Source: Syntrophomonadaceae bacterium (GTDB lineage: Bacteria > Bacillota > Dethiobacteria > DTU022). From it: a stretch of 64,000 bases of DNA. This document shows positions 1 through 64,000 of this stretch, in pieces. Under the pieces are notes generated by a model. It was not told the origin of the DNA. It saw only the letters and a list, made by a program, of their open reading frames with translations, and did not search any database. A program made the translations under genes and the position numbers. The number at the start of each line of letters is the position of its first letter. Within the stretch, counting starts at the first letter, position 1. The stretch is taken from NCBI GenBank assembly GCA_007121075.1, contig SKMK01000020.1, positions 59,647 through 123,646 of the forward strand. Direction: 5' to 3'.

Positions 1-168
1 GGTACTGTTGTCCATGATTCGGGCAGTATTGCCTCGCTTAAACGATATAAAGATGATGTTCGTGAGGTTTCTTCCGGCTATGAATGTGGTCTATTGCTGG
101 AAAACTTCAATGATCTGCAAGAAGGAGATATTATTGAAGCTTATGTAATGGAGCAGGTTGCTCGCTAG
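1..168 (+). CDS. infB: translation initiation factor IF-2, C-terminal fragment (gene starts upstream of window)
   Basis: The open frame from base 1 ends at TAG 166-168. Its translation [55 protein letters not shown] matches the conserved IF-2 C-terminal beta-barrel. rbfA lies immediately downstream, as in the infB operon. Confidence 0.8.
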
Positions 169-214
169 GCTTTAATTTATTCGCCGTCTATTGTGCTACC
201 GGGAGGTTTTAATC

Positions 215-601
215 ATGACAGAAAACAGAGTACGGCGGGTTGCCGAGCAAATCAAGAAAGATATTGGCGGGATTATCAACTATGAAATTAAAGATCCGGG
301 TGTGGCGCGGATTACAAGCGTAACCGACGTCAGCCTGTCCAGGGATTTAAGACATGCCTCAGTTTATGTCAGTATTTATGGCAGCGATTCGGAAAAAGAA
401 GAAACTCTGCAGGCCCTGAACAGGGCGTCCGGGTTTATACGCACTGAAATAGGCAAACGGATCAGGCTAAGGCACACCCCTGAAATCAATTTCCGGCTTG
501 ATAATTCCATTGAATACGGGGCCTACATTGAAAGCGTAATAAGATCACTAAAAGAAGAAGAGAATGATAGCAATGACAGCGGATCGGGACAAGATTATTG
601 A
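215..601 (+). CDS. rbfA: ribosome-binding factor A
   Basis: ATG at 215 is preceded by GGGAGG (201-206). The ~128 aa product matches the RbfA family (KH-like; ...RHASVYVSIYG...TPEINFRLD). The position between infB and truB is conserved. Confidence 0.85.
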   Translation: MTENRVRRVAEQIKKDIGGIINYEIKDPGVARITSVTDVSLSRDLRHASVYVSIYGSDSEKEETLQALNRASGFIRTEIGKRIRLRHTPEINFRLDNSIEYGAYIESVIRSLKEEENDSNDSGSGQDY

Positions 602-1538
602 AGTATTAAAAGGAGAAGATCGTTTTTACCTGATCTCTCACATGCAGCCGGACGGCGACAGTATCGGCTCCCTGCTGGCCATGGGCGAAGGTCTGAAAAG
701 CATCGGGAAAGAGGTCAGGATGTTTACTCCCGGCCTCATACCCCGCAAATACAGCTTTTTAAACGGAGCTGATCGGGTGGAAAATGATATTGCCGACTGC
801 GATCCGCAAGTTACAGCAGTGATCCTTGACAGCAGTGATGCGGAAAGGCTGGGTATTCTTAAAGAATCGTTCATGGAGTGCCGCACGATAGTCAATATAG
901 ATCACCATGTTACCAACCAGTGGTATGGGACACTGAACCTGATCGATCCAAACGCCTCCGCTACCGGTGAGATAATTTACTATCTCTTGAATGAAATCGG
1001 AGTCTATCTGGATTACAGTATTGCCGAATCTCTTTATATAGCCATCTCTACCGATACAGGTTCTTTTAAATATGATAACACTACTCCAACAACTCACCGG
1101 GTAACCGCTGAACTGCTAAAACAGGGTTTAAGCCCGGGGACTCTTTCCCAGCGGGTCTTTGATGAGCGGCCCATGTCTTTTTATATAATGTTGAAAGAAG
1201 CTATTTCCAGCCTTGAAATCTATGAAAACAGGAAAATAGCCGTGATGACCCTGAGCCGTGATATCAGACAGCGCAGCGGAGCTTCTTCGGACGAACTGGA
1301 AGGGATCGTCAACTATACCCGCAATATCGAGGGTGTAGAACTGGGAATCCTATTTTACGTAGAAAATGGTAGCGAAGTTAAGGTTGGATTTCGCTCAAAA
1401 ACAGTCGATGTCAGTACTTTGGCCGGCAGATTGAACGGAGGCGGGCATGCCAGGGCGGCGGGATGCCGCCTTTATGAAGATTACCAGACCGCAAAAAGAA
1501 AAGTACTTGCCGAAGCTTTTAAAATGCTGGAACAGTAA
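564..1538 (+). CDS. nrnA: DHH-family phosphoesterase NrnA-like (oligoribonuclease/pAp phosphatase)
   Basis: It carries the DHH motif (NIDHHVT) and a DHHA1-type C-terminus (GGGHARAAG). The start is ATG 564 or ATG 573. It overlaps the rbfA 3' end, typical of the rbfA-nrnA-truB arrangement. Confidence 0.8.
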   Translation: MIAMTADRDKIIEVLKGEDRFYLISHMQPDGDSIGSLLAMGEGLKSIGKEVRMFTPGLIPRKYSFLNGADRVENDIADCDPQVTAVILDSSDAERLGILKESFMECRTIVNIDHHVTNQWYGTLNLIDPNASATGEIIYYLLNEIGVYLDYSIAESLYIAISTDTGSFKYDNTTPTTHRVTAELLKQGLSPGTLSQRVFDERPMSFYIMLKEAISSLEIYENRKIAVMTLSRDIRQRSGASSDELEGIVNYTRNIEGVELGILFYVENGSEVKVGFRSKTVDVSTLAGRLNGGGHARAAGCRLYEDYQTAKRKVLAEAFKMLEQ

Positions 1539-1559
1539 CCGGGATAAAGGGGTGGTGCA

Positions 1560-2495
1560 GTGGATGGAATAATTGTAATCAACAAACCACACGGTGCTAC
1601 TTCTCACCAGGCGGTCCAGGCGGTGCGGCGGCTTTTCCCCGGAGTAAAAGCAGGCCACTCCGGAACCCTGGATCCTATCGCAACCGGGGTCTTGCCGGTT
1701 TGCCTGGGCCGGGCAACCAGGATTGTTGAATATATTATAGAACATCCCAAAGCATACCGGGCGGCGGTAACCCTTGGTAAAACTACCGACACTGATGACT
1801 CTGCTGGGAAGGTAACCGCAACCAGGTCGGTTCCCGGTTTGGAAAAGTCCCGGGTCGAATCTTTGTTAGCCGGGTTTCAAGGGAGCATAGAACAGCTGCC
1901 GCCTCGATATTCAGCGGTTAAATACCGGGGGAAACCCCTGTACAGCTGGACCAGGAAAGGTGAAGAAGTGCCGAGGAAAACCCGCAGGGCTGAGATATAT
2001 AGGATTGAACTATTGCAGTTTAACCCGGATTGCGAACCACAGCTGATTTTCGATGTGAAATGCTCTAAGGGGACCTACATCCGGACCCTGGCAGTAGATA
2101 TAGGGAACGCGCTCGGTTGTGGTGGACATCTTGATTCCCTGGCCAGGCTGGCAGTGGGGCCTTTCGTCCTTGAACATTCTCATTCCCTGCCTGAAATAGA
2201 AAATTTGTGCAAGCATGGGCAGTACAGAAACTTGATCAGGCCCATGGATTCCGCCCTGGCCATGTTGCCGGCATTATCCCTGAATGATGCCCTTGTCGGC
2301 GCTTTGAAAAACGGGCAGGTTATCAGGCTTGACAGCAATGAAATCCAGAAGCAAGCGGACCTGGGCGAAAAAAAAGATAAGGGCAGGGATAAAGTCAGGG
2401 TTTATGATCAACGGGGTAATTTTAAAGCCATTGCCCGCCTGGAGCAAACCGGGGTTGAAGCCAGGCTGAAGACATTAAAATACCTGTCATCGTAA
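1560..2495 (+). CDS. truB: tRNA pseudouridine(55) synthase
   Basis: GTG start. It has the GHSGTLDP catalytic aspartate motif and a PUA-like C-terminus. Operon context supports it. Confidence 0.9.
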   Translation: MDGIIVINKPHGATSHQAVQAVRRLFPGVKAGHSGTLDPIATGVLPVCLGRATRIVEYIIEHPKAYRAAVTLGKTTDTDDSAGKVTATRSVPGLEKSRVESLLAGFQGSIEQLPPRYSAVKYRGKPLYSWTRKGEEVPRKTRRAEIYRIELLQFNPDCEPQLIFDVKCSKGTYIRTLAVDIGNALGCGGHLDSLARLAVGPFVLEHSHSLPEIENLCKHGQYRNLIRPMDSALAMLPALSLNDALVGALKNGQVIRLDSNEIQKQADLGEKKDKGRDKVRVYDQRGNFKAIARLEQTGVEARLKTLKYLSS

Positions 2496-2540
2496 ATTGT
2501 GTTATATTATTGGTTAGGTGTTGCAGAAAGGTGATCGAAG

Positions 2541-3536
2541 ATGGAGTTGATTAACGGCGCAGGCCGCCTTCCCGAAGAAGGGCGCCCCCTTTACATAGCA
2601 CTTGGTAATTTCGATGGTGTTCACCGGGGACACCAGGCAATATTGAAAGCGGCCGTTGAAAGGGCCAGGGAAGCGGGAGGTTCAAGCGCCGCACTGGTTT
2701 TTGATCCTCATCCCCTGATTGCCCTCAGGCCTGAACATCCGCTGACCTTACTGACCGATATAGCTGACCGGGCTGAAATAATGTCCGAGCTGGGTCTGGA
2801 TTATTTTATTGTTGAACCGTTTACTGCCGAACTGGCTGCCCTGACCCCGGAACAGTTTATCCGGAAAATACTGATTAACCGGCTCGGGGCCAGCGGTGTG
2901 TTTGTCGGAGAAAACTATTCTTTTGGCAAGCAGGGTACCGGCAGTGCCGATACATTAGTCTACTGGGGGCGGGAGCTAGGCTTTGAAGTGCATGTTATTC
3001 CCATGCTGCGCTATATGGGTAAAGAGGTGAGCAGTTCAAAAATCAGATCCCTGCTCCTTTCGGGCGCTGTCGGGGAGGCGGCCGACCTCCTCAACTATTA
3101 TTTTTTTCGGCAGGGCAAAGTGGTAAGGGGGTACGGTATCGGCAGGGAAATGGTCTACCCGACGGCCAACATAGCCGCTTCTTCCCGCCTGCTGTGGCCC
3201 GGCAGAGGGGTTTATTTAACCTCCGTTGACAACCTCAATGAAGGGATCCATTACGGGGTGACCAACATCGGTTCCAGGCCCACTTTTTCCGATCACGGCA
3301 CTTCCGTGGAAACTCATATCCTCGATTTTAACGGCACTATATATAACTATGAAATTCGGATCTGCTTCCTCAATAAATTAAGGGATACAAAAACATTTAC
3401 ATCGCCCCGCCAGCTTAAAGAGCAGATCGGAAAAGATATAGAAAAAGGGCGGGAAATAATCGAAAAACTAAACCAGGAAATAAGCGGCAGGAGCAATTCT
3501 TTACAAGCCGGATGTAGTGTGCTAAGATCGCTGTAG
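2541..3536 (+). CDS. ribF: bifunctional riboflavin kinase / FMN adenylyltransferase
   Basis: N-terminal FAD-synthetase motifs (ALGNFDGVHRGHQ) and a C-terminal riboflavin kinase domain (GYGIGR..PTANI). Conserved position downstream of truB. Confidence 0.9.
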   Translation: MELINGAGRLPEEGRPLYIALGNFDGVHRGHQAILKAAVERAREAGGSSAALVFDPHPLIALRPEHPLTLLTDIADRAEIMSELGLDYFIVEPFTAELAALTPEQFIRKILINRLGASGVFVGENYSFGKQGTGSADTLVYWGRELGFEVHVIPMLRYMGKEVSSSKIRSLLLSGAVGEAADLLNYYFFRQGKVVRGYGIGREMVYPTANIAASSRLLWPGRGVYLTSVDNLNEGIHYGVTNIGSRPTFSDHGTSVETHILDFNGTIYNYEIRICFLNKLRDTKTFTSPRQLKEQIGKDIEKGREIIEKLNQEISGRSNSLQAGCSVLRSL

Positions 3537-3616
3537 TCAGAACCGCTGGCTAGGTGAAGCGAATTCCCGGCGCTGTACTTGGCAAGCGGCGATTAATAAA
3601 AAGGGAGGATTCTATA

Positions 3617-3883
3617 ATGCTTGAGCTTGAAAAAAAGCAGGAGATCATTGATCAGTACAAAAGGCATGAAGGGGACACAGGTTCTCCGGAAGTTCAGATT
3701 GCGCTGCTGACAGCGCGAATTAATTACCTTACCGAACACTTGAAAACCCATAAGAAAGATTATCATTCCCAGCGCGGACTTTTGAAAATGGTAGGCCGGA
3801 GAAGAGGTCTGCTTAATTACCTGCGCGACCGATCTCCCGAACGCTACCAGGAAATTTTAAGTAAACTGGGCTTGCGGAAATAG
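3617..3883 (+). CDS. rpsO: 30S ribosomal protein S15
   Basis: ATG at 3617. The 88 aa product [32 protein letters not shown]...LLNYLR is canonical S15. The longer ORF-track start at 3554 is spurious. Confidence 0.9.
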
Positions 3884-3894
3884 TGGAATATTTA

Positions 3895-3916
3895 ACACGG
3901 GGGCAAGCCCCCGTGT
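3895..3916 (+). terminator. stem-loop between rpsO and pnp (attenuator / RNase III-type processing hairpin)
   Basis: ACACGGGGG-CAAG-CCCCCGTGT is a perfect 9-bp stem followed by a weak U-run. It is the classic position of the rpsO terminator / pnp leader structure. Confidence 0.55.
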
Positions 3917-3957
3917 TTCAGTTGTAAAACTTGAGCAGTTGAGAGGAGTATCAGTAT

Positions 3958-6144
3958 ATGCAATCTTATACCATGGAACTGCAGGGGAAAACCCTGACTC
4001 TTGAAACCGGCAGGCTGGCCAAGCAGGCCAGCGGAGCCGTCCTGGTTCGGTACGGAGACACGGTGGTCCTGGTTACGGCTACTGCTTCCGATGAGCCGCG
4101 TGAAGGTGTGGATTTTTTCCCGATGACTGTTGATTACGAGGAAAGGCATTACGCCGTGGGCCGGATCCCCGGTGGTTTCATCAAGAGAGAAGGACGCCCG
4201 ACAGAAAGGGCAATTTTAGGATGCCGCCTTACCGACCGGGCCCTGCGGCCGCTTTTCCCCAAGGGTTTCCGCAATTCAGTCCATATAGTGAGTACTGTCC
4301 TGTCCATGGACCAGGACTGCCCACCGGAATCACTTTCCATTATTGGGGCATCGGCAGCCCTGTCCATATCGAAAATACCTTTTGACGGCCCGGTGGCCGC
4401 CGTTATAGTCGGTTTGATCGACGGTGAGCCGGTGGTCTACCCCGACCAGGCGCAGCTGCAGCAGAGCGACCTGCACCTGATGTTGGCCGGGACCAAAGAT
4501 GCTGTAATGATGGTAGAAGCCGGCGCCCAGGAGATCAGCAGGGAAGATGTGTTGAAATGCATCGAGGCCGGCCATGAGGGGATCAAAGAAATTGTAGCCC
4601 TTGAAGAACAGATGGTTAATGACTGGGGAACTGAAAAAATGGAAGTCCCCGAAGCAGAGCTGCCGGCAGAAATGGCTGAAGAAGTAGAACCGGCCATTAA
4701 GGAAGGGATCAGCGAAGCCCTTCAGATTGCCGACAAGCAGGAACGTGAAGACAGGTTGGCTGCTTTTAAAAATGAAATTGTGGAAAACTACCTGGAAAAA
4801 TACCCGGAAAACGAAGCGGAACTGGCCAAGGTTTTTGAAAAAGTCCTCAAGGAAACCCTGCGCGAGATGGTTATTAACCAGGAACTGCGGGCCGATGGGC
4901 GAAAACCTAAAGAGATCAGGCCGATAACCAGCGAAGCATCGGTGCTGCCCCGGACCCACGGATCGGCCATTTTTACCCGCGGCCAGACCCAGGTCCTTAG
5001 CATCTGCACCCTCTCCGCTCTGCGGGACGTACAGATCATTGACGGGCTGGGCCTGGAAGAATCAAAGCGTTTTATGCACCACTATAATTTCCCGCCCTAC
5101 AGTGTCGGGGAAGCCGGTTTTATGCGCGGCCCCGGGCGAAGGGAAATCGGACACGGCGCCCTGGCTGAAAGGGCCCTGGAGCCGGTTGTTCCTTCAGAAG
5201 ACGAGTTCCCCTACACCGTGCGCCTGGTTTCAGAAGTGCTTGAATCAAACGGTTCTACTTCCATGGGCAGCGTATGTTCGTCTTCAATGGCAATGATGGA
5301 TACCGGGGTCCCGGTTAAACGGGCAGTAGGCGGAATCGCCATGGGCCTGATCAAGGAAGATGATGATGTGGTGATCCTATCCGATATCCAGGGCGTTGAA
5401 GACTTCCTGGGAGACATGGACTTTAAAGTGGCCGGAACCGAGCAGGGCATTACCGCCCTGCAGATGGATATAAAAATCAAGGGCATCTCACGAGAAATAC
5501 TGCAGGAAGCCCTGGAGCAGGCCGATATTGGATATAAATATATCTTAAGTAAAATGAATGAAGTGATCAGCGAACCGCGACCCGAACTGTCGCCGAATGC
5601 ACCGCGCATGATCAGGCTTCAAATCCCGGTTGATAAAATCAGGGATGTTATCGGCCCTGGCGGTAAGATGATTAACAAAATCATTGCCGATACCGGTGTT
5701 GATATCGATATAGAACCGGATGGAAGGGTATTTATCGCTTCGGTTGACCCTGAAGGCGGCCAGAAGGCGAAAGAAATTATTGAAAACCTGGTTAAAGAAA
5801 TCGAGCCGGGTGAGATCTACATGGGGAAAGTTACCCGGATCGAACGGTACGGGGCCTTCGTCGAACTGCTCCCCGGACAGGAAGGACTGCTGCATATATC
5901 AAACCTTGACCACCACCGGGTGGATAAAACAGAGGATGTGCTTAACCTCGGCGATGAAGTCGAAGTCAAAGTGCTGGATATTGATGACAGGGGAAGGATT
6001 GACCTCTCCAGGAAGGCTCTGCTGAAAAAGCCGGCCGGAAGCGGCAGCGGCGATAGCGGCGGCGGAAGCTCTCCACGGGGTGACGATAAACCACCGCGGG
6101 GCGGCGGAAAACCTCCCAGGGGCCGAGGTAAGTTCGATTCTTAA
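3958..6144 (+). CDS. pnp: polyribonucleotide nucleotidyltransferase (PNPase)
   Basis: Two RNase PH domains, KH and S1 domains and a GxxG motif. The RBS GAGAGGAG precedes ATG 3958. The C-terminus carries an extra Gly/Arg-rich tail ([35 protein letters not shown]). Confidence 0.95.
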
Positions 6145-6164
6145 AACTGATAGCAACAAGGATT

Positions 6165-6191
6165 AAAAAACCCTAGCTGCCAGGGTTTTTT
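6165..6191 (+). terminator. rho-independent terminator of pnp
   Basis: AACCCT-agctgcc-AGGGTT stem followed by TTTTTT. Confidence 0.7.
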
Positions 6192-6263
6192 ATGTGATCC
6201 ATCGTGAATAGATGCTGGAAGATACGGTTTTTTACTGCAAAGGTATAATGAAGGGAGAAATAA

Positions 6264-6722
6264 TTGAACCGGCAACTGGTAATTCTGCCCCTGAAGCGGG
6301 CTGAACATGCAGTGGATATACCTATGCCCCGCTATATGACGGCAGGTGCCTCGGGCCTGGATCTTTATGCTGCGGTTGAGGGAGAGGAGACCATCAACCC
6401 CGGCGAACTGGCCTTGATTTCCTCCGGCCTGAGGGCCGCTGTTCCTCCCGGGTATGAACTGCAAATCAGGCCCCGCAGCGGCCTGGCTGCCAAAAACGGG
6501 ATCGGTATCTTAAATTCACCCGGTACAATTGACTCCGACTACCGTGGTGAGATCAAGGTGATCATGATCAACCTGGGTCCGGAACCTTTTACGGTTAAAA
6601 GAAAGGACAGGATCGCCCAGATGGTCTTATGCCCCGTGGTACGGGCAGAAATAACAGAAGTTTCAAAGCTGCCGGACAGCGATCGCAGCGACGGGGGCTT
6701 TGGCCACACCGGCAGTTCCTGA
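6264..6722 (+). CDS. dut: dUTP diphosphatase
   Basis: TTG start with an upstream AAGGGAG. It has trimeric dUTPase motifs (AGASGLDLYA, RPRSGLA, GTIDSDYRGEI). Confidence 0.9.
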   Translation: MNRQLVILPLKRAEHAVDIPMPRYMTAGASGLDLYAAVEGEETINPGELALISSGLRAAVPPGYELQIRPRSGLAAKNGIGILNSPGTIDSDYRGEIKVIMINLGPEPFTVKRKDRIAQMVLCPVVRAEITEVSKLPDSDRSDGGFGHTGSS

Positions 6723-6793
6723 GGGGTAAACCCAGGCCGGTGCATGCATTGAAGCTGTTAAATAATTGAACCAGCTAATAATGGAGGCTAATT

Positions 6794-8494
6794 TTGGCAA
6801 AGAAAAGTAAAAAAAGTAAAAACATACAGCTGATCCCTCTCGGAGGGGTTGGCGAGATCGGTAAAAATATGTTTGTTCTACAGTACGGCAAAGAGTGCAT
6901 TATAATGGATGCAGGTTTAAAATTTCCGGATGAAGCGATGCTGGGAGTAGACATAGTAATTCCCGATACTTCGTACCTGCTGGAGCAAGATCTTGATATC
7001 CTGGGGATTATCCTCACCCACGGGCACGAAGATCATATCGGGGCAATTCCCTATATTATCGAAGAGCTCAAGGCTCCGATTTACGGAACCCGCCTGACCC
7101 TGGGCCTGCTTGAAGCCAAGTTTAGGGAAAACCCGGTCGGAGACATCGAAATGAATGAAATCAATCCCGATCAGAGGTTGATCCTGTCCGATAATTTTAA
7201 ACTTGACTTTTTCAGGACCAACCACAGCATCCCCGATTCGGTAGGCGTATCAGTTGAAACACCGGTTGGCACAGTGGTCTATACCAGCGACTTCAAATTT
7301 GACCAGACCCCGGTGGACGGCAAAATTACTGAGTACCACAAGCTGGCTGAACTGGGACGAAAAGGAATTGTGGCGGCCTTGATCGATTCAACCAACGCTG
7401 ACCGCCCCGGCTATACTTTTTCGGAAAAAGAAGTCGGCGAAAGCATAAACGAGATCTTTCGCCTTTCCCGGAGCAGGATTATCCTGGCCACTTTTGCTTC
7501 CAATATCCACCGCATCCAGCAGGTAATTGACGCGGCGATCCGTTACGACCGCAAGGTATGCGTGGTTGGCAGGAGTATTGTCAATTCGGTGGATATTTCG
7601 ACCGAGCTGGGTTACCTGACTATACCGAAAGGCCTTCTTATTGACACCGATAAGGTTTCTGATTTTCCTGCTGAAAAAGTGGCCTTGATTACCACTGGCA
7701 GCCAGGGCGAACCGATGTCGGCCCTGACCAGGATATCGCAATCCGAACACCGCCAGGTCCAAATCCAGCCGGGCGATACGGTGATCATTGCCGCCAACCC
7801 GATTCCCGGAAACGAAAAACTGGTAGCCCGGACCGTGAATAACCTGTTCCAGCTAAAAGCGGATGTCATCTATAAACCTGTTTCCGGTGTCCATGTCTCC
7901 GGCCACGGTAGCGAAGAAGAAATTAAGCTTATGCTAAACATGCTGCGCCCTGGTTATATTATTCCCGTTCACGGAGAGTACCGCCAGCAGGCTAACTGTT
8001 CCAAGATCGCCGGCAAAGTGGGCATCCCGGAGGAGAATGTATTCCTGGTTAAACCGGGTAATGTAATGGAATTTTCGAACGGCTGGGGCAGGATGTCCGG
8101 CTCAGTTTCAGCGGGCAGGGTATTGGTTGACGGTTTTGGCGTTGGGGATGTCGGTGAAGTGGTGATCCGAGATCGCCAGATGCTGTCTGAGGATGGGATC
8201 GTAATCATTATCCTGGCCCTTGATCCCGAAAAAAATAAAATTTTAGCCGGGCCCGAGATCATCACCCGCGGCTTCGTTTATGTCCGCGAGTCGGAAGATA
8301 TGCTGGAAGGGGCAAAAGGAGAACTAAACAAAACTATTGACCGGATCAGCCGCCAAAAGATCCAGGAGTGGAACAAGATTAAATCCAGGATCAGGGATTC
8401 TGCCGGAACTTATTTTTACAACCGCACCGGCCGCAAGCCGATGATCTTGCCTATAATCATCGATGTTCCTTCCAACGGGGAGCCTAAAAAGTAA
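6794..8494 (+). CDS. rnj: ribonuclease J
   Basis: Metallo-beta-lactamase HxHxDH motif (THGHEDHIG), a beta-CASP domain and an RNase J C-terminal domain. About 555 aa. Confidence 0.9.
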   Translation: MAKKSKKSKNIQLIPLGGVGEIGKNMFVLQYGKECIIMDAGLKFPDEAMLGVDIVIPDTSYLLEQDLDILGIILTHGHEDHIGAIPYIIEELKAPIYGTRLTLGLLEAKFRENPVGDIEMNEINPDQRLILSDNFKLDFFRTNHSIPDSVGVSVETPVGTVVYTSDFKFDQTPVDGKITEYHKLAELGRKGIVAALIDSTNADRPGYTFSEKEVGESINEIFRLSRSRIILATFASNIHRIQQVIDAAIRYDRKVCVVGRSIVNSVDISTELGYLTIPKGLLIDTDKVSDFPAEKVALITTGSQGEPMSALTRISQSEHRQVQIQPGDTVIIAANPIPGNEKLVARTVNNLFQLKADVIYKPVSGVHVSGHGSEEEIKLMLNMLRPGYIIPVHGEYRQQANCSKIAGKVGIPEENVFLVKPGNVMEFSNGWGRMSGSVSAGRVLVDGFGVGDVGEVVIRDRQMLSEDGIVIIILALDPEKNKILAGPEIITRGFVYVRESEDMLEGAKGELNKTIDRISRQKIQEWNKIKSRIRDSAGTYFYNRTGRKPMILPIIIDVPSNGEPKK

Positions 8495-8518
8495 ACCCCG
8501 GCCGTAGGATTAAATTTT

Positions 8519-8549
8519 GGGAGCGCTGCGGCGTTCCTTTATTTTTTTT
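8519..8549 (+). terminator. rho-independent terminator after rnj
   Basis: GGAGCGC-tgcg-GCGTTCC hairpin followed by TTTATTTTTTTT. Confidence 0.6.
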
Positions 8550-8686
8550 GGCTGTGAAGGATTTTTATTGAAGTAGTAGAAAATAAATAACCAGGAAAAC
8601 TATCAGGAAATATAGCTATACCGGAGAGCTTGTATCGAACCGAACCGAAGGGGCAAGAGCATTTAACTAACGAGGAGGAGAAAAAA

Positions 8687-9781
8687 GTGAAAACAACCTT
8701 GAGTGTTATTAAAGCCGACATCGGCAGCATAGCCGGCCATATCAGACCCAGCGAGGCTTTAATCAAGGCGGTTAAGGATTGCATTGAGCGGGAACTGGGT
8801 AAACTGATAACTGATTACTATGTTGGCAACACCGGCGATGATGTGGCGATCCTGTTCTGCCATACTCAGGGAGAAGGGTGCACAGAATTGCACAAGCTGG
8901 CCTGGGATGCATTTATCTGCGGGACCGAGAAGGCCAGGGAACAGGGTTTGTACGGAGCGGGCCAGGATCTGCTGGCAGACGCTTTTTCAGGCAACGTCAA
9001 AGGTTTGGGACCTGCCGTGGCGGAAATGGAAATAGAAGAGCGAAAAGCGGAACCATTTTTGTTGTTTACTGCAGATAAAACCGATCCGGGTGCTTACAAC
9101 CTGCCATTATATTTAAGTTTTGCCGACCCGATGCACTGTTCCGGGCTAATCCTGTCACCCAAAATCAGCCAGGGATTTAAGTTTGTGATCCTGGATGTGG
9201 AGCATACAGAACAGGACCGGGTAATAGAACTATGCACCCCCGAAGAAACATATGATATTGCGGCGCTGCTCCGTGACAATGAACGCTTTGTGGTTTCGGC
9301 TATTTATTCCCGCTCCACCGGCGAACGGGCTATAGCAGCCAGCACTACTCGCCTGCACAATATTGCGGGAACCTATACCGGCAAAGACGATCCGGTTATG
9401 CTGATTCGCTGTCAGGGTGATTTTCCGGCCACCGGGGAAATCCTTTCGCCCTACAGTATCGGGCATTACGTAGCCGGTTTCATGCGGGGCAGCCATACAG
9501 GCCCGCTAATGCCGGCCAAGATGGGCTGCAGTATTTCGTATTTTGACGGGCCGCCGGTTGTTAGCGCGGCAGGTTTCTGTGTCCATAACGGAAAGCTGAC
9601 GGAACCGGTGGACTGTTTTGATCACCCCTACTGGGACTATATCAGGGATAAAGTGTCCCGTAAAGCTTTTGATATGAGAGAGCAGGGCTTTTCCGGCCCG
9701 GCAATGCTGCATTATTCGGAACTGGAGTACGGGGGTATAGTCGAAACCATGAAAAAGCTGGACAGTAAATTTTCCTGTTAA
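8687..9781 (+). CDS. fbp: fructose-1,6-bisphosphate aldolase/phosphatase (class V, archaeal-type bifunctional FBPase)
   Basis: GTG at 8687 is preceded by GGAGGAG. The N-terminus VKTTLSVIKADIGSIAGH and the overall ~364 aa architecture match the FBP aldolase/phosphatase (FBPase V) family. Confidence 0.75.
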   Translation: MKTTLSVIKADIGSIAGHIRPSEALIKAVKDCIERELGKLITDYYVGNTGDDVAILFCHTQGEGCTELHKLAWDAFICGTEKAREQGLYGAGQDLLADAFSGNVKGLGPAVAEMEIEERKAEPFLLFTADKTDPGAYNLPLYLSFADPMHCSGLILSPKISQGFKFVILDVEHTEQDRVIELCTPEETYDIAALLRDNERFVVSAIYSRSTGERAIAASTTRLHNIAGTYTGKDDPVMLIRCQGDFPATGEILSPYSIGHYVAGFMRGSHTGPLMPAKMGCSISYFDGPPVVSAAGFCVHNGKLTEPVDCFDHPYWDYIRDKVSRKAFDMREQGFSGPAMLHYSELEYGGIVETMKKLDSKFSC

Positions 9782-9813
9782 ATGCTATAATCAGCATACA
9801 TAGAACTGGTATG

Positions 9814-9842
9814 CAGGGCTGCCTCACCGGGCAGCCCTGTTG
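9814..9842 (+). terminator. terminator hairpin after fbp
   Basis: CAGGGCTGCC-tcaccg-GGCAGCCCTG is a perfect 10-bp stem, followed by TTGGG; the U-tract is weak. Confidence 0.45.
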
Positions 9843-9882
9843 GGTAAAATCAGACCACGGTCAATGAAGGGAAGAGGAGAAA

Positions 9883-10779
9883 GTGGACAATTACAAGTTC
9901 ATAGTAAATCCAATTGCCGGGGGCGGAAAAGCTAAAAAACTGGTGCCGGTCATTGAACGGGTATTTAAAGATTGCGGAGTGGAATATGATATTTACTGGA
10001 CCAGGGGCAGGGGTGACGGCATTGAGGCCGCCCGCGAAGCGACCGAAAAGGGATTTAAAGTTGTCGTTGCTGCGGGAGGGGACGGAACGGTTAACGAGGT
10101 CCTGAACGGAATAGTGGGCACGAAAGCTGTCCTGGCGGCGGTGCATGGCGGTAAAGGCAATGATTTTGCCACGGCTATGGGAATGCCGCGCGATATCGAA
10201 TCAGCCTGCCGGGCCCTGATCGAGGGCAATACCCGGGCTGTCGACCTGGGCCGGGTAATGGATCGTTATTTTATTAATTCCGTCGGGATTGGATTTGATG
10301 CCTCCGTAGCCGAGAGGGCCAACAACGGGATCAAGATGTTTAGAGGCGTGAGCGCTTACATTTACGCCTTTTTGCAAGAACTTCTCTCTTATAGCTCGGT
10401 TGAAGCGCTGATTGATACGGGTAACGGGCCGTTAAAATCAAAGCCCCTTCTGGTAGCGGTTGGCATCGGCCAGGCTTACGGTGGTGGCATGAAAATAGTT
10501 CCCGATGCCATCCAGGACGATGGCCTTTTTGATGTTTGCGTGTTCGATGATAGCATGAACCGCCTGGAATTGGTTTATCATTTCCCCAAAGTATTTTTCG
10601 GCAAGTTAAAATATGTGAAACAAATTTCGATGTACCGGACCGCAGAAGTAATAATCCACTTTAGTAAGCCCCGGTCCCTGCATATGGAAGGAGAAATATT
10701 TTACGGCGATAGCATGCATTTTACGATCGAACCGCGGGGCATGACCGTATTAACAGGCGATAAGACGGCTGATGTGTAG
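9883..10779 (+). CDS. diacylglycerol-kinase-family lipid kinase (YegS/DagK-like)
   Basis: DAGK catalytic domain: VVAAGGDGTVNEVLNG with a GGKGNDFA-type motif. GTG start. Confidence 0.75.
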   Translation: MDNYKFIVNPIAGGGKAKKLVPVIERVFKDCGVEYDIYWTRGRGDGIEAAREATEKGFKVVVAAGGDGTVNEVLNGIVGTKAVLAAVHGGKGNDFATAMGMPRDIESACRALIEGNTRAVDLGRVMDRYFINSVGIGFDASVAERANNGIKMFRGVSAYIYAFLQELLSYSSVEALIDTGNGPLKSKPLLVAVGIGQAYGGGMKIVPDAIQDDGLFDVCVFDDSMNRLELVYHFPKVFFGKLKYVKQISMYRTAEVIIHFSKPRSLHMEGEIFYGDSMHFTIEPRGMTVLTGDKTADV

Positions 10780-10869
10780 TTACAGGGACTGTTTTAAACC
10801 TTTACTTTCTCGAACAAGTGTTTTATAATGCTCTGTAGCAGAAAAAATTGGTAAAATTTATCAAGGTGG

Positions 10870-13191
10870 TTGGTTATTTTGGCCAGAAAACGTAAAAAGC
10901 GTTCCAGTCAGAATATGCAGGGCCAGGTTAAGGGCATTCTCCTGGTGGCCCTGGCCGCATTTTGTTATGTCGGCCTGGTCCAGACCGGCCAGACTGGAGG
11001 AGTGGGCCTGTTTACCAGCACCGTGTTAAGGACCATGGCCGGCGAAGCGGCAGTGGTAGTGCCTTTATTTATCGGGATATCGGGTTTGCGTTTAATAATT
11101 CCCGGTGAGAGATTTAATTTTAAGTCTAGAATGACCGGATTGTTAATCCTTTCTGTCCTGGCTATGACCTGGATCCACCTGCAATTTATAATCGGCAGGT
11201 TGGTTTACCTGCCGGCAAATGACTTAATCATGGGCAGTTTTTTACCGGGGCTGCAGGGTGAAGGAGGAGGGGCAATTGGAGCTGCCTTTGCGGTGGCCCT
11301 GTATTTTTCGATCGGTATTACCGGGACCCGGATCTTGCTTTTTGCCCTGGCCCTGATTTCTGTTCTTATGGTAGTTAATATTTCTATTAACCGGCTTCTC
11401 AATATTATTCTGCAGGTGCTGGAGCGAGTTTACGAGTTTTTGAAAAAGCTGTTTCGGGGCCTGTTCGGGTTGGCCGGAAAAGGAGTGGCCGGTTCCAAGG
11501 AAAAAATTAGAGATGCCGCCGAGAAAAGGAAGGCTGCCTCTGAAACAAAGCCAGCCGGGGCCCTGCCGGAACAGGTGGCATCCGATCAAGCGCCTGCACT
11601 GCCGGTCCAGGTTTGGAATGATCCTGCCGGGCAAACGGCGGCAGCTGATACCAGGAGTTACCAGCAAGAAAGGCAGCTTAACATAAACGAGCCGCAAAGT
11701 GAAAATGGCGGTGACGATCTGCCGCCCGTGGTGGCCAATAAAGGTAAATCTTTCTCCGACTATATTTTCCCCCCGCTGGAACTCCTATCTCTGCCCCGTT
11801 CTAACGGCGATCAGCAGTTAAAGAACAGCAAAGATAGGGCCAGGAAACTGGAAAATACCCTTCGAAATTTTGGAGTGCAGGCCAGGGTAACCCACGTTCA
11901 GGCCGGACCGACGGTTACCCGTTTTGAAGTCCAACCGGAAGCCGGGGTTAAAGTAAGCAAAATTATTGGCCTTTCTGACGACCTGGCCTTAAACCTGGCC
12001 GCTCCGCTGGTCAGGATAGAAGCTCCTATTCCCGGCAAGGCGGCCCTTGGAATCGAAGTCCCGAACAGTGTTATCTCGCTCGTTCATTTACGGGAAGTGA
12101 TTGAAGAGAATAACTTTAAGAAGAGTGCTTCCCCGTTGACCATCAGCCTGGGCAAGGATATAACCGGGGGGCCCGTAATCGCCGACCTGGCTAAAATGCC
12201 CCACCTTTTAATTGCTGGAGCGACAGGATCCGGTAAAAGCGTCTGCCTAAACACCCTTATTACCAGTATTTTATATAAAGCGCACCCGGAACAGCTGCGG
12301 TTTATGATGATCGACCCGAAAGTGGTCGAACTGATTGCATATAACGGTATCCCTCACCTTTTAATGCCAGTCCTGACCGACCCGCGCAAAGCTTCGCTGG
12401 CTTTAAGAAACATGGTCCGGGAAATGGGACGCCGCTATGATCTTTTTGCCCGTCTTGGGGTTCGCGATATCAGCACTTACAACGAGATGGCAGCTAGGGA
12501 TGATGAGCTGGAAAACCTCCCCTTCATCGTGGTCGTTATCGACGAACTGGCCGACCTGATGCATGTATCGCCCGGCGAAGTGGAAGATGCCATTGCCAGA
12601 CTGGCCCAGATGTCGCGGGCATCCGGAATACACCTTCTTGTCGCCACCCAGAGGCCTTCCGTAGATGTTCTAACCGGTATTATAAAAGCCAACATCACTT
12701 CCCGGGTTGCCTTTACAGTTTCATCCCAGTTCGATTCCCGGACGATCCTGGACATGGCCGGGGCGGAGAAATTGCTCGGCCGCGGCGATATGCTTTTTTA
12801 CCCGGTCGGAGCGGTCAAACCTTTCCGGGTCCAGGGCGCCTTCATCAGTGAAGAGGAAGTCAAAAAGATCACCGATTTCATAAAAGAACAGGGTTTGGTG
12901 GAGCAGGAAAACGGGAGCAATTTCCTTGAAACTCCGGAAGAGGTGGAAGAAGAAGAAACGGATGCCCTTTTTGCCGAAGCCGTTGACCTGGTGGTAAGGA
13001 CCGGGCAGGCTTCAATATCGCTGCTCCAAAGAAGGTTCAGGATTGGGTATACCAGGGCGGCGCGCCTGATTGACGACCTGGAAAGAAGGGGTGTTGTGGG
13101 GCAGTTTGAAGGAAGCAAACCCAGGGAAATCCTGGTCACCCCGGAGCAGGCGGCTAAAATTTGCGAAGAAAGCAAACAGGAAAATGATTAG
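10870..13191 (+). CDS. ftsK: DNA translocase FtsK/SpoIIIE
   Basis: N-terminal multi-TM region, a Pro/Gln-rich linker, a Walker A motif (GATGSGKS) and a C-terminal gamma winged-helix domain. 773 aa. Confidence 0.9.
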   Translation: MVILARKRKKRSSQNMQGQVKGILLVALAAFCYVGLVQTGQTGGVGLFTSTVLRTMAGEAAVVVPLFIGISGLRLIIPGERFNFKSRMTGLLILSVLAMTWIHLQFIIGRLVYLPANDLIMGSFLPGLQGEGGGAIGAAFAVALYFSIGITGTRILLFALALISVLMVVNISINRLLNIILQVLERVYEFLKKLFRGLFGLAGKGVAGSKEKIRDAAEKRKAASETKPAGALPEQVASDQAPALPVQVWNDPAGQTAAADTRSYQQERQLNINEPQSENGGDDLPPVVANKGKSFSDYIFPPLELLSLPRSNGDQQLKNSKDRARKLENTLRNFGVQARVTHVQAGPTVTRFEVQPEAGVKVSKIIGLSDDLALNLAAPLVRIEAPIPGKAALGIEVPNSVISLVHLREVIEENNFKKSASPLTISLGKDITGGPVIADLAKMPHLLIAGATGSGKSVCLNTLITSILYKAHPEQLRFMMIDPKVVELIAYNGIPHLLMPVLTDPRKASLALRNMVREMGRRYDLFARLGVRDISTYNEMAARDDELENLPFIVVVIDELADLMHVSPGEVEDAIARLAQMSRASGIHLLVATQRPSVDVLTGIIKANITSRVAFTVSSQFDSRTILDMAGAEKLLGRGDMLFYPVGAVKPFRVQGAFISEEEVKKITDFIKEQGLVEQENGSNFLETPEEVEEEETDALFAEAVDLVVRTGQASISLLQRRFRIGYTRAARLIDDLERRGVVGQFEGSKPREILVTPEQAAKICEESKQEND

Positions 13192-13426
13192 CAGTTTTGG
13201 CACACGACAGCCTGCTTAACTATGAGAACAATTTTGGATTAGGTTTAACAACGACCCGTATTTTGCCAGAAAGCAGGAGAATGATATTATCCGTTATTCT
13301 AACAGAACTGACAACCCGGAACGAGATCCGGCAGGAATTAAAATAGCCGCCGTATCGCTTGGCTGCTCCAAAAACAGGATCGATACAGAAGAAGTACTTG
13401 GTTACCTGGCTCAAAAAGGATTTATA

Positions 13427-14683
13427 TTGACCGACCACTATGATTCGGCGGATGTAATTTTTATCAATACCTGCGGGTTTATAGAGGATGCCCAGCAGGA
13501 ATCAATCAATACGATCCTGGAAATGATCGATACCAGAGGCTCAGAACGTCCTAAAATTATTGCCGCCGGCTGCCTGGTTGAAGTTTACGGCAAAGGGATT
13601 ATGGACAGTATTCCGGAGCTTGACGGGGCAATCGGGGTTCACAGTTACCGGGAACTGGATCAGTTTATGGAAGCACTTTTTTCCGGCAAGCGTCCGGTGC
13701 TTAAAAGTGCTCCCTCAAGCGAGTATAGCTCACTTTCTACCCGGGTTCTAACTACTCCTGTTTACACTGCTTTCGTAAAAATCGCCGATGGATGCAATAA
13801 CCGCTGCCATTACTGCATGATTCCTTCAATCAGGGGCCCGTACCGGAGCAGGGCTCCCGAAGAGATCGTGGCTGAAGTAGAGGATCTGCTTGATCGTGGA
13901 GCTTTTGAAATAAACCTGATTGCCCAGGATACCACCGCCTACGGCACAGACCTGGAAGAGCGGCCCGACCTGGCCGGTTTACTCAAACAAATACTGCAGC
14001 TTGATCGCAATTTCCGGCTCCGTATTATGTATACATATCCTTCCAGAATCGATGATAGTTTAATAGATTTGATCCGGGAAGAAAACAGGATTTGCAATTA
14101 CCTGGATATTCCCATCCAGCACAGCAGTGACTATCTCCTTGAGCAGATGGGCAGGCATTACAGGCAGGAAAATCTGCGGTCACTTTTTGCGAAACTGCGC
14201 CGCAGGATCCCGGACCTGGCCCTTAGAACCACCGTGATGGTCGGCTATCCCGGGGAGACCAGACGGCATTTCCTGGATTTGCTTAACTTTATTAAAGAGC
14301 ATCCCTTTGAAAGCCTCGGTGCCTTCACATATTCCCGCCAAAAAGAAACCCCTGCCGGCAGCCTGGAGCAGCATGTTCCCGCCCGGGTCGGCAGGAAACG
14401 CTTCCAAGAGTTAATGCTGAAACAAAGGCAGATTGCCCGCCGGATCAATCGAAAATACCTGGGCCTGAGGCTGCCGATTTTCGTTGAAGGGAAAGTGCAA
14501 ACGGGCGACAGCTGGCATTACGGCCGGACTGAATACCAGGCTCCGGAAGTGGACGGCCTGGTTTATTTTCGCTCTGTAGAAAAGCTGAAGCCGGGGTCCC
14601 TGGTTTCGGCTGAAATAAAGGCTGCCGGGCCTTACAACCTTATGGCGGCAAAGCCGCTGTTAATTGATCGACTGCCCCGATAA
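13427..14683 (+). CDS. rimO: ribosomal protein S12 methylthiotransferase RimO (radical SAM MTTase); N-terminus unresolved
   Basis: Radical SAM CxxxCxxC (CNNRCHYC) plus a TRAM domain. In-frame RimO homology (IKIAAVSLGCSKNRIDTEEVLGYL) continues about 30 codons upstream of the TTG at 13427. That upstream stretch has no ATG/GTG/TTG. See findings. Confidence 0.75.
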   Translation: MTDHYDSADVIFINTCGFIEDAQQESINTILEMIDTRGSERPKIIAAGCLVEVYGKGIMDSIPELDGAIGVHSYRELDQFMEALFSGKRPVLKSAPSSEYSSLSTRVLTTPVYTAFVKIADGCNNRCHYCMIPSIRGPYRSRAPEEIVAEVEDLLDRGAFEINLIAQDTTAYGTDLEERPDLAGLLKQILQLDRNFRLRIMYTYPSRIDDSLIDLIREENRICNYLDIPIQHSSDYLLEQMGRHYRQENLRSLFAKLRRRIPDLALRTTVMVGYPGETRRHFLDLLNFIKEHPFESLGAFTYSRQKETPAGSLEQHVPARVGRKRFQELMLKQRQIARRINRKYLGLRLPIFVEGKVQTGDSWHYGRTEYQAPEVDGLVYFRSVEKLKPGSLVSAEIKAAGPYNLMAAKPLLIDRLPR

Positions 14684-14709
14684 ATAAATTTTGAGAAGGG
14701 TGAAAAACA

Positions 14710-15954
14710 TTGCAGGCTGATCTAATCTGTGTGGGGAATGAACTGCTGACCGGATTGATAGAAAACAGCAATTCCAATTTTTTAGCCAGGAGGCTCTGGT
14801 CAGCGGGAATCGAAGTCCGTGAAGCTGCGGTGGTGGCGGACAACACCGCCGTAATTAAAAAGGCCCTGGAAAGAGCTCTTGAAAACAGCGAAATTGTGAT
14901 CATCACCGGGGGGCTCGGACCGACCGATGATGATATGACCAGGGAAGCAATTACTTCCGCCCTCAGCCTCAGGCTTGTCCTGGACCGGGACTGGCTGGAA
15001 AGGATTGAGAAATTTTTCAGCCGCCGGGGTCTCAAAATGCCCGACAATAATCGCAAGCAGGCCATGATTCCGGAAGGAGCTATCCTGCTGGAAAATCAAA
15101 GCGGAACGGCGCCGGGCTCAATGATAAAAAAAGAGGGCAGGCTAATTGTCATGCTGCCCGGCCCGCCGAATGAATTAATTCCCATGTTCGATCACTCGGT
15201 CCTGCCGGTTTTGAAAAATTTCAACCGGGGCAACCTGAGCAGGTTAAAAACCCTTAAATGCTGTGGTATAGGTGAATCGAGCCTGGAAGATAAAATTAAA
15301 AGCCTCGGGGAGTGGGGTCTGCCCCCAATTTCATATGTGGCCAGGGGGTATGAAGTCCACCTGCAGATCAAGGGACGGGGCAGCGAAGAAGAGGCAGCGG
15401 CTGCTATTGAAAAAGCGGAAAGCAGGCTCAGAGAGCTGCTCGGAGATCATATTTATGGCAGCGACGACGATACCCTGTCCGGAAAAGTGGCTGAACTGTT
15501 GACCGGTCAAAATATAACCCTGTCCCTGGCAGAGTCTTGCAGCGGCGGGCTGCTATCCAGCCTGATTACAGATATCCCGGGCAGTTCAATGTTTTACGTT
15601 GGCGGAATGGTAGCCTATAGCGGGGAAACAAAAGAGGGCGGCCTGGGAGTGGATAAGAGCCTCATGGTAAATGAAGGGCAGGTTAGCGAACCGGTGGCCC
15701 GGGCAATGGCCACCGGCGCCAGGGCAAAATTTAGCACCGATCTGGCGGTGGGCATTACCGGGATTGCCGGACCGGACGGCGGCACACCCCAGAAACCGGT
15801 CGGCCTGGTTTACATCGCCCTGGACAACGGGCGAGAATGCTATTGCAAAAAGTTAAACCTGGGCGGCGGCAGGCAGGCGGTCAAGGAGAGGACGGCCCAG
15901 GTAGCCCTGGACATGATCAGGAGAGAAGCGCTGGGTGTAAAAAGACAGCAGTAA
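14710..15954 (+). CDS. cinA: competence/damage-inducible protein CinA (MocF-like N-domain + PncC nicotinamide-nucleotide amidase domain)
   Basis: TTG start. N-terminal MoCF-biosynthesis-like domain (ITGGLGPTDDD) and C-terminal CinA domain. Conserved position upstream of recA. Confidence 0.85.
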   Translation: MQADLICVGNELLTGLIENSNSNFLARRLWSAGIEVREAAVVADNTAVIKKALERALENSEIVIITGGLGPTDDDMTREAITSALSLRLVLDRDWLERIEKFFSRRGLKMPDNNRKQAMIPEGAILLENQSGTAPGSMIKKEGRLIVMLPGPPNELIPMFDHSVLPVLKNFNRGNLSRLKTLKCCGIGESSLEDKIKSLGEWGLPPISYVARGYEVHLQIKGRGSEEEAAAAIEKAESRLRELLGDHIYGSDDDTLSGKVAELLTGQNITLSLAESCSGGLLSSLITDIPGSSMFYVGGMVAYSGETKEGGLGVDKSLMVNEGQVSEPVARAMATGARAKFSTDLAVGITGIAGPDGGTPQKPVGLVYIALDNGRECYCKKLNLGGGRQAVKERTAQVALDMIRREALGVKRQQ

Positions 15955-15997
15955 AAAAGCATGTAAGAATAAGGAGAAATGGGAGGGTTCTCGTGTT

Positions 15998-16606
15998 TTG
16001 GCCAGATTATTTATAGCAATTAATCTTTCTGATCAGCAAAAAAACGAGATTGCCGCGTTCCAGGAAAAAATAAAAGGATACATGGAAGGGATCCGCTGGG
16101 TTAAACCGGAAGGCCTGCACCTTACCCTGAAGTTTTTAGGGGAAACAGAAGAAACCCGAATCGAGCAGATAATAAAAGGTTTGGATGAAGCTGTTTCAGC
16201 TGTAAATCGGTTTGATATTATCTGTGGTAAAAGCGGTGTTTTCCCTTCACCTCGAAAAGCGCGGGTGATCTGGATCGGCCTCCGGAAGGGGAATGAAGAA
16301 GTGAGCAATCTTGCTGCCAGGGTGGACAGATCACTGACAGCGATCGGTTTCGAGCCGGAAAAACGCAGCTATACACCCCACTTAACCATCGCCAGGGCCC
16401 GCGGTTCAATAACCGGAAAAGTGATTCCTCTTTACCTGGAGCAGGAGGCTTCTTTTTGCACGTCCCCTTCCACTATCGATGGAATTACTTTATATGAAAG
16501 CAAATTATCTCCGCAGGGCGCGACGTACATAGTCCGTCACAAGGCTTTTTTGTCTGCCGAAACGCAAAAAAACTTTTTTAAAGATAATAAAGATGGCTCC
16601 GATTAA
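15998..16606 (+). CDS. thpR: RNA 2',3'-cyclic phosphodiesterase (2H family, LigT/ThpR)
   Basis: Two H-x-T-x motifs (HLTLKF and HLTIAR). About 200 aa. TTG start with the RBS AAGGAGAAATGGGAGGG. Confidence 0.8.
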   Translation: MARLFIAINLSDQQKNEIAAFQEKIKGYMEGIRWVKPEGLHLTLKFLGETEETRIEQIIKGLDEAVSAVNRFDIICGKSGVFPSPRKARVIWIGLRKGNEEVSNLAARVDRSLTAIGFEPEKRSYTPHLTIARARGSITGKVIPLYLEQEASFCTSPSTIDGITLYESKLSPQGATYIVRHKAFLSAETQKNFFKDNKDGSD

Positions 16607-16709
16607 TTGAAGTTATTATATATTATAACTATATAACCGGCAGGAAAACAGCTTTTTAAACAGAATTAATGAGGAAATAAGACGGACCTGTTAAGGAGGT
16701 TAACATAAA

Positions 16710-17831
16710 TTGGAAAAAGAGAAGGCTTTAGAATCAGCCTTGCTGCAAATTGAAAAACAATTCGGCAAGGGTTCAATTATGAAACTGGGACAGGATGCTA
16801 TTGCGGAAGTAGCGGTTATTCCTACCGGCTGCCTGGCCATAGATGCGGCCCTCGGGGTAGGGGGAGTGCCCCGGGGCAGGGTGGTGGAAATATACGGTCC
16901 GGAATCTTCAGGAAAAACCACAGTAGCGCTGCATATTATCGCCGAAGCACAGAAGCGGGGCGGTTTTGCTGCTTTTATAGATGCCGAACACGCTCTCGAC
17001 CCACAGTATGCCACCAACCTGGGTGTTAATCTTGATGAGCTCCTGGTTTCTCAGCCAGATACCGGCGAACAGGCCCTGGAAATTGCCGAGGCGTTGGTCA
17101 GGAGCGGTGCCATTGACGTCCTGGTAGTCGATTCCGTAGCCGCCCTGGTCCCCAGGGCCGAAATTGAAGGGGAAATGGGCGATTCCCATGTAGGTTTACA
17201 GGCCAGGTTGATGTCCCAGGCCCTGCGCAAACTTTCCGGTGTAATCAGCAAATCTAAAACCAGCGCCGTATTCATCAACCAGATCAGGGAGAAGGTAGGG
17301 GTAATGTTTGGCAACCCCGAAGTGACCCCCGGCGGACGGGCTTTGAAGTTTTATTCATCGGTCAGGATGGAAGTAAGAAGGATCGAATCATTAAAAATTG
17401 GATCCGATCAAATTATCGGCAACCGGACCAAAGTAAAAGTGGTTAAGAACAAAGTGGCACCTCCTTTCAAAGTTGCCGAATTTGACATTCTTTACGGAAA
17501 AGGCATATCGGCGGAAGGATCACTGATTGATCTTGGACTTGAGCATAAAGTAATCAACAAAAGCGGGGCCTGGTATTCATACGGTGACGAAAGGCTGGGC
17601 CAGGGCCGTGAAAATGTCAGGGATTACCTGATTGAAAACCCCTATATCCAGCAGGAAATTGAGAAGAAAGTCCGTGAAATGGCCGGGCTGCCCCCGGCAG
17701 CACCAGCCAGGGGAACAGACGGTTCCGCCGCGGACGGAAATGCAAACGCGGACGGAAATGCAAAGATGGAAGGATCGGCGAAGGCGGAAGCAGACAACAA
17801 GACTGGCCAAAACCAGAAAAAACAGTCTTAA
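16710..17831 (+). CDS. recA: recombinase RecA
   Basis: Walker [10 protein letters not shown] and RecA loops L1/L2. TTG start after AGGAGG. An unusual C-terminal tail (see findings). Confidence 0.95.
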
Positions 17832-17846
17832 CGGAGTTGAAACCGT

Positions 17847-18335
17847 TTGGATGAAGAGGAAGCCCTAAAAAAAGCACGCAATCTGATCCTGCGGCTGCTT
17901 ACTTTCCGGGCCCGCAGCCGTAGAGAAGCTTTTGATTACCTGAAACAGAAAGGTTTTTCTGAGGAAATATGCAGTTCCATCGTCAAGGAGATGGAAGATT
18001 ACGGCTACATTAATGACGAACAGTTTGCAGAAGATTTCATCGCCGGCAGAAAAGCACGCGGCCACGGAATCAAAAAGGTCCGATACGAATTGTATATGAA
18101 GGGGATTGACGAAGGACTTATCGATCAGAAGGTCGCCAATAGCTTTGATCCGGATGAAGATCTGGCCAGGATAAAGGAAATCCTGGAGCAGCGCAGAACC
18201 AGGACGGCAAGAGTGGAAGAACCGGGTGAAGAAAATGAACGCCGCCTGAGGCGTGAGGCCGCTTTTTTAAAGCGCCGCGGATTTCAGGACAACCTGATCA
18301 TGAAAGCCCTGAGCGACTTTGATCCGGAAGAATGA
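17847..18335 (+). CDS. recX: recombination regulator RecX
   Basis: A 162 aa three-helical-repeat RecX family protein immediately downstream of recA. Confidence 0.8.
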   Translation: MDEEEALKKARNLILRLLTFRARSRREAFDYLKQKGFSEEICSSIVKEMEDYGYINDEQFAEDFIAGRKARGHGIKKVRYELYMKGIDEGLIDQKVANSFDPDEDLARIKEILEQRRTRTARVEEPGEENERRLRREAAFLKRRGFQDNLIMKALSDFDPEE

Positions 18336-18352
18336 CATATTTTAAGACATTT

Positions 18353-18381
18353 TCTTGACATAATATTTTATTAAAGCTAAA
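18353..18381 (+). promoter_or_regulatory. sigma-A-type promoter upstream of rny (TTGACA-17-TAAAAT)
   Basis: Near-consensus -35 at 18353-18358 and -10 at 18376-18381 with a 17-nt spacer. This implies a ~270-nt 5' UTR. Confidence 0.5.
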
Positions 18382-18649
18382 ATTAACTTGGAAAACAGAA
18401 AATATGTTTGGACTGAATCAGTTCATGAATCAGTTCAGTAGATAACAGTTAAGAGAAAACCCTTGGTGCTTATAAGCACTGCGGATAGATAAAAAAATAT
18501 AATGCATATTTTCAGAACGGGGAGAAAACTGTACCCTTTTCTGGCCTTTCTCTTAAAGCTGTGTCCTGGACGCAGCTTATATTATTTTAAAGAACAGTGT
18601 ACAGAGCAAAACAGTTTCAGCCCCAATCAATGAAATGGAGGTGACCAAT

Positions 18650-20185
18650 ATGCCCAATACGGTTTTGATAATTGCAGCTTCCGCACTGGTCGGAATAGGA
18701 CTTGGCTATATTATTCGAAAAGTAATTGCTGAAGCCAAGATTTCTTCCGCCGAAACCGCAGCAAAACGAATCGTTGAGGAAGCCACTCAAGAAGCCAATG
18801 CTTTGAAAAGAGAAAAAGAACTGGAGGCAAAAGAAGAAACCCACCGGCTTAGGAACGAAATTGAAAAAGAGAGCAAAGAAAGACGTTCAGAATTGCAGAG
18901 AATGGAGCGGCGGTTGCTTCAGAAAGAAGAGAGCCTTGACCGTAAAATAAGTAACGTTGAAAAAAAGGAAGAAGAGCTTCGTAAGAAGGAAGAAGAAAAC
19001 CGGAAAACTGAAGAGAAATTGGAACAGCTTCACCAGGAACAACTTTCCGAACTTGAAAAGATCTCCGGCATGACTTCAGGCGAAGCAAAAGATGTATTAA
19101 TGCAAAGGGTGCGGGAAGATATAGACCATGAAATAACGATGATGGTCAAGGACATGGAAAACCAGGCCCGGGAAGAAGGAGAGAAGAAGGCAAGGGAAAT
19201 TGTTACCCTGGCCATCCAGAGATGTGCCGCAGACCACGTTTCCGAGTCTACTGTCTCTGTCGTTTCACTGCCCAATGATGAGATGAAGGGCAGGATAATC
19301 GGCCGGGAAGGAAGAAATATCAGGGCTCTGGAAACACTAACCGGGATTGATTTGATTATTGATGATACCCCTGAAGCGGTTATAATTTCCGGATTTGATC
19401 CTATCAGGCGTGAAGTCGCCCGTATCGCCCTCGAAAAACTGGTCAGCGACGGACGGATCCATCCGGCCAGGATTGAAGAAATTGTTGAAAAAACCAGGAA
19501 AGAAATCGATGCCCAGATCAAAGAAGAAGGAGAACGGGCTGCCTTCGAAACCAAGGTTCATGGCCTGCACCCGGAACTGGTTACCCTGCTGGGTAAATTG
19601 CGCTACAGGACCAGCTATGGGCAAAACGTTCTGCAGCACTCGATTGAAGTCTCCCACCTTGCCGGAATCATGGCTGCCGAGCTGGGACTTGACATCACAT
19701 TATCCAAGCGGGCAGGCCTCTTGCATGATATCGGTAAAGCCATTGACCATGAAACAGAAGGTTCCCATGTTCAGATAGGCGGGGACCTGGCTAAGAAATA
19801 CAAAGAATCGGCGGTAATTGTCAACGCCGTTGAAGCCCATCACGGCGATACGGATTTCAATACCCTGGAAGCGGTCTTAATTCAGTCTGCGGATGCTATT
19901 TCCGCTGTCCGGCCCGGAGCCAGGCGAGAAACTCTTGAAGCTTATATTAAGAGGCTTGAAAAACTGGAGAACATTGCCGACTCTTTCGAAGGCGTGGAAA
20001 AGGCTTATGCCATCCACGCCGGACGGGAGATCAGGATCATGGTAAAACCAGACCGGATTGATGACTACTCATCGATTAAAGTAGCCCGGGATATAGTTAA
20101 AAAAGTAGAGAATGAGCTTGAGTATCCCGGACAGATTAAAGTTACTGTAATCCGGGAAACAAGGGCGGTTGATTACGCCAAATAA
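18650..20185 (+). CDS. rny: ribonuclease Y
   Basis: N-terminal TM helix, a coiled-coil, a KH domain and an HD domain (HD..HHG). ATG 18650 follows GGAGGTG. Confidence 0.95.
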
Positions 20186-20274
20186 CAGGCGAGACAACGG
20201 TTATCCCGCTATTAAGCGTAACTGAGGCAGCCTGTTTATGTAAAGCAGGCCCTGTAAACCTTATTAACAGCTTA

Positions 20275-20318
20275 AAGTACCCAAATAATATTCATTTATT
20301 ATGGGGTACTTTTTTTTG
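20275..20318 (+). terminator. rho-independent terminator after rny
   Basis: AGTACCC...GGGGTACT stem followed by TTTTTTTT. Confidence 0.65.
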
Positions 20319-20430
20319 CAGGAATCATCCGGTAGTTAAAAGAATATTTATATAGAAAAGAGTTTGTCTAGTTTTAAATTCAAAGCTTTATGCATTATGA
20401 GCGGCGAGTTAACAGTCATGGGGAGATGTA

Positions 20431-21210
20431 ATGCGCATATTATTTATTGGCGATATTGTCGGGAACCCGGGGAGGAATTGCCTGCAAAAGATACTACCAA
20501 AAATGATTAACGAAAATAAGTATGACCTGATTATCGCCAATGGTGAAAATGCCGCCGGCGGAACCGGAATAACAGAGAAAGTTTTTTATGAGCTAAGAGA
20601 GACAGGAGTTGATGTTTTAACAGGCGGTAACCATATCTGGGATAAAAAAGACGTATTCAATTTTATCGATTATGAACCGGGGCTGATCAGACCTTTAAAT
20701 TACCCGCCTGCCACCACCCCCGGTAAAGGTTACGCTGTAATTGAACGAAACGGGATAAAAACGGCGGTAATTAATTTGATAGGCAGGATTTTCATGGATG
20801 CCGTCGACTGCCCTTTCAGGGCCGTTGAAGCGATAATGCCCGAATTGAAAGAACAGGCCTCGATCGTAATTGTGGATATGCATGCCGAAGCCACCTCGGA
20901 AAAACAGGCCATGGGCTGGTTTTTAAACGGCAAAGCCAGTGCAGTAATTGGAACCCACAGCCATGTTCAGACTGCCGATGAAAGAATCCTGCCGGGTAAA
21001 ACTGCCTATATTACGGACGTGGGCATGGCCGGCCTTTATGATTCCATACTGGGAGTAGACAGGGAGGGGCCCTTGAAACGGTTTTTGACCCAGCTTCCCC
21101 ACAAGCTGGAAATATCTAAGGGAAGAGAGGCTTTTAATGCTGTAGACATTGAAATTGACGATAACAGCGGAGAAGCGTTATCCATAAGGCGAGTATGCAA
21201 ATTAACATAA
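20431..21210 (+). CDS. ymdB: YmdB-family metallophosphoesterase (2',3'-cyclic-nucleotide 2'-phosphodiesterase, TIGR00282)
   Basis: MRILFIGDIVGNPGR N-terminus and calcineurin-like motifs. Conserved position downstream of rny. Confidence 0.85.
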   Translation: MRILFIGDIVGNPGRNCLQKILPKMINENKYDLIIANGENAAGGTGITEKVFYELRETGVDVLTGGNHIWDKKDVFNFIDYEPGLIRPLNYPPATTPGKGYAVIERNGIKTAVINLIGRIFMDAVDCPFRAVEAIMPELKEQASIVIVDMHAEATSEKQAMGWFLNGKASAVIGTHSHVQTADERILPGKTAYITDVGMAGLYDSILGVDREGPLKRFLTQLPHKLEISKGREAFNAVDIEIDDNSGEALSIRRVCKLT

Positions 21211-21302
21211 AAATTATATCAAATTATTCATATAATTCTGGCAGGAAATTTTTATCTAAAGTCGAATAATAAAAATAAATCCGCAAAGGAGGATCACAAC
21301 AA

Positions 21303-21563
21303 ATGGAAGTATTAAAAGTCTCAGCAAAGTCTAATCCCAATTCAGTAGCAGGAGCGCTGGCAGGAGTACTTAGAGAAAGAGGAGCAGCAGAAGTCCAGAC
21401 TATTGGAGCTGGAGCTCTCAACCAGGCTGTAAAAGCAGTAGCAATTGCCCGGGGTTTTGTCGCACCGGGAGGAATCGACCTGATTTGCATTCCGGCCTTT
21501 ACGGATATCGAGATTGACGGGGAGGAGCGCACTGCAATCAAATTGATCATCGAACCTCGCTGA
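21303..21563 (+). CDS. spoVS: stage V sporulation protein S
   Basis: 86 aa. MEVLKVSAKSNPNSVAGALAGVLRE... is highly conserved SpoVS. The rny-ymdB-spoVS synteny is intact. Confidence 0.9.
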   Translation: MEVLKVSAKSNPNSVAGALAGVLRERGAAEVQTIGAGALNQAVKAVAIARGFVAPGGIDLICIPAFTDIEIDGEERTAIKLIIEPR

Positions 21564-21602
21564 AGTGTGGGGCAACCAAATCAGCCTGCTCTATTGCACC
21601 AA

Positions 21603-21642
21603 ACACCCTTTTGGTACAAACATTCTTAAGGGTGTTTTTTTG
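21603..21642 (+). terminator. terminator after spoVS
   Basis: ACACCCTT...AAGGGTGT stem followed by TTTTTTT. Confidence 0.55.
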
Positions 21643-21700
21643 TGTTTATTGAAGCTGTAGCTGGTATAATATAGAAAGTAAAATCAAATCTTAATGAAAA

Positions 21701-22543
21701 ATGAAAGCAGGCAATATGTACACCGAAAAACTAGTTGATCTCCACATGCACAGCAACGCTTCAGACGGCATTAACAGTCCTACGGAGCTGTTAAAAATGG
21801 CCGATAGAGCCGGACTGTCCGCTGTCGGGCTGACCGATCACGATACGGTGAAAGGCTTGCCGGAAGCATTCAAGGCGGCGGAACAATGCAACCTGGAACT
21901 TGTTCCCGGCGTAGAGATCAGTGTTATGGAGGATAAAAAGGAAATTCACATCCTGGGCTATTATCCCCGCGACAGGGAAAGATTGAATGCGGATCTCGAG
22001 GATATCCGGGCAGAACGGTACAGGCGCATGGGTAAAATTGTTGATAAATTAAAGAAGCTGGGGTTTAAGGTTAAACTTGAAGAAGTATTGGCCAAAGCCG
22101 GTGATTCTGCTCCGGGCAGGCTTCATTTAGCCAGGATCATGCTGCAAAAAAAATATGTCCATTCCATAAACGAAGCTTTTTCGCTTTACCTTAACCCTGA
22201 TCGGGGAGCTCACGTACCAAGGCGGCTTTTGACTTTAAAAAGAGCCATGGAGCTGCTAACCGGGGTCAGATCAGTCAGGGTCATTGCCCATCCCGGTGCA
22301 CTGGGAAAAGACATTATTGAGCGACTCATGCCCCTGGGGTTGCAGGGAATAGAAGTTTTCCATCCTGACCACAGCGCAGCCCAAATAAAGTTCTATTATG
22401 AAATGGCCATTGAAAAAGGTCTCCTGGTAACCGGTGGCTCAGATTATCACGGCGACAGGGAGCGTACATCCGGGTATCCAACCCGCCTGGCTATAGAAGG
22501 CCAGTACCTGGACAGGCTAAAAGAGGCTGCTTCAAAAACTTAA
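21701..22543 (+). CDS. PHP-domain phosphoesterase (TrpH/YcdX-like)
   Basis: HMHSNASDG and further His/Asp metal ligands typical of the PHP family. Confidence 0.75.
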   Translation: MKAGNMYTEKLVDLHMHSNASDGINSPTELLKMADRAGLSAVGLTDHDTVKGLPEAFKAAEQCNLELVPGVEISVMEDKKEIHILGYYPRDRERLNADLEDIRAERYRRMGKIVDKLKKLGFKVKLEEVLAKAGDSAPGRLHLARIMLQKKYVHSINEAFSLYLNPDRGAHVPRRLLTLKRAMELLTGVRSVRVIAHPGALGKDIIERLMPLGLQGIEVFHPDHSAAQIKFYYEMAIEKGLLVTGGSDYHGDRERTSGYPTRLAIEGQYLDRLKEAASKT

Positions 22544-22558
22544 AGCCTCTTATCCAGA

Positions 22559-23035
22559 TTATCCAAAAAGTTTGCCGGATAAGGTGGCGACCCTGATTCC
22601 TACCTGCCGACATTCCTCTCTGGCTTCCTCATCGGGGGCATTGATGGAAACGGCCCCGTAATGATTTTTCTTGGTTTTGCCCTGGATGATCATACCGTGG
22701 ACAAGCATCATTTGAAGAATACTCATAACCGTCGTTTCATTGCCTCCGCCCAGGGCCATGGCGCTGGCAAAAGCTCCGCCTACTTTTCCTTCCAGCTTGC
22801 CGTGGTGTTTGACGCTGCGATCAAAAAAGTCCTTCATTTCACCGGCAACTATGCCGTAATAAGTTGGCGAACCGGCAATGATGCCGTCGTATTCCAGCAG
22901 TTCTTTGGGCTCACATTCTTTTACATCTTTCAGAGTAACTTCTCCTCCACCGTTCCTGGCGCCTTTAGCAACTGCTTCGGCCATTTTCCTGGTGTTTCCA
23001 CTTCTGCTGTAATAGATTACCAAAATTTTTGCCAT
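22559..23035 (-). CDS. flavodoxin-like NAD(P)H-dependent FMN reductase family protein
   Basis: ILVIYYSRSGNTRKMAE flavodoxin-like FMN-binding N-terminus and a GSPTYYG motif. 158 aa. Confidence 0.7.
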   Translation of the reverse strand: MAKILVIYYSRSGNTRKMAEAVAKGARNGGGEVTLKDVKECEPKELLEYDGIIAGSPTYYGIVAGEMKDFFDRSVKHHGKLEGKVGGAFASAMALGGGNETTVMSILQMMLVHGMIIQGKTKKNHYGAVSINAPDEEAREECRQVGIRVATLSGKLFG

Positions 23036-23219
23036 TTTATTCCCGCTTGATGCGCTTTGCCTCCTTATATATTAATATGAAACTGGCATAATTATGGATC
23101 ATATTGTTTATTAATGCAAATTGTAAAATCCTGTTCATATAATAACAGCCGACCCTGAATGTTTTGTAAACCCAATTGCTTTTAAGGCTATTATTCCCTC
23201 TTGTTGCCGGTTTCTTGCG

Positions 23220-23248
23220 TTTACATCCCTATAAGAAAGTGCTACAAT
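23220..23248 (+). promoter_or_regulatory. candidate promoter for the decarboxylase membrane-subunit operon (TTTACA-17-TACAAT, TG-extended)
   Basis: -35 at 23220-23225 and -10 at 23243-23248, preceded by TG. Confidence 0.4.
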
Positions 23249-23290
23249 ATAGAATATGCTCAGACGGAGAAATGGAGGTAAACGTACTGA

Positions 23291-23692
23291 ATGGAAAACC
23301 TAGACTTTGCACTACAGGTCCTTGTCCTCGGCTTTTTAGTTGTTATGGTTACCCTCTTCGGTCTTTATGGAATTCTAATTTTATTTAACCGGCTTTTATA
23401 CCAACCTGCCGCTGCGCCTGTTGAGTCTAAACCCGCAGCAGCACCACAGCCTTCCCAGGCAGAAAGTGAATCTGAAGAAAACGGGCGCGTAGTTGCAGCC
23501 ATCCAGGCTGCCGTATACCAGTATCTGCAAACTGAGCATGTCAAGCCTTTCAGTGGCCCTTTAAGTATTGCCGTTCAACCTTCTGGCGGCGTCAGGGGCG
23601 GCGGCTGGAAATATGTTGGCCGTAAAGAACTGCTTGAAAGCAGTTTAGAGGTAGAAAATATTAGGAGGAAGAAAAAACGTGAAAACATTTAA
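23291..23692 (+). CDS. Na+-translocating decarboxylase small membrane anchor subunit (OadG/MmdD/GcdD-like)
   Basis: N-terminal single TM helix with the OAD_gamma signature (LQVLVLGFLVVMVTLFGLYGILILF), followed by an Ala/Pro-rich hydrophilic region. Confidence 0.6.
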   Translation: MENLDFALQVLVLGFLVVMVTLFGLYGILILFNRLLYQPAAAPVESKPAAAPQPSQAESESEENGRVVAAIQAAVYQYLQTEHVKPFSGPLSIAVQPSGGVRGGGWKYVGRKELLESSLEVENIRRKKKRENI

Positions 23693-24104
23693 GGTAACTG
23701 TAGACAATCAAACCTATACCGTAAAAGTGGAAGAAGTGTCGGAGAGCTCGAACCAGGAAGCCAAAAATACCGGCAGTAATCAAGGGTCACAGGCTGTTGC
23801 TGAAAGCCCTTCACCATCCCCGCAGAAAGAAGCACCACCAGCTGAGCAAAAACAGGAAGAAGCTCCCAAACCGGCACCGTCGACGGGCGAAGGCTATAGT
23901 TTAAAAGCGCCGATGCCCGGTTCGGTTCTGGAGGTAAAAGCAAGTGAAGGAGATTCAGTAAAAGAAGGGGACGTGCTGCTGGTTCTGGAAGCCATGAAAA
24001 TGGAAAATGAACTTACCGCTTCACAGCCGGGTACCGTATCTCAGATCCTGGTTAAAAAAGGCGACTCGGTTAATAGTGGAGACCCCTTGGTTGTGCTGTC
24101 TTAA
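23679..24104 (+). CDS. biotin carboxyl carrier subunit of a Na+-pumping decarboxylase (MmdC/GcdC-like)
   Basis: Pro/Ala-rich linker and a biotinyl domain with the EAMKMENEL biotinylation motif. Confidence 0.8.
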   Translation: MKTFKVTVDNQTYTVKVEEVSESSNQEAKNTGSNQGSQAVAESPSPSPQKEAPPAEQKQEEAPKPAPSTGEGYSLKAPMPGSVLEVKASEGDSVKEGDVLLVLEAMKMENELTASQPGTVSQILVKKGDSVNSGDPLVVLS

Positions 24105-24156
24105 AGAAACTATTTACAAGAGACTATCCGATGAACTTGAAAGGGGTTAAGCCAAG

Positions 24157-25287
24157 ATGACGGAATTATTGATTGAGTTTTTACAGAGCACTGGCTATTA
24201 TAACCTGCAACTAAACGAAATAATAATGATTGTAATAGCCTGTATCCTGCTTTACCTGGGGATAGCGAAGAAGTACGAGCCCCTGCTGCTGGTCCCGATT
24301 GCCTTCGGTGTCCTGCTGGTAAATTTGCCGCTGGGCGACCTGATGGATCCAGGTTCCACCGGTGATGTAGGCGGGCTGTTTTATTATTTGTCACTCGGTT
24401 TGGATCTGGGTATTTATCCACCTTTAATTTTCCTGGGTGTTGGAGCAATGACCGATTTCGGGCCCCTTATTGCCAATCCAATCACCTTGCTGCTCGGTGC
24501 AGCAGCCCAATTTGGGATCTTCCTGACTTTTTTGGGAGCAATGTTCCTGGGTTTTACAGCACCTGAAGCGGGCGCCATCGGTATAATCGGTGGAGCGGAC
24601 GGTCCGACAGCGATTTTTATAGCCAGCCGATTGGCTCCTGAACTGCTGGGCTCAATAGCCATAGCCGCCTATTCTTATATGGCCCTGGTGCCGATTATCC
24701 AGCCCCCAATCATGAAGTTGTTTACCAACAAAAAAGAGCGTCAGGTAATAATGGAACAACTGCGACCGGTGTCCCAAAAGGAAAAGATATTATTCCCGAT
24801 TATTGTGATCCTTTTAACCGGTTTGCTGCTTCCCGCCGCCTTACCTCTTTTGGGCATGCTGATGTTCGGCAACCTGATCAGGGAAACCGGAGTGACCGAG
24901 CGGCTGAGCAAGGGAGCTCAAAACGAACTGAACAATATCGTGGTTATATTTCTGGGCCTGACTGTCGGGGCCAAGGCTTCCGCTGTTTACTTTTTAACAC
25001 CGGATACGCTAAAAATTATTATGCTCGGACTGGGCGCGTTTGCTTTCGGGACCGCCACCGGCGTCCTGATGGGCAAACTGCTTTATTATGTAACCGGTGG
25101 TAAAATTAACCCCCTGATCGGTTCAGCCGGGGTCTCCGCCGTTCCCATGGCAGCCAGGGTTTCTCAGTTTGTAGGCAAGGAAGAAAACCCGAACAATTAC
25201 CTGCTTATGCATGCCATGGGCCCGAATGTGGCCGGAGTAATCGGTTCTGCTGTAGCAGCAGGAATCCTGCTTTCTATTCTCGGATAA
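24157..25287 (+). CDS. Na+-translocating decarboxylase beta subunit (OadB/MmdB/GcdB family)
   Basis: 376 aa polytopic membrane protein with the conserved OadB-family layout. Confidence 0.85.
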
Positions 25288-25356
25288 CAGGCTTAGAATT
25301 TCCTTTGACCAGATACTTTAAACTGCATGAAACCGGATTTGGAATGAGGTGTTAAC

Positions 25357-26817
25357 TTGTCAGGGGTAAGAGTAAGGTTTGCTCCAAGCCCGACTGGAGA
25401 ACTGCATATCGGCGGAGCCAGGACGGCCCTGTTTAATTACCTGTTTGCCTGCAGTGAGGGCGGTAAGTTTGTGCTCCGCATCGACGATACAGATCTTGAA
25501 AGGTCGCGTTCCGATTACATTGATAAATTGATCGCTTCCATGCGCTGGCTGGGCCTGGAATGGGATGAAGGACCTTATTACCAGTCCAGAAGACTGGACA
25601 AATATACCGGGGAAGCTGAACGGCTGCTTGCAGAAAATAAAGCATACCGCTGTTACTGCAGCGCTGAAATGCTGACGGAAGGGCGTTCCGAAGCCCGCAA
25701 GGAAAGCAAGGCTTACCTCTACCCCGGCACCTGCCGGGAGCTGACCGCGGAGCAGGAAGAAGCTTTTCAGAAAGAGGGCAGGGTGCCGGTAATCAGGCTT
25801 TTGACTCCCGATCAGGGCAATACGGTGGTCCGGGATGAAATTAGGGGAGAGGTAAGTTTTGAACACGCCAATCTAGACGATTTCATTATTATTAAATCCA
25901 ACGGGCTGCCCACCTATAACTTTGCCAGCATGGTAGACGATTTGCAAATGGATATTACCCATGTAATCCGGGCCGAAGAGCACCTTTCCAACACTCCCCG
26001 CCAGCAGCTCTGTGCCCTTGCCTTAGGTTATGAATTGCCTAAGTTTGCCCATGTGCCCATGATCCTGGCCCCCGATCGCAGCAAACTCAGCAAGAGACAT
26101 GGCGCCACATCGGTGGAAGAATTCTATTCTGAAGGTTACCTCCCGGAAGCGCTGGTCAATTATATGGCCTTGCTGGGCTGGTCTCCGGGTGCCGGGGGAG
26201 AAGAAGAAATTTTTTCCCTGGATGAAATGGTAAACCGGTTTGATTTATACAAGGTGACCAAAACAGCGGCTGTTTATGATGTAACCAAGCTGAGCTGGAT
26301 GAACAGCCACTATATGCGGGAATATGACCTAAACAGGCTGACCGCGGCGGCAGTACCATTTTTTGAACAAAAAGGTTTGGTTGAGGCGCCATTAAACAAT
26401 GAAGAATACAATTACTTAAAGCAGGTTATCGCAGCGGTCAGGGAAAGGGCCAAGACACTGGTAGAAATGGCCGATATCTCCACCTATTTCTATCATGACC
26501 GCTTTGAATATGATCAGAAGGGGGTCCAGAAGCATTTCTATAAAGAAAATGCGGCCCAACATATCCTGAAGGCGGCAGAGGAATTACAAAAGCTTGAACC
26601 TTACGAAAAGGAATCAATTGAGAACCTGTACCGGACTTTGAGTGAAGAACTCGGCATATCCACCGGCCGCCTCATACATCCGACCCGCCTGGCAATTACC
26701 GGCCGTACAGCCGGGCCTGGCCTTTTTGAGATCATGGCCCTGCTGAGCCGGGAAAGGACTGTTGAAAGGCTGAAGAAGGCGGCCGACTATATCGAAAATA
26801 GCCTGCCGGAGAAGTAG
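25357..26817 (+). CDS. gltX: glutamate--tRNA ligase
   Basis: HIGH-class motif (HIGGAR) and KMSKS-class motif (KLSKR). 486 aa. TTG start. Confidence 0.9.
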   Translation: MSGVRVRFAPSPTGELHIGGARTALFNYLFACSEGGKFVLRIDDTDLERSRSDYIDKLIASMRWLGLEWDEGPYYQSRRLDKYTGEAERLLAENKAYRCYCSAEMLTEGRSEARKESKAYLYPGTCRELTAEQEEAFQKEGRVPVIRLLTPDQGNTVVRDEIRGEVSFEHANLDDFIIIKSNGLPTYNFASMVDDLQMDITHVIRAEEHLSNTPRQQLCALALGYELPKFAHVPMILAPDRSKLSKRHGATSVEEFYSEGYLPEALVNYMALLGWSPGAGGEEEIFSLDEMVNRFDLYKVTKTAAVYDVTKLSWMNSHYMREYDLNRLTAAAVPFFEQKGLVEAPLNNEEYNYLKQVIAAVRERAKTLVEMADISTYFYHDRFEYDQKGVQKHFYKENAAQHILKAAEELQKLEPYEKESIENLYRTLSEELGISTGRLIHPTRLAITGRTAGPGLFEIMALLSRERTVERLKKAADYIENSLPEK

Positions 26818-26862
26818 GTGCACCAAGGATTTAAGGCTAACAGGATTTAAGGCTATTTATTT

Positions 26863-26990
26863 TTTTTCCCCGTATGCTGTTTCTGTTTTTCTCTTTCTTG
26901 CTCCTCTTTAATTTGATAGCCTCTTTTAAGCATAATAACGAGCATAAAAAAAATACCGATCAGGATAATACCGGATATTAACTGCCACAT
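26863..26990 (-). CDS. small single-TM peptide (42 aa), hypothetical
   Basis: ATG at 26990 is preceded by GGAGG with a 9-nt spacer. The product is MWQLISGIILIGIFFMLVIMLKRGYQIKEEQERKQKQHTGKKNK, a hydrophobic helix plus basic tail. It is too short for the ORF track and has no homology support. Confidence 0.25.
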
Positions 26991-27203
26991 AAATTTATGC
27001 CTCCCCGAATTAGTTATTAATAAAGCCCGCTGTTAGCACTGCCAACGGCGGGTTTTTAAATCCACTCGATTATATTTGATTCAAAGTATTACAATCACAA
27101 CAGGATCATATTTTAGAACCTGCCGGTTGTCAAGGGCCGTTAGGGGGCATATATCAGACCTGATAACCGTTGTGCAGCATTGTAAACAACCGGTAAATAA
27201 CCC

Positions 27204-27232
27204 TTGACAGCTTAATCTTAAATAAGTATTAT
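27204..27232 (+). promoter_or_regulatory. candidate promoter (TTGACA-17-TATTAT) for the 108-aa hypothetical gene
   Basis: Consensus -35 and a good -10 in the AT-rich region upstream of 27281. Confidence 0.4.
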
Positions 27233-27280
27233 ATAATTATCAATACTAATAATGGTTATTAATATTAACCTTAATTAACC

Positions 27281-27607
27281 TTGCCAAGAAAGCGGGTAAG
27301 AAGGATGGTTATTGACCCCGGAGAAAAATGGGAAGAAGTAAAAGGAAACATTATAGCAGCTTATAACCGGCATCCATTTATAAAAGCGCTGGCTGAATAT
27401 GCTGCCGAAAACGGCAGGGAAGCCTGCAAGGATCTATACGACGGGCTGTATGCCAAACCTTTTAGTAATTATGGTTTCAAAGCCAGGTTAATGTCAAGCA
27501 AACTGGAACACCTTTCACCCCATTCTGTCCCTGGGACACGGTTAATTCTGGGCGTTTGCAGCAGCCATAACAGTGGCAAAGAAATCTTCCATAACCGCAA
27601 AAGCTAA
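27281..27607 (+). CDS. hypothetical protein (108 aa)
   Basis: ORF with an upstream promoter and a downstream bidirectional terminator. The start codon is unclear (TTG 27281 or ATG 27308). No family recognised. Confidence 0.4.
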   Translation: MPRKRVRRMVIDPGEKWEEVKGNIIAAYNRHPFIKALAEYAAENGREACKDLYDGLYAKPFSNYGFKARLMSSKLEHLSPHSVPGTRLILGVCSSHNSGKEIFHNRKS

Positions 27608-27854
27608 AAACTATGGCCCTGGGCTTTATATAAGCAGGTCAGCAGCAGCTCTTACTGATCTTGGAAGCGGGAAAAATACGTCTTAACCGCAATGAAGCTG
27701 ACGCTCCACAGGGCCAGGTGCAGGCTAACCCAAATCCAGATGTTTACCCCCGGGTACATCCGGGACAGCATAAGGATAATTACCAGGAAAAACAGGGCCA
27801 AAAACCAGCTTAAAATAAAACAACCCCCCACCCGCGGAGCAGGTATTAAAATAA

Positions 27855-27884
27855 CCCCCGTAAGCCATCTGGCCGGGGGTTTTC
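27855..27884. terminator. bidirectional terminator between the hypothetical gene (+) and tRNA-Gln (-)
   Basis: CCCCCG...CGGGGG stem with T-runs on both strands. Confidence 0.5.
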
Positions 27885-27887
27885 GCG

Positions 27888-27961
27888 TGGCTGCGGGACC
27901 AGGGATCGAACCTGGGCCTGGTGATCCAGAGTCACCCGTGCTGCCGCTACACCATCCCGCA
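27888..27961 (-). tRNA. tRNA-Gln (anticodon CUG), CCA encoded
   Basis: Manual fold of the minus-strand sequence TGCGGGA-TG-GTGT-AGCGGCA-GCAC-G-GGTGA-CTCTGGA-TCACC-AGGC-CCAGG-TTCGATC-CCTGG-TCCCGCA-G-CCA. It has a perfect 7-bp acceptor stem with U1:A72, G73, a 5-bp anticodon stem and a T-loop TTCGATC. The plus-strand ORF 27692-27979 over it is spurious. Confidence 0.7.
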
Positions 27962-27997
27962 CCGCATTATCCATTATAACTATTTAAGCAGGCGTGA

Positions 27998-29176
27998 TCA
28001 ACCGGTAAAAAAGCTGTACCGGGGAGCATAAGCTTTTTGATCGATCAGTTCCTGGTAAACTTCCAGCATTTTTTCGGCACAATGTGATGAAGAAATATAT
28101 GATACATTATTGTAGGCCTGTTTTCTCATCTGATCGTATAATTCCCTGTTTTCCAGCAGATCCAGGATGGCAGTGGTAAAAGAAGAGAGGGAAGGGTCGG
28201 TTAAAAAGCCGTCTTCGCCGTGATTAACTATTTCTGCCGGCCCAAAAGCGCGAATGGCAACTACCGGCAGGCCGGCGGCCTTGGCTTCCCCGATCACCAG
28301 GCCCTGGGTTTCTGTAACCGACGGGAAAACAAACAGGTCTGAGCTGGCATAGCAGTGGACTATTTTTTGGCGGGGCAGGACTCCGGTAAAAGTAACCTTA
28401 TCCTGGATCCCCAACTCCCGGGTCATCCTGCGCAGCGCATTTTCCTGGGGGCCTTTGCCGACCATGACCAGGCGGCAGTTAGGATACCTGGATTGCACGG
28501 TATGAAAGGCTTTGATCAGGAAGTTAACATTCTTTTCCTGGCCCAGGCGTCCTACAAACAGGAGAACTTTTTCATCAGGGTTTACGCCGTAATTTTCTTT
28601 CAGCCAGTTGGGGTTTAAATCGGTAAATTCCTCTAAATCGACCCCGGTGGGAATATTGACAATCGAGGTTTTGACCCCAATCCTTTGAAGGTAGCTAACA
28701 ATCATCTGGGAAGGCGCAATTACTTTATTACAGCGGTTGCAGAAATTGCGGCTGACTCTCTGGACAAATTGCTTTGAAGCCTGCCGGGCAAAAGGAAAGT
28801 AATGGACGTATTGATCATAAAGGGTATGGAAAGTGAAAATCAGGGGCAGCTTGTAACGCCGGGCAGCTCGAGCACCCATTCTGCCCAGCAGAAAAGGGGA
28901 ATGGCTGTGAATTATGTCCAACCCGAGGTGCTTTATAGTTTTTCCCAGCTGGGCTGATATGGGAATGGGCAGGGCAAAATCAGGCATGGTCGGGGCCGGC
29001 ACAGAAATAAAACGAAAAACACCTTCTTCTTTTGGCGATTGAAGAAGGGGGTAGTCGGGGCCGAATATATAAACTTCATGACCGCGGTTGCAGAATTCGC
29101 GCGAAAACAGTTCAATCGACCTGACCACGCCGCTGGTATAGGGGCGGAAGCTGTCCGTGAATATGCCTATTTTCAA
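27998..29176 (-). CDS. glycosyltransferase family 4 (GT-B, glycosyl transferase group 1)
   Basis: GT4 N-terminal domain and a C-terminal E-x7-E-like motif region (VFPSVTETQGLVIGEAKAAGLPVV). Confidence 0.8.
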   Translation of the reverse strand: MKIGIFTDSFRPYTSGVVRSIELFSREFCNRGHEVYIFGPDYPLLQSPKEEGVFRFISVPAPTMPDFALPIPISAQLGKTIKHLGLDIIHSHSPFLLGRMGARAARRYKLPLIFTFHTLYDQYVHYFPFARQASKQFVQRVSRNFCNRCNKVIAPSQMIVSYLQRIGVKTSIVNIPTGVDLEEFTDLNPNWLKENYGVNPDEKVLLFVGRLGQEKNVNFLIKAFHTVQSRYPNCRLVMVGKGPQENALRRMTRELGIQDKVTFTGVLPRQKIVHCYASSDLFVFPSVTETQGLVIGEAKAAGLPVVAIRAFGPAEIVNHGEDGFLTDPSLSSFTTAILDLLENRELYDQMRKQAYNNVSYISSSHCAEKMLEVYQELIDQKAYAPRYSFFTG

Positions 29177-29200
29177 GTTATTAAGCCCTCCCTGGTTTTA

Positions 29201-30589
29201 TTACTGCTGGTTTTCATGGGCCCGTTCGTAAAGCCGGTTGGATATTTCCATGGCCCGGGCCTTGTCTTCAGCGTGCCCGTACATTTCAAGGACTTCAATA
29301 TTTTTTTGGTGCCATTTTTTCAGTTCATCCACCCTGGACTGGCTTAAGTTGTACTCCTCGTGAGAACCGGTAAATACTTCGGAAAGAGGGAGGATGCGGT
29401 GGCGCCAGTCACGGTGAACCCAGGTTATTTCATAATCCGCCCCGCTGATCCAGGCTTCCCCGGAGTCCTTGTTTTTAGTCAAATCAATGTCAAGCAGGGC
29501 GCCGTATTCCACGAAAGGTGAAGGGTTATGGGGATAATGCTGGTTGGACAGGAAATTCCCCAGTGAGTATATGGCCAGGGTGGCCCGTTCTTCGCCGTCC
29601 TCGTTTTCATTAAAAAACCATTCCAGGGGCTGGATATAATGGGGATGCCCACCCATAATCAGGTCGGCCCCCGCTGCCGCCATCCGGGCGGCCACATCGC
29701 GCAGGCGCTGAGGCTGCGGTTCACTGACGTACATATTGCCCCAGTGTGGAAATACAGCCACAAGGTCGGCGCCGTGTTCCCTGGCTATTTGGATGTCATC
29801 AATTACAGGAGTAATATCTTCAAAGTCCGGGGCATAATTGACGCAGTACTCATGTCCCTGGGGGACGGGGATTCCGTTCAGGCCATAAGTATAGCCGATA
29901 AAAGCGATTTCAATCCCGTCATGTTCAATGATGGTAGGTGTATCCTGTTCTTCCGGGCCCTTGTAAGCGCCGAAAGTTTCGATGCCCAGGCCTCTGACAT
30001 GAGAAAGGCTGTTCATCAGCCCTTCATAGCCCCGGTCCAAAGTATGGTTATTGGCCATAGTCAGGGCGTTAAACCCGGCCTTTTTAAGGGCTTCAGAAAA
30101 CTCCTGGGGCGCGTTAAATTCCGGAAAACCGGTATAACCGGTCACTCCCCAGGCCACTGAACGAACTTCCGGGCCGGCCTGGGATGTTTCCAGGTCTCCC
30201 ACTGTTATATCGCCTTCTCGCAGGTACGGTTCGATAATTTCAAAGCTGGGGGTAAAATCATAGTTATCTTCACCCAGGTGAGCCTGTTCAATCTGAGGTA
30301 CATGGGCGGTAATGTCACCGGCTACTACCAGGTTTACCGTACGCAGATCAGGCTCATCAGGTTCATCTTCATCTGGAGCCTCTTCAATTTCTTGTTGATC
30401 TAATTCTTCCTCTGCGAGTTCGGTTGCTTTTTCTTCGACCGTCTCGCCGGAACTGATGTTTCCTACAACCAGGTCAAACAGCTCTCCCGGCGGATAAATG
30501 CCTCCGGCCCGGGTACCGATATTAAATGACAGGGTCAGCAGGATCAGGGCCAATATGATGAAATAGATTCGGCGCAAAGTTTTACTCAC
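29201..30589 (-). CDS. capA: CapA-family protein (poly-gamma-glutamate synthesis/metallophosphatase-like), membrane anchored
   Basis: N-terminal TM anchor, an acidic linker and the PGA_cap/CapA domain (DLVVAGDITAH..., GADLIMGGHPHYIQP). Confidence 0.75.
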   Translation of the reverse strand: MSKTLRRIYFIILALILLTLSFNIGTRAGGIYPPGELFDLVVGNISSGETVEEKATELAEEELDQQEIEEAPDEDEPDEPDLRTVNLVVAGDITAHVPQIEQAHLGEDNYDFTPSFEIIEPYLREGDITVGDLETSQAGPEVRSVAWGVTGYTGFPEFNAPQEFSEALKKAGFNALTMANNHTLDRGYEGLMNSLSHVRGLGIETFGAYKGPEEQDTPTIIEHDGIEIAFIGYTYGLNGIPVPQGHEYCVNYAPDFEDITPVIDDIQIAREHGADLVAVFPHWGNMYVSEPQPQRLRDVAARMAAAGADLIMGGHPHYIQPLEWFFNENEDGEERATLAIYSLGNFLSNQHYPHNPSPFVEYGALLDIDLTKNKDSGEAWISGADYEITWVHRDWRHRILPLSEVFTGSHEEYNLSQSRVDELKKWHQKNIEVLEMYGHAEDKARAMEISNRLYERAHENQQ

Positions 30590-30666
30590 CGTCCTATAGT
30601 AAGATTGTTTTAATTATAACATAGAGTCTTTTGCGCAGGGTCATTAAGACTGTACTCCCGGAAAGA

Positions 30667-31677
30667 TCAGCGCCGGCTCAGCCACAATATGGCCCGGTAC
30701 AACCAGGGCCACTGGGCACCGTCTTCTCCTTCCGTGCTGAATTGAGGTGACTGTTCGCTGTACCCGCCGATTTCAGGATGGGGCCCCAGCAGTAAGTATT
30801 TACCGCCCCCGCTTGTTCCGGCAATAATGGCAGGTTCATTGTTTGCCCGGTACCGGGCCAGGATTGTTACCGATTCTTCTTCGTCCGGTTCGAAATAAGG
30901 GCCGTCAAAATAGTACATCTCTTTTTCCGGGGTGAAACCGTGGTTGATGGGATGGCCTTCCATAAGCTCGATGGATCCGGTTTCACCCCATCCAATCAGC
31001 CCGGACAGAGGCCCGGCTCCTTTTCCTTTAAACAGTTCCAGGGGATATTCATAGTCACTACCCTCCCAGCGGAGGATCCTGGAAGCATAATATGCCCCGG
31101 CGCAACTGCCGATAAAAAGGCCGCCGTCATTAACAAAGTCACGGATGATGCTATGATCGCTGATAAAATTTTTATACTCCGCGGCAAAGCCGCCCGGAAA
31201 CCACAGCAGGTCATATTGTTCTTCGAGCCCGGGTTTTACAGCTTCATTTTCATCGAATACCGACCACTTAAAGCCGTAGTGATCAAGAAAGTGGCCGATA
31301 ACCTCAACATTTTCGCCCCAGCTTCCCTTGCCGGCATAAAGACCAACACGAGGAAGCTCGGGATCCTCCGCAAATTCCACAATATTACATTCAGTTTTTG
31401 AGCTATTTTGATCAGGTCCCGGTTCAGGTTCGTCAGGAAGCGGCGCTGAACCGCTGTTTGCCGGCAGCTCGTCATCCTCCTGAACAGCTGATTCTTCACT
31501 GTTATCCGCCACCGTGCCCGCTTGATTGTTGTCACCTGGATCTTCGCCTGTACAGGAAGTAAAAAGCAGGGAGGAGGTGATGAAAATAAAAAGGGCCGCA
31601 ACCAGGAAGATTATTCTATAAGCTCCGCAGTGTGAGCGGCAGGCAGAGCTGTTTTGTTTAATATGTAAGCCTATCAA
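30667..31677 (-). CDS. lipoprotein with class-I glutamine-amidotransferase-like (peptidase C26 / BPL_N-like) domain
   Basis: Signal peptide plus a lipobox-like LFTSC. A low-complexity linker. The C-terminal domain has a Cys nucleophile elbow (FIGSCAGAYYAS). Confidence 0.5.
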   Translation of the reverse strand: MIGLHIKQNSSACRSHCGAYRIIFLVAALFIFITSSLLFTSCTGEDPGDNNQAGTVADNSEESAVQEDDELPANSGSAPLPDEPEPGPDQNSSKTECNIVEFAEDPELPRVGLYAGKGSWGENVEVIGHFLDHYGFKWSVFDENEAVKPGLEEQYDLLWFPGGFAAEYKNFISDHSIIRDFVNDGGLFIGSCAGAYYASRILRWEGSDYEYPLELFKGKGAGPLSGLIGWGETGSIELMEGHPINHGFTPEKEMYYFDGPYFEPDEEESVTILARYRANNEPAIIAGTSGGGKYLLLGPHPEIGGYSEQSPQFSTEGEDGAQWPWLYRAILWLSRR

Positions 31678-31980
31678 TAAATAACCTCCGCGGTAAAAGC
31701 AGTAACAAGCAAAAATATTTATTAAATGATATTATAGCTGTTAAATGTAATTATATCAATCATAGAGCGAAATTGTTGTAGAAAAAATTCTTTGCAGCGC
31801 TGTCATGCTGGTTTAGTAGCAGACCTAACATACAAGGGTGTTATAAGGTAAAGGCGGCGTTATAATGCAAAGGCTCCCCCCTATTAGTTTACATAAGATA
31901 CATTATCGGAAGTTAATTCATGTTAGCTAAAGGACCAAAAAGAAGCACCTGCCCCTCTCCCCTGCCCTAAGGCCTGACCC

Positions 31981-33072
31981 TTACACATTTCTTCTCCAGT
32001 GTTCAAGAATAGAAGCAAACGTAGCGCCGCACTGAGGGCAGTCTCCATGGTGCCTGAGAATATAAGTGCAGCGACTGCACTTCAAAGCCGGGATTGGTTT
32101 CCCGCGGTCGGTGTCTTCAGCGCCTGTACCCGGCAAATGTTGCTGTTCCGGGAAAGGGCCGCTTTCCGGATCTCCTTTTTCCGGCCCCTTGCCTGCAGCT
32201 CCCTCCCTGCCGCTTAAATCATCTGGACCGGTGGATCCGCTTGAAGCGGGCCCATTATTAACTGTTTTTTCAGGTTCATTAACCGGATTTTGGCTCTTTT
32301 CTACCATATTATTCCTGTCATTTTCATTTCCTAAATAGTCTATAAGCTCGGCCTCCCCCCTTCTTTCCTCCTCTCTTCCATTTTCCCGGGGGCTTATTTC
32401 AGCGGAATGATCCCCCTGATTTTTATCATGGTTTTCCTCTCCAAAATTTTGTTTAACAGCTCCGGCAGGGGCTGCGGCCGGAATACCGCTTCTCCTGTAG
32501 CCCAGGATATCGTAATAAGTCATGCTGTGCTCTTCGAACAGGTGCTTGAGATAGGCCTGGGTTGTCGATGCGTCTCTGTGGCCCAGGGCGTTTTGAGCCA
32601 GGCGGATATCGTTCGTTTCTTTGATGATGTTGACGGCAAAGGTGCTGCGCAAAAGGTGTGGATGGACGTCCTTGTTTATGCCGGCCTTACGGGCCGTTCG
32701 CTTAACCATTTCCCGCAGGTAGCGGTCTTTAAGGCGCCCCCCTTTAAGGGTGCTAAAAAAATAGCTGCTTCCGGGCAATTGGACCAGGTGCCATTTTTCG
32801 AGAAGGGCAAGGAGCTCATCATCAAGCCACAAAGTACGCTCCCTGGCTGCCCCGCTTTCTGCGACATGGATTGTGCTTTCATTCCAGTTGATATCATTAG
32901 CTCTGAGATCCAGGACTTCCCCGGCGCGCAGTCCCGCCCTGAGCATAAGCATCAGCATACAGAGATTGCGCAGGCCGGTAGGCGCTTTTGGATTGGGAAT
33001 CCTCAACAATGCTGCCTGCTCACTGCTGCTTAAGACTGCTGTTTTTTCCCGGGATGGGTTCATAGTATTCAC
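31981..33072 (-). CDS. tyrosine-type site-specific recombinase catalytic domain fused to a disordered linker and C-terminal zinc ribbon
   Basis: Complete R-HxxR-H-Y catalytic signature (GLRAGE; HPHLLRSTFA; LGHRDASTTQAYLKH). No N-terminal core-binding domain. About 140 aa of G/E/N/P-rich low complexity follows, then CSRCTYILRHHGDCPQCG. Confidence 0.7.
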   Translation of the reverse strand: MNTMNPSREKTAVLSSSEQAALLRIPNPKAPTGLRNLCMLMLMLRAGLRAGEVLDLRANDINWNESTIHVAESGAARERTLWLDDELLALLEKWHLVQLPGSSYFFSTLKGGRLKDRYLREMVKRTARKAGINKDVHPHLLRSTFAVNIIKETNDIRLAQNALGHRDASTTQAYLKHLFEEHSMTYYDILGYRRSGIPAAAPAGAVKQNFGEENHDKNQGDHSAEISPRENGREEERRGEAELIDYLGNENDRNNMVEKSQNPVNEPEKTVNNGPASSGSTGPDDLSGREGAAGKGPEKGDPESGPFPEQQHLPGTGAEDTDRGKPIPALKCSRCTYILRHHGDCPQCGATFASILEHWRRNV

Positions 33073-33341
33073 CGCTTATTTAGTACCTTTAAAATAGAAT
33101 ATGGTATTAATGATGATCTAATTAATTACGGAATTATATCTATATTCTGATCTATTATGGCCTGGTTGTCAAGAAAAAACGGTACTTTATTCAAAAAGCC
33201 AGGATCAACCTTTTAATCTATGTCACTCTTACCCTTTTCCTGGCTCAAGCAGCGGTCCTAACAATACCTGACTTTAAACAAAAACAAAAAGCGCATTGAA
33301 GCGCTTTATGGGTGCTCAAGAAAAAACTAGCAAAAATTTGC

Positions 33342-33370
33342 TTGACAGTAGACTTTTTTTTAGGTAATCT
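33342..33370 (+). promoter_or_regulatory. promoter of the leuA T-box leader (TTGACA-17-TAATCT)
   Basis: Consensus -35 at 33342-33347 and a plausible -10 17 nt downstream. Confidence 0.45.
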
Positions 33371-33374
33371 TACA

Positions 33375-33632
33375 ATAATTGATCAGGCAAAAGGCTGTGA
33401 TCGGAAGCAGTAACAGGGGAAGCCATCTGCAGAGAGCCGCCGGCTGGTGTAAGGCGGTATGACGGATCCTGTGAACTCATCCGTGAGCCGCCAACCGAAA
33501 TTGGCATAACAGCTAAAAGTAGGATTGGCCGGAAACTTCCGTTATCTTAAAGAGTGGGCGGTAGATGTCGTGCCGCCAAGAAGAGTGGTACCGCGAAATT
33601 AACTTTCGTCTCTCAGGCGAAAGTTTTTTTAT
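33375..33632 (+). ncRNA. T-box riboswitch leader (Leu specifier) controlling leuA
   Basis: Conserved T-box sequence AAGAGTGGTACCGCG at 33581-33596. It is followed by terminator CTTTCG-tctctcagg-CGAAAG plus TTTTTTT (33603-33630). The Stem-I region contains GAACUCA (CUC Leu codon at 33476-33478). Confidence 0.8.
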
Positions 33633-33665
33633 TATTAAACGGATAACTTAAACACACTGGAGGAG

Positions 33666-35225
33666 ATGGCAATGAATAATCAAGTGGATGTAAACAAATC
33701 TGCCGGGGCTGAAAAGATATACCTGTTCGACAGCACCCTGCGTGACGGGGAACAAACTCCCGGCGCCCGTCTTAACCACGATGAAAAAGTTGAAGTAGCC
33801 CGCCAGCTGGCCCGCCTTAATGTGGACATAATTGAAGCGGGCTTCCCGGTTTCCTCGCCTGGTGAAATGAAGGCAGTGAAAGAAATCTCCAGGCAGGTTA
33901 AGGGACCGGCTATCTGCGGCCTCGCCAGGGCGGTCAAAGAAGATATTGACGCAGCCTGGGAAGCAATCAGAGAAGCGGAACAACCCCGCCTCCATATTTT
34001 TTTAGGTGCTTCCGCCATCCACATGCAGCATAAATTTAACAAGAAGCCGGCCCAGATTTTGGAGCAGGCCGTTGATGCTGTAAAATATGCCCGCAGATTT
34101 ACCGATAATCTTGAGTATTCCCCGGAAGACGCCAGCCGGGCTGACGAGGAATATCTCTACCGGATGATCGAAGCCGTTATCGACGCCGGGGCCACGGTAA
34201 TTAATATTCCCGATACGGTCGGGTATGCCGTACCGGAAGAGTTTGGAGGGCTAATCCGCCGGATCAGGGAAAACGTGAGTAACATAGACCGGGCCATGAT
34301 CAGTGTGCACTGCCACAATGACCTGGGGCTTGCTGTGGCCAACTCACTGGAAGCGGTTAAAAACGGGGCCCGCCAGGTGGAATGTAATATAAACGGTATT
34401 GGGGAAAGGGCCGGTAACGCCGCCCTGGAAGAGATAGCAGTAGCTTTGCGAATCCGGCAAAATCATTTTCCCTATTATTCCGATCTTAATTTTTCTGAGA
34501 TCTACCGGACCAGCCGCCTGGTCAGCAAGCTGACCAGTATCTCCATCCCGGTCAATAAGGCCGTGGTCGGCCTGAATTCGTTTTCCCATTCGTCCGGTAT
34601 CCACCAGGACGGAGTCTTAAAGCACAAGGAAACATATGAAATAATCGATGCTGAACTAATCGGGGGTAGCGCCGCCAGGATGCTGCTGACCGCCCGCTCC
34701 GGCAGGCACGCCGTGCTCGACCAGTTGAATAAACTCGGGTTTACTTTAACCAAAGAACAGCTGGATGTGATCTATAAACATTTTGTCGATCTTGCCGATA
34801 AAAAGAAAGAAGTCTATCCGGAAGATCTGGAAGCCCTGGTCCTTGATCATATTTCCGCTACCGAGCCGCGCTACAGGCTTGATTACCTGCAGACAGTCAG
34901 CGGCAGTAAGAGCATCCCGGCGGCTGTCATCCGCCTCATGAAAGAAGACGGGAACACCATCGAAGAAGTCGCCGTTGGGGCCGGCCCTATCGATGCCGCC
35001 TACAATGCCATTAACAAGATCACGGGCCTGAATGTCGGACTGGAAAAGTACAGGATCAATGCCGTAACCCAGGGCCGCGATGCGCTCGGCGAAGTCCAGG
35101 TCAATCTTTCTTACCAGGACCGGAGCATTACCGGCCGGGGAACAAGCACGGATATTATCGAAGCCAGCGTCAAGGCCTATTTAAACGGGCTCAATAAACT
35201 GCTGAAAATTAATGGAGCCGGGTAA
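33666..35225 (+). CDS. leuA: 2-isopropylmalate synthase
   Basis: LFDSTLRDGEQ motif in the DRE-TIM barrel (HxH...) and the LeuA dimerisation C-domain. RBS GGAGGAG. Confidence 0.9.
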   Translation: MAMNNQVDVNKSAGAEKIYLFDSTLRDGEQTPGARLNHDEKVEVARQLARLNVDIIEAGFPVSSPGEMKAVKEISRQVKGPAICGLARAVKEDIDAAWEAIREAEQPRLHIFLGASAIHMQHKFNKKPAQILEQAVDAVKYARRFTDNLEYSPEDASRADEEYLYRMIEAVIDAGATVINIPDTVGYAVPEEFGGLIRRIRENVSNIDRAMISVHCHNDLGLAVANSLEAVKNGARQVECNINGIGERAGNAALEEIAVALRIRQNHFPYYSDLNFSEIYRTSRLVSKLTSISIPVNKAVVGLNSFSHSSGIHQDGVLKHKETYEIIDAELIGGSAARMLLTARSGRHAVLDQLNKLGFTLTKEQLDVIYKHFVDLADKKKEVYPEDLEALVLDHISATEPRYRLDYLQTVSGSKSIPAAVIRLMKEDGNTIEEVAVGAGPIDAAYNAINKITGLNVGLEKYRINAVTQGRDALGEVQVNLSYQDRSITGRGTSTDIIEASVKAYLNGLNKLLKINGAG

Positions 35226-35250
35226 AAATACGGGATTTAAACTGAAAAGC

Positions 35251-35275
35251 AGACAAACAATCGTTTGTTTTATCA
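35251..35275 (+). promoter_or_regulatory. palindrome ACAAAC-aatc-GTTTGT: leuA terminator hairpin and/or operator overlapping the lexA -35
   Basis: 6-bp-arm inverted repeat followed by TTTTAT. It overlaps TTGTTT (35264-35269), which sits 17 nt upstream of TATAAT (35287-35292). Confidence 0.4.
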
Positions 35276-35326
35276 GACAAATGGTGCTATAATCTAAAAT
35301 ATACTCCTCTTTGAAAGGGTGATTCT

Positions 35327-35947
35327 TTGGAACCGTTAACGGAGAAGCAAAAGCGGGTCATGGAGTTTATTGAACAGGAAGTCAGGCGTTGGAACTATCC
35401 TCCCTCTGTGCGTGAAATATGCAAAGCCCTCAATATAAGCTCAACTGCAACTGTACACGGGCACCTGGATACCCTTGAAAGTAAGGGTTACATTTCCAGG
35501 ATGGCAACCAAACCAAGAGCGATCAAATTGATTAAAAGCGCTGATGGTGAAGTTATAGCGGACCCGGAAGAAAGTTGTATTTTTGCTCCTCTTGTTGGAA
35601 GAATCACCGCCGGCCAGCCGATCCTTGCCGAGGAGAACAAGGAAGGCGTTTTTCCTATTCCTTCAGCTATATCAAATGATGAGAATTGCTTTGTCCTCCG
35701 GGTGGCTGGAGAAAGTATGATTGGGGCCGGGATCAACGACGGCGATTATGTGGTTATAAGGCAGCAGAACAGTGCCGAAAACGGGGAAATAGTAGCCGTT
35801 CTGCTTGGAGATGAAGCAACGGTCAAACGCTTTTATGTAGAAAAAGACGGTTACCGGCTGCAGCCTGAAAACGATGCTTTTGAGCCCATTATAACCCGGG
35901 AGATCGAAATTCTGGGCAGGGTAGTCGGTTTATTCCGCCGGGTTTAG
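35327..35947 (+). CDS. lexA: LexA repressor
   Basis: N-terminal wHTH, an Ala-Gly cleavage site and an S24 peptidase Ser/Lys dyad (GESM...VKR). TTG start. Confidence 0.9.
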   Translation: MEPLTEKQKRVMEFIEQEVRRWNYPPSVREICKALNISSTATVHGHLDTLESKGYISRMATKPRAIKLIKSADGEVIADPEESCIFAPLVGRITAGQPILAEENKEGVFPIPSAISNDENCFVLRVAGESMIGAGINDGDYVVIRQQNSAENGEIVAVLLGDEATVKRFYVEKDGYRLQPENDAFEPIITREIEILGRVVGLFRRV

Positions 35948-35965
35948 GGTTTTTGAAAAAAGCAT

Positions 35966-37147
35966 TTACGAAGCGATATAGGGGTCTAATTTTTTGGCCA
36001 GTTCGGGATCAACTGCGGCTATTATCTCCAGGTGATCCGGCCTGGAAATTACACTCTGTACATCTCCGTACTGCTGAAGCTCAGAATAAAGCTTCCCTTC
36101 ACTATAAGGCAGGTAAAGTTTCAGGTTGCATCGCTGGTTATTAAGAAAATCAGCGATATTTTCTTTTAAACCGCCGATTCCCTCTCCAGTCAGGGCAGAA
36201 ATAAAAGAGGCCGAGGAAAATTCCCTCCTTAAAAATGCTTTTTCAGAAATGTCGTCGACCAGATCGATCTTATTGAAAACCAGTATTTCATGCTTGTAAT
36301 ATTCCGGATCAATGGCAGCCAGGTGGCTGCGGACAATTTCAATCTGACGAAGGTATTCCGGGTGGCTTAAATCCACTATATGCAGGAGCACGTCGGCGGC
36401 AAGCAGTTCCTCCAGCGTGGCCTGAAAAGCGGCAATCAGCTGCTTGGGCAATTTTTCTATGAAACCGACCGTGTCGGTAAAAAGGACTTCTTTACCACCA
36501 TTAAGGTTTCCACGCCGCACAGTGGGATCAAGGGTGGCAAACAGCTTGTCTTCAGTATAAAGATTGGCTCCGGTCAAGGCATTGAGCAGAGTTGATTTCC
36601 CGGCATTGGTGTAGCCGACCAGGCTGACAATATTTTGCCGGTTGCGCTTCCTGCGCTGCCGGTGCAGGGCCCGGTGTTTGCGCAGGGAGCTGATTTCTTT
36701 TTTCAGGTCATTGATCCGCTTTCGGATCACGCGCCTGTCTACTTCGAGCTGGGTTTCTCCGGGACCTCTGGTTCCGATCCCACCGCCGAGCCGCGAAAGC
36801 TGGTTGCCCAGGCCAATCAAGCGGGGTAACAAATACTGCATTTGGGCCAGTTCAACCTGTAATTTGCCTTCTTTTGAGAGGGCCCGGCGGGCGAATATGT
36901 CAAGGATCAGGTTGGTCCTGTCAATTACCTTGGCCTCAACAAGTTGATCAAGGTTCCTGATCTGTGACGGCGAAAGTTCGTCGTTAAAAACAACCATCTC
37001 AGCGCTGTGCCTGTCTACAAGAGCGGACAGCTCCTCTGTCTTTCCTTTTCCAATATAGTTAGCGGGATCCGGAGCTTCCCTTTTTTGGACCAGCCGTTCC
37101 AATATTTCCGCCCCTGCTGTTTCAGCCAGCAGGGCCAGCTCTTCCAT
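35966..37147 (-). CDS. hflX: GTPase HflX
   Basis: HflX N-domain and a G-domain (GYTNAGKST, DTVGF, NKID). Confidence 0.9.
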   Translation of the reverse strand: MEELALLAETAGAEILERLVQKREAPDPANYIGKGKTEELSALVDRHSAEMVVFNDELSPSQIRNLDQLVEAKVIDRTNLILDIFARRALSKEGKLQVELAQMQYLLPRLIGLGNQLSRLGGGIGTRGPGETQLEVDRRVIRKRINDLKKEISSLRKHRALHRQRRKRNRQNIVSLVGYTNAGKSTLLNALTGANLYTEDKLFATLDPTVRRGNLNGGKEVLFTDTVGFIEKLPKQLIAAFQATLEELLAADVLLHIVDLSHPEYLRQIEIVRSHLAAIDPEYYKHEILVFNKIDLVDDISEKAFLRREFSSASFISALTGEGIGGLKENIADFLNNQRCNLKLYLPYSEGKLYSELQQYGDVQSVISRPDHLEIIAAVDPELAKKLDPYIAS

Positions 37148-37242
37148 GGAACGATCGATATCTTCACCGGGTTGGTTAAGGTCCAGTCCGACCAGGATTG
37201 CTTTTTCTTTTTGATTCAGATTTTCACACCTCTTATAAGTGG

Positions 37243-37527
37243 TTATTCGGAAGCGCCCGGATCCACTTCAGGCGTCCCTTCTTCCTTTTCCTCTCCCTCG
37301 GCCTCTTCCTGCCTCAGGTTAATATTTCGCATGGGAATAATAGTGGAGACGGCATGTTTATAGACCAGTTGCTGCTTGCCGTCTACTTCAAGGAGCAGAG
37401 TAAAGCTGTCGAAGCTGCGAACAACCCCCTTGATCTGGTAGCCATTGATTAAAAAGACCGTGCTCAGCATGTTTTCCTTACGAATTTGGTTCAAAAAAGT
37501 GTCCTGCAAGTTGATTGCGCCTTTCAT
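37243..37527 (-). CDS. hfq: RNA chaperone Hfq
   Basis: Sm1/Sm2 motifs ([23 protein letters not shown]; YKHAVSTI) and an acidic C-terminal tail. Confidence 0.9.
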
Positions 37528-37569
37528 AGATTGGGCTCCCTTCTATTCTTTATCTATTTTTCAAACTCT

Positions 37570-38574
37570 TTAGTAGATATTCGCCCGGTCCGGTGCCAAA
37601 TCCTTCACTTTAAAGCAAATATTTTCTGTTAAATGATCAATTGAAGTTTGATCGGTTATTTTTAACCATTCTATGTCTTTATTGCGGCGAAACCAGGTTA
37701 ACTGGCGCTTGGCCAGGTTGCGAGTTTGTTTTTTTATTTCTTTTACCATATATTCCCATTCGATCCGGCCCAGCAAATAATCAAGCAGCTGCCGGTAACC
37801 GAGGACCTGCATCCCCGGGTCGGTGTCCCGGTAACCCTGTTCAAAAAGGCGGCGGGTTTCCTCGAGCCATCCTGCGGCGAGCATTAAATCAACCCTTTTT
37901 TCAATTCTTTCATATAATGCTCCCCGATCCATGTAAAGCCCAAGGATTAAGGTCCGGTAGGTTGATTCTCCTCTCTCTCCTCTTGCCGTTTTGGTTACCT
38001 GTTCTGATATCGGGCGACCCTCCAGCTCATAGACTTCCAGGGCCCTGATAATGCGCCGCCGGTCATTGGGATGGATCCTCGAGGCTGCTTCCGGGTCAAT
38101 CCCTTTAAGCTTATAGTAAAGCTTATCGAGGCCTTCTTTTGAAGCAAGCTGCTCATACCGATCCCGGATTTCGCGGTTTGCCCCTTTTGGGCCGAAGGCA
38201 TAGCCCTCAATTACGGCGTTGATATAAAGGCCGGTTCCTCCAACCAGGAAAGGTAGCTTGCCTCCCCCCCATAGTTTTTCAATAACTTTGACCGCTTCTT
38301 TTTGGTAATCGGCCACGCTGAAATCACGGTTGGGTTCAACCAGGTCAATCAGGTGATGGGGTGCGTCATTTTTTTCTGCTTCAGAAGGTTTTGCGGTCCC
38401 TATATCCAAAAAACGGTAGACCTGGGCCGAATCGGCGCTGATGATTTCGGTTTGCAGCTTTTTGGCAACACTCACCGCCAGGGCGGTTTTACCGACAGCG
38501 GTCGGACCGACCAGGACCAGCAGGGGGATATTACGGTTTTTGCTCTCCTGATCACCGGCCTTATTAACAGGCAT
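37570..38574 (-). CDS. miaA: tRNA dimethylallyltransferase
   Basis: P-loop GPTAVGKT and the MiaA fold. Confidence 0.9.
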   Translation of the reverse strand: MPVNKAGDQESKNRNIPLLVLVGPTAVGKTALAVSVAKKLQTEIISADSAQVYRFLDIGTAKPSEAEKNDAPHHLIDLVEPNRDFSVADYQKEAVKVIEKLWGGGKLPFLVGGTGLYINAVIEGYAFGPKGANREIRDRYEQLASKEGLDKLYYKLKGIDPEAASRIHPNDRRRIIRALEVYELEGRPISEQVTKTARGERGESTYRTLILGLYMDRGALYERIEKRVDLMLAAGWLEETRRLFEQGYRDTDPGMQVLGYRQLLDYLLGRIEWEYMVKEIKKQTRNLAKRQLTWFRRNKDIEWLKITDQTSIDHLTENICFKVKDLAPDRANIY

Positions 38575-38577
38575 GGA

Positions 38578-40413
38578 TCAATTTCCTCCTCCCCCGCCGC
38601 CCCGGTGGAAGCTTTTGTCGAGTTCGCTGCGTTCAAAACTAATTACCGTGGGACGGCCGTGGGGGCAGTAACCGGCCTGCGGAATTTTTTCCCACTGTTT
38701 GAGCAGCTGTTCCATTTCTTCTCTGCTCAGGGTCTGGCCGGCTTTAACAGATTTGTGACAGGCTATGGTTATCAAAATTGCATCCCGGGGATCTTGTTCC
38801 GGTCCGTTGTCGGCTGTAATCAAGTCTTCCAGCAGGTCATGTATATCGGCCTGGTTAACATTTTTCCGAAAAGCAAAAGGTACTGCCTTAACCTGGTATT
38901 TGTCTCCACCAACTGGTTCCAGTTTAAAGCCCGATTGCTCCAGCAGGGGCAGTAGAAGCGGAAGCCTTTCGCACCAGGCCGGGGGCAAATCGATAACCAG
39001 CGGAATGGTTAGCTGGGACTTGTTTGTGCCCGAAGAATGACACTCCTGGTTTTTTAGCTGATGATAGTTGATCCTCTCGTGAGCAGCGTGCTGATCTATA
39101 AGCAGGAGCCGATCGTCTTTCTGGGCCACCAGATAACTCTGCATGAACTGTCCGATTAAGCGAAGCTCACCGGCAGGGTCTGCAGCTTTATCCCCAGCTT
39201 GTCCGGGACCACCCGGAGGTATTTCCCGGGCTGGCCCCTTTTCAGACTGTTTATCCTGCCCCGGGGCAGAAGATCCGAAATCACTCTGCTTACCGCTGCC
39301 GGGCTGCCTGAAAAGGTGTTCGGTTTTCCATACAGCTTGACTGCTTGTTGGCCCTGGTGAAAATGTATCCTGGGGCCTGTAACCGGGAAAAGTTTTTTCA
39401 TCTGGCCAGCCGGGAGTTTTCCTGGTTCCCTGGAGGGCCATTTTAACCGCTTTAAAGCTCAAACCCTTTATAATTTCCGGCTTTTGAAAGCGAATTTCAA
39501 TTTTGGCCGGGTGGACATTGACATCGATGGCCTCGGGCGGAACGGTCAATTTTAAAATAGCCACCGGGTGGCGATGCCTGGGTAGAAGATCTTCATACCC
39601 CCGCTCCAGGGCATTCACGATCATCGGATCCCTGACCAGGCGGCCGTTGACTACCAGGGTTATCCAGCGCCTGGAAGACCTGGTTAAATGAGGAGCAGAT
39701 ATAAATCCGTTTATATTGCAACCGGTACTAATATCCTTCCGATCCAGCTCAATCATTGCCTCTGCGGTTTCACTGCCGTAGAGTGATCCGATTACGTGGA
39801 GCAGAATCCCGTCCCCGGAAGAGCTGAACAGGGTTTTTCTTCCGCTCTTCAGGTTAAAAGCCACTTGCGGATTGGTCAGGGCCATTTCAGAGACAAAAGT
39901 GCTGATCCTGGTTGCCTCCACGTTGTCAGCACGAAGAAACTTGAGGCGGCCTGGAGTGTTGAAAAAAAGATCACGGACCTCCACCCTGGTCCCGGGTGGA
40001 GCGCCCACCTCCTCTATTTCTTCCATTTCTCCACCATTTACCATTATATGGGTTCCAGGGAGGGATTTTTCAGTCCTGGAGGTTAATTTTACCCGGGAAA
40101 CCGCAGCAATACTGGGCAGTGCTTCGCCCCGGAAACCAAGGCTGGACAGGTTGCCCAGGTCCTTCAGGCTGGTTATTTTGCTGGTAGCAAAGCGTTTAAA
40201 AGCAACTGGCAGGTCGTCCCTTTCGATGCCGAAACCATTGTCGGTAACACTGATCAGGCCCTTGCCGCCGTTTTCAACATCTATATCTATCCTGGTGGCA
40301 CCTGCATCCAGGGCATTTTCAACCAGTTCTTTAACTACAGAAGCCGGGTTTTCAATTACCTCGCCGGCAGCTATTTGTTCGGCCGTATTTTTGTCGAGCA
40401 GCTTGATAACCAT
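38578..40413 (-). CDS. mutL: DNA mismatch repair protein MutL
   Basis: GHKL ATPase N-domain, a Pro-rich linker and a C-terminal dimerisation/endonuclease domain. It overlaps the mutS stop. Confidence 0.9.
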   Translation of the reverse strand: MVIKLLDKNTAEQIAAGEVIENPASVVKELVENALDAGATRIDIDVENGGKGLISVTDNGFGIERDDLPVAFKRFATSKITSLKDLGNLSSLGFRGEALPSIAAVSRVKLTSRTEKSLPGTHIMVNGGEMEEIEEVGAPPGTRVEVRDLFFNTPGRLKFLRADNVEATRISTFVSEMALTNPQVAFNLKSGRKTLFSSSGDGILLHVIGSLYGSETAEAMIELDRKDISTGCNINGFISAPHLTRSSRRWITLVVNGRLVRDPMIVNALERGYEDLLPRHRHPVAILKLTVPPEAIDVNVHPAKIEIRFQKPEIIKGLSFKAVKMALQGTRKTPGWPDEKTFPGYRPQDTFSPGPTSSQAVWKTEHLFRQPGSGKQSDFGSSAPGQDKQSEKGPAREIPPGGPGQAGDKAADPAGELRLIGQFMQSYLVAQKDDRLLLIDQHAAHERINYHQLKNQECHSSGTNKSQLTIPLVIDLPPAWCERLPLLLPLLEQSGFKLEPVGGDKYQVKAVPFAFRKNVNQADIHDLLEDLITADNGPEQDPRDAILITIACHKSVKAGQTLSREEMEQLLKQWEKIPQAGYCPHGRPTVISFERSELDKSFHRGGGGGGN

Positions 40414-43046
40414 TATTGATCAAGCTCCTTTTCTGAGTTATCCTGTTCGTAATCCAGGAGCTGTTTTTGCATCTCAAAAAGCTTTTGCAGCGCTTCCAGG
40501 GGCGAAATCCGGTTTAAATCAAGTTCTTTAACCTGCTCCACTACTTCCAGCTCCCGGTTGTAAGCGGACACCGGCTCTGAAACCATCGGCAACAGGCTAA
40601 GCTGCCGGTCTCCGGCTGTGGAAGCCGCATTTTCCAGTTCGTAAAGTATTTTCTCCGCCCTGATCAATACCTCCAGCGGCACTCCGGCAAGGCGGGCTAC
40701 ATTGATACCGTAGCTTTTATCTGCTTTTCCGGGCAAAAGGCGGCGCAGAAAGATTACCTCCTTGCCTTTTTCCTTGACGGCAATGGTATAGTTTTTAACT
40801 CCGGGCAACTCCCCTTCCAGATTGGTCAGTTCATGGTAGTGGGTGGAAAAGAGAGTTTTGGCCTTGATTTCCCCACTGATGTACTCCAGGACACTGCGCG
40901 CTATGCTCATTCCGTCGTAAGTGCTGGTTCCCCTGCCGATTTCATCAAGGATGATCAGGCTGTCCGGAGTTGCTTCTTTCAGGATGGCTGCCGTTTCCTG
41001 CATTTCGACCATGAAAGTGCTCTGGCCGCGGCTAAGGTCGTCACTGGCCCCTACCCGGGCAAAAATGCGGTCCGAAACCGCCAGTTCGGCTTCATCTGCA
41101 GGCACAAAACTACCTATCTGGGCCATGATCGACACCAGGCCGGCGCTGCGTATATAGGTGCTTTTACCGGCCATGTTCGGGCCTGTAATTACCAGCAGGT
41201 AGTGCTTTCTGTCCAGGTGGATATCATTGGGCACAAATCGTTCAAAAACCGTTTGCTCCACCACCGGGTGGCGGGCTTGCCGGATATTCGTCTTTTTACC
41301 GTTTGAAAATACAGGCCTGCAATAACTGTGCCTTTCGGCTGCTTCAGCTAAACCCTGGAGGCAATCCAGCCTGGCCAGGTTGTGAGAAGCGGAAAGCAGT
41401 TGATCGGTATAAGTACCTATTTTCCCCCGCAATTCTTCGAACAGAGTGTATTCAAGGTGGGCCAGCTTGTCACGGGCCCCGGTTATTTGTTCTTCCATCC
41501 GCTGCAGCTCTTCGGTCGTAAACCGTTCTGCGTTAACCAGGGTCTGCTTGCGGTGGTATTCGGGAGGAACCAGGTTAAGGTTGGTTTTGGTAACTTCGAT
41601 ATAATAGCCAAAATTGCGATTATACCCTATTCGCAGGGACTTTATACCTGTGCGCTCTCGTTCTTTCTTTTCAAAGTCAAGGAGCAGGGTATTACTTTCT
41701 TCAGAAAATGATTTCAAACGGTCCACTTCTTCGTTATATCCGCTTTTAAACAGGCCCCCTTCTTTCAGGGAGAGAGGCGGGTCTTCTACCAGGGCCCTGT
41801 CGATTAAGGCCCCCGGTTCGCTGAAATCCGGGATACCGGTGGTAATTTCTTTTAGCAGTGGAACTTCCAGCTCAGTGCATTTCCTTTTCAATGTTTCAAT
41901 CTGGGCCAGGGTTTTCTTAAGTGAAACCAGATCCCGGGCATTTATACGCTGGTAGGAAAGCCGGCTGCAAAATCGCTCCAGGTCAAATACATCCTGCAGT
42001 AATTTGCGCAGATCTTTTCTCTGCAGCGGTTTTTGGATCAATTCTTCGACGGCATCAAGCCTTTTATTAATCATTTTCTTTTGAATCAGGGGAAGTTCGA
42101 TCCATCGCCTTAAGAGGCGCCTGCCCATGGCTGTCATACAGCGGTCAAGGAGGCCCAGCAGGCTGCCCTGCCTGCCGCCTTCGCGCAAAGATTGGGTTAG
42201 CTCCAGGTTGCGGCTGGTAACGTTATCGATAATCATATTGCGATTGGTAAAGTAAAGGTTAAGGCGCCGGAAATGCTTTTCACCGACGGGCAGTTGCTGC
42301 AATATCTGCAAGTAAGCCAGTGCTGCCGCCCCGGCTGATGCTGCAAGCGGGTACTGGCCAAGATCCAGATCCTGCCAGGTATAATCTTCCCATTGTTCCC
42401 GGATCAGCTTTTTGGCTTCTTCAAGGTCGGGAATATATGAAAGCTGTTCAATAAGGCTGCTGTTTTTGAGGGCAAACAGCCTGCGGCAGAGCTGTTCAGT
42501 TTCCTGGGACCCGCAGAGCAGTTCGGAAGGTTGCAGCCGGTACAGTTCGTCGGAAATATTATCCCAGGCCCCTTCTCCTTTCTGCTCGGTGACCTGAAAA
42601 TCACCGGTGGATATGTCCACCGCGGCCAGGCCGTAATAGTCTCCGCCGCGGTCAATCACGGTGACCAGGTAGTTATTGCGGCTTTCTTCAAGCATCTCCG
42701 GGTCCGTGATAGTGCCGGGCGTGAGGATGCGGGTTATCTCCCGCTTCACAAGACCCCTGGCCTGGCCTGCGTCTTCAACCTGTTCGCACAGAACTACTTT
42801 ATAGCCTTTGCTGAGCAGCCGGTTCAGGTAGGTTTCGGCGGAATGGATGGGCACACCGGCCAGGGGAATTGGATCTTCACTGCCTGCATCCCTGGAAGTG
42901 AGGGCAATTTCCATCTCCCTGGCTGCCACCTGGGCGTCTTCAAAAAACAGCTCATAAAAATCGCCTACCTGGAACATTAGCAGTTTGTCCGGGTGCTGCT
43001 CTTTGACGGCCTTATATTGTTCCATCATCGGACTGGTGCGGTTCAA
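40413..43046 (-). CDS. mutS: DNA mismatch repair protein MutS
   Basis: 877 aa with mismatch-binding, connector, clamp and ABC ATPase domains (GPNMAGKST). Confidence 0.95.
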   Translation of the reverse strand: MNRTSPMMEQYKAVKEQHPDKLLMFQVGDFYELFFEDAQVAAREMEIALTSRDAGSEDPIPLAGVPIHSAETYLNRLLSKGYKVVLCEQVEDAGQARGLVKREITRILTPGTITDPEMLEESRNNYLVTVIDRGGDYYGLAAVDISTGDFQVTEQKGEGAWDNISDELYRLQPSELLCGSQETEQLCRRLFALKNSSLIEQLSYIPDLEEAKKLIREQWEDYTWQDLDLGQYPLAASAGAAALAYLQILQQLPVGEKHFRRLNLYFTNRNMIIDNVTSRNLELTQSLREGGRQGSLLGLLDRCMTAMGRRLLRRWIELPLIQKKMINKRLDAVEELIQKPLQRKDLRKLLQDVFDLERFCSRLSYQRINARDLVSLKKTLAQIETLKRKCTELEVPLLKEITTGIPDFSEPGALIDRALVEDPPLSLKEGGLFKSGYNEEVDRLKSFSEESNTLLLDFEKKERERTGIKSLRIGYNRNFGYYIEVTKTNLNLVPPEYHRKQTLVNAERFTTEELQRMEEQITGARDKLAHLEYTLFEELRGKIGTYTDQLLSASHNLARLDCLQGLAEAAERHSYCRPVFSNGKKTNIRQARHPVVEQTVFERFVPNDIHLDRKHYLLVITGPNMAGKSTYIRSAGLVSIMAQIGSFVPADEAELAVSDRIFARVGASDDLSRGQSTFMVEMQETAAILKEATPDSLIILDEIGRGTSTYDGMSIARSVLEYISGEIKAKTLFSTHYHELTNLEGELPGVKNYTIAVKEKGKEVIFLRRLLPGKADKSYGINVARLAGVPLEVLIRAEKILYELENAASTAGDRQLSLLPMVSEPVSAYNRELEVVEQVKELDLNRISPLEALQKLFEMQKQLLDYEQDNSEKELDQ

Positions 43047-44503
43047 TAGGGCTCTCCTTCCGTTTCTCCAAACAGGTTCCAGGTTCGTGCTTCGGTAATC
43101 CGGAGCTGGATCAGTTTTCCGGTTAAATGTTCCGGTCCCGGGAAGTGGACCAGTTTGTTGGTCCGGGTGCGGCCGGTTTGCAGTTCCGGGTTGCTTTTGC
43201 TCGGCCCTTCAACCAGCACTTCCCGGAAGGAGCCGACCAGGTGCTCGTTTTCTTCCATGCTGATCCGCTGCTGGACTTTATTTAAAACCTGCAGCCTTTT
43301 TTCCTTTTCCTCGTAGGTGGTTTCATCGTCAAGCTGCGCGGCTTTTGTACCCCGTCGGGGCGAATAGATAAAAGCAAAAGCGCTGTCAAACCGGACCTGT
43401 TCCAGCAGATCCAGGGTATCGGCGAAGTCTTCTTCCTTTTCCCCAGGGAAGCCGACGATAATATCGGAGGTGATAGATACACCCGGGATGGCTTCTTTAA
43501 TGTTTTTTGCTAATTCCAGGTATTGCTCACGGGTATAGCGCCGGTTCATTTTCTTTAGAATCCGGTTGCTTCCGGACTGGGCTGGCAGATGGAAATGTTC
43601 GCATATTTTTTTACCCCGGACCACGGTATCAATAAGCTCCGGCGATAAATCCTTAGGATGAGAGGTCATGAACCGGATCCGGGACAGGGCTTCAATTTGG
43701 TCCAGCTCTGCCAGCAGGGAAGCAAACGATGGTTTTTCAGGAAGATCATGACCGTAAGAATTTACATTCTGACCTAGCAGGGTTATTTCGCGGTACCCTT
43801 TTTCCGCCAGTACCTTAGCTTCGGAAATTATGTCTTCAAAATGGCGGCTGCGTTCGCGGCCGCGCACAAAGGGTACCACACAGTAGGCGCAAAAGTTGTT
43901 GCAACCGTATATAACAGGGAGCCAGGCGTGGAAAGCGTTGGCCCGGGTGGCCGGCAGGCCTTCCCGCCCTGAGTAGTCTTCCTCGATATCGACTACGGTT
44001 GCTTTTTCCCGGCGAGCCCGGTCAAGTAAATCAGGCAGGCGAGGCAAAGCGTGAGTACCAAAAACAAGATCCACTTGCCTGAAACGGGTTTTAATATAAC
44101 TGGCCAGATCTTTCTGCTGGGTCATGCAGCCCCCCACGGCAATTATCAAATCGTCCCGGTTTTCTTTCTGGGCGTACAATTTTCCCAGCATCGAAGCAAC
44201 CTTGTCTTCAGGTTTTTTGCGCACGGCGCAGGTATTTATTATCACCAGGTCTGCCTCTTCCGGTGTTGCGGCAGGGCGGTAGCCAAGGTTTTCCACCAGG
44301 GCAGCCATGATTTCAGAATCATGTTCATTCATCTGGCAGCCAAAAGTATTGATCCAGTAATGCCTTCCTTCGCCAAAGCGAGGGGGCAGGTTTAAAGTTT
44401 CAGCTTGCCGGTACTGCAATTGTTTATCACTCCCTTTATTCCTCATTATATCAAAAAAACACCTGTTTACAGAGGTGTAATTAAAGTTCAAACCGAAAAA
44501 CAA
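43043..44503 (-). CDS. miaB: tRNA-2-methylthio-N6-dimethylallyladenosine synthase (MiaB)
   Basis: MTTase N-domain (INTFGCQMNEHDSE), radical SAM CAYCVVP and a TRAM domain. Conserved miaB-mutS-mutL arrangement. Confidence 0.85.
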   Translation of the reverse strand: MFFGLNFNYTSVNRCFFDIMRNKGSDKQLQYRQAETLNLPPRFGEGRHYWINTFGCQMNEHDSEIMAALVENLGYRPAATPEEADLVIINTCAVRKKPEDKVASMLGKLYAQKENRDDLIIAVGGCMTQQKDLASYIKTRFRQVDLVFGTHALPRLPDLLDRARREKATVVDIEEDYSGREGLPATRANAFHAWLPVIYGCNNFCAYCVVPFVRGRERSRHFEDIISEAKVLAEKGYREITLLGQNVNSYGHDLPEKPSFASLLAELDQIEALSRIRFMTSHPKDLSPELIDTVVRGKKICEHFHLPAQSGSNRILKKMNRRYTREQYLELAKNIKEAIPGVSITSDIIVGFPGEKEEDFADTLDLLEQVRFDSAFAFIYSPRRGTKAAQLDDETTYEEKEKRLQVLNKVQQRISMEENEHLVGSFREVLVEGPSKSNPELQTGRTRTNKLVHFPGPEHLTGKLIQLRITEARTWNLFGETEGEPY

Positions 44504-44525
44504 CTGGCCCAGGGTTCCGGCCGAG

Positions 44526-45317
44526 TTACAGGTTGTTCAGCCAGTCAGAAAAAATTTTCCAGACCTGTTCAACGTGTCTTGAAAACCGGTGGTCGGCTCC
44601 ATCTATAATAACCAGCTTTTTGGGCTCCCCGGCCCTCTTATAAAGGAGTTCAGCATCTTCGACGGGTACTGATTGATCATTTGAACCGTGGATGATAAGC
44701 AGGCTTCTAGAAGTGAGCGCTGCTGCAGATTCGGCCGGATCGTAGGTGCCTAAATCAAAAAAGAAGCGGCGTTTTAGGGAAAAAGCCCCTTCTTCTCCTT
44801 CCAGTGTTACCAGTTCATCCGGGTTGCCCTGGAGTGGTTCTGTGCAGGCAGCTCTTTTTTCAAACAAACTGCCGGGCCTGGCCACGGCGGCCCAGGTACA
44901 CACGGCGTCTACTTTTTTATCCCCGTGAGCATAGCATAGAGTTGTAGTCCCCCCAAAACTTCTACCGTTTAAAACGATTTTATCGAAACCTTCCCGGCGG
45001 CACCAGCTGACGACAGCCTCGAGATCGGAAATCTGGCCCGACAGGGTTATATTTTCCCATTGCCCCTCGCTTTGTCCGCAGCCAGCAAAGTCAAATAACA
45101 GGGTACTGAATCCGGAAAGGGCCAGTTTTTCCGCCATTGCCACCGCTCTCCCACTGCCTTCTTTTGAACCGGTAAAACCGTGACAGACTATGATTACTGG
45201 TTTTTCAACGCTTCTACTTTTAAAAGAGCTTTCATCTTTCCCATGACAAAGCAAAGCGGCCAGGGATAACCCTTGCCTGTTCTTGATTTTAAATTTATGC
45301 CAGGCTGGTTTATGCAA
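44526..45317 (-). CDS. alpha/beta-fold hydrolase
   Basis: HGFTGSKEG and a GRSFGG nucleophile elbow. 263 aa. Confidence 0.65.
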   Translation of the reverse strand: MHKPAWHKFKIKNRQGLSLAALLCHGKDESSFKSRSVEKPVIIVCHGFTGSKEGSGRAVAMAEKLALSGFSTLLFDFAGCGQSEGQWENITLSGQISDLEAVVSWCRREGFDKIVLNGRSFGGTTTLCYAHGDKKVDAVCTWAAVARPGSLFEKRAACTEPLQGNPDELVTLEGEEGAFSLKRRFFFDLGTYDPAESAAALTSRSLLIIHGSNDQSVPVEDAELLYKRAGEPKKLVIIDGADHRFSRHVEQVWKIFSDWLNNL

Positions 45318-45395
45318 AAGCGCCCTCCTTCTTTTTTTAGAGCATGACCCTGCTCCGCCCTCTTTTTTTTGGCTTCATAAAGAGCATTGATACTT

Positions 45396-45644
45396 TTATC
45401 TGCTGCTTTTCCCCTTTTCTTTCTGTTCTTCTTTTTCTTCCGGTTTGTCTTTCCAGACCTGGATGGCAAAATCGGGGCACAGGTATTCGCACAGCTTGCA
45501 GCCGGTGCAGGCTTCTGGATCAATCATTTCCGGGGCCCCGTCTTTCCCAGGCTTCAGGTTGTTTTTGGGACAAAATTCAAAGCATATACCACAATCTTTG
45601 CATCGTTCACTATAAACTTTTAAGTTGAATTTTGCTTTGCTCAT
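45396..45644 (-). CDS. 2x[4Fe-4S] ferredoxin
   Basis: Two CxxCxxCxxxCP motifs (CKDCGICFEFCP; CTGCKLCEYLCP) and a K/E-rich tail. Confidence 0.8.
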   Translation of the reverse strand: MSKAKFNLKVYSERCKDCGICFEFCPKNNLKPGKDGAPEMIDPEACTGCKLCEYLCPDFAIQVWKDKPEEKEEQKEKGKSSR

Positions 45645-45723
45645 TATTAGTACCCCTTGTAAATAATATACCTTGCGTGCTATGTGATCAAATCAGCAGC
45701 AGTTAAAAGCTACTCCTGGTAAT

Positions 45724-46455
45724 TTACTTAATTGATCTCTTTAATCTGCCCCAATAAGCCCTTAAATAGTCAGTAATCAATGAAAAATTCATTTTCCAGC
45801 CCCGGCGGCGGTAATAGTAAATGAATATTAACAGCAGGGCAGTCGGGATTAAAAGCAGCCAGGGCGAAAAATCAAACATGGTCTTAAGGGTTCTGAGCAT
45901 AATGCTCATGGTTCCGGTTAAGACTAGACTGGCCCCGATGGTCATCAGGCTGAACAACGCCCCGCCGAGAAATGTATAAACGATAAACAGCAAGAAGTTC
46001 ATGTGCATGGCTCCGGCGGGAAAAGAAATAAATGTGCGGCTGAACCCCCACAACTGGCCCATGAAGATCGAAAAATTGCCGTATCTTTCCAAAAAGCATA
46101 AAATACTTGAGCGGTACCTGCCAGCTCCGGCGCCTGGAATACGGCGGTTGAAGAAGTTATGGTCGTGATTAAACTTGCCCTTCACGGCGTTACCGACCAT
46201 GCTGCCAAGTAGTCCGACAGTATAGCTGAAAATACTGCCCAGGGTGATGCCAAACGTGGAGAAAATAAAAATTGACCAGAAAGAATATGAACCGTGTAAA
46301 ATCATGGTCCCCGCGGTTAAAAATACGATCGACGAAGCAAAGGGCACGCCTGCGCTCTCGGCAAACATAGCCACCCCGATACCCAGGGAACCATACCTGT
46401 AAATCAAGGATTCTATAACTTTATATAAAGGTTCTAAGAACTCTATAGTTTCCAT
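45724..46455 (-). CDS. DedA / SNARE-associated (TVP38) family membrane protein
   Basis: Polytopic membrane protein with the DedA-type motif LGIGVAMFAESAGVPFASS. Confidence 0.6.
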   Translation of the reverse strand: METIEFLEPLYKVIESLIYRYGSLGIGVAMFAESAGVPFASSIVFLTAGTMILHGSYSFWSIFIFSTFGITLGSIFSYTVGLLGSMVGNAVKGKFNHDHNFFNRRIPGAGAGRYRSSILCFLERYGNFSIFMGQLWGFSRTFISFPAGAMHMNFLLFIVYTFLGGALFSLMTIGASLVLTGTMSIMLRTLKTMFDFSPWLLLIPTALLLIFIYYYRRRGWKMNFSLITDYLRAYWGRLKRSIK

Positions 46456-46459
46456 TTTT

Positions 46460-47413
46460 TCATTCCGCCCGGCCGGTTATTAGGCTGTAGATCCCCCATA
46501 TACCTGCTTCCGGTTCAAGGGCAGCCGCCTTTATTTCCAAGGCGGTTGTTTCCACAGCCGGCTTGATCGCCTGTTCTCTAATATTCTCAACCACCCTGTT
46601 CATAAAGTCCTCCCTGTTAGCTGCCACCCCTCCGCCGATAACCAGGCAGGAAGGATTAAGCAAAGTAACCAGGTTGGATAACTCCAGTCCGATGCTGGCA
46701 GCGGCGTGATCAACGATCTTTTGAGCAAGGGTGTTTCCCTGGTCGGCCTGCTCAAAAACCCATGCCGTGGATATGTGGCCGTCGTTTAATTCTTTTTCGT
46801 CCCATATCTCGCGGGCGCTGGCAGCCAGGGCGCTGCCGGAGGCCCAGGTTTCAAGACAGTCGGTTCCGCCACACTTGCAGGGCCGGCCCTTTCCAAACGC
46901 CTTGGTATGGCCGATTTCTCCGGCAAAACCATCGGTGCCGCGGAACAAGCGCCCGTTCAGGTACAGCCCCCCACCGATGCCGGTACTCAAAGTTACATAA
47001 ACGGCATTAGCATGACCCCGGGCGGCACCGTAATGGACTTCTCCCACTACTGCCGCATTGGTGTCATTTTCGATCAATACAGGACAGTCAAGCTTTTCTT
47101 TCAACATACTGCCGAGGTGGACCGGTTGATGCCATTCCAGATTTGGGGACTGGTATACCAGCCCTGAAAGGGAATCTACAAAGCCGGCTGTGCAGATTCC
47201 CAGTACGGCAGGACTGCCGCCGGTAGCGCCCGCTTTAACAGTCTTTGAATATTCTGTTATGGTTTGGACGATCACCTCGACCACTTTTTCCGGTTCAGAA
47301 GGCCGGGGAGTCTTTATTTTTTTCCTGAACATGACCCGGCCGCTGATGTCGACCATAAGCAGTAATATTTTTGTTCCGCCGATGTCAACTGCCCAGTATA
47401 ATTCCTTGCCCAT
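46460..47413 (-). CDS. glcK: ROK-family glucokinase
   Basis: N-terminal DIGGTK ATP motif and ROK Cys/His signature (CKCGGTDCLETWASG). Confidence 0.8.
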   Translation of the reverse strand: MGKELYWAVDIGGTKILLLMVDISGRVMFRKKIKTPRPSEPEKVVEVIVQTITEYSKTVKAGATGGSPAVLGICTAGFVDSLSGLVYQSPNLEWHQPVHLGSMLKEKLDCPVLIENDTNAAVVGEVHYGAARGHANAVYVTLSTGIGGGLYLNGRLFRGTDGFAGEIGHTKAFGKGRPCKCGGTDCLETWASGSALAASAREIWDEKELNDGHISTAWVFEQADQGNTLAQKIVDHAAASIGLELSNLVTLLNPSCLVIGGGVAANREDFMNRVVENIREQAIKPAVETTALEIKAAALEPEAGIWGIYSLITGRAE

Positions 47414-47565
47414 ATTCTTCTCCGATGATCTTATCGTTTTATGAGGTGCGGTTTACAGTCTGCTTCTACAACCTCTGTATATTATAATACACACCGCTGT
47501 TTTTTTCAGCCCCGTCGCAATCACTACTGTAACCTTAGGCATAATAGTTGGCCGGATGATCCGGA

Positions 47566-48819
47566 TTATTCCCTCACCTGGCCGGATCCGTATATTATAT
47601 ATTTTAATGTGGTCAGGGCCTCCAGGCCCATCGGCCCCCGGGCGTGCAATTTCTGAGTGCTGATTCCCATTTCTGCACCAAGGCCGAACGCGGAACCGTC
47701 TGTAAAGCGGGTTGAAGCATTTACATAAACGGCGGCCGCATCAACTCTGGCCATGAATGTCCTCGAATGATCGTAACTGTCGGTTATGATCGCTTCTGAA
47801 TGGCCTGTGCCGTATTGGTTGATGTGATCAATGGCCCGGTCTAAATTTTCAACTACCCGGACAGCCAAAACCAGGTCAAGGTACTCCGTTTCCCAATCCT
47901 GCCCGGTGGCCGGTTTAATATCCGGCAGGTAAGTTTGCGTTTCCGGGCAGCCCCTTATTTCTACACCCAGTTTGGTTAAAGCGGGCAGCATTTTAGGCAG
48001 AAACCGGGGAGCTATATCTTTATGAACCAGTAATGTTTCCAGGGCATTGCAAACCCCGGGCCGCTGAACCTTGGCATTGACGGTAATAGCTACAGCCTTA
48101 TCCAGGTCGGCGTTATAATCTACAAAAGTATGGCAGTTGCCCGTTCCGGTCTGGATGATCGGAACGGTGGAATTTTCCACCACTGCATTGATCAGGGACT
48201 GTCCTCCACGCGGTATCAGCAAATCCAGGTACCGGTCGGCCTGCATTAAATCAAAAGCGGCACTGCGATCGGTATCTTCGATCAGGGCTATAGCGTCACC
48301 CGGAAGCTCTATAGCTGAAAGGCTCTGCCTGATTACTTTAATCAAAGCCCGGTTGGAATTTAGGGCTTCGGAGCTGCCGCGCAAAATAACGGCGTTTCCC
48401 GCTTTTAAAGCCAATCCCCCGGCATCAACAGTTACATTGGGCCGGGCTTCATAGATGATGGCAATTACTCCAATCGGGACCCGGACCTGGCCAATTTCCA
48501 GGCCATTGGGCCGTTTCCACATCTTTATAACTTCACCTACCGGATCGTCAAGATCTGCAATCCCCCGCAGGCCTTCGGCCGTTTCGGCGATCCGGCTTTC
48601 ATTCAGCATTAGGCGATCGTGAAAAGCATCGGTATAATGATCTTCGCTTTCCAGGCGTTCGAGGTCCTTTTTATTGGCTTCAATTATTTCTTTTTTGCTT
48701 TTTTCAAGGGAAACAGCAATTTTTTCCAGGGCTTTGTTTTTAATCGTGGTCGAAGTATTGGCCAATATTTTTGAGGCCTTACGGGCTTGCCTGCATTTTT
48801 CGAGAACCTCGGGATGCAT
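47566..48819 (-). CDS. proA: glutamate-5-semialdehyde dehydrogenase
   Basis: 417 aa aldehyde dehydrogenase-fold ProA with the catalytic Cys region. proBA arrangement. Confidence 0.9.
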   Translation of the reverse strand: MHPEVLEKCRQARKASKILANTSTTIKNKALEKIAVSLEKSKKEIIEANKKDLERLESEDHYTDAFHDRLMLNESRIAETAEGLRGIADLDDPVGEVIKMWKRPNGLEIGQVRVPIGVIAIIYEARPNVTVDAGGLALKAGNAVILRGSSEALNSNRALIKVIRQSLSAIELPGDAIALIEDTDRSAAFDLMQADRYLDLLIPRGGQSLINAVVENSTVPIIQTGTGNCHTFVDYNADLDKAVAITVNAKVQRPGVCNALETLLVHKDIAPRFLPKMLPALTKLGVEIRGCPETQTYLPDIKPATGQDWETEYLDLVLAVRVVENLDRAIDHINQYGTGHSEAIITDSYDHSRTFMARVDAAAVYVNASTRFTDGSAFGLGAEMGISTQKLHARGPMGLEALTTLKYIIYGSGQVRE

Positions 48820-48858
48820 AATTTTATCAACTCCTGTATCCTTTGATATTAACCTGAG

Positions 48859-49989
48859 TTAATAAATAACCAGGTTATCCCTGTGGATCACTTCTTCGGG
48901 AACCGGCCTGTCTATTATATTGGCGATATCGAGGCTGCTTCTTTTCTGAATCCAGATCAACTCTTCTGAAGCAAAGTTGGTCAATCCCCGGGCCAGTTCA
49001 TTTCCGTAGGGATCTTTGACCGTAATCAGGTCGCCCACAGTGAAAGATCCTTCCACATCGATCACTCCTATGGGCAGCAAACTTTTCCCTTGGGAGCGGA
49101 TTGCATTGCAAGCACCGCTGTCTATTGTAACACTGCCGCACGGAACCTGACCGTAGGCAATCCATCTTTTTCGCCTGCTGAGGAAGCGTTCCTGGGGCTG
49201 GAAATAGGTGCCGGCGTGTTCGCCCTTTAGCAACCTGGAAACCACACCGGGATCATAACCATTGGCAATATACATACCAACCCCTGAATTGGTAGCTACT
49301 TCAGCTGCCTGGAGCTTGGTAATCATCCCCCCTGTTGCCAGGTTGTCATGTGATGTTTCTGCGCCGGCTTTAATGCTGTCGTCGATTTTTTCAACATAAG
49401 GGATCAGTTCAGCATCCGGGTATTTCCTGGGGTTTTTGTTGTACAGACCTTCTATATCGGTGAGGATAACCAGTAAATGAGCATCGCTTAAGCCGGCAAC
49501 CAGCGCGGAAAGGCGATCGTTATCGCCAAATTTCAACTCTTCCACCGAAACCGAATCGTTTTCATTGATAACGGGTACAACCCCGAGTTTGAGCAGGGTT
49601 AAAACTGTATTGCAGGCATTGATATAGCGCCGCCTGCTTACCAGGTCGGTGCGGGTCAGCAAAATCTGTCCAACAACCAGGCCATACTCGGCAAAAAGTT
49701 TTTCATAAATCTGAACCAGCAGGCCCTGCCCGACGGCGGCTATGGCCTGCTTTTCCGGAATGGAGATAGGGTTCCTGTTAATGTTAAGTCTTCCCCGCCC
49801 GGCACCGATCGATCCAGATGAAACCAGGATCACTTCATGACCCTGGTTGCATACATCAGCCAGTTCCCTGGTCAGTTTTTCCATGTACCCCAGGTTAAGT
49901 TTGCCGGTATCGTGAGTTAAAAGGCGGGTTCCTACCTTAACCACGATCCGGCAGGGAGCGGGGATAGAAATTTTTTTGTTTTTAGCCAC
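48859..49989 (-). CDS. proB: glutamate 5-kinase
   Basis: Amino-acid kinase domain plus a C-terminal PUA domain. It overlaps the proC stop. Confidence 0.9.
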   Translation of the reverse strand: MAKNKKISIPAPCRIVVKVGTRLLTHDTGKLNLGYMEKLTRELADVCNQGHEVILVSSGSIGAGRGRLNINRNPISIPEKQAIAAVGQGLLVQIYEKLFAEYGLVVGQILLTRTDLVSRRRYINACNTVLTLLKLGVVPVINENDSVSVEELKFGDNDRLSALVAGLSDAHLLVILTDIEGLYNKNPRKYPDAELIPYVEKIDDSIKAGAETSHDNLATGGMITKLQAAEVATNSGVGMYIANGYDPGVVSRLLKGEHAGTYFQPQERFLSRRKRWIAYGQVPCGSVTIDSGACNAIRSQGKSLLPIGVIDVEGSFTVGDLITVKDPYGNELARGLTNFASEELIWIQKRSSLDIANIIDRPVPEEVIHRDNLVIY

Positions 49990-50797
49990 GGCGCAATTTC
50001 TCCGCCTGATTTGTTGCTGCGATCACCGATTTTAGAAGACAGCTGCGGAACCCTGATTCTTCCAGCACGTGCATGGCTGCCGTGGTTGTCCCGGCCGGGG
50101 AAGTGACGGAATTTCTGAGTTCGGCCGGATGCTGCTTGCTGTTCTCCTGGAGCATGCGGGCAGATCCGATTACATTTTGGATTACCATTTCAGAAGCAAC
50201 ATCACGGCGAAAGCCCACCGCCACCCCGGCATCAATCATGGTTTCAATGAACAAAAATACATAGGCCGGGCCGGTGCCGCTCAGTCCAGTTGCCGCATCC
50301 ATCAGGTATTCAGGGATCCTGATGGTAATGCCCATGGATTTCAGCAATGATTCAATTTCATCTCGCTCTTCCGCGGTTACGTTGTCACCGGCGCTGATAG
50401 CGATTGTGCCTTCCCCAAGTAAACACGGGGTGTTTGGCATCAACCGTATCACCTTGCTGAATGAAGGCAAACAGCTTTCTATAAAATTGATGGTTATTCC
50501 GGCTGCAATGGAAGCAAATATCTGACCCTGCTGGACATAATCTTTAATCGAGTATAGCAGGCTTTCAATGTCCTGGGGTTTGACGGCAATAAAGATTTGC
50601 CGACACTGTGATATCACTTCTTCAAGGTTTTCCGCCCCGATAGCATTCAATTCAAGGGCCAGTTCCTCTACTCTTTCCCGGTTCAGGTCATAAAGGTAAA
50701 CCTGGGCCGGGTCAACACCTACTTTTTTTACAATACCTTTTGCCAGGGCTGAACCCATTGCTCCGCAGCCAATCAAACCAATTTTTTTAATGTCCAT
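49982..50797 (-). CDS. proC: pyrroline-5-carboxylate reductase
   Basis: Rossmann motif GLIGCGAMGSA and the P5CR C-terminal domain. A candidate TTGCAT-17-TAAAAT promoter at 50833-50861 lies just upstream. Confidence 0.9.
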   Translation of the reverse strand: MDIKKIGLIGCGAMGSALAKGIVKKVGVDPAQVYLYDLNRERVEELALELNAIGAENLEEVISQCRQIFIAVKPQDIESLLYSIKDYVQQGQIFASIAAGITINFIESCLPSFSKVIRLMPNTPCLLGEGTIAISAGDNVTAEERDEIESLLKSMGITIRIPEYLMDAATGLSGTGPAYVFLFIETMIDAGVAVGFRRDVASEMVIQNVIGSARMLQENSKQHPAELRNSVTSPAGTTTAAMHVLEESGFRSCLLKSVIAATNQAEKLRRG

Positions 50798-50982
50798 GTT
50801 GATCTTTCCTCTCCTTTAAAAACTTATCACTTATTTTAACCAAAGGGCAAAGTTAATGCAATAGCAGGCATATAGAAAAGTTTTCATGCCTTTTCAGGTA
50901 CAAATTGTATAAGGTGCTTAAGATATTAAGGGGTCCTTCAGGTTAACTTGCAGGCATACTGGCGGCTTGTGTACAAATAAAT

Positions 50983-51277
50983 AAAAAGCCAGGTTCCAAC
51001 AGGCCTTCCAGCTTTCCGTCGGATTTCTTCACTGTCCCCTCTACAGTCGGGATTCCACCACCGCCTCTGGATGGCTTTCCCCCAACCTCCGGGCAGTTAC
51101 TTTCATCCGTGCTGTGATTCCCGGTAAAATCCCGGCCCGTAAGCCTTTCAATTACCGGTTCTTTCAGCGATCCAGCTTTAGGGATGGCCCTTCCGTGGAT
51201 TCCGGTTTACCCTTCCTCCACTTCCGGTTTCCCTGCCGACCGGACCCGGTTCACTTTCCAGTCTCTCGGAACCTGGC
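50983..51277 (-). ncRNA. candidate ~295-nt purine-rich structured non-coding element (sRNA / leader / MITE-like), unclassified
   Basis: Minus-strand TTGACA-17-AATAAT promoter at 51284-51312. A perfect 10-bp long-range inverted repeat, GCCAGGTTCC with GGAACCTGGC, encloses 275 nt and is followed by a U-tract. There is no ORF. About 18 GGA motifs, many in an (A/C)CGGAAG context. Confidence 0.35.
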
Positions 51278-51345
51278 ATTATTATTATTGATCAATCCTG
51301 TCAGTTTGTCAATACCTTTTACAAGATTTTTATTTGTTTCTTTTG

Positions 51346-52545
51346 TCAGGCAAATATTTTTCTGATCTTGTCCAGGGCCCAGTCCAGGTCTTCACGGGTG
51401 ACAACCAGCGGAGGCGTAAACCGGATCACATTCTCGTGGGTTTCCTTGGAGAGGATCCCCACCTTCATAAGTTCTTCGCAATAACTGCGAGCCTTGACTT
51501 TAAGTTCAATTCCCGTCAGCAAACCTTTGCCCCTGACTTCGACTATCTGCGGATTATCGATCTTTTTCAGCTCTTCAACAAAATATTTTCCGCTTTCCAG
51601 GGATTTCTCAACCAGGTTTTCTTCCTGCAGCACATCCATAGCGGATATACCAACGGCACAGGCCAGGGGGTTGCCGCCAAAGGTGGAACCGTGGGAGCCG
51701 GGATCGAAAACGTCCATAATGCTGTCATCGGCAGCTATAGCCGAGATAGGCAGGACTCCGCCCCCCAGGGCTTTGCCGAGGATGTAAATATCGGGTTTAA
51801 CGTCTTCCCAGTCGCAGGCAAAAAGTTTTCCGGCCCGGCCAAACCCGGTTTGAATCTCATCGGCCATAAAGAGGATGTTGTTTTCTTGGCAAACCCGGTA
51901 AGCTTCTTTCAGGAACCCCTCCGGGGGAATAATAATACCACCTTCACCCTGGATCGGCTCGATTAACAGGCCGGCTGTGTTGGGGGTAATTGCTTTTTTT
52001 AAGGCTTCGAGATTGCCGTATTCAATCAGCTTGAATCCCGGTGTAAAAGGCCCAAAATCCTTGTTATAAGATTCATCAGAGCTGAATGAAACGACGGTTA
52101 TGGTTCTGCCGTGGAAATTACCGTTGCAGACAATTACTTCAGCTTTGTTGCCGGGAATGTTTTTCTTGCGGTAAGCCCATCTACGGACGGCTTTGAGGGC
52201 CGTTTCAACCGCTTCAGCACCGGTATTCATGGGTAGGATTTTTTCTTTTCCTGTCAGCCTGGACAGTTTTTCGCTAAAGGGGCCCAGTTTGTCATTATGG
52301 AAGGCCCTGGAGGTTACCGTAATCATGTCGGCCTGATCTTTTAAAGCCTTGATAATTTTAGGGTGGCAATGGCCAAAATTCATTGCCGAATAAGCACTTA
52401 ACATATCCATGTAGCGATTTCCTTCTGGATCTTCGACCCATACCCCTTCTGCCCGCGATAGGATTACCGGCAAAGGAAGATAATTACGGGCTCCATACTG
52501 TTCTGTGATACTGAGTATTTCATTTGTGCTGGTAATTTTAATCAC
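51346..52545 (-). CDS. rocD: ornithine--oxo-acid aminotransferase
   Basis: Class-III PLP aminotransferase with Lys in TSRAFHND...GKALGGG, closest to the OAT/RocD subfamily. 399 aa. Confidence 0.8.
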
Positions 52546-52619
52546 CCCGTTTATTAATATTGCCGGAACGCAACCAGTTATTAAAAGCCTGTGCGCCCTG
52601 AGTTAACTTTATAGTCGTT

Positions 52620-53699
52620 TTATCTTATAGTTTCTTTTCCAGGCATGGGATTCGGCTCTGTCCAAATTTTACCCTCAAAATTCCTAAGAGAAACAGATTT
52701 TTCATCTCTATAGACTATGTTCTGTGGAGACATTGGACACTTCCCATAAGGAGTATCAAGGAGATATACCGGAACACAGAAACCGCTGGTGAAGCCTTGT
52801 AATTTCTTAATGATATTGATTCCACTTTCAATCGGAGTCCGAAAATGATTAGTACCATGTAAAATTTGACACTGATAAAGGTAATAAGGTCGGACACGCA
52901 TTTTAACAAGACCATGAACCAGTCTTTGATATATTTCAGGATCATCATTAACGCCTTTGAGAAGAACCGATTGGTTGCCAAGAGGAATACCAGCTTCAGA
53001 TAACATTTCACAGGCTTTGCTGGCCTGTTCAGTCAACTCTTTAGGGTGATTAAACTGAACATTTACCCAAAGAGGGTGATATTTATTCAACATTGAACAT
53101 AATTCGGAGGTTATCCTCTGCGGCATGGTGCAAGGTGTGCGGGTACCTATTCTAACAATTTCAATATGCTCTATCTCCCGAAGTCTGGCAATAATTTCTT
53201 CTAACCAATCAGTTTCATTAAGAAAAGGATCTCCTCCTGTTAAAAGTACGTCTCGTATCTCCGAGTTTTCCTTCAGCCACTCTATAGATTCTAAAATATT
53301 GTCTTTGGTAATATATGTCTCAGCCATGTTTACAAATTTCTTCCGAAAACAATGGCGGCAAAGCATCGCACATTGATTGCTTACTGTAAAGGCCAAACGA
53401 TCAGGGTAAACACGCACCAATCCCTTAGTTGGTTGGTGTTCTTCTTCATGAAGAGGATCTTCAACACCAAATGGGTCAAAAAGCTCATTTTTGTTTGGTA
53501 AAGCTTGTTTTCTAATTGGGCATTCCTGATTGTTCGTTGACATAAGACTCGCATAATATGGGGTTGTTGACCAACTATATTCCTTAGATACTTTTTCTAT
53601 ATCCTTTTTTTCGTCATCAGTTAGGTTAATGTATTGCTCAAGTTCTTTTACTGTGGATATCCTGTTTTCCAACTGCCAATGCCAATCTTCAAAAGACAC
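52620..53699 (-). CDS. KamA-family radical SAM aminomutase (lysine 2,3-aminomutase-like), short form
   Basis: CAMLCRHCFRKKF radical SAM triad. Strong collinearity with lysine 2,3-aminomutase (DPLHEE..., RVYPDRL..., GNQSVLLKGVNDD, RPYYLYQC). Only 359 aa, so it lacks the usual C-terminal extension. The gene is visibly AT-rich compared with its neighbours. Confidence 0.7.
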   Translation of the reverse strand: MSFEDWHWQLENRISTVKELEQYINLTDDEKKDIEKVSKEYSWSTTPYYASLMSTNNQECPIRKQALPNKNELFDPFGVEDPLHEEEHQPTKGLVRVYPDRLAFTVSNQCAMLCRHCFRKKFVNMAETYITKDNILESIEWLKENSEIRDVLLTGGDPFLNETDWLEEIIARLREIEHIEIVRIGTRTPCTMPQRITSELCSMLNKYHPLWVNVQFNHPKELTEQASKACEMLSEAGIPLGNQSVLLKGVNDDPEIYQRLVHGLVKMRVRPYYLYQCQILHGTNHFRTPIESGINIIKKLQGFTSGFCVPVYLLDTPYGKCPMSPQNIVYRDEKSVSLRNFEGKIWTEPNPMPGKETIR

Positions 53700-54060
53700 T
53701 AATAATCACCTCATTTTACATAATTAACTATTAAATAACATTTATTCATAATTTTTGTAAATCCACATATCCCTTGCAACTTGTGGTATTTTATTTAAAC
53801 TTCGTCATAATTGACAAAACCCCTTCACTTCTATCACGCATTTTAATTAATTTCCCAAAAAACAGGCTCACTAAGATTTGTTCTCTATATACATTCTTAC
53901 TAAACACTGTTTTAAAAATCACCATAAAAATACAGTAGCGTTGCACAATAATAATCTCAAAATGTCAAGAAATGATATTTGAAGTATTCGCTGTCACCCA
54001 GCTGCAGCAATTAACTTGTATGACACTGGCCTCCTCCTTTCGAAAATCGCCACTTCACAC

Positions 54061-54091
54061 AACGAATGCCGCTGTAAAAGCGGCATTCGTT
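54061..54091. repeat. perfect 13-bp-arm hairpin downstream of tRNA-Trp
   Basis: AACGAATGCCGCT-gtaaa-AGCGGCATTCGTT. Confidence 0.5.
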
Positions 54092-54100
54092 TAAACGCTA

Positions 54101-54176
54101 TGGCAGGGGAGACAGGACTTGAACCCGCAGCCTGCGGTTTTGGAGACCGCTGCTCTGCCAGTTGAGCTACTCCCCT
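54101..54176 (-). tRNA. tRNA-Trp (anticodon CCA), CCA encoded
   Basis: The minus-strand sequence AGGGGAG-TA-GCTC-AACTGGCA-GAGC-A-GCGGT-CTCCAAA-ACCGC-AGGCT-GCGGG-TTCAAGT-CCTGT-CTCCCCT-G-CCA folds as a canonical cloverleaf. Confidence 0.8.
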
Positions 54177-54246
54177 TCACAGCTCATATTTTAGCCTATC
54201 TGAATGTTGTTGTCAACGCCGACGCCGTGATTTGGAAAATCTCGTT

Positions 54247-56628
54247 TTATCCCAATTCATGGGCGGTACGGGCAATTATTTCGTTTTGAAGCTGCTCGCT
54301 GAGATTGTTGAAATAATCGCTGTAGCCAGCCACCCTGACAATCAGGTTACGGTACTGCTCCGGGCTCTTTTGAGCTTCACGCAGTGTGTCGGCATCGATC
54401 ACGTTGAACTGGATGTGATGGCCGTCAAGTATAAAGTAAGCACGGATCAGCTGGGCCAGGCTGTCCAACCCCTTGTTGCCCGCCAAAACCCGGGGAGTAA
54501 ATTTCATGTTCAAGAGGGTGCCGCCCGTAAGCAGGTGGTCCATTTTTGAAGCCGACTTAATTACCGCAGTAGGCCCGTTAAGGTCAACGCCCTGGGCGGG
54601 AGAGATTCCTTCGGATAAAGGCAGCCCGGCCAGCCGCCCATCGGGTGTTGCCCCGATTACCGAGCCAAAGTAAACATGGCAGGTGGTGGGCAGCATATTG
54701 ATCCGGTATGTGCCTCCACGGGCCGTCCCGCGCCCGTCCACGGTGCGGTGGAAACGCTTGAACACCTCCTGCATAATGATATCGGCGTAGTCATCGTCAT
54801 TGCCATAATGCGGGGTTTTGCGGATTAAAAACTGTCTTTTGTCTTCCCCGTTTTGGTAGTTGTTACTGAGCAGTTCAAGCAATTCTTTCCAGGTAAAATT
54901 TTTCTCTTCGAAAATATGCTTTTTAAGTGATGACAGGCTGTCGGTAATGGTGCCAATGCCAACGCCCTGGATATAGCTGGTATTGTAACGGGCACCGCCG
55001 GCATTGTAGTCCCTGCCGTTGTCGATGCAGTCATCGATTATCAGGGAGAGGAACGGGGCAGGCATTTGCTCGGCATACAGTTTTTCAATAACCTGGTTAC
55101 CGGCAATTTTGATGTCAATAAAGTAGCGAAGTTGTTTTTCAAAGGCTTCGAGCAGATGATCAAAGTTTTCGAACTGATCCGGGTTCCCGGTATCAAGCCC
55201 CACCATTTTCCCATCCGCCGGGTTTTTGCCGTCATTCAACGTTATTTCCAGGATTTTGACCAGGTTGAAATAACCGGTCAGAATATAGCTTTCCCTGCCG
55301 AAAGCGCCGGTTTCCACGCAACCGCTGGTCCCACCACAGCGGGCATCAATCAGTGATTTACCCTGGGCCAGCAGCTCACTGATTACTGCTTCAACATTAA
55401 AGACTGAGGGCTGGCCCCAGCCTTTCCTGATCACCTCCCCTGCTTTTTTCAAAAACAGGTCGGGGCTTTTTTTGCTGACCTGGACGTTGGTGCTCGGTTG
55501 CAGCAGCCTCATCTCATCGATTACTTCCAGCAGCAGATAAGTGACGTCATTTATTCCATCGCTACCGTCCGGTCTGACCCCTCCCAGGTTGATGTTGGCA
55601 AAATCAGTATAGGTGCCGCTTTCCTGCAAAGTAATCCCTACCTTGGGCGGGGCGGGCTGGTTGTTAAATTTGATCCAGAAGCACTCCAGCAGCTCCCTGG
55701 CCTTTTCCCTGGACAGGGAGCCATCTTCCAGGCCCTGATAATAAAATGGAGCCAGATGCTGGTCAAGACGGCCCGGGCAAAAGGCATCCCAGGTATTTAG
55801 TTCGGTAACCACACCCAGGTGCACAAACCAGTAATACTGCAGGGCTTCCCGGAAGTTGCGGGGCGGATAGGCCGGGACACGCTCACAAACAGCAGCAATT
55901 TGCTGAAGCTCCTGTTTTCGCCGGGCATTTTTTTCGGCACCGGCCAGCTCCCTTGCCTTTTTGGCATGGCGCCCGGCAAACGCAACCACGGCATCGGCGC
56001 AAACAGACATTGCTTCCAGCTGTTCACTCTTGGAAACAGCTTCAGGATCGTTCATAAAATCAAGTCCCGAGAGCACCTTCGCAATCTCTTCCTTCAGATC
56101 AAGCATCCCCTTTTTATAAATTTTATCACCGGCCACGGTGTGCCCCGGAGCGCGCTGTTCCATAAATTCAGTAAACAAACCGGCCTCGTAACAGTTCAGC
56201 CATTCTTTGCTCATCCGGCTGAAAATTTTATCCCTCATCGAACGCCCCTGCCAGTAAGGGATGATGGTTTCTTCCTGGATTTTTTTAACATCGTCGGTAA
56301 CTTTAAAGGAAATGGTCTTGCGATTATTGATAACATCCAGATCATCCAGGGTATGGCAGCACAGTTCGGGATAAGTGGGGGCAGCCTGCGGTCCGGTCCC
56401 CCTTTCCCCGACAATCAGTTCATCTTCATTAATACAGGTAGTTTTATTTTCCATCAGGTGCTTAAACGCAAGCGCTCTGAGCATTGGCGCGGTCACCTTG
56501 CCTTCGTACTTGCGATAAGCTTCTGTTACCAGCACCGCCCTCTCGGCGGTGATAGCCGGTACTGTATCTTCGCTCTGCTGCCTTAATTTTTTAACCCTTT
56601 CATTCATACCTCTGATCTCTTCACTCAT
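54247..56628 (-). CDS. glycyl radical enzyme, PFL2/glycerol-dehydratase class (substrate unknown; trans-4-hydroxy-L-proline dehydratase is one candidate)
   Basis: C-terminal glycyl radical motif RVAGYS and a Cys-loop GCVE in SGCVETG. About 793 aa if it starts at ATG 56628, which has a GAGGA RBS; the ORF-track start at 56691 overlaps the activase. Confidence 0.75.
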   Translation of the reverse strand: MSEEIRGMNERVKKLRQQSEDTVPAITAERAVLVTEAYRKYEGKVTAPMLRALAFKHLMENKTTCINEDELIVGERGTGPQAAPTYPELCCHTLDDLDVINNRKTISFKVTDDVKKIQEETIIPYWQGRSMRDKIFSRMSKEWLNCYEAGLFTEFMEQRAPGHTVAGDKIYKKGMLDLKEEIAKVLSGLDFMNDPEAVSKSEQLEAMSVCADAVVAFAGRHAKKARELAGAEKNARRKQELQQIAAVCERVPAYPPRNFREALQYYWFVHLGVVTELNTWDAFCPGRLDQHLAPFYYQGLEDGSLSREKARELLECFWIKFNNQPAPPKVGITLQESGTYTDFANINLGGVRPDGSDGINDVTYLLLEVIDEMRLLQPSTNVQVSKKSPDLFLKKAGEVIRKGWGQPSVFNVEAVISELLAQGKSLIDARCGGTSGCVETGAFGRESYILTGYFNLVKILEITLNDGKNPADGKMVGLDTGNPDQFENFDHLLEAFEKQLRYFIDIKIAGNQVIEKLYAEQMPAPFLSLIIDDCIDNGRDYNAGGARYNTSYIQGVGIGTITDSLSSLKKHIFEEKNFTWKELLELLSNNYQNGEDKRQFLIRKTPHYGNDDDYADIIMQEVFKRFHRTVDGRGTARGGTYRINMLPTTCHVYFGSVIGATPDGRLAGLPLSEGISPAQGVDLNGPTAVIKSASKMDHLLTGGTLLNMKFTPRVLAGNKGLDSLAQLIRAYFILDGHHIQFNVIDADTLREAQKSPEQYRNLIVRVAGYSDYFNNLSEQLQNEIIARTAHELG

Positions 56629-56629
56629 C

Positions 56630-57535
56630 TCAATCATCCTCGCTGAGTATTTTAATCCCCTGCGTTTTAAACCGGCCCTTGACCCGGTCAAACTCTTCTG
56701 CGGTGGGAGTATTAATCGTCCCGGGGCGATATTCCAGGTCGAGCCGGGTATACTTGGCGGTTCCGAGATTATGATAAGGAATCAGTTCAAGCTCATCAAG
56801 TCCATACTCTTGTAACAGCTCCGCTACGGCATCGATATTATGGTCGTGATCGTTTATTGTTGGAATGACCGGCATCCGGGCTTTGATCCTGGCTCCTTTT
56901 TTCACCAGTTTTTTCAGGTTGTCAATACCCAGGTTGTTTGACATCCCGGTAAACTTCCTGCTTTCAAGGTCGTCAGCCAGCTTGAGATCATACAGAAACA
57001 GGTCGGCGCGGTCGGCAATACGCTCCAGGTCCGCCCAGGGAGCACAACCGGAAGTATCAATAACAGTATGAACTTCTTCCCGATTAAAAGCTTTAAGCGC
57101 CTCTTCCAGGAAATCGGGCTGCAGAAGAGGTTCTCCGCCGGAAAAAGTAATCCCGCCCCCGGATCTGTCGAATATAAACCGGTCCTTTAGAGCTTCTTTT
57201 ACCAGCTCTCCCACCGTGTATTCTTTTCCCACCGCTTCCAGGGCTTCGGCAGGGCAAACAGCGGCACATTCTATACATCGGACACAAAGATCACGGTTTA
57301 TAACCGGCCCTGTTTCCCCGACCCTGATTGCCCCTTCCGGGCAGACTTCCATACAGGCTGCGCAACCCAGGCAGCGTTCCGGTTGTCTCATAATATCAGT
57401 CTCCGGGCTGATGCTTTCCGGGTTCTGGCACCACCAGCAGCTAAGGGGGCAGCCTTTGAAAAAGATGGTGGTCCTGATCCCGGGCCCGTCATGTAAAGAA
57501 TAGCGCTGTATATTGAAAATAAGTCCCTTTTTCAT
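56630..57535 (-). CDS. glycyl-radical enzyme activating enzyme (radical SAM, with extra ferredoxin-like clusters)
   Basis: N-terminal CPLSCWWC radical SAM motif, GPGIRTT and two additional CxxCxxCxxxC-type clusters. 301 aa. Confidence 0.85.
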   Translation of the reverse strand: MKKGLIFNIQRYSLHDGPGIRTTIFFKGCPLSCWWCQNPESISPETDIMRQPERCLGCAACMEVCPEGAIRVGETGPVINRDLCVRCIECAAVCPAEALEAVGKEYTVGELVKEALKDRFIFDRSGGGITFSGGEPLLQPDFLEEALKAFNREEVHTVIDTSGCAPWADLERIADRADLFLYDLKLADDLESRKFTGMSNNLGIDNLKKLVKKGARIKARMPVIPTINDHDHNIDAVAELLQEYGLDELELIPYHNLGTAKYTRLDLEYRPGTINTPTAEEFDRVKGRFKTQGIKILSEDD

Positions 57536-57554
57536 CGGTCGTCCTTACATTTCT

Positions 57555-59132
57555 TTATGTTTCTTTGTTGAGTTTTTCATATATAGTCCTGGCTGTTTCT
57601 GTGACTGAGAGCCCGCCCCGGCCGGTACAGCGCAGTTCCGAAGGGAGCATTTTGCCGCAGCTGTACATGGCCCCAATAGTTTCATCAAGGGGAATAACCC
57701 TGTCAAACCCGGCCAGGGCCATATCGGCACAGCCAACTGCATTAAGCCCGGCCATTATGTTTTTTCCCAGGCAGGGCACTTCCACTCTTTCAGCCACCGG
57801 ATCGCAGACCATGCCCATCACATTTTGAAGGGCCATGGCCGCTGCATCAAATCCCTCTCCCACCGTACCGCCCGCCATTTGAACCAGCCCCGCGGCGGCC
57901 ATACCGGAGGCGGATCCGCATTCGGCCTGACAGCCGCATTCTTCTGCGGCAAAAGTGCTGCTTCCGGCAATTAGGGCTCCAACCAGGCCGGCGGCCAGCA
58001 AACTTTTAACAATTTGATCGTTTTCAAGCTGTTTGTCCCCGGCTACAGCAGTCAGAGTTCCGGGAAGGGTGCCGCATGACCCGGCCGTGGGGGCCGCTAC
58101 AATCACCCCGAAGGCGCTTTTTGTTTCCATCACGGCGCTGGTATTGGCAATAATGGCGGCAGAAAGATCATCTCCGATCAGCCTGCTCCGGTGGTTGATT
58201 ATTAGTTGTGACTGTGGCCCCAGGATCCGGTTGCTGTATTCGGTCCCGGCCAAACCTTCCCGCACCGACTGCTCCATAACCCGGGCCAATTCACAGGCCA
58301 TCTGCCACACTTCTGATTCGGATATCCCTCCTCGAATACTTTCGTAACGTAGGGCCAGCTCCCACAGGGCCAGGTTTTCCCGTTCTGCCAGGGCCAAAGC
58401 TTCCCCGGCGCTTTCAAAGGGCATCCGGTAGTCCTTTTTTGAACGGACCGGGAGCAACGGTTCGATTTGGATGACCGCAAGCGGGTTGGTTTGCCCATTT
58501 ATCGCCTGTACCAGCCTGTCTTCTAATTTATAACCGGTTTTAAGGTTGATCAGGCCTTTATTTCCCGCTGCAGCAATAGTTATATAATCGTAGCCGGAAA
58601 CCATCTCCGCTATGATTCTGCTGTATTTCTGCAGAGTGCCTGGATTCGGATCATTGTAAAACAACAGGGTTTCATCAAAACCGCCTCCAATCGAAACATC
58701 AAAGCCATTGATGTTTCGAACATCGATCATGCCCCCGCCGGTAGAAAGACAAATCAGCTGCATTTCTTCTCCTTTATCTGAAGCGGCCCTGATCCGGTAA
58801 GTATTGGGGTGATCGGCTGGAAAAGGAGTAATATTAAAAGAAATGTCCAGGTTTTTCTGCCGGGCCGTTTCCAGGGCAGTGCACAGTCCCGGATCGCTTA
58901 AATCCATTCCTAAAAGTCCAGCGGCCAGGCCGATATCGGCGCCCTGCTCGTGGTAGGTGGAGGCCAGGGAACCGTCGGGATCAAAATCGACATGACAGTA
59001 GCGGCAGGTCCCGGGCAGGCACTGCTTGACGACACAGCCGATCCTGACCGAAGCAGCTGTGTGTGAGCTGGATGACCCCCTCATGATCGGGCCGATGACA
59101 TCGTTAAAAATACTTGGCGGTTGTTTTTCCAT
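57555..59132 (-). CDS. sdaA: L-serine dehydratase, iron-sulfur dependent, fused beta-alpha single chain
   Basis: Beta-type N-terminus (SIFNDVIGPIMRGSSSSHTAASVRIG) and alpha-type C-terminus (GCQAECGSASGMAAAG). 525 aa. Confidence 0.75.
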   Translation of the reverse strand: MEKQPPSIFNDVIGPIMRGSSSSHTAASVRIGCVVKQCLPGTCRYCHVDFDPDGSLASTYHEQGADIGLAAGLLGMDLSDPGLCTALETARQKNLDISFNITPFPADHPNTYRIRAASDKGEEMQLICLSTGGGMIDVRNINGFDVSIGGGFDETLLFYNDPNPGTLQKYSRIIAEMVSGYDYITIAAAGNKGLINLKTGYKLEDRLVQAINGQTNPLAVIQIEPLLPVRSKKDYRMPFESAGEALALAERENLALWELALRYESIRGGISESEVWQMACELARVMEQSVREGLAGTEYSNRILGPQSQLIINHRSRLIGDDLSAAIIANTSAVMETKSAFGVIVAAPTAGSCGTLPGTLTAVAGDKQLENDQIVKSLLAAGLVGALIAGSSTFAAEECGCQAECGSASGMAAAGLVQMAGGTVGEGFDAAAMALQNVMGMVCDPVAERVEVPCLGKNIMAGLNAVGCADMALAGFDRVIPLDETIGAMYSCGKMLPSELRCTGRGGLSVTETARTIYEKLNKET

Positions 59133-59169
59133 AGTGCTATCTAATATTCTCCTTCTTTGGGAATTTCAT

Positions 59170-59964
59170 TTAAAGCAGGGATCCCTTTTCAAACCGATAA
59201 TAAACCAGGACAAACAAGATCAGAAACATCAATAACAGCAACCAGATCCCCGTGGCCAAAGTGCCCCACTCCCACCCGCTGATTACCAGGTCGCGGACTG
59301 GAATAACTGCATAGGAAATCGGGTTGAAGCGGGCAATAGCCCGGATCCAATCCGGCATTACGGCGGTGGGAAATAGAGCGCTGCTGCTGAACACGAGCGG
59401 CAGGGTCAGGAAGTTGATAACTGAAAACAAAGTTTCAGGGGTCCTGATCGAAGCAGACAAAAACAGCGATATACAGCTCATAATCGCTGCGAACAGACCG
59501 CATATTAAAAGGGTGACCAGAATACCGGGCAAACCGGTAGCGAAAGTGATGCCCATTGCGGCGGCCAGGATGGCGATCACCGAAACCTGGAACATGGTCT
59601 GCAAAACCAGGGCTGATATTTTGCCCAGAGCAATGCTGTAGCGGGGTATGGGGGCGCTGAGGAGTTTAATTAGAAAACCCATTCTCCGGTCCCAGATAAT
59701 CGATATTCCGCCAAAAACCCCGGTATAGAGAGAGGACATCATCATCACGCCGGGAACCATGAAAGCCAGGTAGTTGTCGACGCCAATCATTTCTGCGGTA
59801 ACGGGGTTGTCGGTCAACCTGGCCATCATACTGCCCATCAATACCAGCCAGATCACCGGCTGGACAACGGACATCAAGATCCGCATTTTCTGCCCCGTAA
59901 AACGCTTGATCTCTCTCCAAAATATATAATAGGCACCTTTTAAACCAATTGTCATTGCTGTCAT
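59170..59964 (-). CDS. ABC-2 type transporter permease
   Basis: Six-TM ABC-2 family permease immediately downstream of the ATPase. Confidence 0.75.
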   Translation of the reverse strand: MTAMTIGLKGAYYIFWREIKRFTGQKMRILMSVVQPVIWLVLMGSMMARLTDNPVTAEMIGVDNYLAFMVPGVMMMSSLYTGVFGGISIIWDRRMGFLIKLLSAPIPRYSIALGKISALVLQTMFQVSVIAILAAAMGITFATGLPGILVTLLICGLFAAIMSCISLFLSASIRTPETLFSVINFLTLPLVFSSSALFPTAVMPDWIRAIARFNPISYAVIPVRDLVISGWEWGTLATGIWLLLLMFLILFVLVYYRFEKGSLL

Positions 59965-60030
59965 TTATTCACCTTAATTATCATTTTACCCGCCTTGACC
60001 GGTTATCTTCCGGTTGACAAAACCCACATG

Positions 60031-61062
60031 CTAACGGGTTTTCCTGAGGCGGCGCATACTAGAACGGACCCTATCCATTTCTTCCCGGGAAACACTTTCT
60101 TCACGGAGTTGCCTTCCGGTATGGTAAAGAAAAACATCATCCAGGGAAGGCATCTTCAGGGTAACTTTTTTTAAATTAAGTCTCAGTCCATCCAGGGCCT
60201 CAAAAAAGAGCGGCAGGGACTCTTCGCTGTTATCAGTTAAAAGCAAGTATTCGTCGTCCTTTTGGGTTATTTCCCTGACGAAATCTTGATTTTTTAACCT
60301 GATCATGGCCTGATCAATAGTTTCGGGACGGGCCGATTGATCAAACTGGAAGACAATCAACCCTCCTCCCATCTGCTTTTTCAGACTCTCCGGGGTATCG
60401 ATTGCTTTCAGGCTGCCCCGGTCGATGATGGCAACGCGCCGGCATAATGAATCCGCTTCGTCCATATAGTGGGTGGTAAGCAGGATGGTCATTTTCACCT
60501 CTTCGCGCAGCCGTTTGATATAGTGCCATATTTCATGTCTGGTCTGAATATCGAGGCCCAGGGTGGGTTCATCCAGGAACAGTATTTCCGGACGGTGGAT
60601 CAACCCGCAGGCAATATCGAGGCGTTTGCGCATCCCGCCCGAATAAGTATCAACCCGGTCCCTGGCCCTTTCCATAAGGCCGACCAGTTCCAAAACTTCA
60701 TCGATCCTTTTGTGTCGAATTGCATGATCCATGTGATATAGACCGGCCTGCAATCTCAGGTTATCCAGGCCGGTCAATTCATCATCAATGGCCAGTTCCT
60801 GGGAAACGTAACCCAGGTTCATCCTGACCCTGTTTTTATCTTTGATCACATCGACGCCGTTAACCCTGGCCAGGCCGCCTGTAGGTGCAAGCAGGGTGGT
60901 TAAAACCATGATCAGGGTAGTCTTACCGGCCCCGTTTGGACCCAGAAGCCCAAATATTTCCTGTTCCGGGACGGAAAAACTGACCCCGTCCAGGGCTTTT
61001 ATCCCGCCCGGATAGATTACTGATAAATTGTCAACTTCAATCATCTTGCGGCTGTCCTTCAA
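60031..61062 (-). CDS. ABC transporter ATP-binding protein (DrrA-like, with C-terminal extension)
   Basis: Walker A GPNGAGKTT, signature YSGGMRKRL and Walker B ILFLDEPT. Confidence 0.85.
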   Translation of the reverse strand: MKDSRKMIEVDNLSVIYPGGIKALDGVSFSVPEQEIFGLLGPNGAGKTTLIMVLTTLLAPTGGLARVNGVDVIKDKNRVRMNLGYVSQELAIDDELTGLDNLRLQAGLYHMDHAIRHKRIDEVLELVGLMERARDRVDTYSGGMRKRLDIACGLIHRPEILFLDEPTLGLDIQTRHEIWHYIKRLREEVKMTILLTTHYMDEADSLCRRVAIIDRGSLKAIDTPESLKKQMGGGLIVFQFDQSARPETIDQAMIRLKNQDFVREITQKDDEYLLLTDNSEESLPLFFEALDGLRLNLKKVTLKMPSLDDVFLYHTGRQLREESVSREEMDRVRSSMRRLRKTR

Positions 61063-61255
61063 ATATAAGCACTCCCCGATGGTTTGGAAATCCCGATTAT
61101 TTCTGTTTGAATCATAACATAAGAACGGTTATTATTTTACACTAATATCGGCTTATTTATGTATATTTTAAAAATTGCGTTCCAATCTTTCACGGCCCAC
61201 TCAGGGCACATTTACAGCGGCAAAAACAACCGGCTTTAAATAGGAGTTGTTCCTG

Positions 61256-62686
61256 TCAATCGCTGCCTTCTCCCTTGATTACAGCCAGGGGCAACAGCCT
61301 GGCCACCTTGCTGCTCATCCCGATTTCGGTAAAAGTATCAATTACCATTTCGATGTCTTTGTAGGCCTGGGGTGCTTCATCCAGGTAGGCCTTAAAACTG
61401 CGCCCGGAAACCAGGACTTCGGAAAGCCTTCCCTTTAATTCTTCGACAGATATTTCTTTTTTAGCCGCCCGTCGGGAAAGGACCCTTCCGGCGCCGTGAT
61501 TTACGGAATTATAAATTTTGCTTACCCCCGGTTCGGCCTTGACCACGTATGAAGCGGTTCCCATACTACCTGGAATCAGTACCGGATGCCCGGTTGAAAG
61601 GTACTGTTTTGGGTTGTCGGGATGCTCCGGCGGCAGGGCCCTGGCAGCGCCTTTGCGGTGGATAAGCATTGTTTTGCCGTTGATTTTTTCGAATCGCGCT
61701 GTATTGTGAGCAATATCGTACACAAGGTCCAGGTCAAACAGGCGATCATCTCCCCCAAAAACGGTGCTGAACGCTTTGCGGACGTCATCGGTTATCCACT
61801 GGCGGTTGCAAAAGGCAAAATTAATGGCGCAGGCCATTGCGGCCAGGTACCTTCTTCCCGTCCCGGAAGTTATGGGCACTGAAGCCAGGCCGGCAGAGGG
61901 CAGTTCTATTTTATGCCCGGCAGCCTTTTTCTTCATTGATGCGGTATAATCTGTGCAGATCTGATGCCCAAACCCCCGGCTGCCGGTGTGAATCAGGACG
62001 GTGAGCATTCCTTCATGCAGGCCGTACACGTCTCCGGCATGGTGGTCAAAAACTGTATCCACGTAACCAAGCTCGATAAAATGATTGCCTCCCCCGATCG
62101 TTGAGAGCTGAAGCCCTCGCTTGCGGGCTTCCTTGCTTACGGCTCCCAGGTCGGCACCGGAGATGCATCCTCCCTCTTCTATTGCGTCTATGTCTTCAGG
62201 CCTGCCGTAACCCTGGTCAATAAGAAAAGGGGCCCCATCATGGATCAGGGGATTAAAATGGGTACTGATAAAAGCTTCATGTTTGCTTTTCCGCCCTACT
62301 CCGCTGGGAACTCTCTTCTCAATGGCTTTAATCAGCTCCCGCAGGGTGGTTTTATCCAAACCGTCCGGATCAACGTTTGTTCGCAGCAGGCGGACCCCGC
62401 AGTTGATGTCCATCCCAACCGCTCCGGCGGAAACCAGCCCCAGTTCGGAGTCCATGGCCATGACTCCGCCGATGGGAAGGCCAAACCCGCTGTGAATATC
62501 GGGCATTCCGATCACGGGATCAACAACACCTTCCAGGGACGCGGCATCCATCAGTTGCTGCAGGGATTGATCTTCGGTAAAAGCCTGGTAAAGCTGGCGA
62601 TTTAGATAAACCAGGACATCGGCTTTCATGTTTCCGCGGCGCTTAATGCGGTAACAATTTTTTCCTGCCGGCTCCAGCAAAGACAC
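61256..62686 (-). CDS. rtcB: RNA-splicing ligase RtcB
   Basis: 476 aa RtcB family with His/Cys metal ligands and a nucleophilic-His region (NHGAGR). Confidence 0.85.
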   Translation of the reverse strand: MSLLEPAGKNCYRIKRRGNMKADVLVYLNRQLYQAFTEDQSLQQLMDAASLEGVVDPVIGMPDIHSGFGLPIGGVMAMDSELGLVSAGAVGMDINCGVRLLRTNVDPDGLDKTTLRELIKAIEKRVPSGVGRKSKHEAFISTHFNPLIHDGAPFLIDQGYGRPEDIDAIEEGGCISGADLGAVSKEARKRGLQLSTIGGGNHFIELGYVDTVFDHHAGDVYGLHEGMLTVLIHTGSRGFGHQICTDYTASMKKKAAGHKIELPSAGLASVPITSGTGRRYLAAMACAINFAFCNRQWITDDVRKAFSTVFGGDDRLFDLDLVYDIAHNTARFEKINGKTMLIHRKGAARALPPEHPDNPKQYLSTGHPVLIPGSMGTASYVVKAEPGVSKIYNSVNHGAGRVLSRRAAKKEISVEELKGRLSEVLVSGRSFKAYLDEAPQAYKDIEMVIDTFTEIGMSSKVARLLPLAVIKGEGSD

Positions 62687-62822
62687 CGTGACACCTTCTC
62701 TCTTATTAAACTATTTAACTTTAAACAGCCAGCAGCACCGGCTTTAAAGGCGGGCACTGGTTACAAAGCCCGTCTCTACTCCCGAGCAGGCTGTTTATGA
62801 AATCCATCTAATTGGCCGGGAT

Positions 62823-63635
62823 TTAAATTTTAAGCGGCATTTTTTCCAGGATATTTTTTAACTCGGGCAGTACATTTTCGTTAGTTAGTGGAAAATGAAT
62901 CGGAGTAATAGATATATAACCATCTCTGACCGCCCGGGTATCGACATCTTCATCTTCATCTTCATCATCAACCAGTTCTCCGGCCAGCCAGTAATAAACC
63001 CTGCCCCTGGGATCAATTCTTTTTTCAAAAGCGTTGCGATAGCGCCTGTTGCCCAGGCGGGTAGCCCGGATCCCCTTAATATTTTCTACGTTAGTGGGGA
63101 TGTTTATATTAATCAAAGTTGATGTCGGCAGGCCCGCCTCTAAGAGAAGTGGGAACAGCCGGCATATAAACTGTCCGGCAAAGTCAAAGCTATTGCCATC
63201 CCCATTTCCAGTCAGCGAAACGGCGATAGATGGAATACCCATAATCAAGCCCTCCACGGCCGCCGAAACAGTCCCTGAATAAAGCACATCGGTCCCCAGG
63301 TTGCTGCCCCGGTTAATGCCGGATATAACCAGGTCGGGTTTTTCTTCCAGGATCGCTTCAATCGCCAGTTTTACACAGTCTGAAGGGGTCCCGTTGACAC
63401 ACCAGCCCCTAAGTTCCGGGTTATGCATATAACTGATTTCATCTACCAGGAGCGGTCGGTGCATGGTAATAGCATGGCCAATCGCACTGCGTTCCCGGTC
63501 GGGAGCGACTATGGATAATTTGTAGCGGTCACTGTTTTCATATAAACACTGGCTGAGGCGCTGAATACCTTCAGCATAGATTCCATCATCGTTTGTAATC
63601 AATATGTGAGTTTTTTTTATTTCAATTTCGTCCAT
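62823..63635 (-). CDS. surE: 5'/3'-nucleotidase SurE
   Basis: HILITNDDGIYAEGI N-terminal DD motif. 270 aa. Confidence 0.85.
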   Translation of the reverse strand: MDEIEIKKTHILITNDDGIYAEGIQRLSQCLYENSDRYKLSIVAPDRERSAIGHAITMHRPLLVDEISYMHNPELRGWCVNGTPSDCVKLAIEAILEEKPDLVISGINRGSNLGTDVLYSGTVSAAVEGLIMGIPSIAVSLTGNGDGNSFDFAGQFICRLFPLLLEAGLPTSTLININIPTNVENIKGIRATRLGNRRYRNAFEKRIDPRGRVYYWLAGELVDDEDEDEDVDTRAVRDGYISITPIHFPLTNENVLPELKNILEKMPLKI

Positions 63636-63687
63636 TTCGGTTATCGTAGTCGGGAGCTCCTTTCTACCATCAAAATCTACTTCTATT

Positions 63688-64000
63688 TTAAACCTTTGCG
63701 AAGAGTTTATAAAGCTTTTCCTGGTCCGGGTTGTAAACTACTCCTTTCTCAGTAATAATTGCATTGATCAACCCGGCAGGGGTCACATCAAAAGCCGGGT
63801 TGTATACATTGATATTCTCAGGCGCCACCTGCTGGTTACCAAAACGGGTGACCTCTTCCGATTTCCGTTCTTCGATTACAATTTCATCCCCGGAAGAAAG
63901 GGAGAGATCAATGGTCGAAAGTGGAGCGGCCACATAAAAGGGAATGTGATGGTAAGCGGCCATCACGGCCAACGGATAAGTGCCGATTTTGTTTGCGGTA
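63688..64000 (-). CDS. mtnA: S-methyl-5-thioribose-1-phosphate isomerase (eIF-2B alpha/beta/delta-like), C-terminal part; gene continues past window end
   Basis: The C-terminal sequence ...[21 protein letters not shown]... matches MtnA. Confidence 0.65.

Follow-up and report, generated by a model that had tools for sequence, protein, structure and literature searches.

What is a gene for half a tyrosine recombinase doing among the housekeeping genes of a bacterial chromosome? The gene, here called REC, lies in the window, which is the whole 64,000-nucleotide stretch of DNA that was analysed, and is flanked by gltX, tRNA-Gln (27888–27961), GT4, CapA, BPL_N, leuA with its T-box, lexA, hflX, miaA and mutL. 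Its GC content is normal, and the intergenic regions on both sides are AT-rich. The normal composition and the housekeeping surroundings given in the preliminary description are borne out, as is its statement that no mobile genes flank REC: none occurs at the locus, and the window holds no other integrase-like ORF. The gene and the parts of its product are located as follows.

31981–33072, minus strand: REC, a 363-residue ORF for a tyrosine-recombinase homologue that lacks a core-binding domain and carries a linker and a C-terminal zinc ribbon
32533–33033, minus strand: catalytic-fold domain, residues 14–180 (Pfam E 4.6e-34, pLDDT >90, matches to solved structures, residue census)
32479–32502, minus strand: segment GYRRSGIP after the catalytic domain (S195 in 90/98, G196 in 97/98 and P198 in 89/98 family members)
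32113–32526, minus strand: disordered linker rich in G, E, N, P and S, residues 183–320 (AlphaFold2, family alignment)
31984–32100, minus strand: C-terminal Cys4 zinc ribbon (C332, C335, C345 and C348) plus an amphipathic helix ending in HW

The recombinase part of REC is a catalytic domain and nothing else, as had been proposed and as the profile search and the structural model agree. Pfam Phage_integrase (PF00589) matches residues 14–180 with an E value of 4.6e-34 (118 bits, against a cut-off of 27) and spans profile positions 3–171 of 172, and the AlphaFold2 model has a pLDDT above 90 throughout this domain. The best solved structures retrieved by Foldseek are XerA (5hxy), XerH (5jjv), IntI and XerD, with E values of 1e-12 to 1e-7, XerA and XerH being the nearest. 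The missing N-terminal domain is real: the Pfam search finds no SAM-like or core-binding domain in REC, all REC homologues likewise lack it, and the GTG start is preceded in the window sequence by an in-frame TAA two codons upstream and by further stops beyond, so that an alternative upstream start is excluded and N-terminal extension is impossible. A separate core-binding ORF is also ruled out, as the upstream intergenic region contains no ORF. REC shares about 30% identity with XerC and XerD in the catalytic half only, and the NCBIfam models of XerC (TIGR02224, 104 bits against an equivalog cut-off of 335) and XerD (TIGR02225, 103 against 330 bits) align to it at profile positions of approximately 100–290 only. 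The XerA (NF040815, 131 against 220 bits) and XerS (NF003462, 57.5 against 267 bits) scores are also far under their cut-offs; REC is atypical for Xer, as the preliminary description held, and is not an ordinary XerC or XerD. The same architecture recurs in about 68 clusters of proteins (at 90% identity) and is no product of a chance ORF, and literature searches found no description of it.

The long low-complexity linker that had been noted is predicted by AlphaFold2 to be disordered over residues 183–320, and both its length and its sequence vary freely across the family, whose proteins are 265–400 residues long. The GYRRSGIP segment reaches a pLDDT of 81 over residues 191–200 and has a counterpart in the F-R-x-G at which relatives of about 200 residues terminate; by analogy with tyrosine recombinases, we infer that it serves as the C-terminal tail contacting the neighbouring protomer. 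Residues 325–363 form a confidently modelled module of two strands and a helix. The zinc ribbon of the preliminary description is therein recovered as a Cys4 ribbon, with the spacing corrected from x13 to x9 (CxxC-x9-CxxC; C332, C335, C345 and C348), and the four cysteines and W359 are invariant in all 98 family members. The module is confined to the REC family, with no Pfam family over threshold and no match among solved structures; since it has no detectable homologue, any partner named for it is a guess.

The claim that all catalytic residues are present holds for five of them. Profile and alignment comparison places R49, H139, R142, H165 and Y174, but the beta-hairpin lysine (K172 in the GKG turn of E. 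coli XerD), which belongs to the RKHRH pentad of tyrosine recombinases (PMC8138268), is Ser73/Gly74 in REC, within the motif ESGAARER. In a census of 98 non-identical members of the family, the lysine occurs in none, Ser73 is found in 96 and Gly74 is nearly invariant; HMMER and MAFFT align the hairpin one residue apart, and neither puts a lysine at that place. Among the other positions, Arg I is kept in 92 of the 98 (Lys in six), His II in 86 (lost in 12), Arg II in all 98, the second His of the H-R-H set in 97 and the tyrosine in 94. The nucleophile is changed from Tyr to Phe in the remaining four and also in P0155, which together represent at least three sequence groups. About 80% of the family retain five of the six catalytic residues, and about a fifth have lost the tyrosine or another pentad residue. 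We note that the majority of inspected sequences have Arg or Lys at position 77 and that R79 is invariant, both lying just past the hairpin turn. A basic residue after the turn (position 77 or R79) might substitute for the lysine.

The tract downstream of REC, at 31678–31980, is AT-rich, as had been pointed out, but a canonical dif site inside it had been overlooked.

31886–31913, minus strand: canonical 28-bp dif, ACTTCCGATAA-TGTATC-TTATGTAAACT, 67 nt past the REC stop and on the same strand

Of its two arms, the XerC-type one is nearer REC. The site is unique within the window, where none is expected by chance, and its right and left arms are identical to the B. subtilis dif printed in PMC3025954 at 11 of 11 and 8 of 11 positions, respectively, the XerD arm being identical to the B. 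subtilis arm. In addition, it coincides with the sign change of GC skew in the window and with a convergent switch of gene orientation. Judged by its sequence and setting, the dif that adjoins REC is of the ordinary XerCD type, at the replication terminus. Sequence beyond REC is available for 37 species-level genomes; in every one of them a single dif per locus follows the REC stop by 37–165 nt on the same strand, and the adjacency recurs in 22 metagenome contigs. It is the only conserved element of the downstream intergenic region, and in two loci that have lost BPL_N and CapA on the far side (L010 and L037), the REC–dif pair remains. In locus L042, which encodes the Tyr-to-Phe change, the gene is intact and adjoins a perfect dif. 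The earlier suggestion of a dif-independent resolvase is at odds with this physical linkage and not supported. A second dif-like junction flanking REC was found in none of the 37 genomes, each locus having a single match, and the locus lacks the traits of an IMEX-like element: there are no paired junction sites and no mobile-element genes, and the gene is fixed throughout its clade rather than patchy. Canonical XerC and XerD were absent from the window, from the first 67 loci fetched and from 62 metagenome dif loci.

REC keeps one syntenic slot in 39 species-level genomes, which upholds its description as a solitary, domesticated recombinase homologue outside any current mobile element. The carriers form one clade of soda-lake, alkaliphilic Bacillota labelled 'Syntrophomonadaceae bacterium' by NCBI, within which the REC proteins diverge down to about 40% identity. 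In a neighbour-joining tree of the adjacent GT4 protein, the REC loci form one clade and the REC-less loci fall outside it. In the outgroup L098, the T-box and leuA are followed by about 400 nt, dif and GT4, with no remnant of REC; the gene is also missing in L129, L106, L084, L115, L116, L078 and L120, and GT4, CapA and BPL_N are likewise present in outgroups that lack it. The identical dif sequence occupies the same chromosomal position in these outgroups, occurs in unrelated bacteria without REC as well, and none of the REC-less dif loci has an integrase-like ORF. Because the outgroups share dif and its position without REC or a nearby integrase, REC reads as a single ancient insertion beside dif, and the comparison supports its having entered once, in the clade ancestor, with the leuA T-box promoter on one side and dif on the other.

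The closest relatives of REC are proteins of 190–213 residues, also without a core-binding domain, which are 42–53% identical to it over the catalytic domain and keep the hairpin lysine as GKGxK, or as AKGG in phage-like contigs. Their genes adjoin excisionase-like HTH_17, ParB or toxin–antitoxin genes, or sit on phage-like contigs, where an ORF of about 506 residues nearby is a putative terminase large subunit. Paralogous subfamilies in Dethiobacter have a different zinc tail and ordinary chromosomal contexts. In these Dethiobacter-type paralogues, the zinc ribbon is encoded by an ORF in the +1 frame, which may be joined to the catalytic ORF at a conserved T6 run. No canonical dif was found within 8 kb of the Dethiobacter-type paralogues or of the short relatives; since the Dethiobacter paralogues exist without an adjoining canonical dif, the combination of this fold with a zinc ribbon does not in itself require dif.

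On the other side of the gene, the intergenic region holds the predicted promoter.

33125–33172, minus strand: predicted REC promoter, TTGACA at 33172–33167, 17 nt, CAGAAT at 33149–33144

An imperfect palindrome, TCAGAATATAnATATAATTCCGTAAT, at 33150–33125 overlaps this promoter and is strongly conserved; from its sequence and placement, it is possibly an operator. TTCCG/TACCG motifs near the promoter are conserved in position, and we do not claim them as copies of the XerC arm of dif, as TTCCG faces the AT-rich centre with a polarity opposite to that in dif. As to SOS control of REC by the neighbouring lexA, the GAAC-N4-GTTC box is absent from the whole window, which speaks neither for nor against it. 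A sigma-70-like promoter for the BPL_N–CapA–GT4 operon lies in the intergenic region downstream of REC.

Since the key catalytic lysine is missing, REC is probably a domesticated dif-associated helper, not an ordinary recombinase. The explanation that we place ahead of the others, still tentatively, is that REC is a domesticated, cleavage-impaired, Xer-like accessory protein linked to dif. A mini tyrosine recombinase of the Xer/integrase type would have been inserted beside dif in the clade ancestor and retained since, and would no longer be self-sufficient for strand exchange, acting as a dif-associated accessory. Its recombinase-fold domain may bind DNA at or next to dif, as the adjacency suggests, and/or it may use the customary protomer contacts, for which the conserved RSGIP tail would be suited, to enter the Xer synaptic complex. 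The tethered zinc ribbon would provide a second contact, with DNA or else with a partner, for instance XerC/XerD, presumed to be present, or the FtsK/SpoIIIE translocase, and this contact would replace the clamp function of the absent N-terminal domain. REC would in this way modulate how Xer recombines dif, or how accessible the site is, and would not resolve dimers alone. The catalytic residues that are retained exceed the obvious needs of a purely structural role, so that some catalysis, whether residual or assisted by a partner, is possible. A more elaborate version, which we regard as somewhat unlikely, has a mini-integrase from a mobile element domesticated as a disabled, dif-bound pseudo-recombinase whose zinc-ribbon tether recruits or blocks XerC/XerD, FtsK/SpoIIIE or SMC; REC would then represent a new class of protein regulating dimer resolution or the handling of the terminus, or it would guard dif against phages and islands that exploit Xer.

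It is unlikely, in our estimate, that REC is a catalytically competent dif recombinase, whether a stand-alone single-recombinase Xer or a third recombinase that works alongside XerC or XerD and uses the zinc ribbon in place of the clamp. The linkage to dif is as tight as in known single-recombinase systems, R, H, R, H and Y are retained (Tyr in 94 and Arg II in 98 of the 98), XerA and XerH are the structures nearest to the catalytic domain, and xerC and xerD are in none of the sequences fetched. However, the hairpin lysine is absent from the entire family, whereas the closest mobile-element relatives retain it, and the scores for XerA, XerC, XerD and XerS are well under the equivalog cut-offs. 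The adjoining dif is moreover of the ordinary XerCD type and identical in REC-less outgroups, whereas known single-recombinase systems use divergent sites, and at least three lineages with a Phe nucleophile keep both REC and a perfect dif, so something else must resolve dimers there. We consider it quite unlikely that REC is the remnant, domesticated or merely persisting, of an element once integrated at dif, that its position marks no more than the former integration target, and that any role it still has lies apart from dif, such as that of a sequence-specific DNA-binding regulator acting on its own promoter or on other genes. Such an origin would fit the one ancient insertion that placed REC between dif and the leuA T-box promoter, the occurrence of relatives in mobile elements and phages, the eroding catalytic residues, the conserved palindrome over the promoter, which suggests an operator, and the zinc-tailed Dethiobacter paralogues in ordinary contexts without dif. 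Yet every descendant has kept the adjacency to dif in spite of divergence to about 40% identity and gene loss on the far side, no second dif-like junction flanks REC, and in about 100 sequences the ORF is still intact and the zinc ribbon invariant, which decay would not have left.

Two further proposals, both rooted in the preliminary description, fare worse. A FimB/FimE-like invertase that flips the AT-rich promoter region of the BPL_N–CapA–GT4 surface-polymer operon, and so causes phase variation, is largely refuted and very improbable. REC resembles the invertases of about 200 residues in having the catalytic domain only, the downstream genes are surface-related and the intergenic region contains their sigma-70-like promoter; but the match to the NCBIfam tyrosine-type DNA invertase model (NF007370, PRK09870; positions 6–176 of 200) reaches 59 bits against a cut-off of 221. 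Searches at two scales found no inverted repeats bracketing the intergenic region and no meaningful ones within ±6 kb. Four assemblies, made independently from this strain or a sister strain, show no inversion of the region, which is collinear in these and in all relatives; the only conserved element in it is dif, and the REC–dif pair survives without BPL_N and CapA (L010 and L037). The idea of REC as an integrase left behind by an element with tRNA-Gln as its target, suggested by the presence of this tRNA 4 kb away, is refuted by synteny and scarcely credible. The tRNA belongs to the conserved gene order, the intervening GT4, CapA and BPL_N are conserved chromosomal genes also found in REC-less outgroups, and the insertion point adjoins dif, not the tRNA; the best match to the tRNA is 13 nt inside the GT4 gene, with no att-like repeat near REC.

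Dimer resolution at dif is among the best understood systems of site-specific recombination, and its known players are two-domain Xer recombinases, FtsK and a few phage-encoded activators. REC would add to these a conserved chromosomal protein that has only the catalytic half, lacks the lysine, carries a zinc ribbon and is physically linked to a dif that is ordinary in other respects. Either Xer recombination would gain a new accessory layer, or REC would be a minimal recombinase that uses a tethered zinc ribbon for a clamp. REC is in addition a clear example of how an integrase of the mobile-element type can become fixed beside dif, with a defined insertion point and REC-less outgroups available.

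Among known systems, XerS/difSL of streptococci and lactococci and XerH/difH of Helicobacter and Campylobacter each employ a single recombinase whose gene is linked to its own site (PMC5357621), and REC is like them in being an Xer-type gene immediately beside the dimer-resolution site of the terminus. However, XerS and XerH have both domains and a complete catalytic set and use atypical sites, whereas REC lacks the core-binding domain and the hairpin lysine, has a zinc-ribbon tail and stands beside an ordinary XerCD-type dif, one that REC-less lineages use as well. With XerC and XerD (CodV and RipX in Bacillus), it shares the catalytic fold and RHRH-Y, but neither the lysine nor the N-terminal SAM-like domain of about 100 residues. 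Like the FimB/FimE invertases of about 200 residues, it has a recombinase part that is essentially the catalytic domain alone; unlike them, it carries a zinc-ribbon tail, and its locus has no invertible segment or inverted repeats. The mini-integrases (190–213 residues, PHROG 216 type) share with REC the PTGLRNLC motif, the truncated N-terminus and the F-R-x-G end-point, but they keep the lysine, have neither linker nor zinc ribbon and do not adjoin dif. Finally, according to Karaboja et al. 2021, cited in PMC12322038, XerD of B. subtilis is a sequence-specific unloader of SMC. As described there, the unloader is, unlike REC, a normal two-domain XerD at its own binding sites, yet it offers a precedent for a terminus-bound Xer protein with a role beyond strand exchange.

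In an intergenic comparison, a block of ~32 bp downstream of REC, the truncated tyrosine-recombinase homologue, is 90–100% identical in all compared loci, far above the coding regions; in the window this block is a chromosome-dimer resolution site (dif), absent from the preliminary description, that starts 67 nt past the REC stop codon.

31886-31913, minus strand: 28-bp dif site, ACTTCCGATAATGTATCTTATGTAAACT
31981-33072, minus strand: REC reading frame, 363 amino acids
TTGACA-17-CAGAAT, minus strand: REC promoter

The site has the 11-6-11 layout of dif sites and occurs once in the 64-kb window, where zero matches are expected by chance. Compared with the dif of B. subtilis (ACTTCCTAGAATATATATTATGTAAACT; PMC3025954), the right (XerD-type) arm is identical at 11 of 11 positions and the left arm at 8 of 11. 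The GC skew is positive left of ~28 kb and negative right of ~36 kb, and the long reading frames point rightward as far as ~27 kb and leftward beyond ~36 kb; this change of sign and switch of orientation place dif at the replication terminus. In the 37 genome loci with sequence downstream of REC (up to 17 kb scanned in each), there is exactly one dif match per locus (37/37), always on the REC strand and 37–165 nt after the REC stop, and the pairing is kept in two loci (L010 and L037) despite missing BPL_N and CapA.

REC occupies one constant slot, mutL-miaA-hflX-lexA-leuA / REC / BPL_N-CapA-GT4-(tRNA-Gln)-gltX, in 39 species-level genomes, and is therefore vertically inherited and not currently mobile. 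All of these genomes are from uncultured Bacillota that carry the label "Syntrophomonadaceae bacterium" or "Bacillota bacterium"; soda-lake sediments are the source of many. As the preliminary description held, no phage or IS genes lie beside REC, either in the window flanks or in the compared genome loci. Directly after the REC promoter stands an imperfect palindrome (TCAGAATATAnATATAATTCCGTAAT, 33125-33150, minus strand), strongly conserved and found at this position in ~20 related loci too, that looks like an operator, possibly an autoregulatory one. TACCG/GGTAC-type motifs lie near the promoter at fixed offsets of ~-35, +16 and +36, counted from CAGAATA as anchor, and the TTCCG there and the one in the dif arm have opposite polarities. 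A terminator-like hairpin (AAAGCGCTTCAATGCGCTTT, 33288-33307, minus strand), followed by a T-run, lies between the REC promoter and that of the leuA T-box; it has no minus-strand gene upstream and lies inside the segment absent from the outgroup locus L098. The lexA gene (35327-35947) stands two genes away from REC. The Bacillus-type LexA box GAAC-N4-GTTC occurs zero times in the whole 64-kb window, including upstream of lexA, and the SOS box of this lineage presumably differs from that type.

The REC frame opens with a GTG, and an in-frame TAA two codons upstream, with more stops beyond, makes a longer N-terminus unreadable. Pfam Phage_integrase spans residues 14–180 (E 4.6e-34), with the profile covered almost whole, and the Pfam search finds no SAM-like or core-binding domain, which together with the upstream stops bears out the earlier claim that the N-terminal core-binding domain is lacking. 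In the stretch 33004-33072 (minus strand), the public gene call of this protein (P0001, 341 aa) begins at Leu23 (TTG); because the Pfam match begins at residue 14, this call costs the catalytic domain its opening helix, and translation more plausibly begins at GTG 33072 or ATG 33063. All NCBIfam matches are sub-threshold, and each aligns with the C-terminal half of its profile alone.

NCBIfam profile scores of REC, with the family cut-offs
XerA: 131 bits, cut-off 220
XerC: 104 bits, cut-off 335
XerD: 103 bits, cut-off 330
Tyrosine-type invertase: 59 bits, cut-off 221

In the AlphaFold2 model, built with 34 homologues as input, the catalytic domain has pLDDT >90, residues 183–320 are disordered, and residues 325–363 form a confident C-terminal module of two strands and a helix (pLDDT 88.7 when modelled by itself). 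The solved structures that best match the catalytic domain are XerA, XerH, IntI and XerD. The C-terminal four-cysteine zinc ribbon is present as previously described, but the motif is C332-x2-C335-x9-C345-x2-C348, with x9 rather than x13 between the CxxC pairs.

This architecture is a family, not an accident: in a search of 5.8 billion proteins it is shared by ~68 clusters at 90% identity, whose catalytic domains begin at one common point, whose linkers are free in length and sequence, and whose tail is nearly invariant (IPAIKCSxCxYILxYQGDCPQCGxSFxxILxHWxKNI). Two-domain canonical XerC/XerD proteins match REC at only ~30% identity, over the catalytic half alone. A 43-residue profile of the tail, searched against 1.84 billion representative proteins, matches only at the extreme C-terminus of REC family members (24 clusters at 50% identity, 3 of them N-terminally truncated fragments), and no family or structure in Pfam, NCBIfam or the solved structures matches the tail.

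We aligned REC with an E. coli XerD sequence whose numbering reproduces the published R148, K172, H244, R247, H270 and Y279.

Catalytic residues of XerD, their REC counterparts and the residue census in 98 non-identical family sequences
XerD R148 (Arg I): REC R49; R in 92, K in 6
XerD K172 (GKG turn, beta2-beta3 hairpin): REC Ser73/Gly74 in ESGAARER
XerD H244 (His II): REC H139; H in 86, other in 12
XerD R247 (Arg II): REC R142; R in 98 of 98
XerD H270 (His III): REC H165; H in 97 of 98
XerD Y279 (Tyr): REC Y174; Y in 94, F in 4

The preliminary description had all catalytic residues present, which is so for R49, H139, R142, H165 and Y174 but incomplete in an important way, since the beta-hairpin lysine, a member of the tyrosine-recombinase RKHRH pentad (PMC8138268), is replaced. 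Position 73 is Ser in 96 of the 98 sequences, Arg in one, Met in one and Lys in none, and Gly74 is nearly invariant; HMMER and MAFFT place K172 one residue apart, on Ser73 or Gly74, and Lys is found at neither. The closest tail-less relatives retain the lysine, as GKGxK or, in phage-like contigs, AKGG. Phe at the nucleophile position occurs in at least three sequence groups (P0015, P0050/P0062 and L042, plus P0155), in gap-free local alignments. In the tail, by contrast, the four cysteines and W359 are conserved in 98/98.

The exact dif pattern is found on 62 JGI metagenome contigs, 54 of which have at least 400 nt on the REC side; REC is in its usual synteny on 22 of these and absent from 32. 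Locus L098 reads T-box-leuA, ~400 nt, dif, GT4 and gltX, with no REC remnant and a space too small for REC. In five other REC-less loci (L129, L106, L084, L115 and L116) the order is hflX-lexA-dif, with BPL_N and GT4 coming next in the first two; two more (L078 and L120) read dif-CapA-GT4-gltX, and an integrase-like reading frame is present in none of the REC-less dif loci. When the adjacent GT4 protein is used for a neighbour-joining tree, the REC-bearing loci all form one clade and the REC-less loci fall outside it. The simplest history is that dif was already in place when one insertion of a ~1.4-kb segment, carrying REC and its own promoter, occurred between the leuA T-box promoter and dif, and that the segment was retained in all descendants. 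The identical 28-bp site also stands on metagenome contigs with neither this synteny nor a nearby integrase (L073, L075, L093, L102, L105, L107, L126, L132 and others), so this dif variant is shared with other bacteria. Because dif serves REC-less lineages and stays perfect in the Phe variants, the site must be acted on by other recombinases (by inference XerC/XerD), and REC is thus an add-on rather than the core enzyme. No xerC or xerD lies within the window, the first 67 loci collected or the 62 metagenome dif loci.

Outside the family, REC is most closely related to proteins of 190–213 aa with the same start and end points of the catalytic domain, all matching the PHROG 216 "integrase" family. 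One sits among HTH_17 (excisionase-like), ParB-like and toxin-antitoxin genes; others are on IMG/VR viral contigs, near a ~506-aa reading frame read as a putative terminase large subunit and a large one that looks like a putative DNA methyltransferase. Integrases without a core-binding domain therefore occur in phage-like and mobile-element-like contexts, and REC looks like a domesticated descendant of them that acquired the linker and zinc ribbon and no longer has the lysine. Dethiobacter and relatives have a second subfamily, whose zinc tail is a different one (KCxCG...CxGCG...RVNFG) and which also lacks the lysine; its chromosomal surroundings are ordinary, and a canonical dif is absent from the nearest 8 kb. 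In its members P0073 and P0082 (L053, L058/L065), Thr replaces Arg I (GITLSEL) and the hairpin lysine is likewise absent, a pattern that reads as further active-site erosion in a conserved chromosomal gene. Four Dethiobacter-type genes are split (L041:419-1388, L047:1170-2157, L050:7974-8973 and L057:7971-8946): the catalytic domain (~198 aa) stops, and the linker and zinc ribbon (…HAIKCKCG…CPxCG…FYRINF) follow in the +1 frame, overlapping the end of the first frame; the overlap contains a T6 run (AATTTTTTCG) in 4/4. P0069 is a single-frame fused version, and the split genes could yield short and long isoforms by programmed frameshifting or transcriptional slippage.

Our preferred reading, a tentative one to which we give somewhat less than an even chance on computational grounds, is that REC is a cleavage-impaired accessory at dif, modulating Xer recombination or how accessible the site is. 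The recombinase-fold domain would still bind DNA: the two residues that grip the scissile phosphate in active tyrosine recombinases, Arg II and His III, are all but invariant. After the tyrosine helix, the conserved RSGIP segment may touch a neighbouring recombinase protomer in the usual way, and the zinc ribbon, on its tether of 50–170 residues, would give a second contact, making up for the absent clamp domain. A precedent for a non-catalytic Xer role at the terminus, XerD-dependent SMC unloading, is cited in PMC12322038.

This accessory role has two main rivals. REC may still be an active dif recombinase, in which a basic amino acid (position 77 or 79) takes the place of the lysine that every sequence of the census lacks; or it may be a domesticated DNA-binding regulator, whose position beside dif merely records an old integration site. 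The earlier proposals fare worse: a DNA invertase for a phase switch finds no support, as inverted repeats are absent around either intergenic region, four assemblies are collinear and the REC-to-operon stretch conserves only dif, and a remnant of a tRNA-Gln-targeting element is not supported.

Full-text searches of the literature turned up no account of a zinc-ribbon tyrosine recombinase at dif. REC and dif are conserved and sharply defined, and are amenable to test with one protein and a 28-bp site. Among known systems, where REC scores below the cut-off of every family profile, XerS/difSL and XerH/difH likewise have a gene linked to its site (PMC5357621), but REC adjoins an ordinary rather than a private dif and, in contrast to XerS and XerH, has no N-terminal domain. 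Like FimB/FimE, REC consists of the catalytic domain without a core-binding domain, whereas it has no invertible segment.

Follow-up and report, generated by a model that had tools for sequence, protein, structure and literature searches.

What is encoded between rocD and proC? In the 64-kb stretch of DNA analyzed here (the window), rocD, which codes for ornithine--oxo-acid transaminase (51346-52545, minus strand; NF003145, 695.7 bits vs. a cut-off of 656), is separated from proC (49982-50797) by a gap of 548 bp (50798-51345), and the only complete minus-strand open reading frames (ORFs) in this gap are 33 and 36 aa long. An earlier note on this DNA had described a gap of this size without any ORF, and had placed in it a promoter-driven, purine-rich and GGA-dense element that is closed by a long-range helix followed by a U tract. 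It favored an independent small RNA (sRNA) gene over a plain UTR, and also considered a proline/ornithine-responsive leader of proC, an RNA with GGA repeats that titrates a protein, and a mobile DNA element (MITE). Its coordinates for the sequence features of the element were each correct. Here we describe the fold of the element, its homologs and its genomic surroundings, and weigh these readings against each other.

Fold of the element in the rocD-proC gap

The minimum-energy fold predicted for a 306-nt stretch of the gap has an energy of −125.6 kcal/mol (z = −5.4), which none of 100 shuffled sequences equalled, and it is a closed multi-branch structure. On the basis of this fold, of covariation and of a covariance model, R1 (see below), we delimited a structured RNA of 290 nt on the minus strand (50988-51277), which forms a four-way junction consisting of a terminal stem, P1, and three arms, A, B and C. 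Its purine content is 64%, in agreement with the skew that had been noticed before. The first bases of the element, GCCAGGUUCC (51277-51268), exactly complement GGAACCUGGC (50997-50988), as the earlier note had it, and UUUUUAUUUAUUU comes next. The 10-bp closing helix of that note is real and conserved, but it is longer than described: P1 has 12 contiguous pairs and 16 in all, broken by two conserved mismatches, G.G and A.C. The 5′ strand of P1, (G/A)CCAGGUUCCGAGAGACU (51260-51277, minus strand), which is nearly invariant in homologs, pairs with the 3′ strand, GGCCUGUUGGAACCUGG(C) (50988-51005, minus strand). Every sequence has kept the G.G and A.C mismatches, and the tandem G.A adjoining P1 is constant among the homologs as well.

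In the numbering of the RNA, P1 occupies positions 1-18 and 273-290, and two short stems, P1a and P1b, come next. The four-way junction is almost gap-free, with arm A at positions 32-109, arm B at 110-167 and arm C at 169-258. Arm A (51169-51246, minus strand; helices 4-8) is a long hairpin with purine-rich 4 × 4 internal loops. Arm B (51111-51168, minus strand; helices 9-11) is a hairpin of variable length, with insertions in two of the loci (L013 and L062). Arm C (51020-51109, minus strand; helices 12-17) has the highest sequence conservation of the three and holds the majority of the conserved unpaired bases. Particularly, AGUA (51098-51101) faces GAA (51028-51030) in this arm, an arrangement that we take to be a putative bulged-G module of the sarcin-ricin or loop-E type, and the arm also contains GGAGGUUG, CCAUCC and GGUGG..GGAA. 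In a mutual-information scan for pseudoknots or tertiary pairs, most of the highest-ranking pairs were ones that the structure already includes, and no other candidate was convincing.

There is no conserved ORF in the element on either strand, the median longest complete ORF among the homologs being 31 aa in the sense and 30 aa in the antisense direction, and the lengths of the homologs split 19/19/19 among the classes modulo 3. We rejected a protein-coding gene on account of these short, non-conserved ORFs and of the even distribution of lengths. Spurious ORFs predicted by gene callers overlie the RNA in metagenome-assembled genomes (MAGs), for example a 66-aa gene in L004.

Homologs, range and copy number

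Homologs were collected by several routes. A two-block DNA pattern scan gave one match in each of 31 species-representative genomes. A second pattern, in which the outer part of P1 was left free, gave 27 further metagenome loci and one chance match (L066), which we rejected as a homolog because it has neither the promoter nor a match to the covariance model. Finally, L071, which was reached through a rocD search, completed the set of 58 distinct sequences, one per genome, drawn from the 31 species genomes, metagenome contigs and protein-anchored loci. Moreover, every locus fetched via relatives of ProC at 72-88% identity has the RNA element, with diverged flanks. The window itself belongs to a soda-lake MAG, and the hosts in general are MAGs and metagenomes from soda lakes or alkaline environments labelled 'Syntrophomonadaceae' or Bacillota. 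One exception among the 31 genomes, L039, is a MAG labelled Limnocylindrales, which we suspect to be mis-binned.

The covariance model R1 was built from 57 of the 58 sequences, and its E-values are to be read as rough. It scores the copy in the window at 303.8 bits and the homologs at 125 to 304 bits, with a divergent subgroup (L013, L054 and L062) at 125-152 bits; these bit scores leave no doubt about homology. R1 identified exactly one copy per locus. The earlier note had suggested a search for extra copies by BLASTN, and in the 64-kb window such a search (word size 7) matched the element itself alone; the covariance model found no second copy in the window either. A few very short and weak matches of the model elsewhere were P1-like hairpins. 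The plasmid, phage and viral collections searched contained no match to the element.

No RNA was detected upstream of proC in four distant relatives (L008-L011) by nhmmer and the covariance model. This absence first hinted at a narrow clade, and L071 then placed the RNA after rocD in the L008 genome. Because the scans by which the set was collected demanded exact matches inside P1, the known range of the RNA, one uncultured haloalkaliphilic clade, is a lower bound, and the near-invariance of P1 is partly a matter of ascertainment. Accordingly, two P1 variants (L044 and L050) surfaced once the scan pattern left the outer P1 free, and L071, located via rocD instead of the P1 pattern, carries a change in P1. 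Patterns drawn from the interior of the RNA, independent of P1, either lacked specificity or missed too many of the known members to serve for a collection scan, so this share of ascertainment in the invariance of P1 stays.

Covariation supports a four-way junction

We mapped the minimum-energy fold of the window's copy onto a plain MAFFT alignment of 35 sequences, in which 88.6% of the pair cells were paired, compared with 28-48% when the 3′ partners were slid by 1-3 columns. In the same alignment 56 of the 86 pairs were doubly changed, and the covariation score was 0.304, as opposed to 0.055-0.114 for the slid partners. In an alignment of 57 sequences made with the covariance model (A6), which is fitted to this same structure taken from one sequence of the set, 89.7% of the pair cells were paired, 62 of the 86 pairs showed compensatory changes (418 doubly changed cells), and the covariation score rose to 0.331 vs. 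0.053-0.101; none of 500 shuffles matched the observed values on any of these measures. RNAalifold independently recovered most of the helices, and the figures from the MAFFT alignment are near those of A6. Changes on both sides affect 20 of the 22 pairs of arm A and 13 of the 15 pairs of arm B in the covariance-model alignment. In P1, a U-A pair is changed to C-G in L044 and a G-C pair to A-U in L050, and L071 has U.G in place of C-G. Compensatory changes in the closing helix of relatives, which the earlier note had named as a check on its proposal, are thus present in L044 and L050. Covariation strongly supports a four-way junction with the terminal stem P1 and three long arms.

Promoter, U tract and predicted transcript ends

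A promoter scan identified TTGACA-17-AATAAT at 51312-51284, with the −35 hexamer at 51307-51312 and the −10 hexamer at 51284-51289 (minus strand), matching the consensus at 11 of 12 positions and ending 7 nt upstream of the 290-nt sequence. This is the near-consensus promoter that had been proposed for the element, and it is kept in all 57 distinct homologs checked: every one of them has TTGACA followed by a spacer of 17 nt, and the −10 hexamer is (A/C)ATAAT in 54 and a one-base variant in the others. As this hexamer ends 6-7 nt ahead of C2 of P1 in 57 of 57 homologs, transcription would start at the first base of P1 or at an adjacent one.

At the other end, the U tract UUUUUAUUUAUUU (50975-50987, minus strand) follows directly after P1. 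At least five T are found within 8 nt after P1 in 53 of 54 homologs; the frequency of T is 87-89% at +1 to +3, and conservation fades past about +10. The succession of closing helix and U tract seen by the earlier note is therefore real and conserved. Intrinsic terminators have a G+C-rich stem directly before the U tract, and the CCAGG/CCUGG end of P1 is such a stem. Since the 3′ strand of P1 abuts the U tract, P1 probably doubles as the hairpin of a candidate intrinsic terminator. A terminator hairpin with a loop of about 255 nt (RNA positions 19-272) is atypical, and its size explains why a standard scan, limited to loops of 3-8 nt, does not report it. From these two ends, the predicted transcript would coincide exactly with the folded unit and have paired 5′ and 3′ ends.

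The RNA accompanies rocD

The gene order in the window is surE, rtcB, ABC transporter genes, a serine-dehydratase-like gene, the gene for the hypD activase, hypD, tRNA-Trp and a radical SAM gene of the KamA family, and then rocD, the RNA, proC, proB, proA and a ROK kinase gene. Of 56 loci, 35 have rocD immediately upstream of the RNA, and another 6 have the gene for L-glutamate gamma-semialdehyde (GSA) dehydrogenase there, itself preceded by rocD; these genes are always co-oriented with the RNA. Farther upstream across the loci there is hypD, oraE with a MutL-type reactivase, or rtcB-tRNA-Trp. Downstream, proCBA is found in 19 loci and a gene for a NuoE/F-like flavoprotein in 23, in most of which it precedes the gene for a 1300-aa Fe-S/flavin protein. 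The neighbors are thus consistently ornithine and proline enzymes (rocD, GSA dehydrogenase, hypD, oraE and proCBA). Given that the hosts form a single uncultured clade, this synteny with rocD could in part be inherited gene order and not a functional link.

The stop codon of rocD lies 68 nt ahead of the start of the RNA in the window, and across the loci about 50-110 nt separate the end of rocD from the RNA, of which about 43 nt are taken up by the promoter. With so little space there is no terminator that belongs to rocD alone, and its transcription must run on into the RNA. This read-through probably also ends at the RNA, and processing could add to the pool of transcripts.

Where rocD and proC are apart, the RNA is found with rocD. 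In L008, on a contig of 823 kb, the region ahead of proC is free of the RNA, which is found behind rocD, some 10 kb upstream of proC; this indicates that the RNA goes with rocD and not with proC. The RNA also occurs without rocD upstream in six loci (L007, L017, L024, L013, L054 and L062); in L024 the gene directly upstream is rtcB, which in the window is located at 61256-62686. The downstream gene is convergent on the RNA in four loci (L013, L054, L062 and L039). In the three that make up the divergent subgroup (L013, L054 and L062) this gene is hpt, on the opposite strand; the RNA there has hpt and not amino-acid genes as its neighbor, which counts against the best explanation given below.

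Both types of downstream operon have promoters of their own. The separate proC site that had been pointed out before, TTGCAT-17-TAAAAT (50833-50861, minus strand), is present and conserved in relatives, and proC keeps TTGCAT-17-TAnAAT with or without the RNA, L009 being a case without RNA at that place. The −35 element of this promoter-like site matches only 3 of 6 positions, and a scan for the consensus therefore misses it. For the NuoE/F-like operon, a strong TTGACAC-17-TATAAT promoter lies downstream of the RNA in every locus in which the region upstream of the gene was inspected. The linkage to rocD instead of proC, the separate downstream promoters and the convergent genes argue for an independent RNA gene and not for a 5′ leader.

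No known family matches the RNA

We searched Rfam 15 (4227 models) both at the gathering score and in a permissive run (E ≤ 10). At the gathering score nothing was found in the RNA element, and the permissive run over 50800-51400 returned chance matches to eukaryotic families alone, far below the gathering score. Eight related loci had no Rfam match either. Elsewhere in the window, Rfam identified two tRNAs and a T-box (33388-33616; 137.5 bits). A T-box leader was rejected for the RNA element, as the very run that detects this true T-box reports none there. ARAGORN found tRNA-Trp alone between 50 and 57 kb, and no tRNA-like domain in the RNA element. That no RNA family fits, as the earlier note had put it, agrees with these searches. 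In the literature on rocD and structured RNA motifs, on soda-lake MAGs and in the Breaker-lab survey of 50 genomes, we found no description of this RNA. It is a previously undescribed family among the bacterial non-coding RNAs of complex fold, for which we found no curated family or description.

Alternative explanations

The earlier note had called the element GGA-dense and had proposed the logic of the Csr/Rsm systems, that is, an RNA sponge of the CsrB/RsmY type by which CsrA or another GGA-binding protein is titrated. The window's copy does contain 18 GGA triplets, vs. 13.8 ± 2.3 in dinucleotide-preserving shuffles, and its 12 GGAA are a true enrichment (5.7 ± 1.9 in the shuffles, only 3 of 2000 of which reach this number). 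However, 119 of 2000 shuffles reach 18 GGA (p about 0.06), which means that the GGA density is mostly an effect of composition. Homologs have from 7 to 19 GGA, and just three alignment columns have GGA in 70% or more of the sequences; the GGAA loops of the window's copy are AGAA, GAAA, AUAA or GUAA in relatives, and the GGAs are located within helices and internal loops of the tightly covarying fold instead of being exposed in the loops of hairpins. Without conservation of GGA, titration of this kind fails as an explanation, and we give it next to no credence. The idea of a MITE started from the inverted-repeat ends of the element in AT-rich flanks. The single copy in each of the 31 genomes, with none further in the window or at any locus, together with RNA-type compensatory covariation throughout (62 of 86 pairs), rules this out for practical purposes, and the conserved genomic position and the absence from plasmids, phages and viral contigs also stand against it. 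A partner RNA similar to Y RNAs, bound by a protein of the Ro60/Rsr type or by an RNA-repair system (RtcB), is highly improbable too. Such an RNA would share the conserved stem formed by the 5′ and 3′ ends and followed by a run of U, with a variable interior, and rtcB belongs to the same conserved backbone. The P1 strands GGUUCCGAG and UUGGAACC loosely resemble what we take to be the stem of Y RNAs, GGUCCGA(A/G) / UUGAC, a likeness that we treat as a lead only. Nevertheless, P1 is without the bulged C, there is no match to the Y RNA or YrlA models of Rfam even at E ≤ 10 and no tRNA-like domain according to ARAGORN, the motif GNCGAAN0-1G occurs in just 14 of 57 sequences at scattered positions, and with 290 nt the RNA is far larger than Y RNAs, which typically have 80-130 nt. 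In bacteria, Y RNAs are encoded no more than 4 kb from an rsr (Ro60/TROVE) gene, on the same strand (PMC4201824), while no TROVE-domain gene is present in the 40.4-63.6 kb part of the window, where all ORFs of at least 110 aa were annotated. We rejected a Y RNA (YrlA/Yrn1) by the published criteria of neighboring gene, tRNA-like domain, motif and size (PMC4201824).

Two further readings tie the RNA to one of its neighbors. It could be a cis-acting riboswitch or attenuator, in which a ligand such as proline, ornithine or Δ1-pyrroline-5-carboxylate (P5C) stabilizes P1 and thereby terminates transcription ahead of proCBA or the NuoE/F-like operon. The position of P1, which closes the entire fold directly before the U tract, would suit such a switch, as would the conserved bases within internal loops, which recall those of aptamers; moreover, of the 50 loci with a visible downstream gene, 45 have it in the same orientation as the RNA, and it belongs to proline/P5C metabolism. 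Yet no alternative antiterminator pairing is evident, in both operon types a separate conserved promoter stands between the RNA and the gene that follows, the downstream gene is convergent in four loci, and the RNA stays after rocD, not before proC, when the two are apart. Besides, an RNA of 290 nt with 86 pairs is large for a riboswitch aptamer. A riboswitch is therefore improbable, and the responsive proC leader of the earlier note is disfavored with it. In the other reading, the main role of the element is to form the 3′ end of the rocD (or rocD-rocA) mRNA, as a big terminator or stabilizer, possibly processed to an sRNA derived from the 3′ UTR, with the internal promoter being secondary. 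Here the co-oriented rocD, or rocD with the GSA dehydrogenase gene, directly upstream in 41 of 56 loci is what would be expected, and so are the short distance, which leaves no space for a separate terminator, and the fact that the RNA accompanies rocD through rearrangements. A terminator, however, has no need of 86 covarying pairs and conserved loops; the near-consensus promoter stands at a fixed distance from P1 in 57 of 57 sequences, and six loci have the RNA without rocD upstream. We regard this reading, too, as unlikely. Regarding an sRNA that acts by base-pairing, a crude prediction of duplexes with the regions around the translation starts of rocD, proC and the NuoE/F-like gene yielded z values that averaged −0.4, 0.0 and −0.7, respectively, with inconsistent sites, and thus provides no support for it.

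Proposed mode of action and significance

All the evidence we gathered makes it very probable that the element is an independent structured RNA gene of a new family. The conserved promoter of its own, the separate promoters downstream and the convergent neighbors are in line with the view of the earlier note that this is an sRNA gene and not a plain UTR. That the product works in trans, as a ribonucleoprotein (RNP) or a ligand sensor, we propose only tentatively. A reading that blends the two, a gene of a new family with a product that acts in trans, is on balance our best explanation overall.

Under this combined reading, the strong sigma-70-type promoter TTGACA-17-AATAAT would start transcription at the first base of P1, and the RNA of about 290-300 nt would fold into the four-way junction, with P1 and three long arms that contain purine-rich internal loops. 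P1 and the U tract would then probably stop transcription that began at the RNA's promoter as well as transcription that comes in from rocD. In the mature RNA both ends would be locked together and protected by pairing, and the expected product is a discrete, abundant and stable transcript made from its own promoter. It would act in trans as a folded particle, whose sites of contact with a protein or a small ligand would likely be the near-invariant P1, including G.G, A.C and tandem G.A, and the conserved loops of arm C. The persistent linkage to rocD and to enzymes of ornithine, P5C and proline metabolism points to the metabolic node of ornithine, glutamate-semialdehyde/P5C and proline, and the role of the RNA may concern this node. 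More specifically, it could be the core of a new trans-acting sensor or RNP that binds a metabolite of the node, or that senses cytoplasmic pH via the A.C and G.G of P1, and controls the amino-acid fermentation of haloalkaliphilic anaerobes at the level of enzymes or mRNAs; or it could be a new catalytic RNA. We offer these specific proposals as speculation, with a rather low likelihood of being right.

Structured bacterial RNAs of such size and complexity are rare. The functions known for them are those of ribozymes, RNP cores and sensors, and several are orphans. For a computational finding the support is unusually clean, with 58 sequences, compensatory changes in 62 of 86 pairs, and a promoter and a candidate terminator at fixed positions. 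The genome adds a clue of its own, since the RNA accompanies the ornithine aminotransferase gene through several rearrangements. To our knowledge, there is no known RNA regulator or sensor for ornithine, P5C or proline. A ligand or a protein partner, if found, would open the subject of RNA sensing of these compounds and would offer a way into the amino-acid fermentation of uncultured Firmicutes from soda lakes. Should the RNA turn out to be merely an ornate terminator or stabilizer, it would still be a useful annotation for a family of MAGs with spurious ORF calls.

Comparison with known RNAs

Among known RNAs, the raiA motif RNA, OLE, ROOL and GOLLD resemble the rocD-adjacent RNA in being stand-alone or semi-independent, in having many covarying helices with conserved bases in internal loops and junctions, in occurring in Firmicutes, extremophiles included, and in a function that is not readable from sequence. 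In contrast to them, the rocD-adjacent RNA is a 290-nt four-way junction, is linked to rocD within one haloalkaliphilic clade, and has no match in Rfam 15. With 6S RNA and the Y RNAs it shares an independent gene, paired transcript ends, and a terminal stem that is the most conserved part around a variable interior; it differs from them in size, in having a four-way junction instead of a bubble or a tRNA-like module, in the lack of an rsr neighbor and of an Rfam match. To CsrB and RsmY the likeness extends to the purine-rich sequence and the many GGA triplets of the window's copy, whereas the GGA motifs of the rocD-adjacent RNA are neither conserved nor exposed in loops.

Regulatory RNA genes within metabolic clusters are exemplified by sRNAs of the EutX/Rli55 type, which combine a sensor fold with the sequestration of a protein. 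The rocD-adjacent RNA is like them in having its own promoter and candidate terminator in a catabolic cluster, and a fold that goes beyond the needs of a base-pairing sRNA; unlike them, it has no recognizable riboswitch or ANTAR-type site, and no regulator gene is located nearby. Finally, riboswitch aptamers closed by a P1, such as the lysine riboswitch, also have a multi-helix junction and an amino-acid context, and a loop-E-like module if our reading of arm C is right. In comparison with these, no expression platform is visible in the rocD-adjacent RNA, which has no Rfam match, lies outside the 5′ UTR of a regulated gene and is followed by separate downstream promoters, and whose P1 abuts the U tract directly.

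Conserved gene order around the RNA

The RNA lies between rocD and proC, and the surroundings of these two genes were compared among loci collected from related genomes and metagenomes (L-numbers). The order surE-rtcB-tRNA-Trp ... proCBA forms a conserved backbone, of which tRNA-Trp(CCA) is part (window 54101-54176, minus strand; also L010 2172-2247 and L011 2222-2297); its tRNA-Trp-proCBA portion is also found in more distant relatives that have no RNA at that site. Only the closest relatives have, between tRNA-Trp and rocD, a gene for a KamA-family radical SAM aminomutase (window 52620-53699, minus strand), whose product scores below all equivalog cut-offs, namely 454 against 650 for glutamate 2,3-aminomutase, 450 against 525 for lysine and 408 against 600 for arginine. 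At six loci, a protein of about 360 aa without a Pfam match (cluster c10; L019 2399-3490 in the oriented locus, also L007, L016, L029 and L035) is encoded between rtcB or hypD and rocD.

Sequence past the U tract and chance matches

Beyond the terminal stem P1 and its U tract, 21 of the 54 loci share a short GUAC, often as UAUGUAC, at a distance of 9-14 nt from P1 (about 50970-50973 in the window); it is conserved across downstream contexts that otherwise have nothing in common. The 66-aa gene without a Pfam match that JGI annotates in L004 (2112-2312, minus strand) runs opposite to the RNA and is almost certainly spurious, an ORF that arises in the pyrimidine-rich antisense strand. Metagenome contig Ga0247815 (L066, 489-772) matches the two-block pattern used to scan for homologues, but has neither a promoter nor a covariance-model match; it is a chance match and was left out of the homologue set. 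The strongest purine/pyrimidine strand skew in the window is located at about 18700-19200 (0.71 over 290 nt), not in the rocD-proC element. The window also contains a full-length T-box leader (33388-33616, plus strand), which matches Rfam RF00230 with 137.5 bits (gathering score 93) and has no relation to the rocD-proC RNA.

A NuoE/F-like operon downstream of the RNA

At L019, L027, L018, L037, L070 and others, a strongly conserved promoter, TTGACAC-17-(TG)nTATAAT, is situated 60-170 nt 3′ of the RNA and precedes a NuoE/F-like operon. Its spacer often holds an inverted repeat, e.g., ttgacaCTGACAatatGTCAGtgtataat, a possible operator for a repressor. In a single 823-kb contig (L071 4737-7136 onward; L008 1-1306), an operon of this kind is placed between the rocD-RNA pair and proC; it encodes a NuoE/F-like protein of about 800 aa, an Fe-S/FlpD/flavin protein of 1300 aa and a DAO-family oxidase. 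Together, the three products may constitute a multi-subunit dehydrogenase of proline or a related amino acid.

Follow-up and report, generated by a model that had tools for sequence, protein, structure and literature searches.

The closest described relatives of the protein reported here belong to the KamA family of radical SAM/PLP aminomutases. Lysine 2,3-aminomutase (LAM; KamA, 2A5H, or AblA, TIGR03820) carries two side-chain ligands, Asp293 and Asp330, a DAPGGGGK loop, the residue Cys268 as a zinc ligand and a C-terminal CxCxxC tail that serves tetramerisation. Glutamate 2,3-aminomutase (Eam) and arginine 2,3-aminomutase are members of the same family in which the specificity is re-targeted at the side-chain-binding positions. 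Eam reportedly carries Lys and Asn at LAM positions 293 and 330. EpmB (YjeK) is also a short enzyme of this family without the C-terminal domain, and in the residues of its side-chain site it presumably differs from the protein described below. In LAM itself, a single change of an active-site Asp re-targets the enzyme to alanine (PMC9850924). Public annotation names the large subclade that concerns us here "lysine 2,3-aminomutase" or just "KamA family".

We analysed one member of this subclade, encoded in a low-GC islet of a 64-kb stretch of DNA (the window). Taken as a whole, the locus is very probably a recently acquired single-gene cassette from a low-GC donor, encoding a complete short enzyme of a KamA subclade. 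The features are collected in Table 1.

Table 1. Features of the islet and its surroundings, in window coordinates
Feature	Position	Strand	Basis
Inserted low-GC islet, 1465 bp	52572..54036	.	Breakpoints against L092; GC; 4-mer distance
Intact short KamA-family radical SAM/PLP aminomutase gene, 359 aa	52620..53699	-	HMMs, 2A5H alignment, model
AT-rich non-coding leader, arrived with the gene	53700..54036	-	Rfam, fold and ORF scans
Shine-Dalgarno sequence GAGGTGA, 6 nt upstream of the GTG start	53706..53712	-	Sequence; conserved in L091
Candidate sigma-70-like promoter, TTGTCA-18-TAAAAT, 10/12	53788..53817	-	Consensus scan only
Extra 671-692 bp in the sister lineage, with truncated IS4-family transposase ORF (DUF4372)	53992..53993	.	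L091, L093
Spacer to rocD, 74 nt	52546..52619	-	Sequence; terminator scan
rocD (ornithine--oxo-acid transaminase), native, directly downstream of the insert	51346..52545	-	NF003145, 695.7 vs 656 bits
proC-proB-proA, native proline biosynthesis	47566..50797	-	TIGR00112, TIGR01027, NF001221, all above cut-offs
tRNA-Trp terminator, perfect 13-bp hairpin	54061..54091	-	Inverted repeat; outside the islet
tRNA-Trp (CCA), separate transcription unit	54101..54176	-	ARAGORN; Rfam 65.8 bits
Promoter-like site of tRNA-Trp	54216-54188	-	Promoter scan
HypD (trans-4-hydroxy-L-proline dehydratase) and activase, native, upstream of tRNA-Trp	54247..57535	-	

The KamA-like protein

The islet contains a single ORF on the minus strand; this ORF and the tRNA-Trp gene had been placed correctly in the initial annotation. 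The product scores 312.1 bits against the family model TIGR00238 (cut-off 199.2) and stays below every curated functional model: 450.3 against 525.4 for AblA (TIGR03820), 453.6 against 650 for Eam (TIGR04368), 408.1 against 600 for arginine 2,3-aminomutase (TIGR04468) and 222.2 against 369.3 for EpmB (TIGR03821). The scores for Eam and arginine 2,3-aminomutase are of comparable magnitude, but far below both cut-offs. Five other members with Gln at the LAM-293 position (Q-type) were tested and show the same outcome.

The protein shares ~48-50% identity with LAM. As first claimed, it is collinear with the Clostridium enzyme: it aligns with residues 17-369 of the 416 in C. subterminale LAM (2A5H), and its own end comes immediately ahead of where the C-terminal Cys motif would lie. 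The CxxxCxxC motif is formed by C110, C114 and C117 (LAM C125, C129 and C132), R119 corresponds to LAM R134, and the PLP lysine K320 to LAM K337. At the two side-chain positions, Gln278 replaces LAM Asp293 while Asp315 corresponds to LAM Asp330. Asp253 stands at the position of the zinc ligand Cys268, and the PLP loop reads DTPYGK. Of the features that mark a lysine 2,3-aminomutase, one of the two epsilon-ammonium ligands is kept, and neither part of the zinc site nor the C-terminal oligomerisation segment is present. The AlphaFold2 (AF2) model has a pLDDT of 89.9. In a Foldseek search its best match is 2A5H with a TM-score of 0.87, and the next matches fall below 0.5. The protein is a complete member of the KamA family with intact catalytic motifs. 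The start codon is GTG in the window and ATG in a sister lineage of the host, in which the start position and the Shine-Dalgarno sequence are conserved. With dN/dS of ~0.2 against this lineage, the gene is under purifying selection.

The short length had suggested two other readings, a 3'-truncated kamA or an EpmB-like enzyme. The protein is indeed shorter than the 416-aa LAM and has no Cys tail, and EpmB is short as well. Against truncation stand the best 120 homologues, which are mostly short (345-399 aa, one of 563 aa) and terminate near the same position, and the conserved C-terminus, where the alignment of 26 clade members shows a W-x-EPNP motif. The confident and complete model and the low dN/dS also speak against decay. 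The score of 222 bits against 369 argues against EpmB, and the window contains no LysRS-like epmA gene. We consider both a decaying kamA and an EpmB-type enzyme for beta-lysylation of EF-P extremely improbable.

Composition, empty site and junctions of the islet

The islet is the strongest compositional outlier of the 64 kb. GC is 0.30-0.39 over 52600-54000 and ~0.50 elsewhere in the window, and the two 1-kb bins that cover the islet have the lowest GC of all 64. The KamA-like gene has GC of 0.384 (z -3.9 among 49 ORFs) and GC3 of 0.319 (z -3.8), compared with an overall GC3 of 0.53 +/- 0.06 and values of 0.527 and 0.593 in the flanking rocD and hypD. Its codon-adaptation-like index is the second lowest among the 49 ORFs. 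The tetranucleotide distance (z +5.4) is the highest among 313 sliding windows, and amino-acid content accounts for neither this deviation nor that of GC3. By windowed GC, codon index and k-mers, the composition is not uniform and the islet stands out, in agreement with the AT-richness originally noticed in the gene and its spacer relative to the flanks. A further peak of atypical composition, at 17.6-19.5 kb, corresponds to the ordinary recX-rny region.

The presence of the islet varies among relatives. In L092, the one genome on which the empty-site comparison rests, alignment breakpoints leave ~91 bp in place of the 1465-bp islet. The order there is hypD, tRNA-Trp, terminator, ~130 bp and then rocD-proCBA-ROK, and the rocD products of the two genomes are 87% identical. 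This empty site within the same gene order means that the islet is an insertion; it is foreign DNA placed in the spacer between tRNA-Trp and rocD. The same insert is found on the host MAG contig (99.96% identity) and in a sister lineage that is ~96% identical, and a search of metagenome contigs gave one close copy only (98%, contig SL_8KL_010_SED). Apart from copies of 98-99% identity from these host lineages, the nearest homologue (P0002) is only 68% identical. The P0002 gene has GC of 0.386, close to 0.384 in the window, and lies in a genome with GC of 0.338; its 90%-identity cluster holds a sequence labelled as a Thermoanaerobacterales MAG. Judged from composition and from this 68% homologue, a low-GC Firmicute is the likely source.

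The initial proposal that this DNA was acquired is borne out by the empty site, by the composition shared with a low-GC donor-like homologue and by an IS remnant in the sister lineage, which together make the islet a clean, datable single-gene acquisition. That the gene is instead ancestral, lost by deletion in the L092 lineage and low in GC for some cause other than transfer, is highly improbable. It would fit a single empty-site genome, and also the non-coding parts of the islet, which are 8-10% diverged between both host lineages, as is ordinary DNA. Against it stand the GC3 and 4-mer deviations, a composition equal to that of the closest homologue, the distance to this homologue in a different low-GC organism and the IS remnant at the site. 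The acquisition reading has a difficulty of its own. Between the host lineages, synonymous divergence in the ORF is 5-6 times below that of the flanks, yet the non-coding parts of the islet are diverged as stated; a simple history with one ancestral insertion fails to explain this trough, which is confined to the ORF.

The IS remnant lies in the extra DNA of the sister lineage (L091 5912-6582; L093 4799-5490), while the copy in the window is without any IS sequence. Terminal inverted repeats and target-site duplications were found neither at the islet ends nor at the ends of the remnant. All four short-read contigs (4/4) break at 53969. The remnant could have arrived later, in the sister lineage. 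The islet resembles small IS-associated single-gene insertions in its foreign composition, in its patchy occurrence among close relatives and in the IS4 remnant of the sister lineage; it differs in having no detectable inverted repeats or target-site duplication and, in the window copy, no IS.

The AT-rich DNA had been described as lying directly at the tRNA end, a classical integration site. In fact it starts ~65 nt further, after the terminator hairpin: the junction at 54036 is 65 nt past the tRNA-Trp 3' end, and the hairpin is also present in the empty-site relative. A search of the islet ends for repeats, direct or inverted, and for a copy of the tRNA 3' end turned up short chance matches only. 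No integrase is annotated among the ORFs within 19 kb; the nearest ORF of the Phage_integrase family (31981-33072) is 19.5 kb away and has normal GC. Two marks of a tRNA-targeted island, atypical composition and absence from a relative, are thus seen here, and two others, insertion into the tRNA gene with an att repeat and an integrase, are not. The case shows that adjacency to a tRNA gene is not enough to infer insertion by an integrase. A tyrosine-integrase islet at the tRNA-Trp 3' end that later lost its integrase would account for the neighbouring tRNA gene, the composition and the variable presence. We regard it as very unlikely, given a junction beyond a conserved terminator, a tRNA end that is not duplicated, the distance to any integrase and a mobile-element trace that is an IS4 transposase remnant. 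The insertion likely occurred through IS-associated or illegitimate recombination rather than through a tRNA-targeting integrase. The cassette consists of one intact gene behind an AT-rich leader that contains a promoter-like site. It entered a chromosome from an uncultured lineage of Bacillota, in the stretch that separates the tRNA-Trp terminator from rocD. The acquisition itself is well documented but fairly ordinary.

The 337-nt leader is unstructured (fold z -0.73). An Rfam search (E up to 1) detected no riboswitch, T-box or Na+ element in it, its small ORFs are short and none is convincing, and alignment with the leader of P0002 gave no conservation beyond AT-richness. The candidate promoter is partly conserved in L091. 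No terminator-like hairpin was detected in the 74-nt spacer, and therefore read-through into rocD is plausible. Going by these consensus matches, the KamA-like gene probably has a promoter of its own, with transcription continuing into rocD. The neighbours are those named at the outset, rocD and proC/proB/proA downstream and a glycyl-radical enzyme upstream. The latter can now be assigned to HypD (NF043068, 1371 bits against 1100); its activase scores above TIGR02494 (336 against 174) and below its own equivalog NF043069 (369 against 425). PADLOC returned only generic radical-SAM (viperin) noise in the window with E ~1e-4, so the locus is not read as a defence system.

The subclade and its gene contexts

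Gln is found at the LAM-293 position in 113 of 121 sequences (the best 120 homologues and the query). Across the same set, R119 and the equivalents of Asp330 and Lys337 are invariant, and Cys is absent at LAM-268. In the alignment of 26 clade members, C110, C114 and C117 and Asn350 of the EPNP motif are invariant. The PLP loop of Q-type proteins is shortened by 2 residues compared with DAPGGGGK. Gln293, DTPYGK and the missing zinc Cys co-occur, whereas D-type loci, which keep Asp293, have DAPGGGGK and mostly Cys268, and their long forms also the CxCxxC tail. A profile search of genome contigs with the clade alignment gave at least 600 matches; those listed were mostly canonical long KamA loci, which were used as controls, and they contributed little on close relatives. 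The Q-type sequences are monophyletic in an NJ tree, with the window gene and P0002 as sisters. On sequence grounds, the window gene belongs to a distinct, uncharacterised KamA subclade that is short, Zn-less and marked by Gln293 and DTPYGK. The literature searched describes no characterised enzyme of this clade.

The closest sister groups in the NJ tree are short D-type KamA proteins encoded beside a Ddl-like ATP-grasp gene (for example L020, L053 and L075). They have the same short architecture without a Cys tail and, as in most Q-type loci, an ATP-grasp partner. They differ in keeping Asp293 and the GGGGK loop and in their AblA scores, which at these three loci are 555, 523 and 515 around the cut-off of 525, compared with 450 for the window protein.

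In 14 of the 18 other Q-type loci, a Ddl-like ATP-grasp gene lies directly upstream on the same strand. The partner is missing in 5 of 19 loci, including the window and P0002; no Ddl-like ATP-grasp gene occurs anywhere in the 64 kb. Since most clade members are paired, the normal partner of the window gene may be missing or encoded elsewhere. A tblastn search of the window with the ATP-grasp, Orr, GNAT and HDAC-like neighbours of the homologues gave no matches, so pseudogene remnants of donor neighbours are not present there. Upstream of the P0002 gene itself, at a distance of 316 nt, is a gene for an Orr-like ornithine racemase (NF040742, 460 against 480 bits), which in turn follows a gene for a PrdR-like sigma-54 activator.

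Substrate and possible pathways

The chemistry is expected to be the 1,2-amino shift of LAM, with which the protein shares the cluster motif, the PLP lysine and the equivalents of Arg134 and Asp330. By analogy with the established LAM reaction, Cys110, Cys114 and Cys117 would hold the cluster, which in its reduced state would cleave SAM to give a 5'-deoxyadenosyl radical. This radical would take the beta-hydrogen from the substrate, which would form an external aldimine with PLP; the PLP would otherwise be bound to Lys320. The amino group would then move from C-alpha to C-beta via an azacyclopropylcarbinyl radical, yielding a beta-amino acid. Arg119 should bind the alpha-carboxylate, and Asp315 with Gln278 should bind the side-chain end. 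These roles point to a basic amino acid, and the substrate is probably lysine, ornithine or an arginine-like compound rather than glutamate. Because LAM Asp293 is Gln here, a specificity other than that for lysine, raised in the initial annotation, is a live possibility.

Two independent contexts point to ornithine and proline metabolism. The host gene is 74 nt upstream of rocD and adjoins proCBA and hypD, and P0002 stands near the Orr-like gene and the PrdR-like activator; these two sisters are both without an ATP-grasp partner. The acidic ligand Asp315 is kept, and the shorter, Tyr-bearing PLP loop could suit a shorter basic substrate. The enzyme could thus act on L- or D-ornithine, or serve the ornithine/P5C/proline node through a beta-ornithine-type route linked to rocD. 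We keep this reading as a candidate, though an unlikely one. The contexts are only two, the Orr-like score is just below its cut-off, and the gene came to its place in the host by a recent insertion, so that its neighbours there may be a matter of chance. The pocket residues are identical to those of the ATP-grasp-linked members, so a specificity particular to this pair is not indicated. Genes for a downstream 3,5-diaminopentanoate pathway are not encoded nearby. Literature searches on ornithine or other 2,3-aminomutases, on ATP-grasp with aminomutase and on Asp293/Asp330 returned nothing specific and no ornithine 2,3-aminomutase ("2,3-" is not searchable as written).

A beta-amino-acid compatible solute made beside proline (beta-lysine converted to N-epsilon-acetyl-beta-lysine or similar), an osmolyte route also raised in the initial annotation, is a doubtful alternative. 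The host habitat appears to be soda-lake sediment, judging from two names, that of the contig with the 98% copy (SL_8KL_010_SED) and that of a Firmicutes MAG, ML8_F2, found among the MutS relatives. These names, in the soda-lake reading, would fit hypersaline soda lakes and hence a haloalkaline setting. At one locus (L120) a GNAT gene follows the Q-type gene. The KamA-family genes ablA and eam sit under Na+ riboswitches as osmotic-stress genes in some Firmicutes (PMC9337991). In our case, however, the leader carries neither a Na+ nor any other riboswitch, and the adjacent ablB-type GNAT acetyltransferase of the AblA/AblB pathway is found neither by tblastn nor among the annotated ORFs of the window, which also has no ATP-grasp gene. 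The protein falls short of the AblA cut-off, and Gln takes the place of Asp293. In addition, free beta-lysine is not itself known to be an osmolyte.

The subclade lacks one lysine-binding Asp and the whole zinc site, and knowing its substrate would set many annotations right and might bring to light a new route to beta-amino acids. Short of a demonstrated new specificity or new ligation pathway, the importance is modest. With low confidence, we suggest that the clade with Gln293, DTPYGK and no zinc may hold a new KamA-family specificity, for example an L- or D-ornithine 2,3-aminomutase, together with a widespread KamA-ATP-grasp ligation pathway. If so, a soda-lake host would have captured a stand-alone gene that adds a beta-amino-acid branch to the ornithine-P5C-proline node, and the short KamA with its Ddl-like ATP-grasp ligase would form a widespread pathway in which a beta-amino acid is first made and afterwards ligated. 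Pairs of short KamA and ATP-grasp genes occur in MAGs and genomes labelled Planctomycetota/Brocadiaceae, Nitrospirota, Salinibacter/Rhodothermus relatives, Bacteroidota, Omnitrophota and Bacillota.

Genomic setting and composition of the islet

All genes around the KamA-like gene are on the minus strand, in the order serine dehydratase, activase, HypD, tRNA-Trp, AT-rich leader, KamA-like gene, rocD, proC, proB, proA and ROK kinase. The positions of the ORF and of tRNA-Trp agree with the initial annotation, as do the ornithine and proline neighbours, with rocD and then proC, proB and proA downstream. A 74-nt spacer separates the KamA-like gene from rocD. The L-serine dehydratase ORF is directly upstream of the hypD activase, and the same arrangement is found in a ~96% identical sister lineage (L091) and in a more distant relative (L092). 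The start of rocD is ambiguous: the product is called at 399 aa here, the NCBI record gives 354 aa, and the call for the sister lineage is 408 aa. The 399-aa call starts at a GTG within a GGGGTGA SD-like motif. The mechanical hypD ORF (814 aa, TTG start) overlaps the activase gene, and relatives are called at 793 aa. Other genes in the window belong to the core chromosome (rbfA, truB, pnp, rnj, ftsK, recA, rny, gltX, lexA, hflX, miaA, mutL, mutS, miaB, rtcB and surE). The MutS relatives carry the names 'Bacillota bacterium' or 'Firmicutes bacterium ML8_F2', and a 98% copy of the KamA-like gene is present on metagenome contig SL_8KL_010_SED. Because sample and accession names read as soda-lake sediment, the host appears to be an uncultured Bacillota lineage of that habitat.

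Features of the window and their coordinates
Feature	Position	Strand	Details
L-serine dehydratase, iron-sulfur	57555-59132	-	beta and alpha subunits fused in one 525-aa ORF
HypD, trans-4-hydroxy-L-proline dehydratase	54247-56691 (mechanical ORF)	-	NF043068, 1371 bits, cut-off 1100
tRNA-Trp(cca)	54101-54176	-	own promoter-like site
tRNA-Trp terminator	54061-54091		perfect 13-bp hairpin
Low-GC islet	52572-54036		1465 bp
Islet promoter-like site	53817-53788
KamA-like ORF	52620-53699	-	359 aa
rocD	51346-52545	-	NF003145, 696 bits, cut-off 656
Promoter-like site before rocD-proC element	51312-51284		near-consensus
rocD-proC element	50975-51282	-	~300 nt
Phage_integrase-family ORF	31981-33072	-	363 aa
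tRNA-Gln	27888-27961
Second tetranucleotide peak	17600-19500		z ~3.7, GC 0.42

The low-GC islet noticed earlier is borne out by windowed GC, GC3, tetranucleotide and codon-index checks, all of which mark the segment as an outlier. GC is 0.30–0.39 over 52600-54000 and ~0.50 in the remainder of the window, and the two 1-kb bins spanning the islet are the lowest of 64. The KamA-like ORF has a GC of 0.384 and a GC3 of 0.319, which are 3.9 and 3.8 SD below the 49 large window ORFs (mean GC3 0.533); GC3 is 0.527 for rocD and 0.593 for the glycyl-radical enzyme on the other flank. Tetranucleotide distance of the islet from the window average (z +5.4) is the highest of 313 sliding windows, and the codon-adaptation-like index of the ORF is the second lowest among 49. 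The compositional anomaly of the islet is far beyond chance. The only other compositional peak is an ordinary region, made up of the recX-rny intergenic sequence and the Lys/Glu-rich N-terminus of RNase Y.

Insertion site and route of entry

Host MAG contig L089 (GCA_007126875.1) is 99.96% identical to the window across 7.3 kb. A ~93–96% identical lineage (L091, GCA_003554615.1; metagenome locus L093; four short-read contigs) shares the order hypD, tRNA-Trp, KamA-like gene, rocD, proCBA. The more distant L092 (GCA_003552905.1; RocD 87% aa, 74–78% nt) runs from serine dehydratase to hypD, tRNA-Trp, the same terminator hairpin and, after ~130 bp, rocD-proCBA-ROK. The KamA-like gene is absent from this syntenic locus; its presence at the site is thus variable among relatives. 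The alignment breaks at 54036/54037 and 52571/52572, and therefore 1465 bp in the window replace ~91 unrelated bp of L092. Judged by this alignment, the islet is an insertion. The idea of horizontal acquisition holds, given the empty site, the atypical composition and a low-GC homologue. Apart from host-lineage copies at 98–99%, this nearest homologue, P0002, is only 68% identical, and its 90%-identity cluster includes a sequence labelled as a Thermoanaerobacterales MAG. Its locus (L001, GC 34%) contains sortase and SpoIIM genes. The P0002 gene has a GC of 0.386 in surroundings of 0.338, nearly equal to that of the window gene, which thus retains a low-GC Firmicute signature.

Classical integration at tRNA-Trp, as first proposed, is unsupported, because the tRNA-side junction falls outside the tRNA terminator, 65 nt from the 3' end of the tRNA, a repeat search at the islet ends gave no copy of the tRNA end nor any other flanking repeat, and there is no integrase within 19 kb. 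A single Phage_integrase-family ORF exists in the window, and its GC is normal. It lies 4 kb from tRNA-Gln, with glycosyltransferase, PGA_cap and BPL_N-like genes in between, and is unrelated to the islet. The ~96% lineage carries an extra 671–692 bp (L091 5912-6582; L093 4799-5490) at window position 53992, 44 bp inside the islet. This segment has a 155-aa truncated ORF on the opposite strand, corresponding to the N-terminus of an IS4-family transposase (PF14294/DUF4372; NF033592, E 1e-15). Consistent with a repeated element here, all four independent short-read contigs end at this position. The remnant and the contig breaks favour an IS-associated arrival or illegitimate recombination. A search gave neither inverted repeats nor a target duplication, and the remnant may have arrived later in the sister lineage. 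The acquisition event itself is an ordinary gene acquisition.

The window and the ~96% lineage differ at 8 synonymous and 7 non-synonymous sites of the KamA-like ORF (dS 0.037). The dN/dS of ~0.2 indicates that the gene is under purifying selection. Between the same sequences, rocD has a dS of 0.185 and hypD one of 0.227 (Fisher p 1.6e-9), 5–6 times higher than in the ORF (window vs L091), and the ORF therefore goes back to a more recent common ancestor than its flanks. Surprisingly, the trough is limited to the ORF, the non-coding leader and spacer of the islet being 8.3% and 9.6% diverged from L091. Gene conversion confined to the ORF may be the cause, or the ORF may have been acquired anew from a shared pool.

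A Gln-type clade of short KamA-like proteins

The protein passes only TIGR00238, the subfamily model of the KamA family (312 bits, cut-off 199). Scores stay below the cut-offs for glutamate 2,3-aminomutase (454 vs 650), the lysine 2,3-aminomutase AblA (450 vs 525), arginine 2,3-aminomutase (408 vs 600) and the AblA-like-2 family (279 vs 396). The score against EpmB is 222 vs 369, contrary to the suggestion of an EpmB-like enzyme. The structural reference is lysine 2,3-aminomutase (LAM) of C. subterminale (2A5H, the only solved structure; E 3e-118). The reported collinearity extends over LAM residues 17–369, and the 359-aa chain does stop early, just short of the CxCxxC zinc/oligomerisation tail. 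Truncation of the gene at its 3' end does not account for this: most of the closest homologues are about as short, and clade members share a W-x-EPNP motif at the C-terminus. Cluster cysteines C110/114/117, Arg134 (R119), Asp330 (D315) and the PLP lysine (K320) are kept from LAM. In contrast, Gln278 replaces Asp293, Asp253 replaces the zinc ligand Cys268, and the PLP loop is DTPYGK rather than DAPGGGGK. An AlphaFold model (26 homologues; pLDDT 89.9, pTM 0.90) matches 2A5H with a TM of 0.87, and no second PDB entry exceeds 0.5.

The best 120 homologues (55–68% identity) are mostly 345–399 aa, with one of 563 aa. Among these and the query, position 293 is occupied by Gln 113 times, by Glu 6 times and by Asp twice; Asp330, Lys337 and Arg134 never vary, and Cys at 268 occurs in 0 of the 121. 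Across a 26-member clade alignment the three cluster cysteines and Asn350 are invariant, the latter within the conserved W-x-EPNP region at the C-terminus. As controls, 94 other KamA-family loci among the matches listed have Asp-293 in every one examined and DAPGGGGK-type loops; Cys268 is present in most of them, and the CxCxxC tail in the long forms. The Gln-type is monophyletic in a neighbour-joining tree, and its nearest outgroups are short Asp-type proteins (AblA scores 555, 523 and 515, cut-off 525). Five other Gln-type members also fall below every equivalog cut-off. Proteins of this type are named only 'KamA family radical SAM protein' at NCBI and 'lysine 2,3-aminomutase' at JGI, and no characterisation of the clade was found in the literature searched. 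By its residues and phylogeny, the KamA-like protein is assigned to a distinct clade within a known enzyme family.

Of 18 other Gln-type loci, 14 have a D-Ala-D-Ala-ligase-like ATP-grasp gene (PF07478 match, below the Ddl cut-offs) immediately upstream in the same orientation, with gaps of -43 to 816 nt. A GNAT gene is directly downstream in one locus, and a MATE exporter is present in some. Short Asp-type KamA genes have the same partner, sometimes as tandem pairs; long canonical kamA loci have none. Short KamA with one or two Ddl-like ATP-grasp genes recurs across many phyla (L003, L004, L008, L012, L019, L022, L060, L066, L082, L084, L094, L119–L121; also L006, L020, L021, L023, L031, L033, L053, L067, L071, L075, L077, L104–L117), and the pairing is apparently an uncharacterised two-gene module. 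The window gene and its sister P0002 are exceptions. There are no ATP-grasp, Orr, GNAT or HDAC-like homologues in the 64-kb window. At the P0002 locus (L001 7177-11116), a PrdR-like sigma-54 activator is followed by an Orr-like ornithine racemase gene (NF040742, 460 bits, cut-off 480) and, 316 nt further downstream, by P0002. The clade would gain significance if its members turn out to act on a novel substrate, or if their pairing with ATP-grasp genes represents a new beta-amino-acid ligation pathway.

Predicted activity and expression, and a candidate proline-operon leader

By homology with LAM and its established chemistry, the reduced [4Fe-4S] cluster would cleave SAM, the 5'-deoxyadenosyl radical would take the C-beta hydrogen from the PLP-bound substrate, and the amino group would shift from C-alpha to C-beta, giving a beta-amino acid. 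With Arg134 and one acidic side-chain ligand still in place, the substrate is predicted to be a basic amino acid, not glutamate. The change of Asp293 to Gln and the shorter, Tyr-bearing PLP loop make the side-chain site unlike that of lysine-specific enzymes. LAM has been re-targeted to alanine by loss of one active-site Asp (PMC9850924). We give a substrate other than lysine about an even chance. Ornithine specifically is a rather unlikely candidate, suggested by two independent ornithine/proline contexts, the P0002 locus and the window locus. An osmolyte role for the gene would suit the apparent soda-lake habitat, and ablA and eam of Firmicutes lie under Na+ riboswitches (PMC9337991); however, with no acetyltransferase in the 64-kb window and no riboswitch found, we consider this role improbable. 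The islet has a promoter-like site, the SD is strong and the start codon is conserved, as ATG, in the sister lineage; these features suggest that the KamA-like gene is expressed. Read-through into rocD is plausible, since no terminator precedes rocD.

A further element occupies part of the 550-nt rocD-proC spacer, upstream of proCBA. Window and L092 agree at ~90% of its positions, although identity in the flanking genes is only 74–78%. It has no credible Rfam match, to T-boxes or otherwise. The purine-rich sequence folds with -125.6 kcal/mol (z -4.8 vs shuffled). In a long-range closing helix, GCCAGGTTCC pairs with GGAACCTGGC, followed by a U-run, and a comparison of just three sequences shows 4 compensatory pairs. 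The element looks like an undescribed cis-regulatory leader RNA of the proline operon, and we propose it as a candidate.

Follow-up and report, generated by a model that had tools for sequence, protein, structure and literature searches.

A probable anaerobic trans-4-hydroxy-L-proline utilisation operon in a Syntrophomonadaceae bacterium, with a serine-dehydratase-like Fe-S enzyme of putative substrate

The oxygen-sensitive HypD-type system is well known, and lets anaerobes make a proline precursor from collagen-derived hydroxyproline. The closest described example is that of C. difficile (Levin et al. 2017), with solved structures of HypD (6VXC/6VXE, Backman et al. 2020), and the association of proC with hypD is already documented in the literature. 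For trans-3-hydroxy-L-proline, the LhpH/LhpI pathway has been described (Watanabe et al. 2016), in which the dehydratase LhpH has a proline racemase fold, while the case of AcnX shows that an Fe-S dehydratase can act on 3-hydroxyproline. Also relevant are the Fe-S L-serine dehydratases, which include the Legionella type 2 enzyme (4RQO), E. coli SdaA and the two-subunit SdaAA/SdaAB, and the DrrAB-type ABC-2 transporters. Here we describe a locus within a window of 64,000 nucleotides (the whole stretch of DNA analysed) from a Syntrophomonadaceae bacterium, which we read, with a probability of about 85%, as an anaerobic trans-4-hydroxy-L-proline utilisation operon. As a HypD locus it is a new instance of a known system, and its only unusual part is a presumably co-transcribed serine-dehydratase-like (SDH-like) Fe-S enzyme, relatives of which are found recurrently near proline and hydroxyproline genes.

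Table 1. Features of the hydroxyproline locus and its surroundings, in window coordinates
Feature	Position	Strand	Basis or remark
proB + proA (glutamate 5-kinase, glutamate-5-semialdehyde dehydrogenase)	47566..49989	-	
proC, pyrroline-5-carboxylate reductase	49982..50797	-	TIGR00112 267 bits, cutoff 197
rocD, ornithine--oxo-acid transaminase (P5C/GSA <-> ornithine)	51346..52545	-	NF003145 696 bits, cutoff 656
tRNA-Trp(CCA)	54101..54176	-	directly after hypD; hairpin after tRNA
hypD, glycyl radical enzyme	54247..56628	-	NCBIfam NF043068 1371.5 bits, cutoff 1100
hypD activating enzyme, radical SAM activase	56630..57535	-	TIGR02494 336 bits, cutoff 174
SDH-like, Fe-S protein of the serine-dehydratase family with fused beta, ACT-like and alpha parts, 525 aa, substrate putative	57555..59132	-	Pfam SDH_alpha
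ABC-2 type permease (DrrB-like)	59170..59964	-	Pfam ABC2_membrane 100 bits
ABC ATPase (DrrA subfamily)	60031..61062	-	TIGR01188 343 bits, cutoff 312
Candidate promoter region, intergenic, upstream of cluster	61063..61255	-	AT-rich (GC 0.37), weak sigma-70-like matches; putative

The five ORFs of the cluster lie on the minus strand at the positions given by the first-pass annotation, and its domain assignments for them agreed with our profile searches (Table 1). The intergenic gaps from the ATPase gene through the permease, SDH-like and activase genes to hypD are 66, 37, 19 and 1 nt, the last being the distance by which the activase stop codon precedes the hypD ATG. Ribosome-binding sites precede the SDH-like, activase and hypD genes, and no convincing terminator was found inside the cluster. 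The five genes are thus probably co-transcribed. In a related locus (L089), however, all genes from surE onwards are co-directional and closely packed, so that tight spacing by itself says little about whether the ABC, SDH-like and HypD proteins act together.

The longest ORF for the glycyl radical enzyme extends to a TTG at 56691, while the ATG at 56628 is preceded by a GAGGA ribosome-binding site and agrees with the 793-aa orthologues; an identical 793-aa protein is present in public collections. The protein carries a GCVE Cys loop at residues 436-439 (C437 and E439) and a glycyl motif, RVAGYS, with G768 as the radical-site residue, and scored 122 bits against Pfam Gly_radical and 752 bits against PFL-like. 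As this fold and the GCVE loop occur throughout the PFL2 class, a glycerol/propanediol dehydratase, CutC, isethionate lyase or HplG could be envisaged instead. However, the HypD equivalog was the only glycyl radical enzyme model passed, the next equivalog being sulfopropanediol dehydratase (591 bits, cutoff 1000), with CutC likewise far below its cutoff (512 against 1050). Alignment with solved HypD (PDB 6vxc) gave 1143.7 bits, ungapped across 785 residues, which is about twice the score with any other glycyl radical enzyme (570 bits for glycerol dehydratase). In addition, each of the 13 residues published for catalysis or substrate binding in C. difficile HypD is kept, namely R156, H160, D278, K326, S334, D339, F340, Y450 and T645, together with C434, V435, E436 and G765 of the Cys loop and glycyl site (C. 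difficile numbering; window positions are three higher by the ungapped alignment). These include D278, D339 and S334, which are found only in HypD. [quoted passage not shown] Any other PFL2-class identity is so improbable that we regard it as effectively refuted by the model scores and the HypD-only residues.

The adjoining activase is well above the cutoff of the general glycyl radical enzyme activase family (Table 1) and contains two ferredoxin-like auxiliary cluster motifs. Its top equivalog is the HypD activase (NF043069), although the score of 369 bits falls below the cutoff of 425. The C. difficile system likewise has a dedicated activase next to HypD. In the window, this radical SAM protein would place the glycyl radical on Gly768 of HypD, and the resulting thiyl radical on Cys437 would take hydrogen from hydroxyproline. 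The C4 hydroxyl would then be eliminated with the aid of Asp281, His163 and Glu439, so that the enzyme is predicted to convert hydroxyproline to pyrroline-5-carboxylate (P5C). The window differs from C. difficile in having the order activase then HypD, with SDH-like and ABC-2 transporter genes ahead, and in its lack of prd genes, no prd-like protein being detected among the window ORFs of at least 150 aa not nested in a longer ORF. A proline racemase family gene was also absent from the window.

ProC is expected to use what HypD produces, and P5C may flow to proline through this enzyme, to ornithine through RocD, or both. In line with the proC-containing cluster and rocD of the first-pass annotation, rocD, proC, proB and proA lie downstream. 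As in C. difficile, proC is thus nearby; unlike there, it is not immediately adjacent and forms part of a rocD-proCBA block past the tRNA-Trp gene. This tRNA gene has its own promoter match (11/12 at 54216-54188) and is also found behind hypD in three related loci (L002-L004); we regard it as a conserved neighbour and not as a member of the operon. The block is separated from hypD and the tRNA gene by a KamA-like gene that is compositionally foreign, with a GC3 of 0.32 against about 0.55 in its neighbours. In the relative L003, which has no KamA gene, the order is SDH-like, activase, HypD, tRNA-Trp, rocD, proC, proB, proA. The link to proline metabolism suspected earlier is strengthened by this arrangement, and rocD-proCBA was probably once contiguous with hypD in the window lineage before the foreign insertion beside the tRNA gene parted them.

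The genes ahead of the activase appear to have a separate history. In L087 and L089 the order is surE-rtcB-ABC-ABC2-OCD-SDH-like, and in L005 and L026 it is surE-rtcB-OCD-SDH-like. The window permease and ATPase are 72% and 75% identical to those of L087, in which the permease precedes OCD-SDH-like. Judging from this synteny and identity, the SDH-like gene and the two ABC-2 genes evidently derive from an older module of ABC, ABC2, OCD-family imine reductase and SDH-like genes, which sits after surE-rtcB in related Syntrophomonadaceae-like genomes. The window lineage would then have lost the OCD gene, and in it the SDH-like gene is followed immediately by the genes for the activase and HypD; this direction of gain and loss is the one we infer. 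The ABC-2 pair is absent from L003 and L004, and is thus present or absent among close relatives with the remaining locus unaffected. It resembles the DrrAB type in its ATPase, which falls in the DrrA subfamily, and in the ABC-2 membrane domain of its permease; the latter, in contrast, scored 133 against the DrrB model (cutoff 223), and the pair is a candidate exporter.

The SDH-like protein scored 210 bits against Pfam SDH_alpha and 25.9 against SDH_beta (cutoff 26), with no other family matches. It fell below the cutoffs of all five NCBIfam L-serine dehydratase equivalogs (score/cutoff: sda_alpha 212/243, sda_beta 120/161, sda_mono 147/345, PRK15040 119/873, PRK15023 108/942). Nevertheless, it shares with the Fe-S L-serine dehydratases the fold, the beta-before-alpha order, three cysteine ligands and the SSSH motif. 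Cys401, Cys443 and Cys454 align with the 4RQO cluster ligands C343, C385 and C396 (4RQO chain numbering offset by 18) and are invariant across 23 family members, as is S21-S22-S23-H24, which aligns with GPSSSHT of SdaA. An AF2 model (pLDDT 88) had 4RQO as its best solved fold match and placed a b-a-b-b-a-b domain at 153-223. The protein differs from the Fe-S L-serine dehydratases in several respects: an ACT-like domain of roughly 85 residues is inserted, the cysteine found at the C terminus of the Legionella enzyme is missing, identity to SdaA is only about 30%, and the genomic context of the family is characteristically OCD/hydroxyproline. From its cluster cysteines, SSSH motif and confident model it looks intact, and is most likely an active [4Fe-4S] dehydratase performing alpha,beta-elimination on a beta-hydroxy amino acid.

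That context was surveyed in other genomes. Of 90 loci examined, 23 have an OCD-family gene adjoining the SDH-like relative, comprising 18/83 genome loci (from Firmicutes and Bacteroidales, with either gene first) and 5/7 further contexts. For each of the four OCD partners tested, the best solved relative was the T. litoralis Pyr2C reductase 6T3E, with alanine dehydrogenase behind it and true ornithine cyclodeaminase far behind. Within 6 kb, a Pro/Hyp-linked or Xaa-Pro peptidase neighbour was present at 48 of the 83 family loci and missing from the other 35. Relatives in several phyla lie beside hydroxyproline or proline genes, with HypD, 3-hydroxyproline dehydratase, DHDPS-like and Xaa-Pro peptidase genes found nearby, and the Bacteroidota members lie in hydroxyproline clusters (AraC/DHDPS-like/epimerase/DAO/aldehyde dehydrogenase) with DPP-IV and Xaa-Pro peptidases. 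HypD and SDH-like genes are joined in four gene orders, those of the window clade, L084 (HypD-AE-OCD-SDH-like), L006 and L101. Among environmental HypD loci, however, only 1/80 has an adjacent SDH-like gene. The first-pass annotation had considered a serine dehydratase and an exporter unusual companions for such an enzyme. This rarity bears it out in part; the combination is nevertheless not random, given the inheritance from the older module and the recurrence of the family near hydroxyproline and proline genes.

The role of the SDH-like enzyme can be read in several ways. It could be an ordinary Fe-S L-serine deaminase, converting serine to pyruvate and ammonia, and a syntenic passenger like the ABC-2 pair with no functional link to HypD; we consider this plausible, though somewhat short of an even chance. 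The fully conserved L-serine dehydratase catalytic apparatus, the Legionella enzyme as best solved relative and the scarcity of the gene at HypD loci argue in its favour, as does the place after surE-rtcB, which is kept in relatives without HypD. Single-chain L-serine dehydratases with an ACT domain reportedly have L-serine dehydratase activity, and the missing OCD partner in the window lineage fits pyruvate as a product that needs no dedicated reductase. In contrast, the equivalog scores, the 48 loci with proline-linked neighbours and the four distinct gene orders shared with HypD speak against a deaminase, and serine has no obvious role in such loci. Alternatively, with an OCD partner, the enzyme could form part of a module turning serine/threonine into alanine/2-aminobutyrate, in which the 2-imino/2-oxo acid is reduced or reductively aminated by the OCD protein. 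Such a pairing of a dehydratase with an OCD-family imine reductase has a precedent in BhcB/BhcD of the beta-hydroxyaspartate cycle. TlLhpI has an alanine dehydrogenase side activity, its authors remarked on flanking dehydratase genes, and an archaeal alanine dehydrogenase ranks second among the relatives of the OCD partners. However, TlLhpI prefers Pyr2C and has an unphysiological Km for ammonium, the presence of hydroxyproline, epimerase and peptidase genes nearby is left unexplained, and the window has no OCD gene. This role thus seems improbable.

It is possible, though we hold this tentatively and as doubtful, that the SDH-like family instead represents a further 3-hydroxyproline dehydratase type, the fourth and not homologous to the others, or acts on a related cyclic beta-hydroxy amino acid, and is not a physiological serine deaminase. 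The [4Fe-4S] enzyme would yield pyrroline-2-carboxylate by the same alpha,beta-elimination that is established for serine, and a usually adjacent TlLhpI-type OCD-family reductase would complete the route to proline. The OCD adjacency and the 6T3E relationship of the partners point this way, and so do the Bacteroidota clusters. Relatives in hydroxyproline loci pair the SDH-like gene with an LhpI-like one. At the equivalent position, the HypD locus L143 has a Cys/Thr proline-racemase-type 3-hydroxyproline dehydratase with an OCD gene. The SDH-like protein is, however, homologous to none of the known 3-hydroxyproline dehydratases (the proline-racemase Cys/Thr type, to which LhpH belongs, AcnX and the enolase type), and could be a functional analogue at most. 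Moreover, neither the window nor L002-L004 contain an OCD or Pyr2C-reductase gene, and the SDH-like gene of L006 and L087 occurs together with a Cys/Thr trans-3-hydroxyproline dehydratase, so that it would need a different isomer. The 35 loci without proline-linked or peptidase neighbours also count against 3-hydroxyproline, for which neither residue-level evidence of a proline-shaped pocket nor support in the literature was found.

Thus, while the HypD part of the locus extends a known system to a further organism, the genomic context of the SDH-like family provides a lead that it may act in hydroxyproline metabolism. If its substrate were 3-hydroxyproline, the SDH-like enzyme and HypD together would open to an anaerobe the entire path to proline from both of the hydroxyprolines in collagen.

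The five minus-strand open reading frames that the first-pass annotation had read as an operon of exporter, serine dehydratase, activase and glycyl radical enzyme (GRE) were all present. The gaps between them are 66, 37, 19 and 1 nt, and the five genes are likely, on inference, to be co-transcribed, because these gaps are short and a search for a terminator within the cluster returned no credible one. When riboswitches and leader RNAs were sought across 50-64 kb of the window, no Rfam element besides tRNA was found. The mechanically called GRE reading frame reaches upstream to a TTG at 56691; the true start is the ATG at 56628, since this lies 1 nt past the activase stop with a GAGGA site upstream, the orthologues are 793 aa long and an identical 793-aa sequence was found in public collections.

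Genes of the hypD cluster and of its downstream flank
Feature	Coordinates	Strand	Placement	Basis
ABC ATPase, DrrA subfamily	60031-61062	-		Pfam and NCBIfam
ABC-2 permease	59170-59964	-		Pfam and NCBIfam
SDH-like protein (525 aa; serine dehydratase beta and alpha domains)	57555-59132	-		Pfam and NCBIfam
Radical SAM glycyl-radical activase	56630-57535	-		Pfam and NCBIfam
PFL-like glycyl radical enzyme (HypD)	54247-56628	-		Pfam and NCBIfam
tRNA-Trp	54101-54176		downstream of hypD	tRNA match
KamA-family radical SAM gene	52620-53699		downstream of hypD	family model

A search of solved structures was used to place the GRE. [quoted passage not shown] In HypD, acid-base roles fall to H160, D278, D339 and E436, the carboxylate is contacted by S334, Y450 and T645 and the ring by F340, and R156, K326, C434 and G765 are further defining residues (Backman et al. 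2020). Thirteen of 13 HypD residues, together with F152, are identical in the window enzyme, each at the native position plus 3. Judged by sequence, the enzyme is HypD. The first-pass annotation had called it compatible with HypD, which was borne out, and had named the active site of another clade as the finding that would speak against this; given the 13 conserved residues and the model and structure scores, inspection revealed a HypD active site with every residue kept. Glycerol or propanediol dehydratase, CutC, HplG and other GRE identities were ruled out by model scores and active-site residues. The adjoining activase is clearly a GRE activase (336 bits, cutoff 174); among the equivalogs, the HypD activase model scores highest, at 369, but stays below its cutoff of 425. 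At its core the locus is an enzyme system already known, made up of HypD, the activase and a ProC close by; HypD biochemistry is established, and an association of hypD with proC has been published. The original observation was real and its caution right.

Downstream of hypD lie tRNA-Trp, the KamA-family gene, rocD, proC, proB and proA. The tRNA-Trp(CCA) was rejected as a member of the operon, as it has its own near-consensus promoter (TTGACA-17-TAAAAT, 11/12 sigma-70 match; tRNA and promoter, 54101-54216), and a hairpin lies 3' of it. It is found 3' of hypD in all three close relatives of the window locus (L002, L003 and L004). In L003 (GCA_003552905.1), whose HypD is 83% identical to that of the window, the order is SDH-like, activase, HypD, tRNA-Trp, rocD, proC, proB and proA, without the KamA gene. 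The window KamA-like gene has a GC content of 0.38 and a GC3 of 0.32, against about 0.50 and 0.55 in its neighbours, and is accompanied by a 401-bp AT-rich spacer (GC 0.33; gene and spacer, 52620-54100, between tRNA-Trp and rocD); both are compositionally foreign. The gene's 359-aa, aminomutase-like product missed all equivalog cutoffs (glutamate 2,3-aminomutase, 454/650; AblA, 450/525). The absence of the gene from L003 and the foreign composition of gene and spacer indicate that the 3.5 kb between hypD and the proline genes is a recent insertion beside the tRNA, and that HypD and the genes consuming its product, pyrroline-5-carboxylate (P5C), would earlier have been contiguous. The link to proline metabolism, at first proposed from proximity, is thereby strengthened by L003, in which hypD and tRNA-Trp directly precede rocD-proC-proB-proA.

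In L004 the same hypD-tRNA-Trp pair is followed by 2,4-diaminopentanoate dehydrogenase and OrtA/OrtB thiolase genes. This gene order hints that HypD-derived P5C may be routed via ornithine to oxidation, yielding acetyl-CoA and alanine. The L004 segment (10100-12923, from a soda-lake Syntrophomonadaceae MAG) carries genes of oxidative ornithine degradation: one for 2,4-diaminopentanoate dehydrogenase, one for OrtA and one for a PLP enzyme resembling OrtB. In the window, the non-coding gap between rocD and proC is unusually long at 548 bp (50798-51345), and in an Rfam search its best match, to a spurious lncRNA model at E 0.086, did not rise above noise. No prd cluster is present among the window reading frames of at least 150 aa not nested in a longer one, all of which were annotated. 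The remaining 47 kb of the window hold no other proline-related gene and are housekeeping, for example pnp, recA, mutSL, miaAB, leuA and gltX. A second tRNA-associated island is possible at 27888-33072, where glycosyltransferase, PGA_cap and BPL_N-like genes and a phage-type integrase (31981-33072) come after tRNA-Gln (27888-27961).

The SDH-like protein shares about 30% identity with E. coli SdaA, carries an extra ACT-like insertion of about 85 residues and missed every NCBIfam L-serine ammonia-lyase equivalog cutoff. Its C401, C443 and C454 align with the cluster cysteines C343, C385 and C396 of Legionella L-serine dehydratase (LSD), and the SSSH motif of the beta domain is kept; it reads as an intact Fe-S alpha,beta-eliminating dehydratase. 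A confident AlphaFold model (pLDDT 88, pTM 0.89; 23 homologues in the alignment) places a b-a-b-b-a-b ACT-like domain at 153-223, between a beta core and an alpha domain. In a Foldseek search with this model 4RQO ranked highest, followed by the ASB and ACT domains of M. tuberculosis phosphoglycerate dehydrogenase and, after these, by the cysteine desulfidase CyuA, and at the level of the model the LSD fold and the ACT-like domain were confirmed. The fused architecture belongs to a large family; of its clusters at 50% identity, more than 150 have a representative that matches over nearly the full length. Members are known from Firmicutes, Bacteroidota, Chloroflexota, Synergistota, Bilophila and Enterococcus.

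The neighbours of this family were surveyed in 83 loci (the best 80 genome loci and three from an exact look-up), 82 of them with an intact SDH-like reading frame. An OCD/mu-crystallin-family gene (OCD) adjoins it in 18, from Syntrophomonadaceae, Desulfosporosinus, Tissierellia, six Enterococcus species, seven Bacteroidales and one Roseivirgaceae. Most often it lies 9-400 bp upstream and reads in the same direction, but downstream and divergent placements also occur; the pair recurs in five of seven further contexts beyond the 83. Also nearby are DPP-IV (18 loci), M24 Xaa-Pro peptidases (17), AraC regulators (14), DHDPS-like genes (11), HypD (4), the proline-racemase family (3) and DAO (2), and 48 of the 83 loci have at least one such recurrent neighbour within 6 kb. 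Two are classical oxidative hydroxyproline clusters, each with a Cys/Cys epimerase and a DHDPS-like gene, L061 also with DAO and a peptide transporter and L031 also with an aldehyde dehydrogenase. HypD and SDH-like genes are linked in four different arrangements, one being that of the window clade. In L084, HypD, activase, OCD and SDH-like form one tight operon, and its HypD is only 50% identical to that of the window, yet keeps 13/13 residues. The Desulfosporosinus locus L006 has activase-HypD, then a divergent Cys/Thr proline-racemase-type gene with OCD, then SDH-like, and metagenomic L101 has DHDPS-like-SDH-like-HypD. From the HypD side the link is rare, with an SDH-like neighbour in one of 80 environmental HypD loci; among these, OCD occurs in 4, Cys/Thr 3-hydroxyproline-dehydratase-type genes in 3, proC in 5 and M24 peptidases in 3.

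Some of these loci hold further features. In Desulfosporosinus sp. I2 (L006:76-4273) two GRE-activase genes stand in tandem, and either a frameshift or an assembly error divides the HypD-like GRE into reading frames of 621 and 175 aa. Metagenomic L143 (681-10026) resembles a complete operon for the use of collagen peptides, with genes for an S37 peptidase, a Cys/Thr 3-hydroxyproline dehydratase, an OCD-family protein, a POT di/tripeptide transporter, an M24 Xaa-Pro peptidase, activase and HypD. A gene for a TauE/SafE-family membrane protein adjoins SDH-like in 15 loci of Enterococcus and Bacteroidota (L008, L010, L012, L046-L051, L075-L082), and its product could be the family's transporter in lineages without the ABC-2 pair.

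Comparison of related loci, of which the nearest named are soda-lake Syntrophomonadaceae MAGs, suggests a history for the cluster. L087 and L089 have surE-rtcB-ABC-ABC2-OCD-SDH-like (the L087 ABC proteins are 72-75% identical to those of the window), L005 and L026 have surE-rtcB-OCD-SDH-like, L003 and L004 have surE-rtcB-SDH-like-activase-HypD, and L002 is arranged as the window. On the simplest reading, the ancestor had an ABC-ABC2-OCD-SDH-like block, from which OCD would have disappeared in the window lineage and to which activase and HypD would have been added downstream; some relatives would independently have lost the ABC pair. Given such a block, the ABC 'exporter' would most simply have been inherited from the SDH-like/OCD module and not recruited by HypD. 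In the HypD-less loci L005 (11696-14275), L026 (7395-10013) and L089 (9676-12555), SDH-like is followed by a polyferredoxin and an unusually long, 719-aa aldehyde:ferredoxin oxidoreductase (AOR), in L089 also by a ThiS-like gene, and then by a Liv-type amino-acid ABC importer.

Three readings of what the SDH-like enzyme acts on were weighed. Single-chain, ACT-containing LSDs reportedly deaminate serine, which speaks against a hydroxyproline substrate, and to an ordinary L-serine deaminase travelling as a syntenic passenger we assign a probability of about 0.4. A role as hydroxyproline-pathway dehydratase is a tentative possibility that draws on the OCD partners. Four of these, from different lineages, have as best solved relative the T. 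litoralis pyrroline-2-carboxylate (Pyr2C) reductase 6T3E (154-270 bits), against 127-207 bits for A. fulgidus alanine dehydrogenase and, where listed, 53-84 bits for true ornithine cyclodeaminase, which had no listing for the fourth partner. That SDH-like and OCD might together form a serine-to-alanine module, by imine reduction, is a third and less probable reading.

The T. litoralis enzyme was shown to favour Pyr2C and to be part of a 3-hydroxyproline cluster (Watanabe et al. 2014), in a study that predates by three years the recognition of the PFL-like gene as HypD. If 3-hydroxyproline were dehydrated by serine-dehydratase chemistry, the product would be exactly Pyr2C, and an Fe-S enzyme that dehydrates 3-hydroxyproline has a precedent in AcnX. 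However, L006 and L087 carry SDH-like beside a canonical trans-3-hydroxyproline dehydratase, so that a different isomer would be needed, and the window has no OCD gene; a homologue search found no OCD, proline racemase, DHDPS-like, M24 or AOR homologue in the window or in L002-L004. A search of the literature library used, for a link between Fe-S serine dehydratases and hydroxyproline, found nothing relevant except a passing remark in Watanabe et al. 2014. Thus, from the identity of the OCD partners, the Pyr2C chemistry and the AcnX precedent, the serine-deaminase and hydroxyproline readings are held to be roughly comparable.

The locus adds a new HypD member, probably soda-lake Syntrophomonadaceae-like, with the P5C consumers rocD and proCBA nearby; in a relative, the ord/ortAB genes for ornithine oxidation adjoin hypD. 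A useful by-product is a concrete enzyme-discovery lead that is cheap to test: the part worth taking to the bench is the SDH-like gene, together with the association, seen across its family, with hydroxyproline loci and a Pyr2C-reductase-like gene. This very large family is annotated everywhere as 'L-serine ammonia-lyase', lies repeatedly inside hydroxyproline and proline-peptide loci and is paired with the Pyr2C-reductase-like gene in Firmicutes and Bacteroidales. Should the family prove to act on a hydroxyproline isomer, thousands of annotations would need revision, and a gap in anaerobic collagen degradation would be filled.
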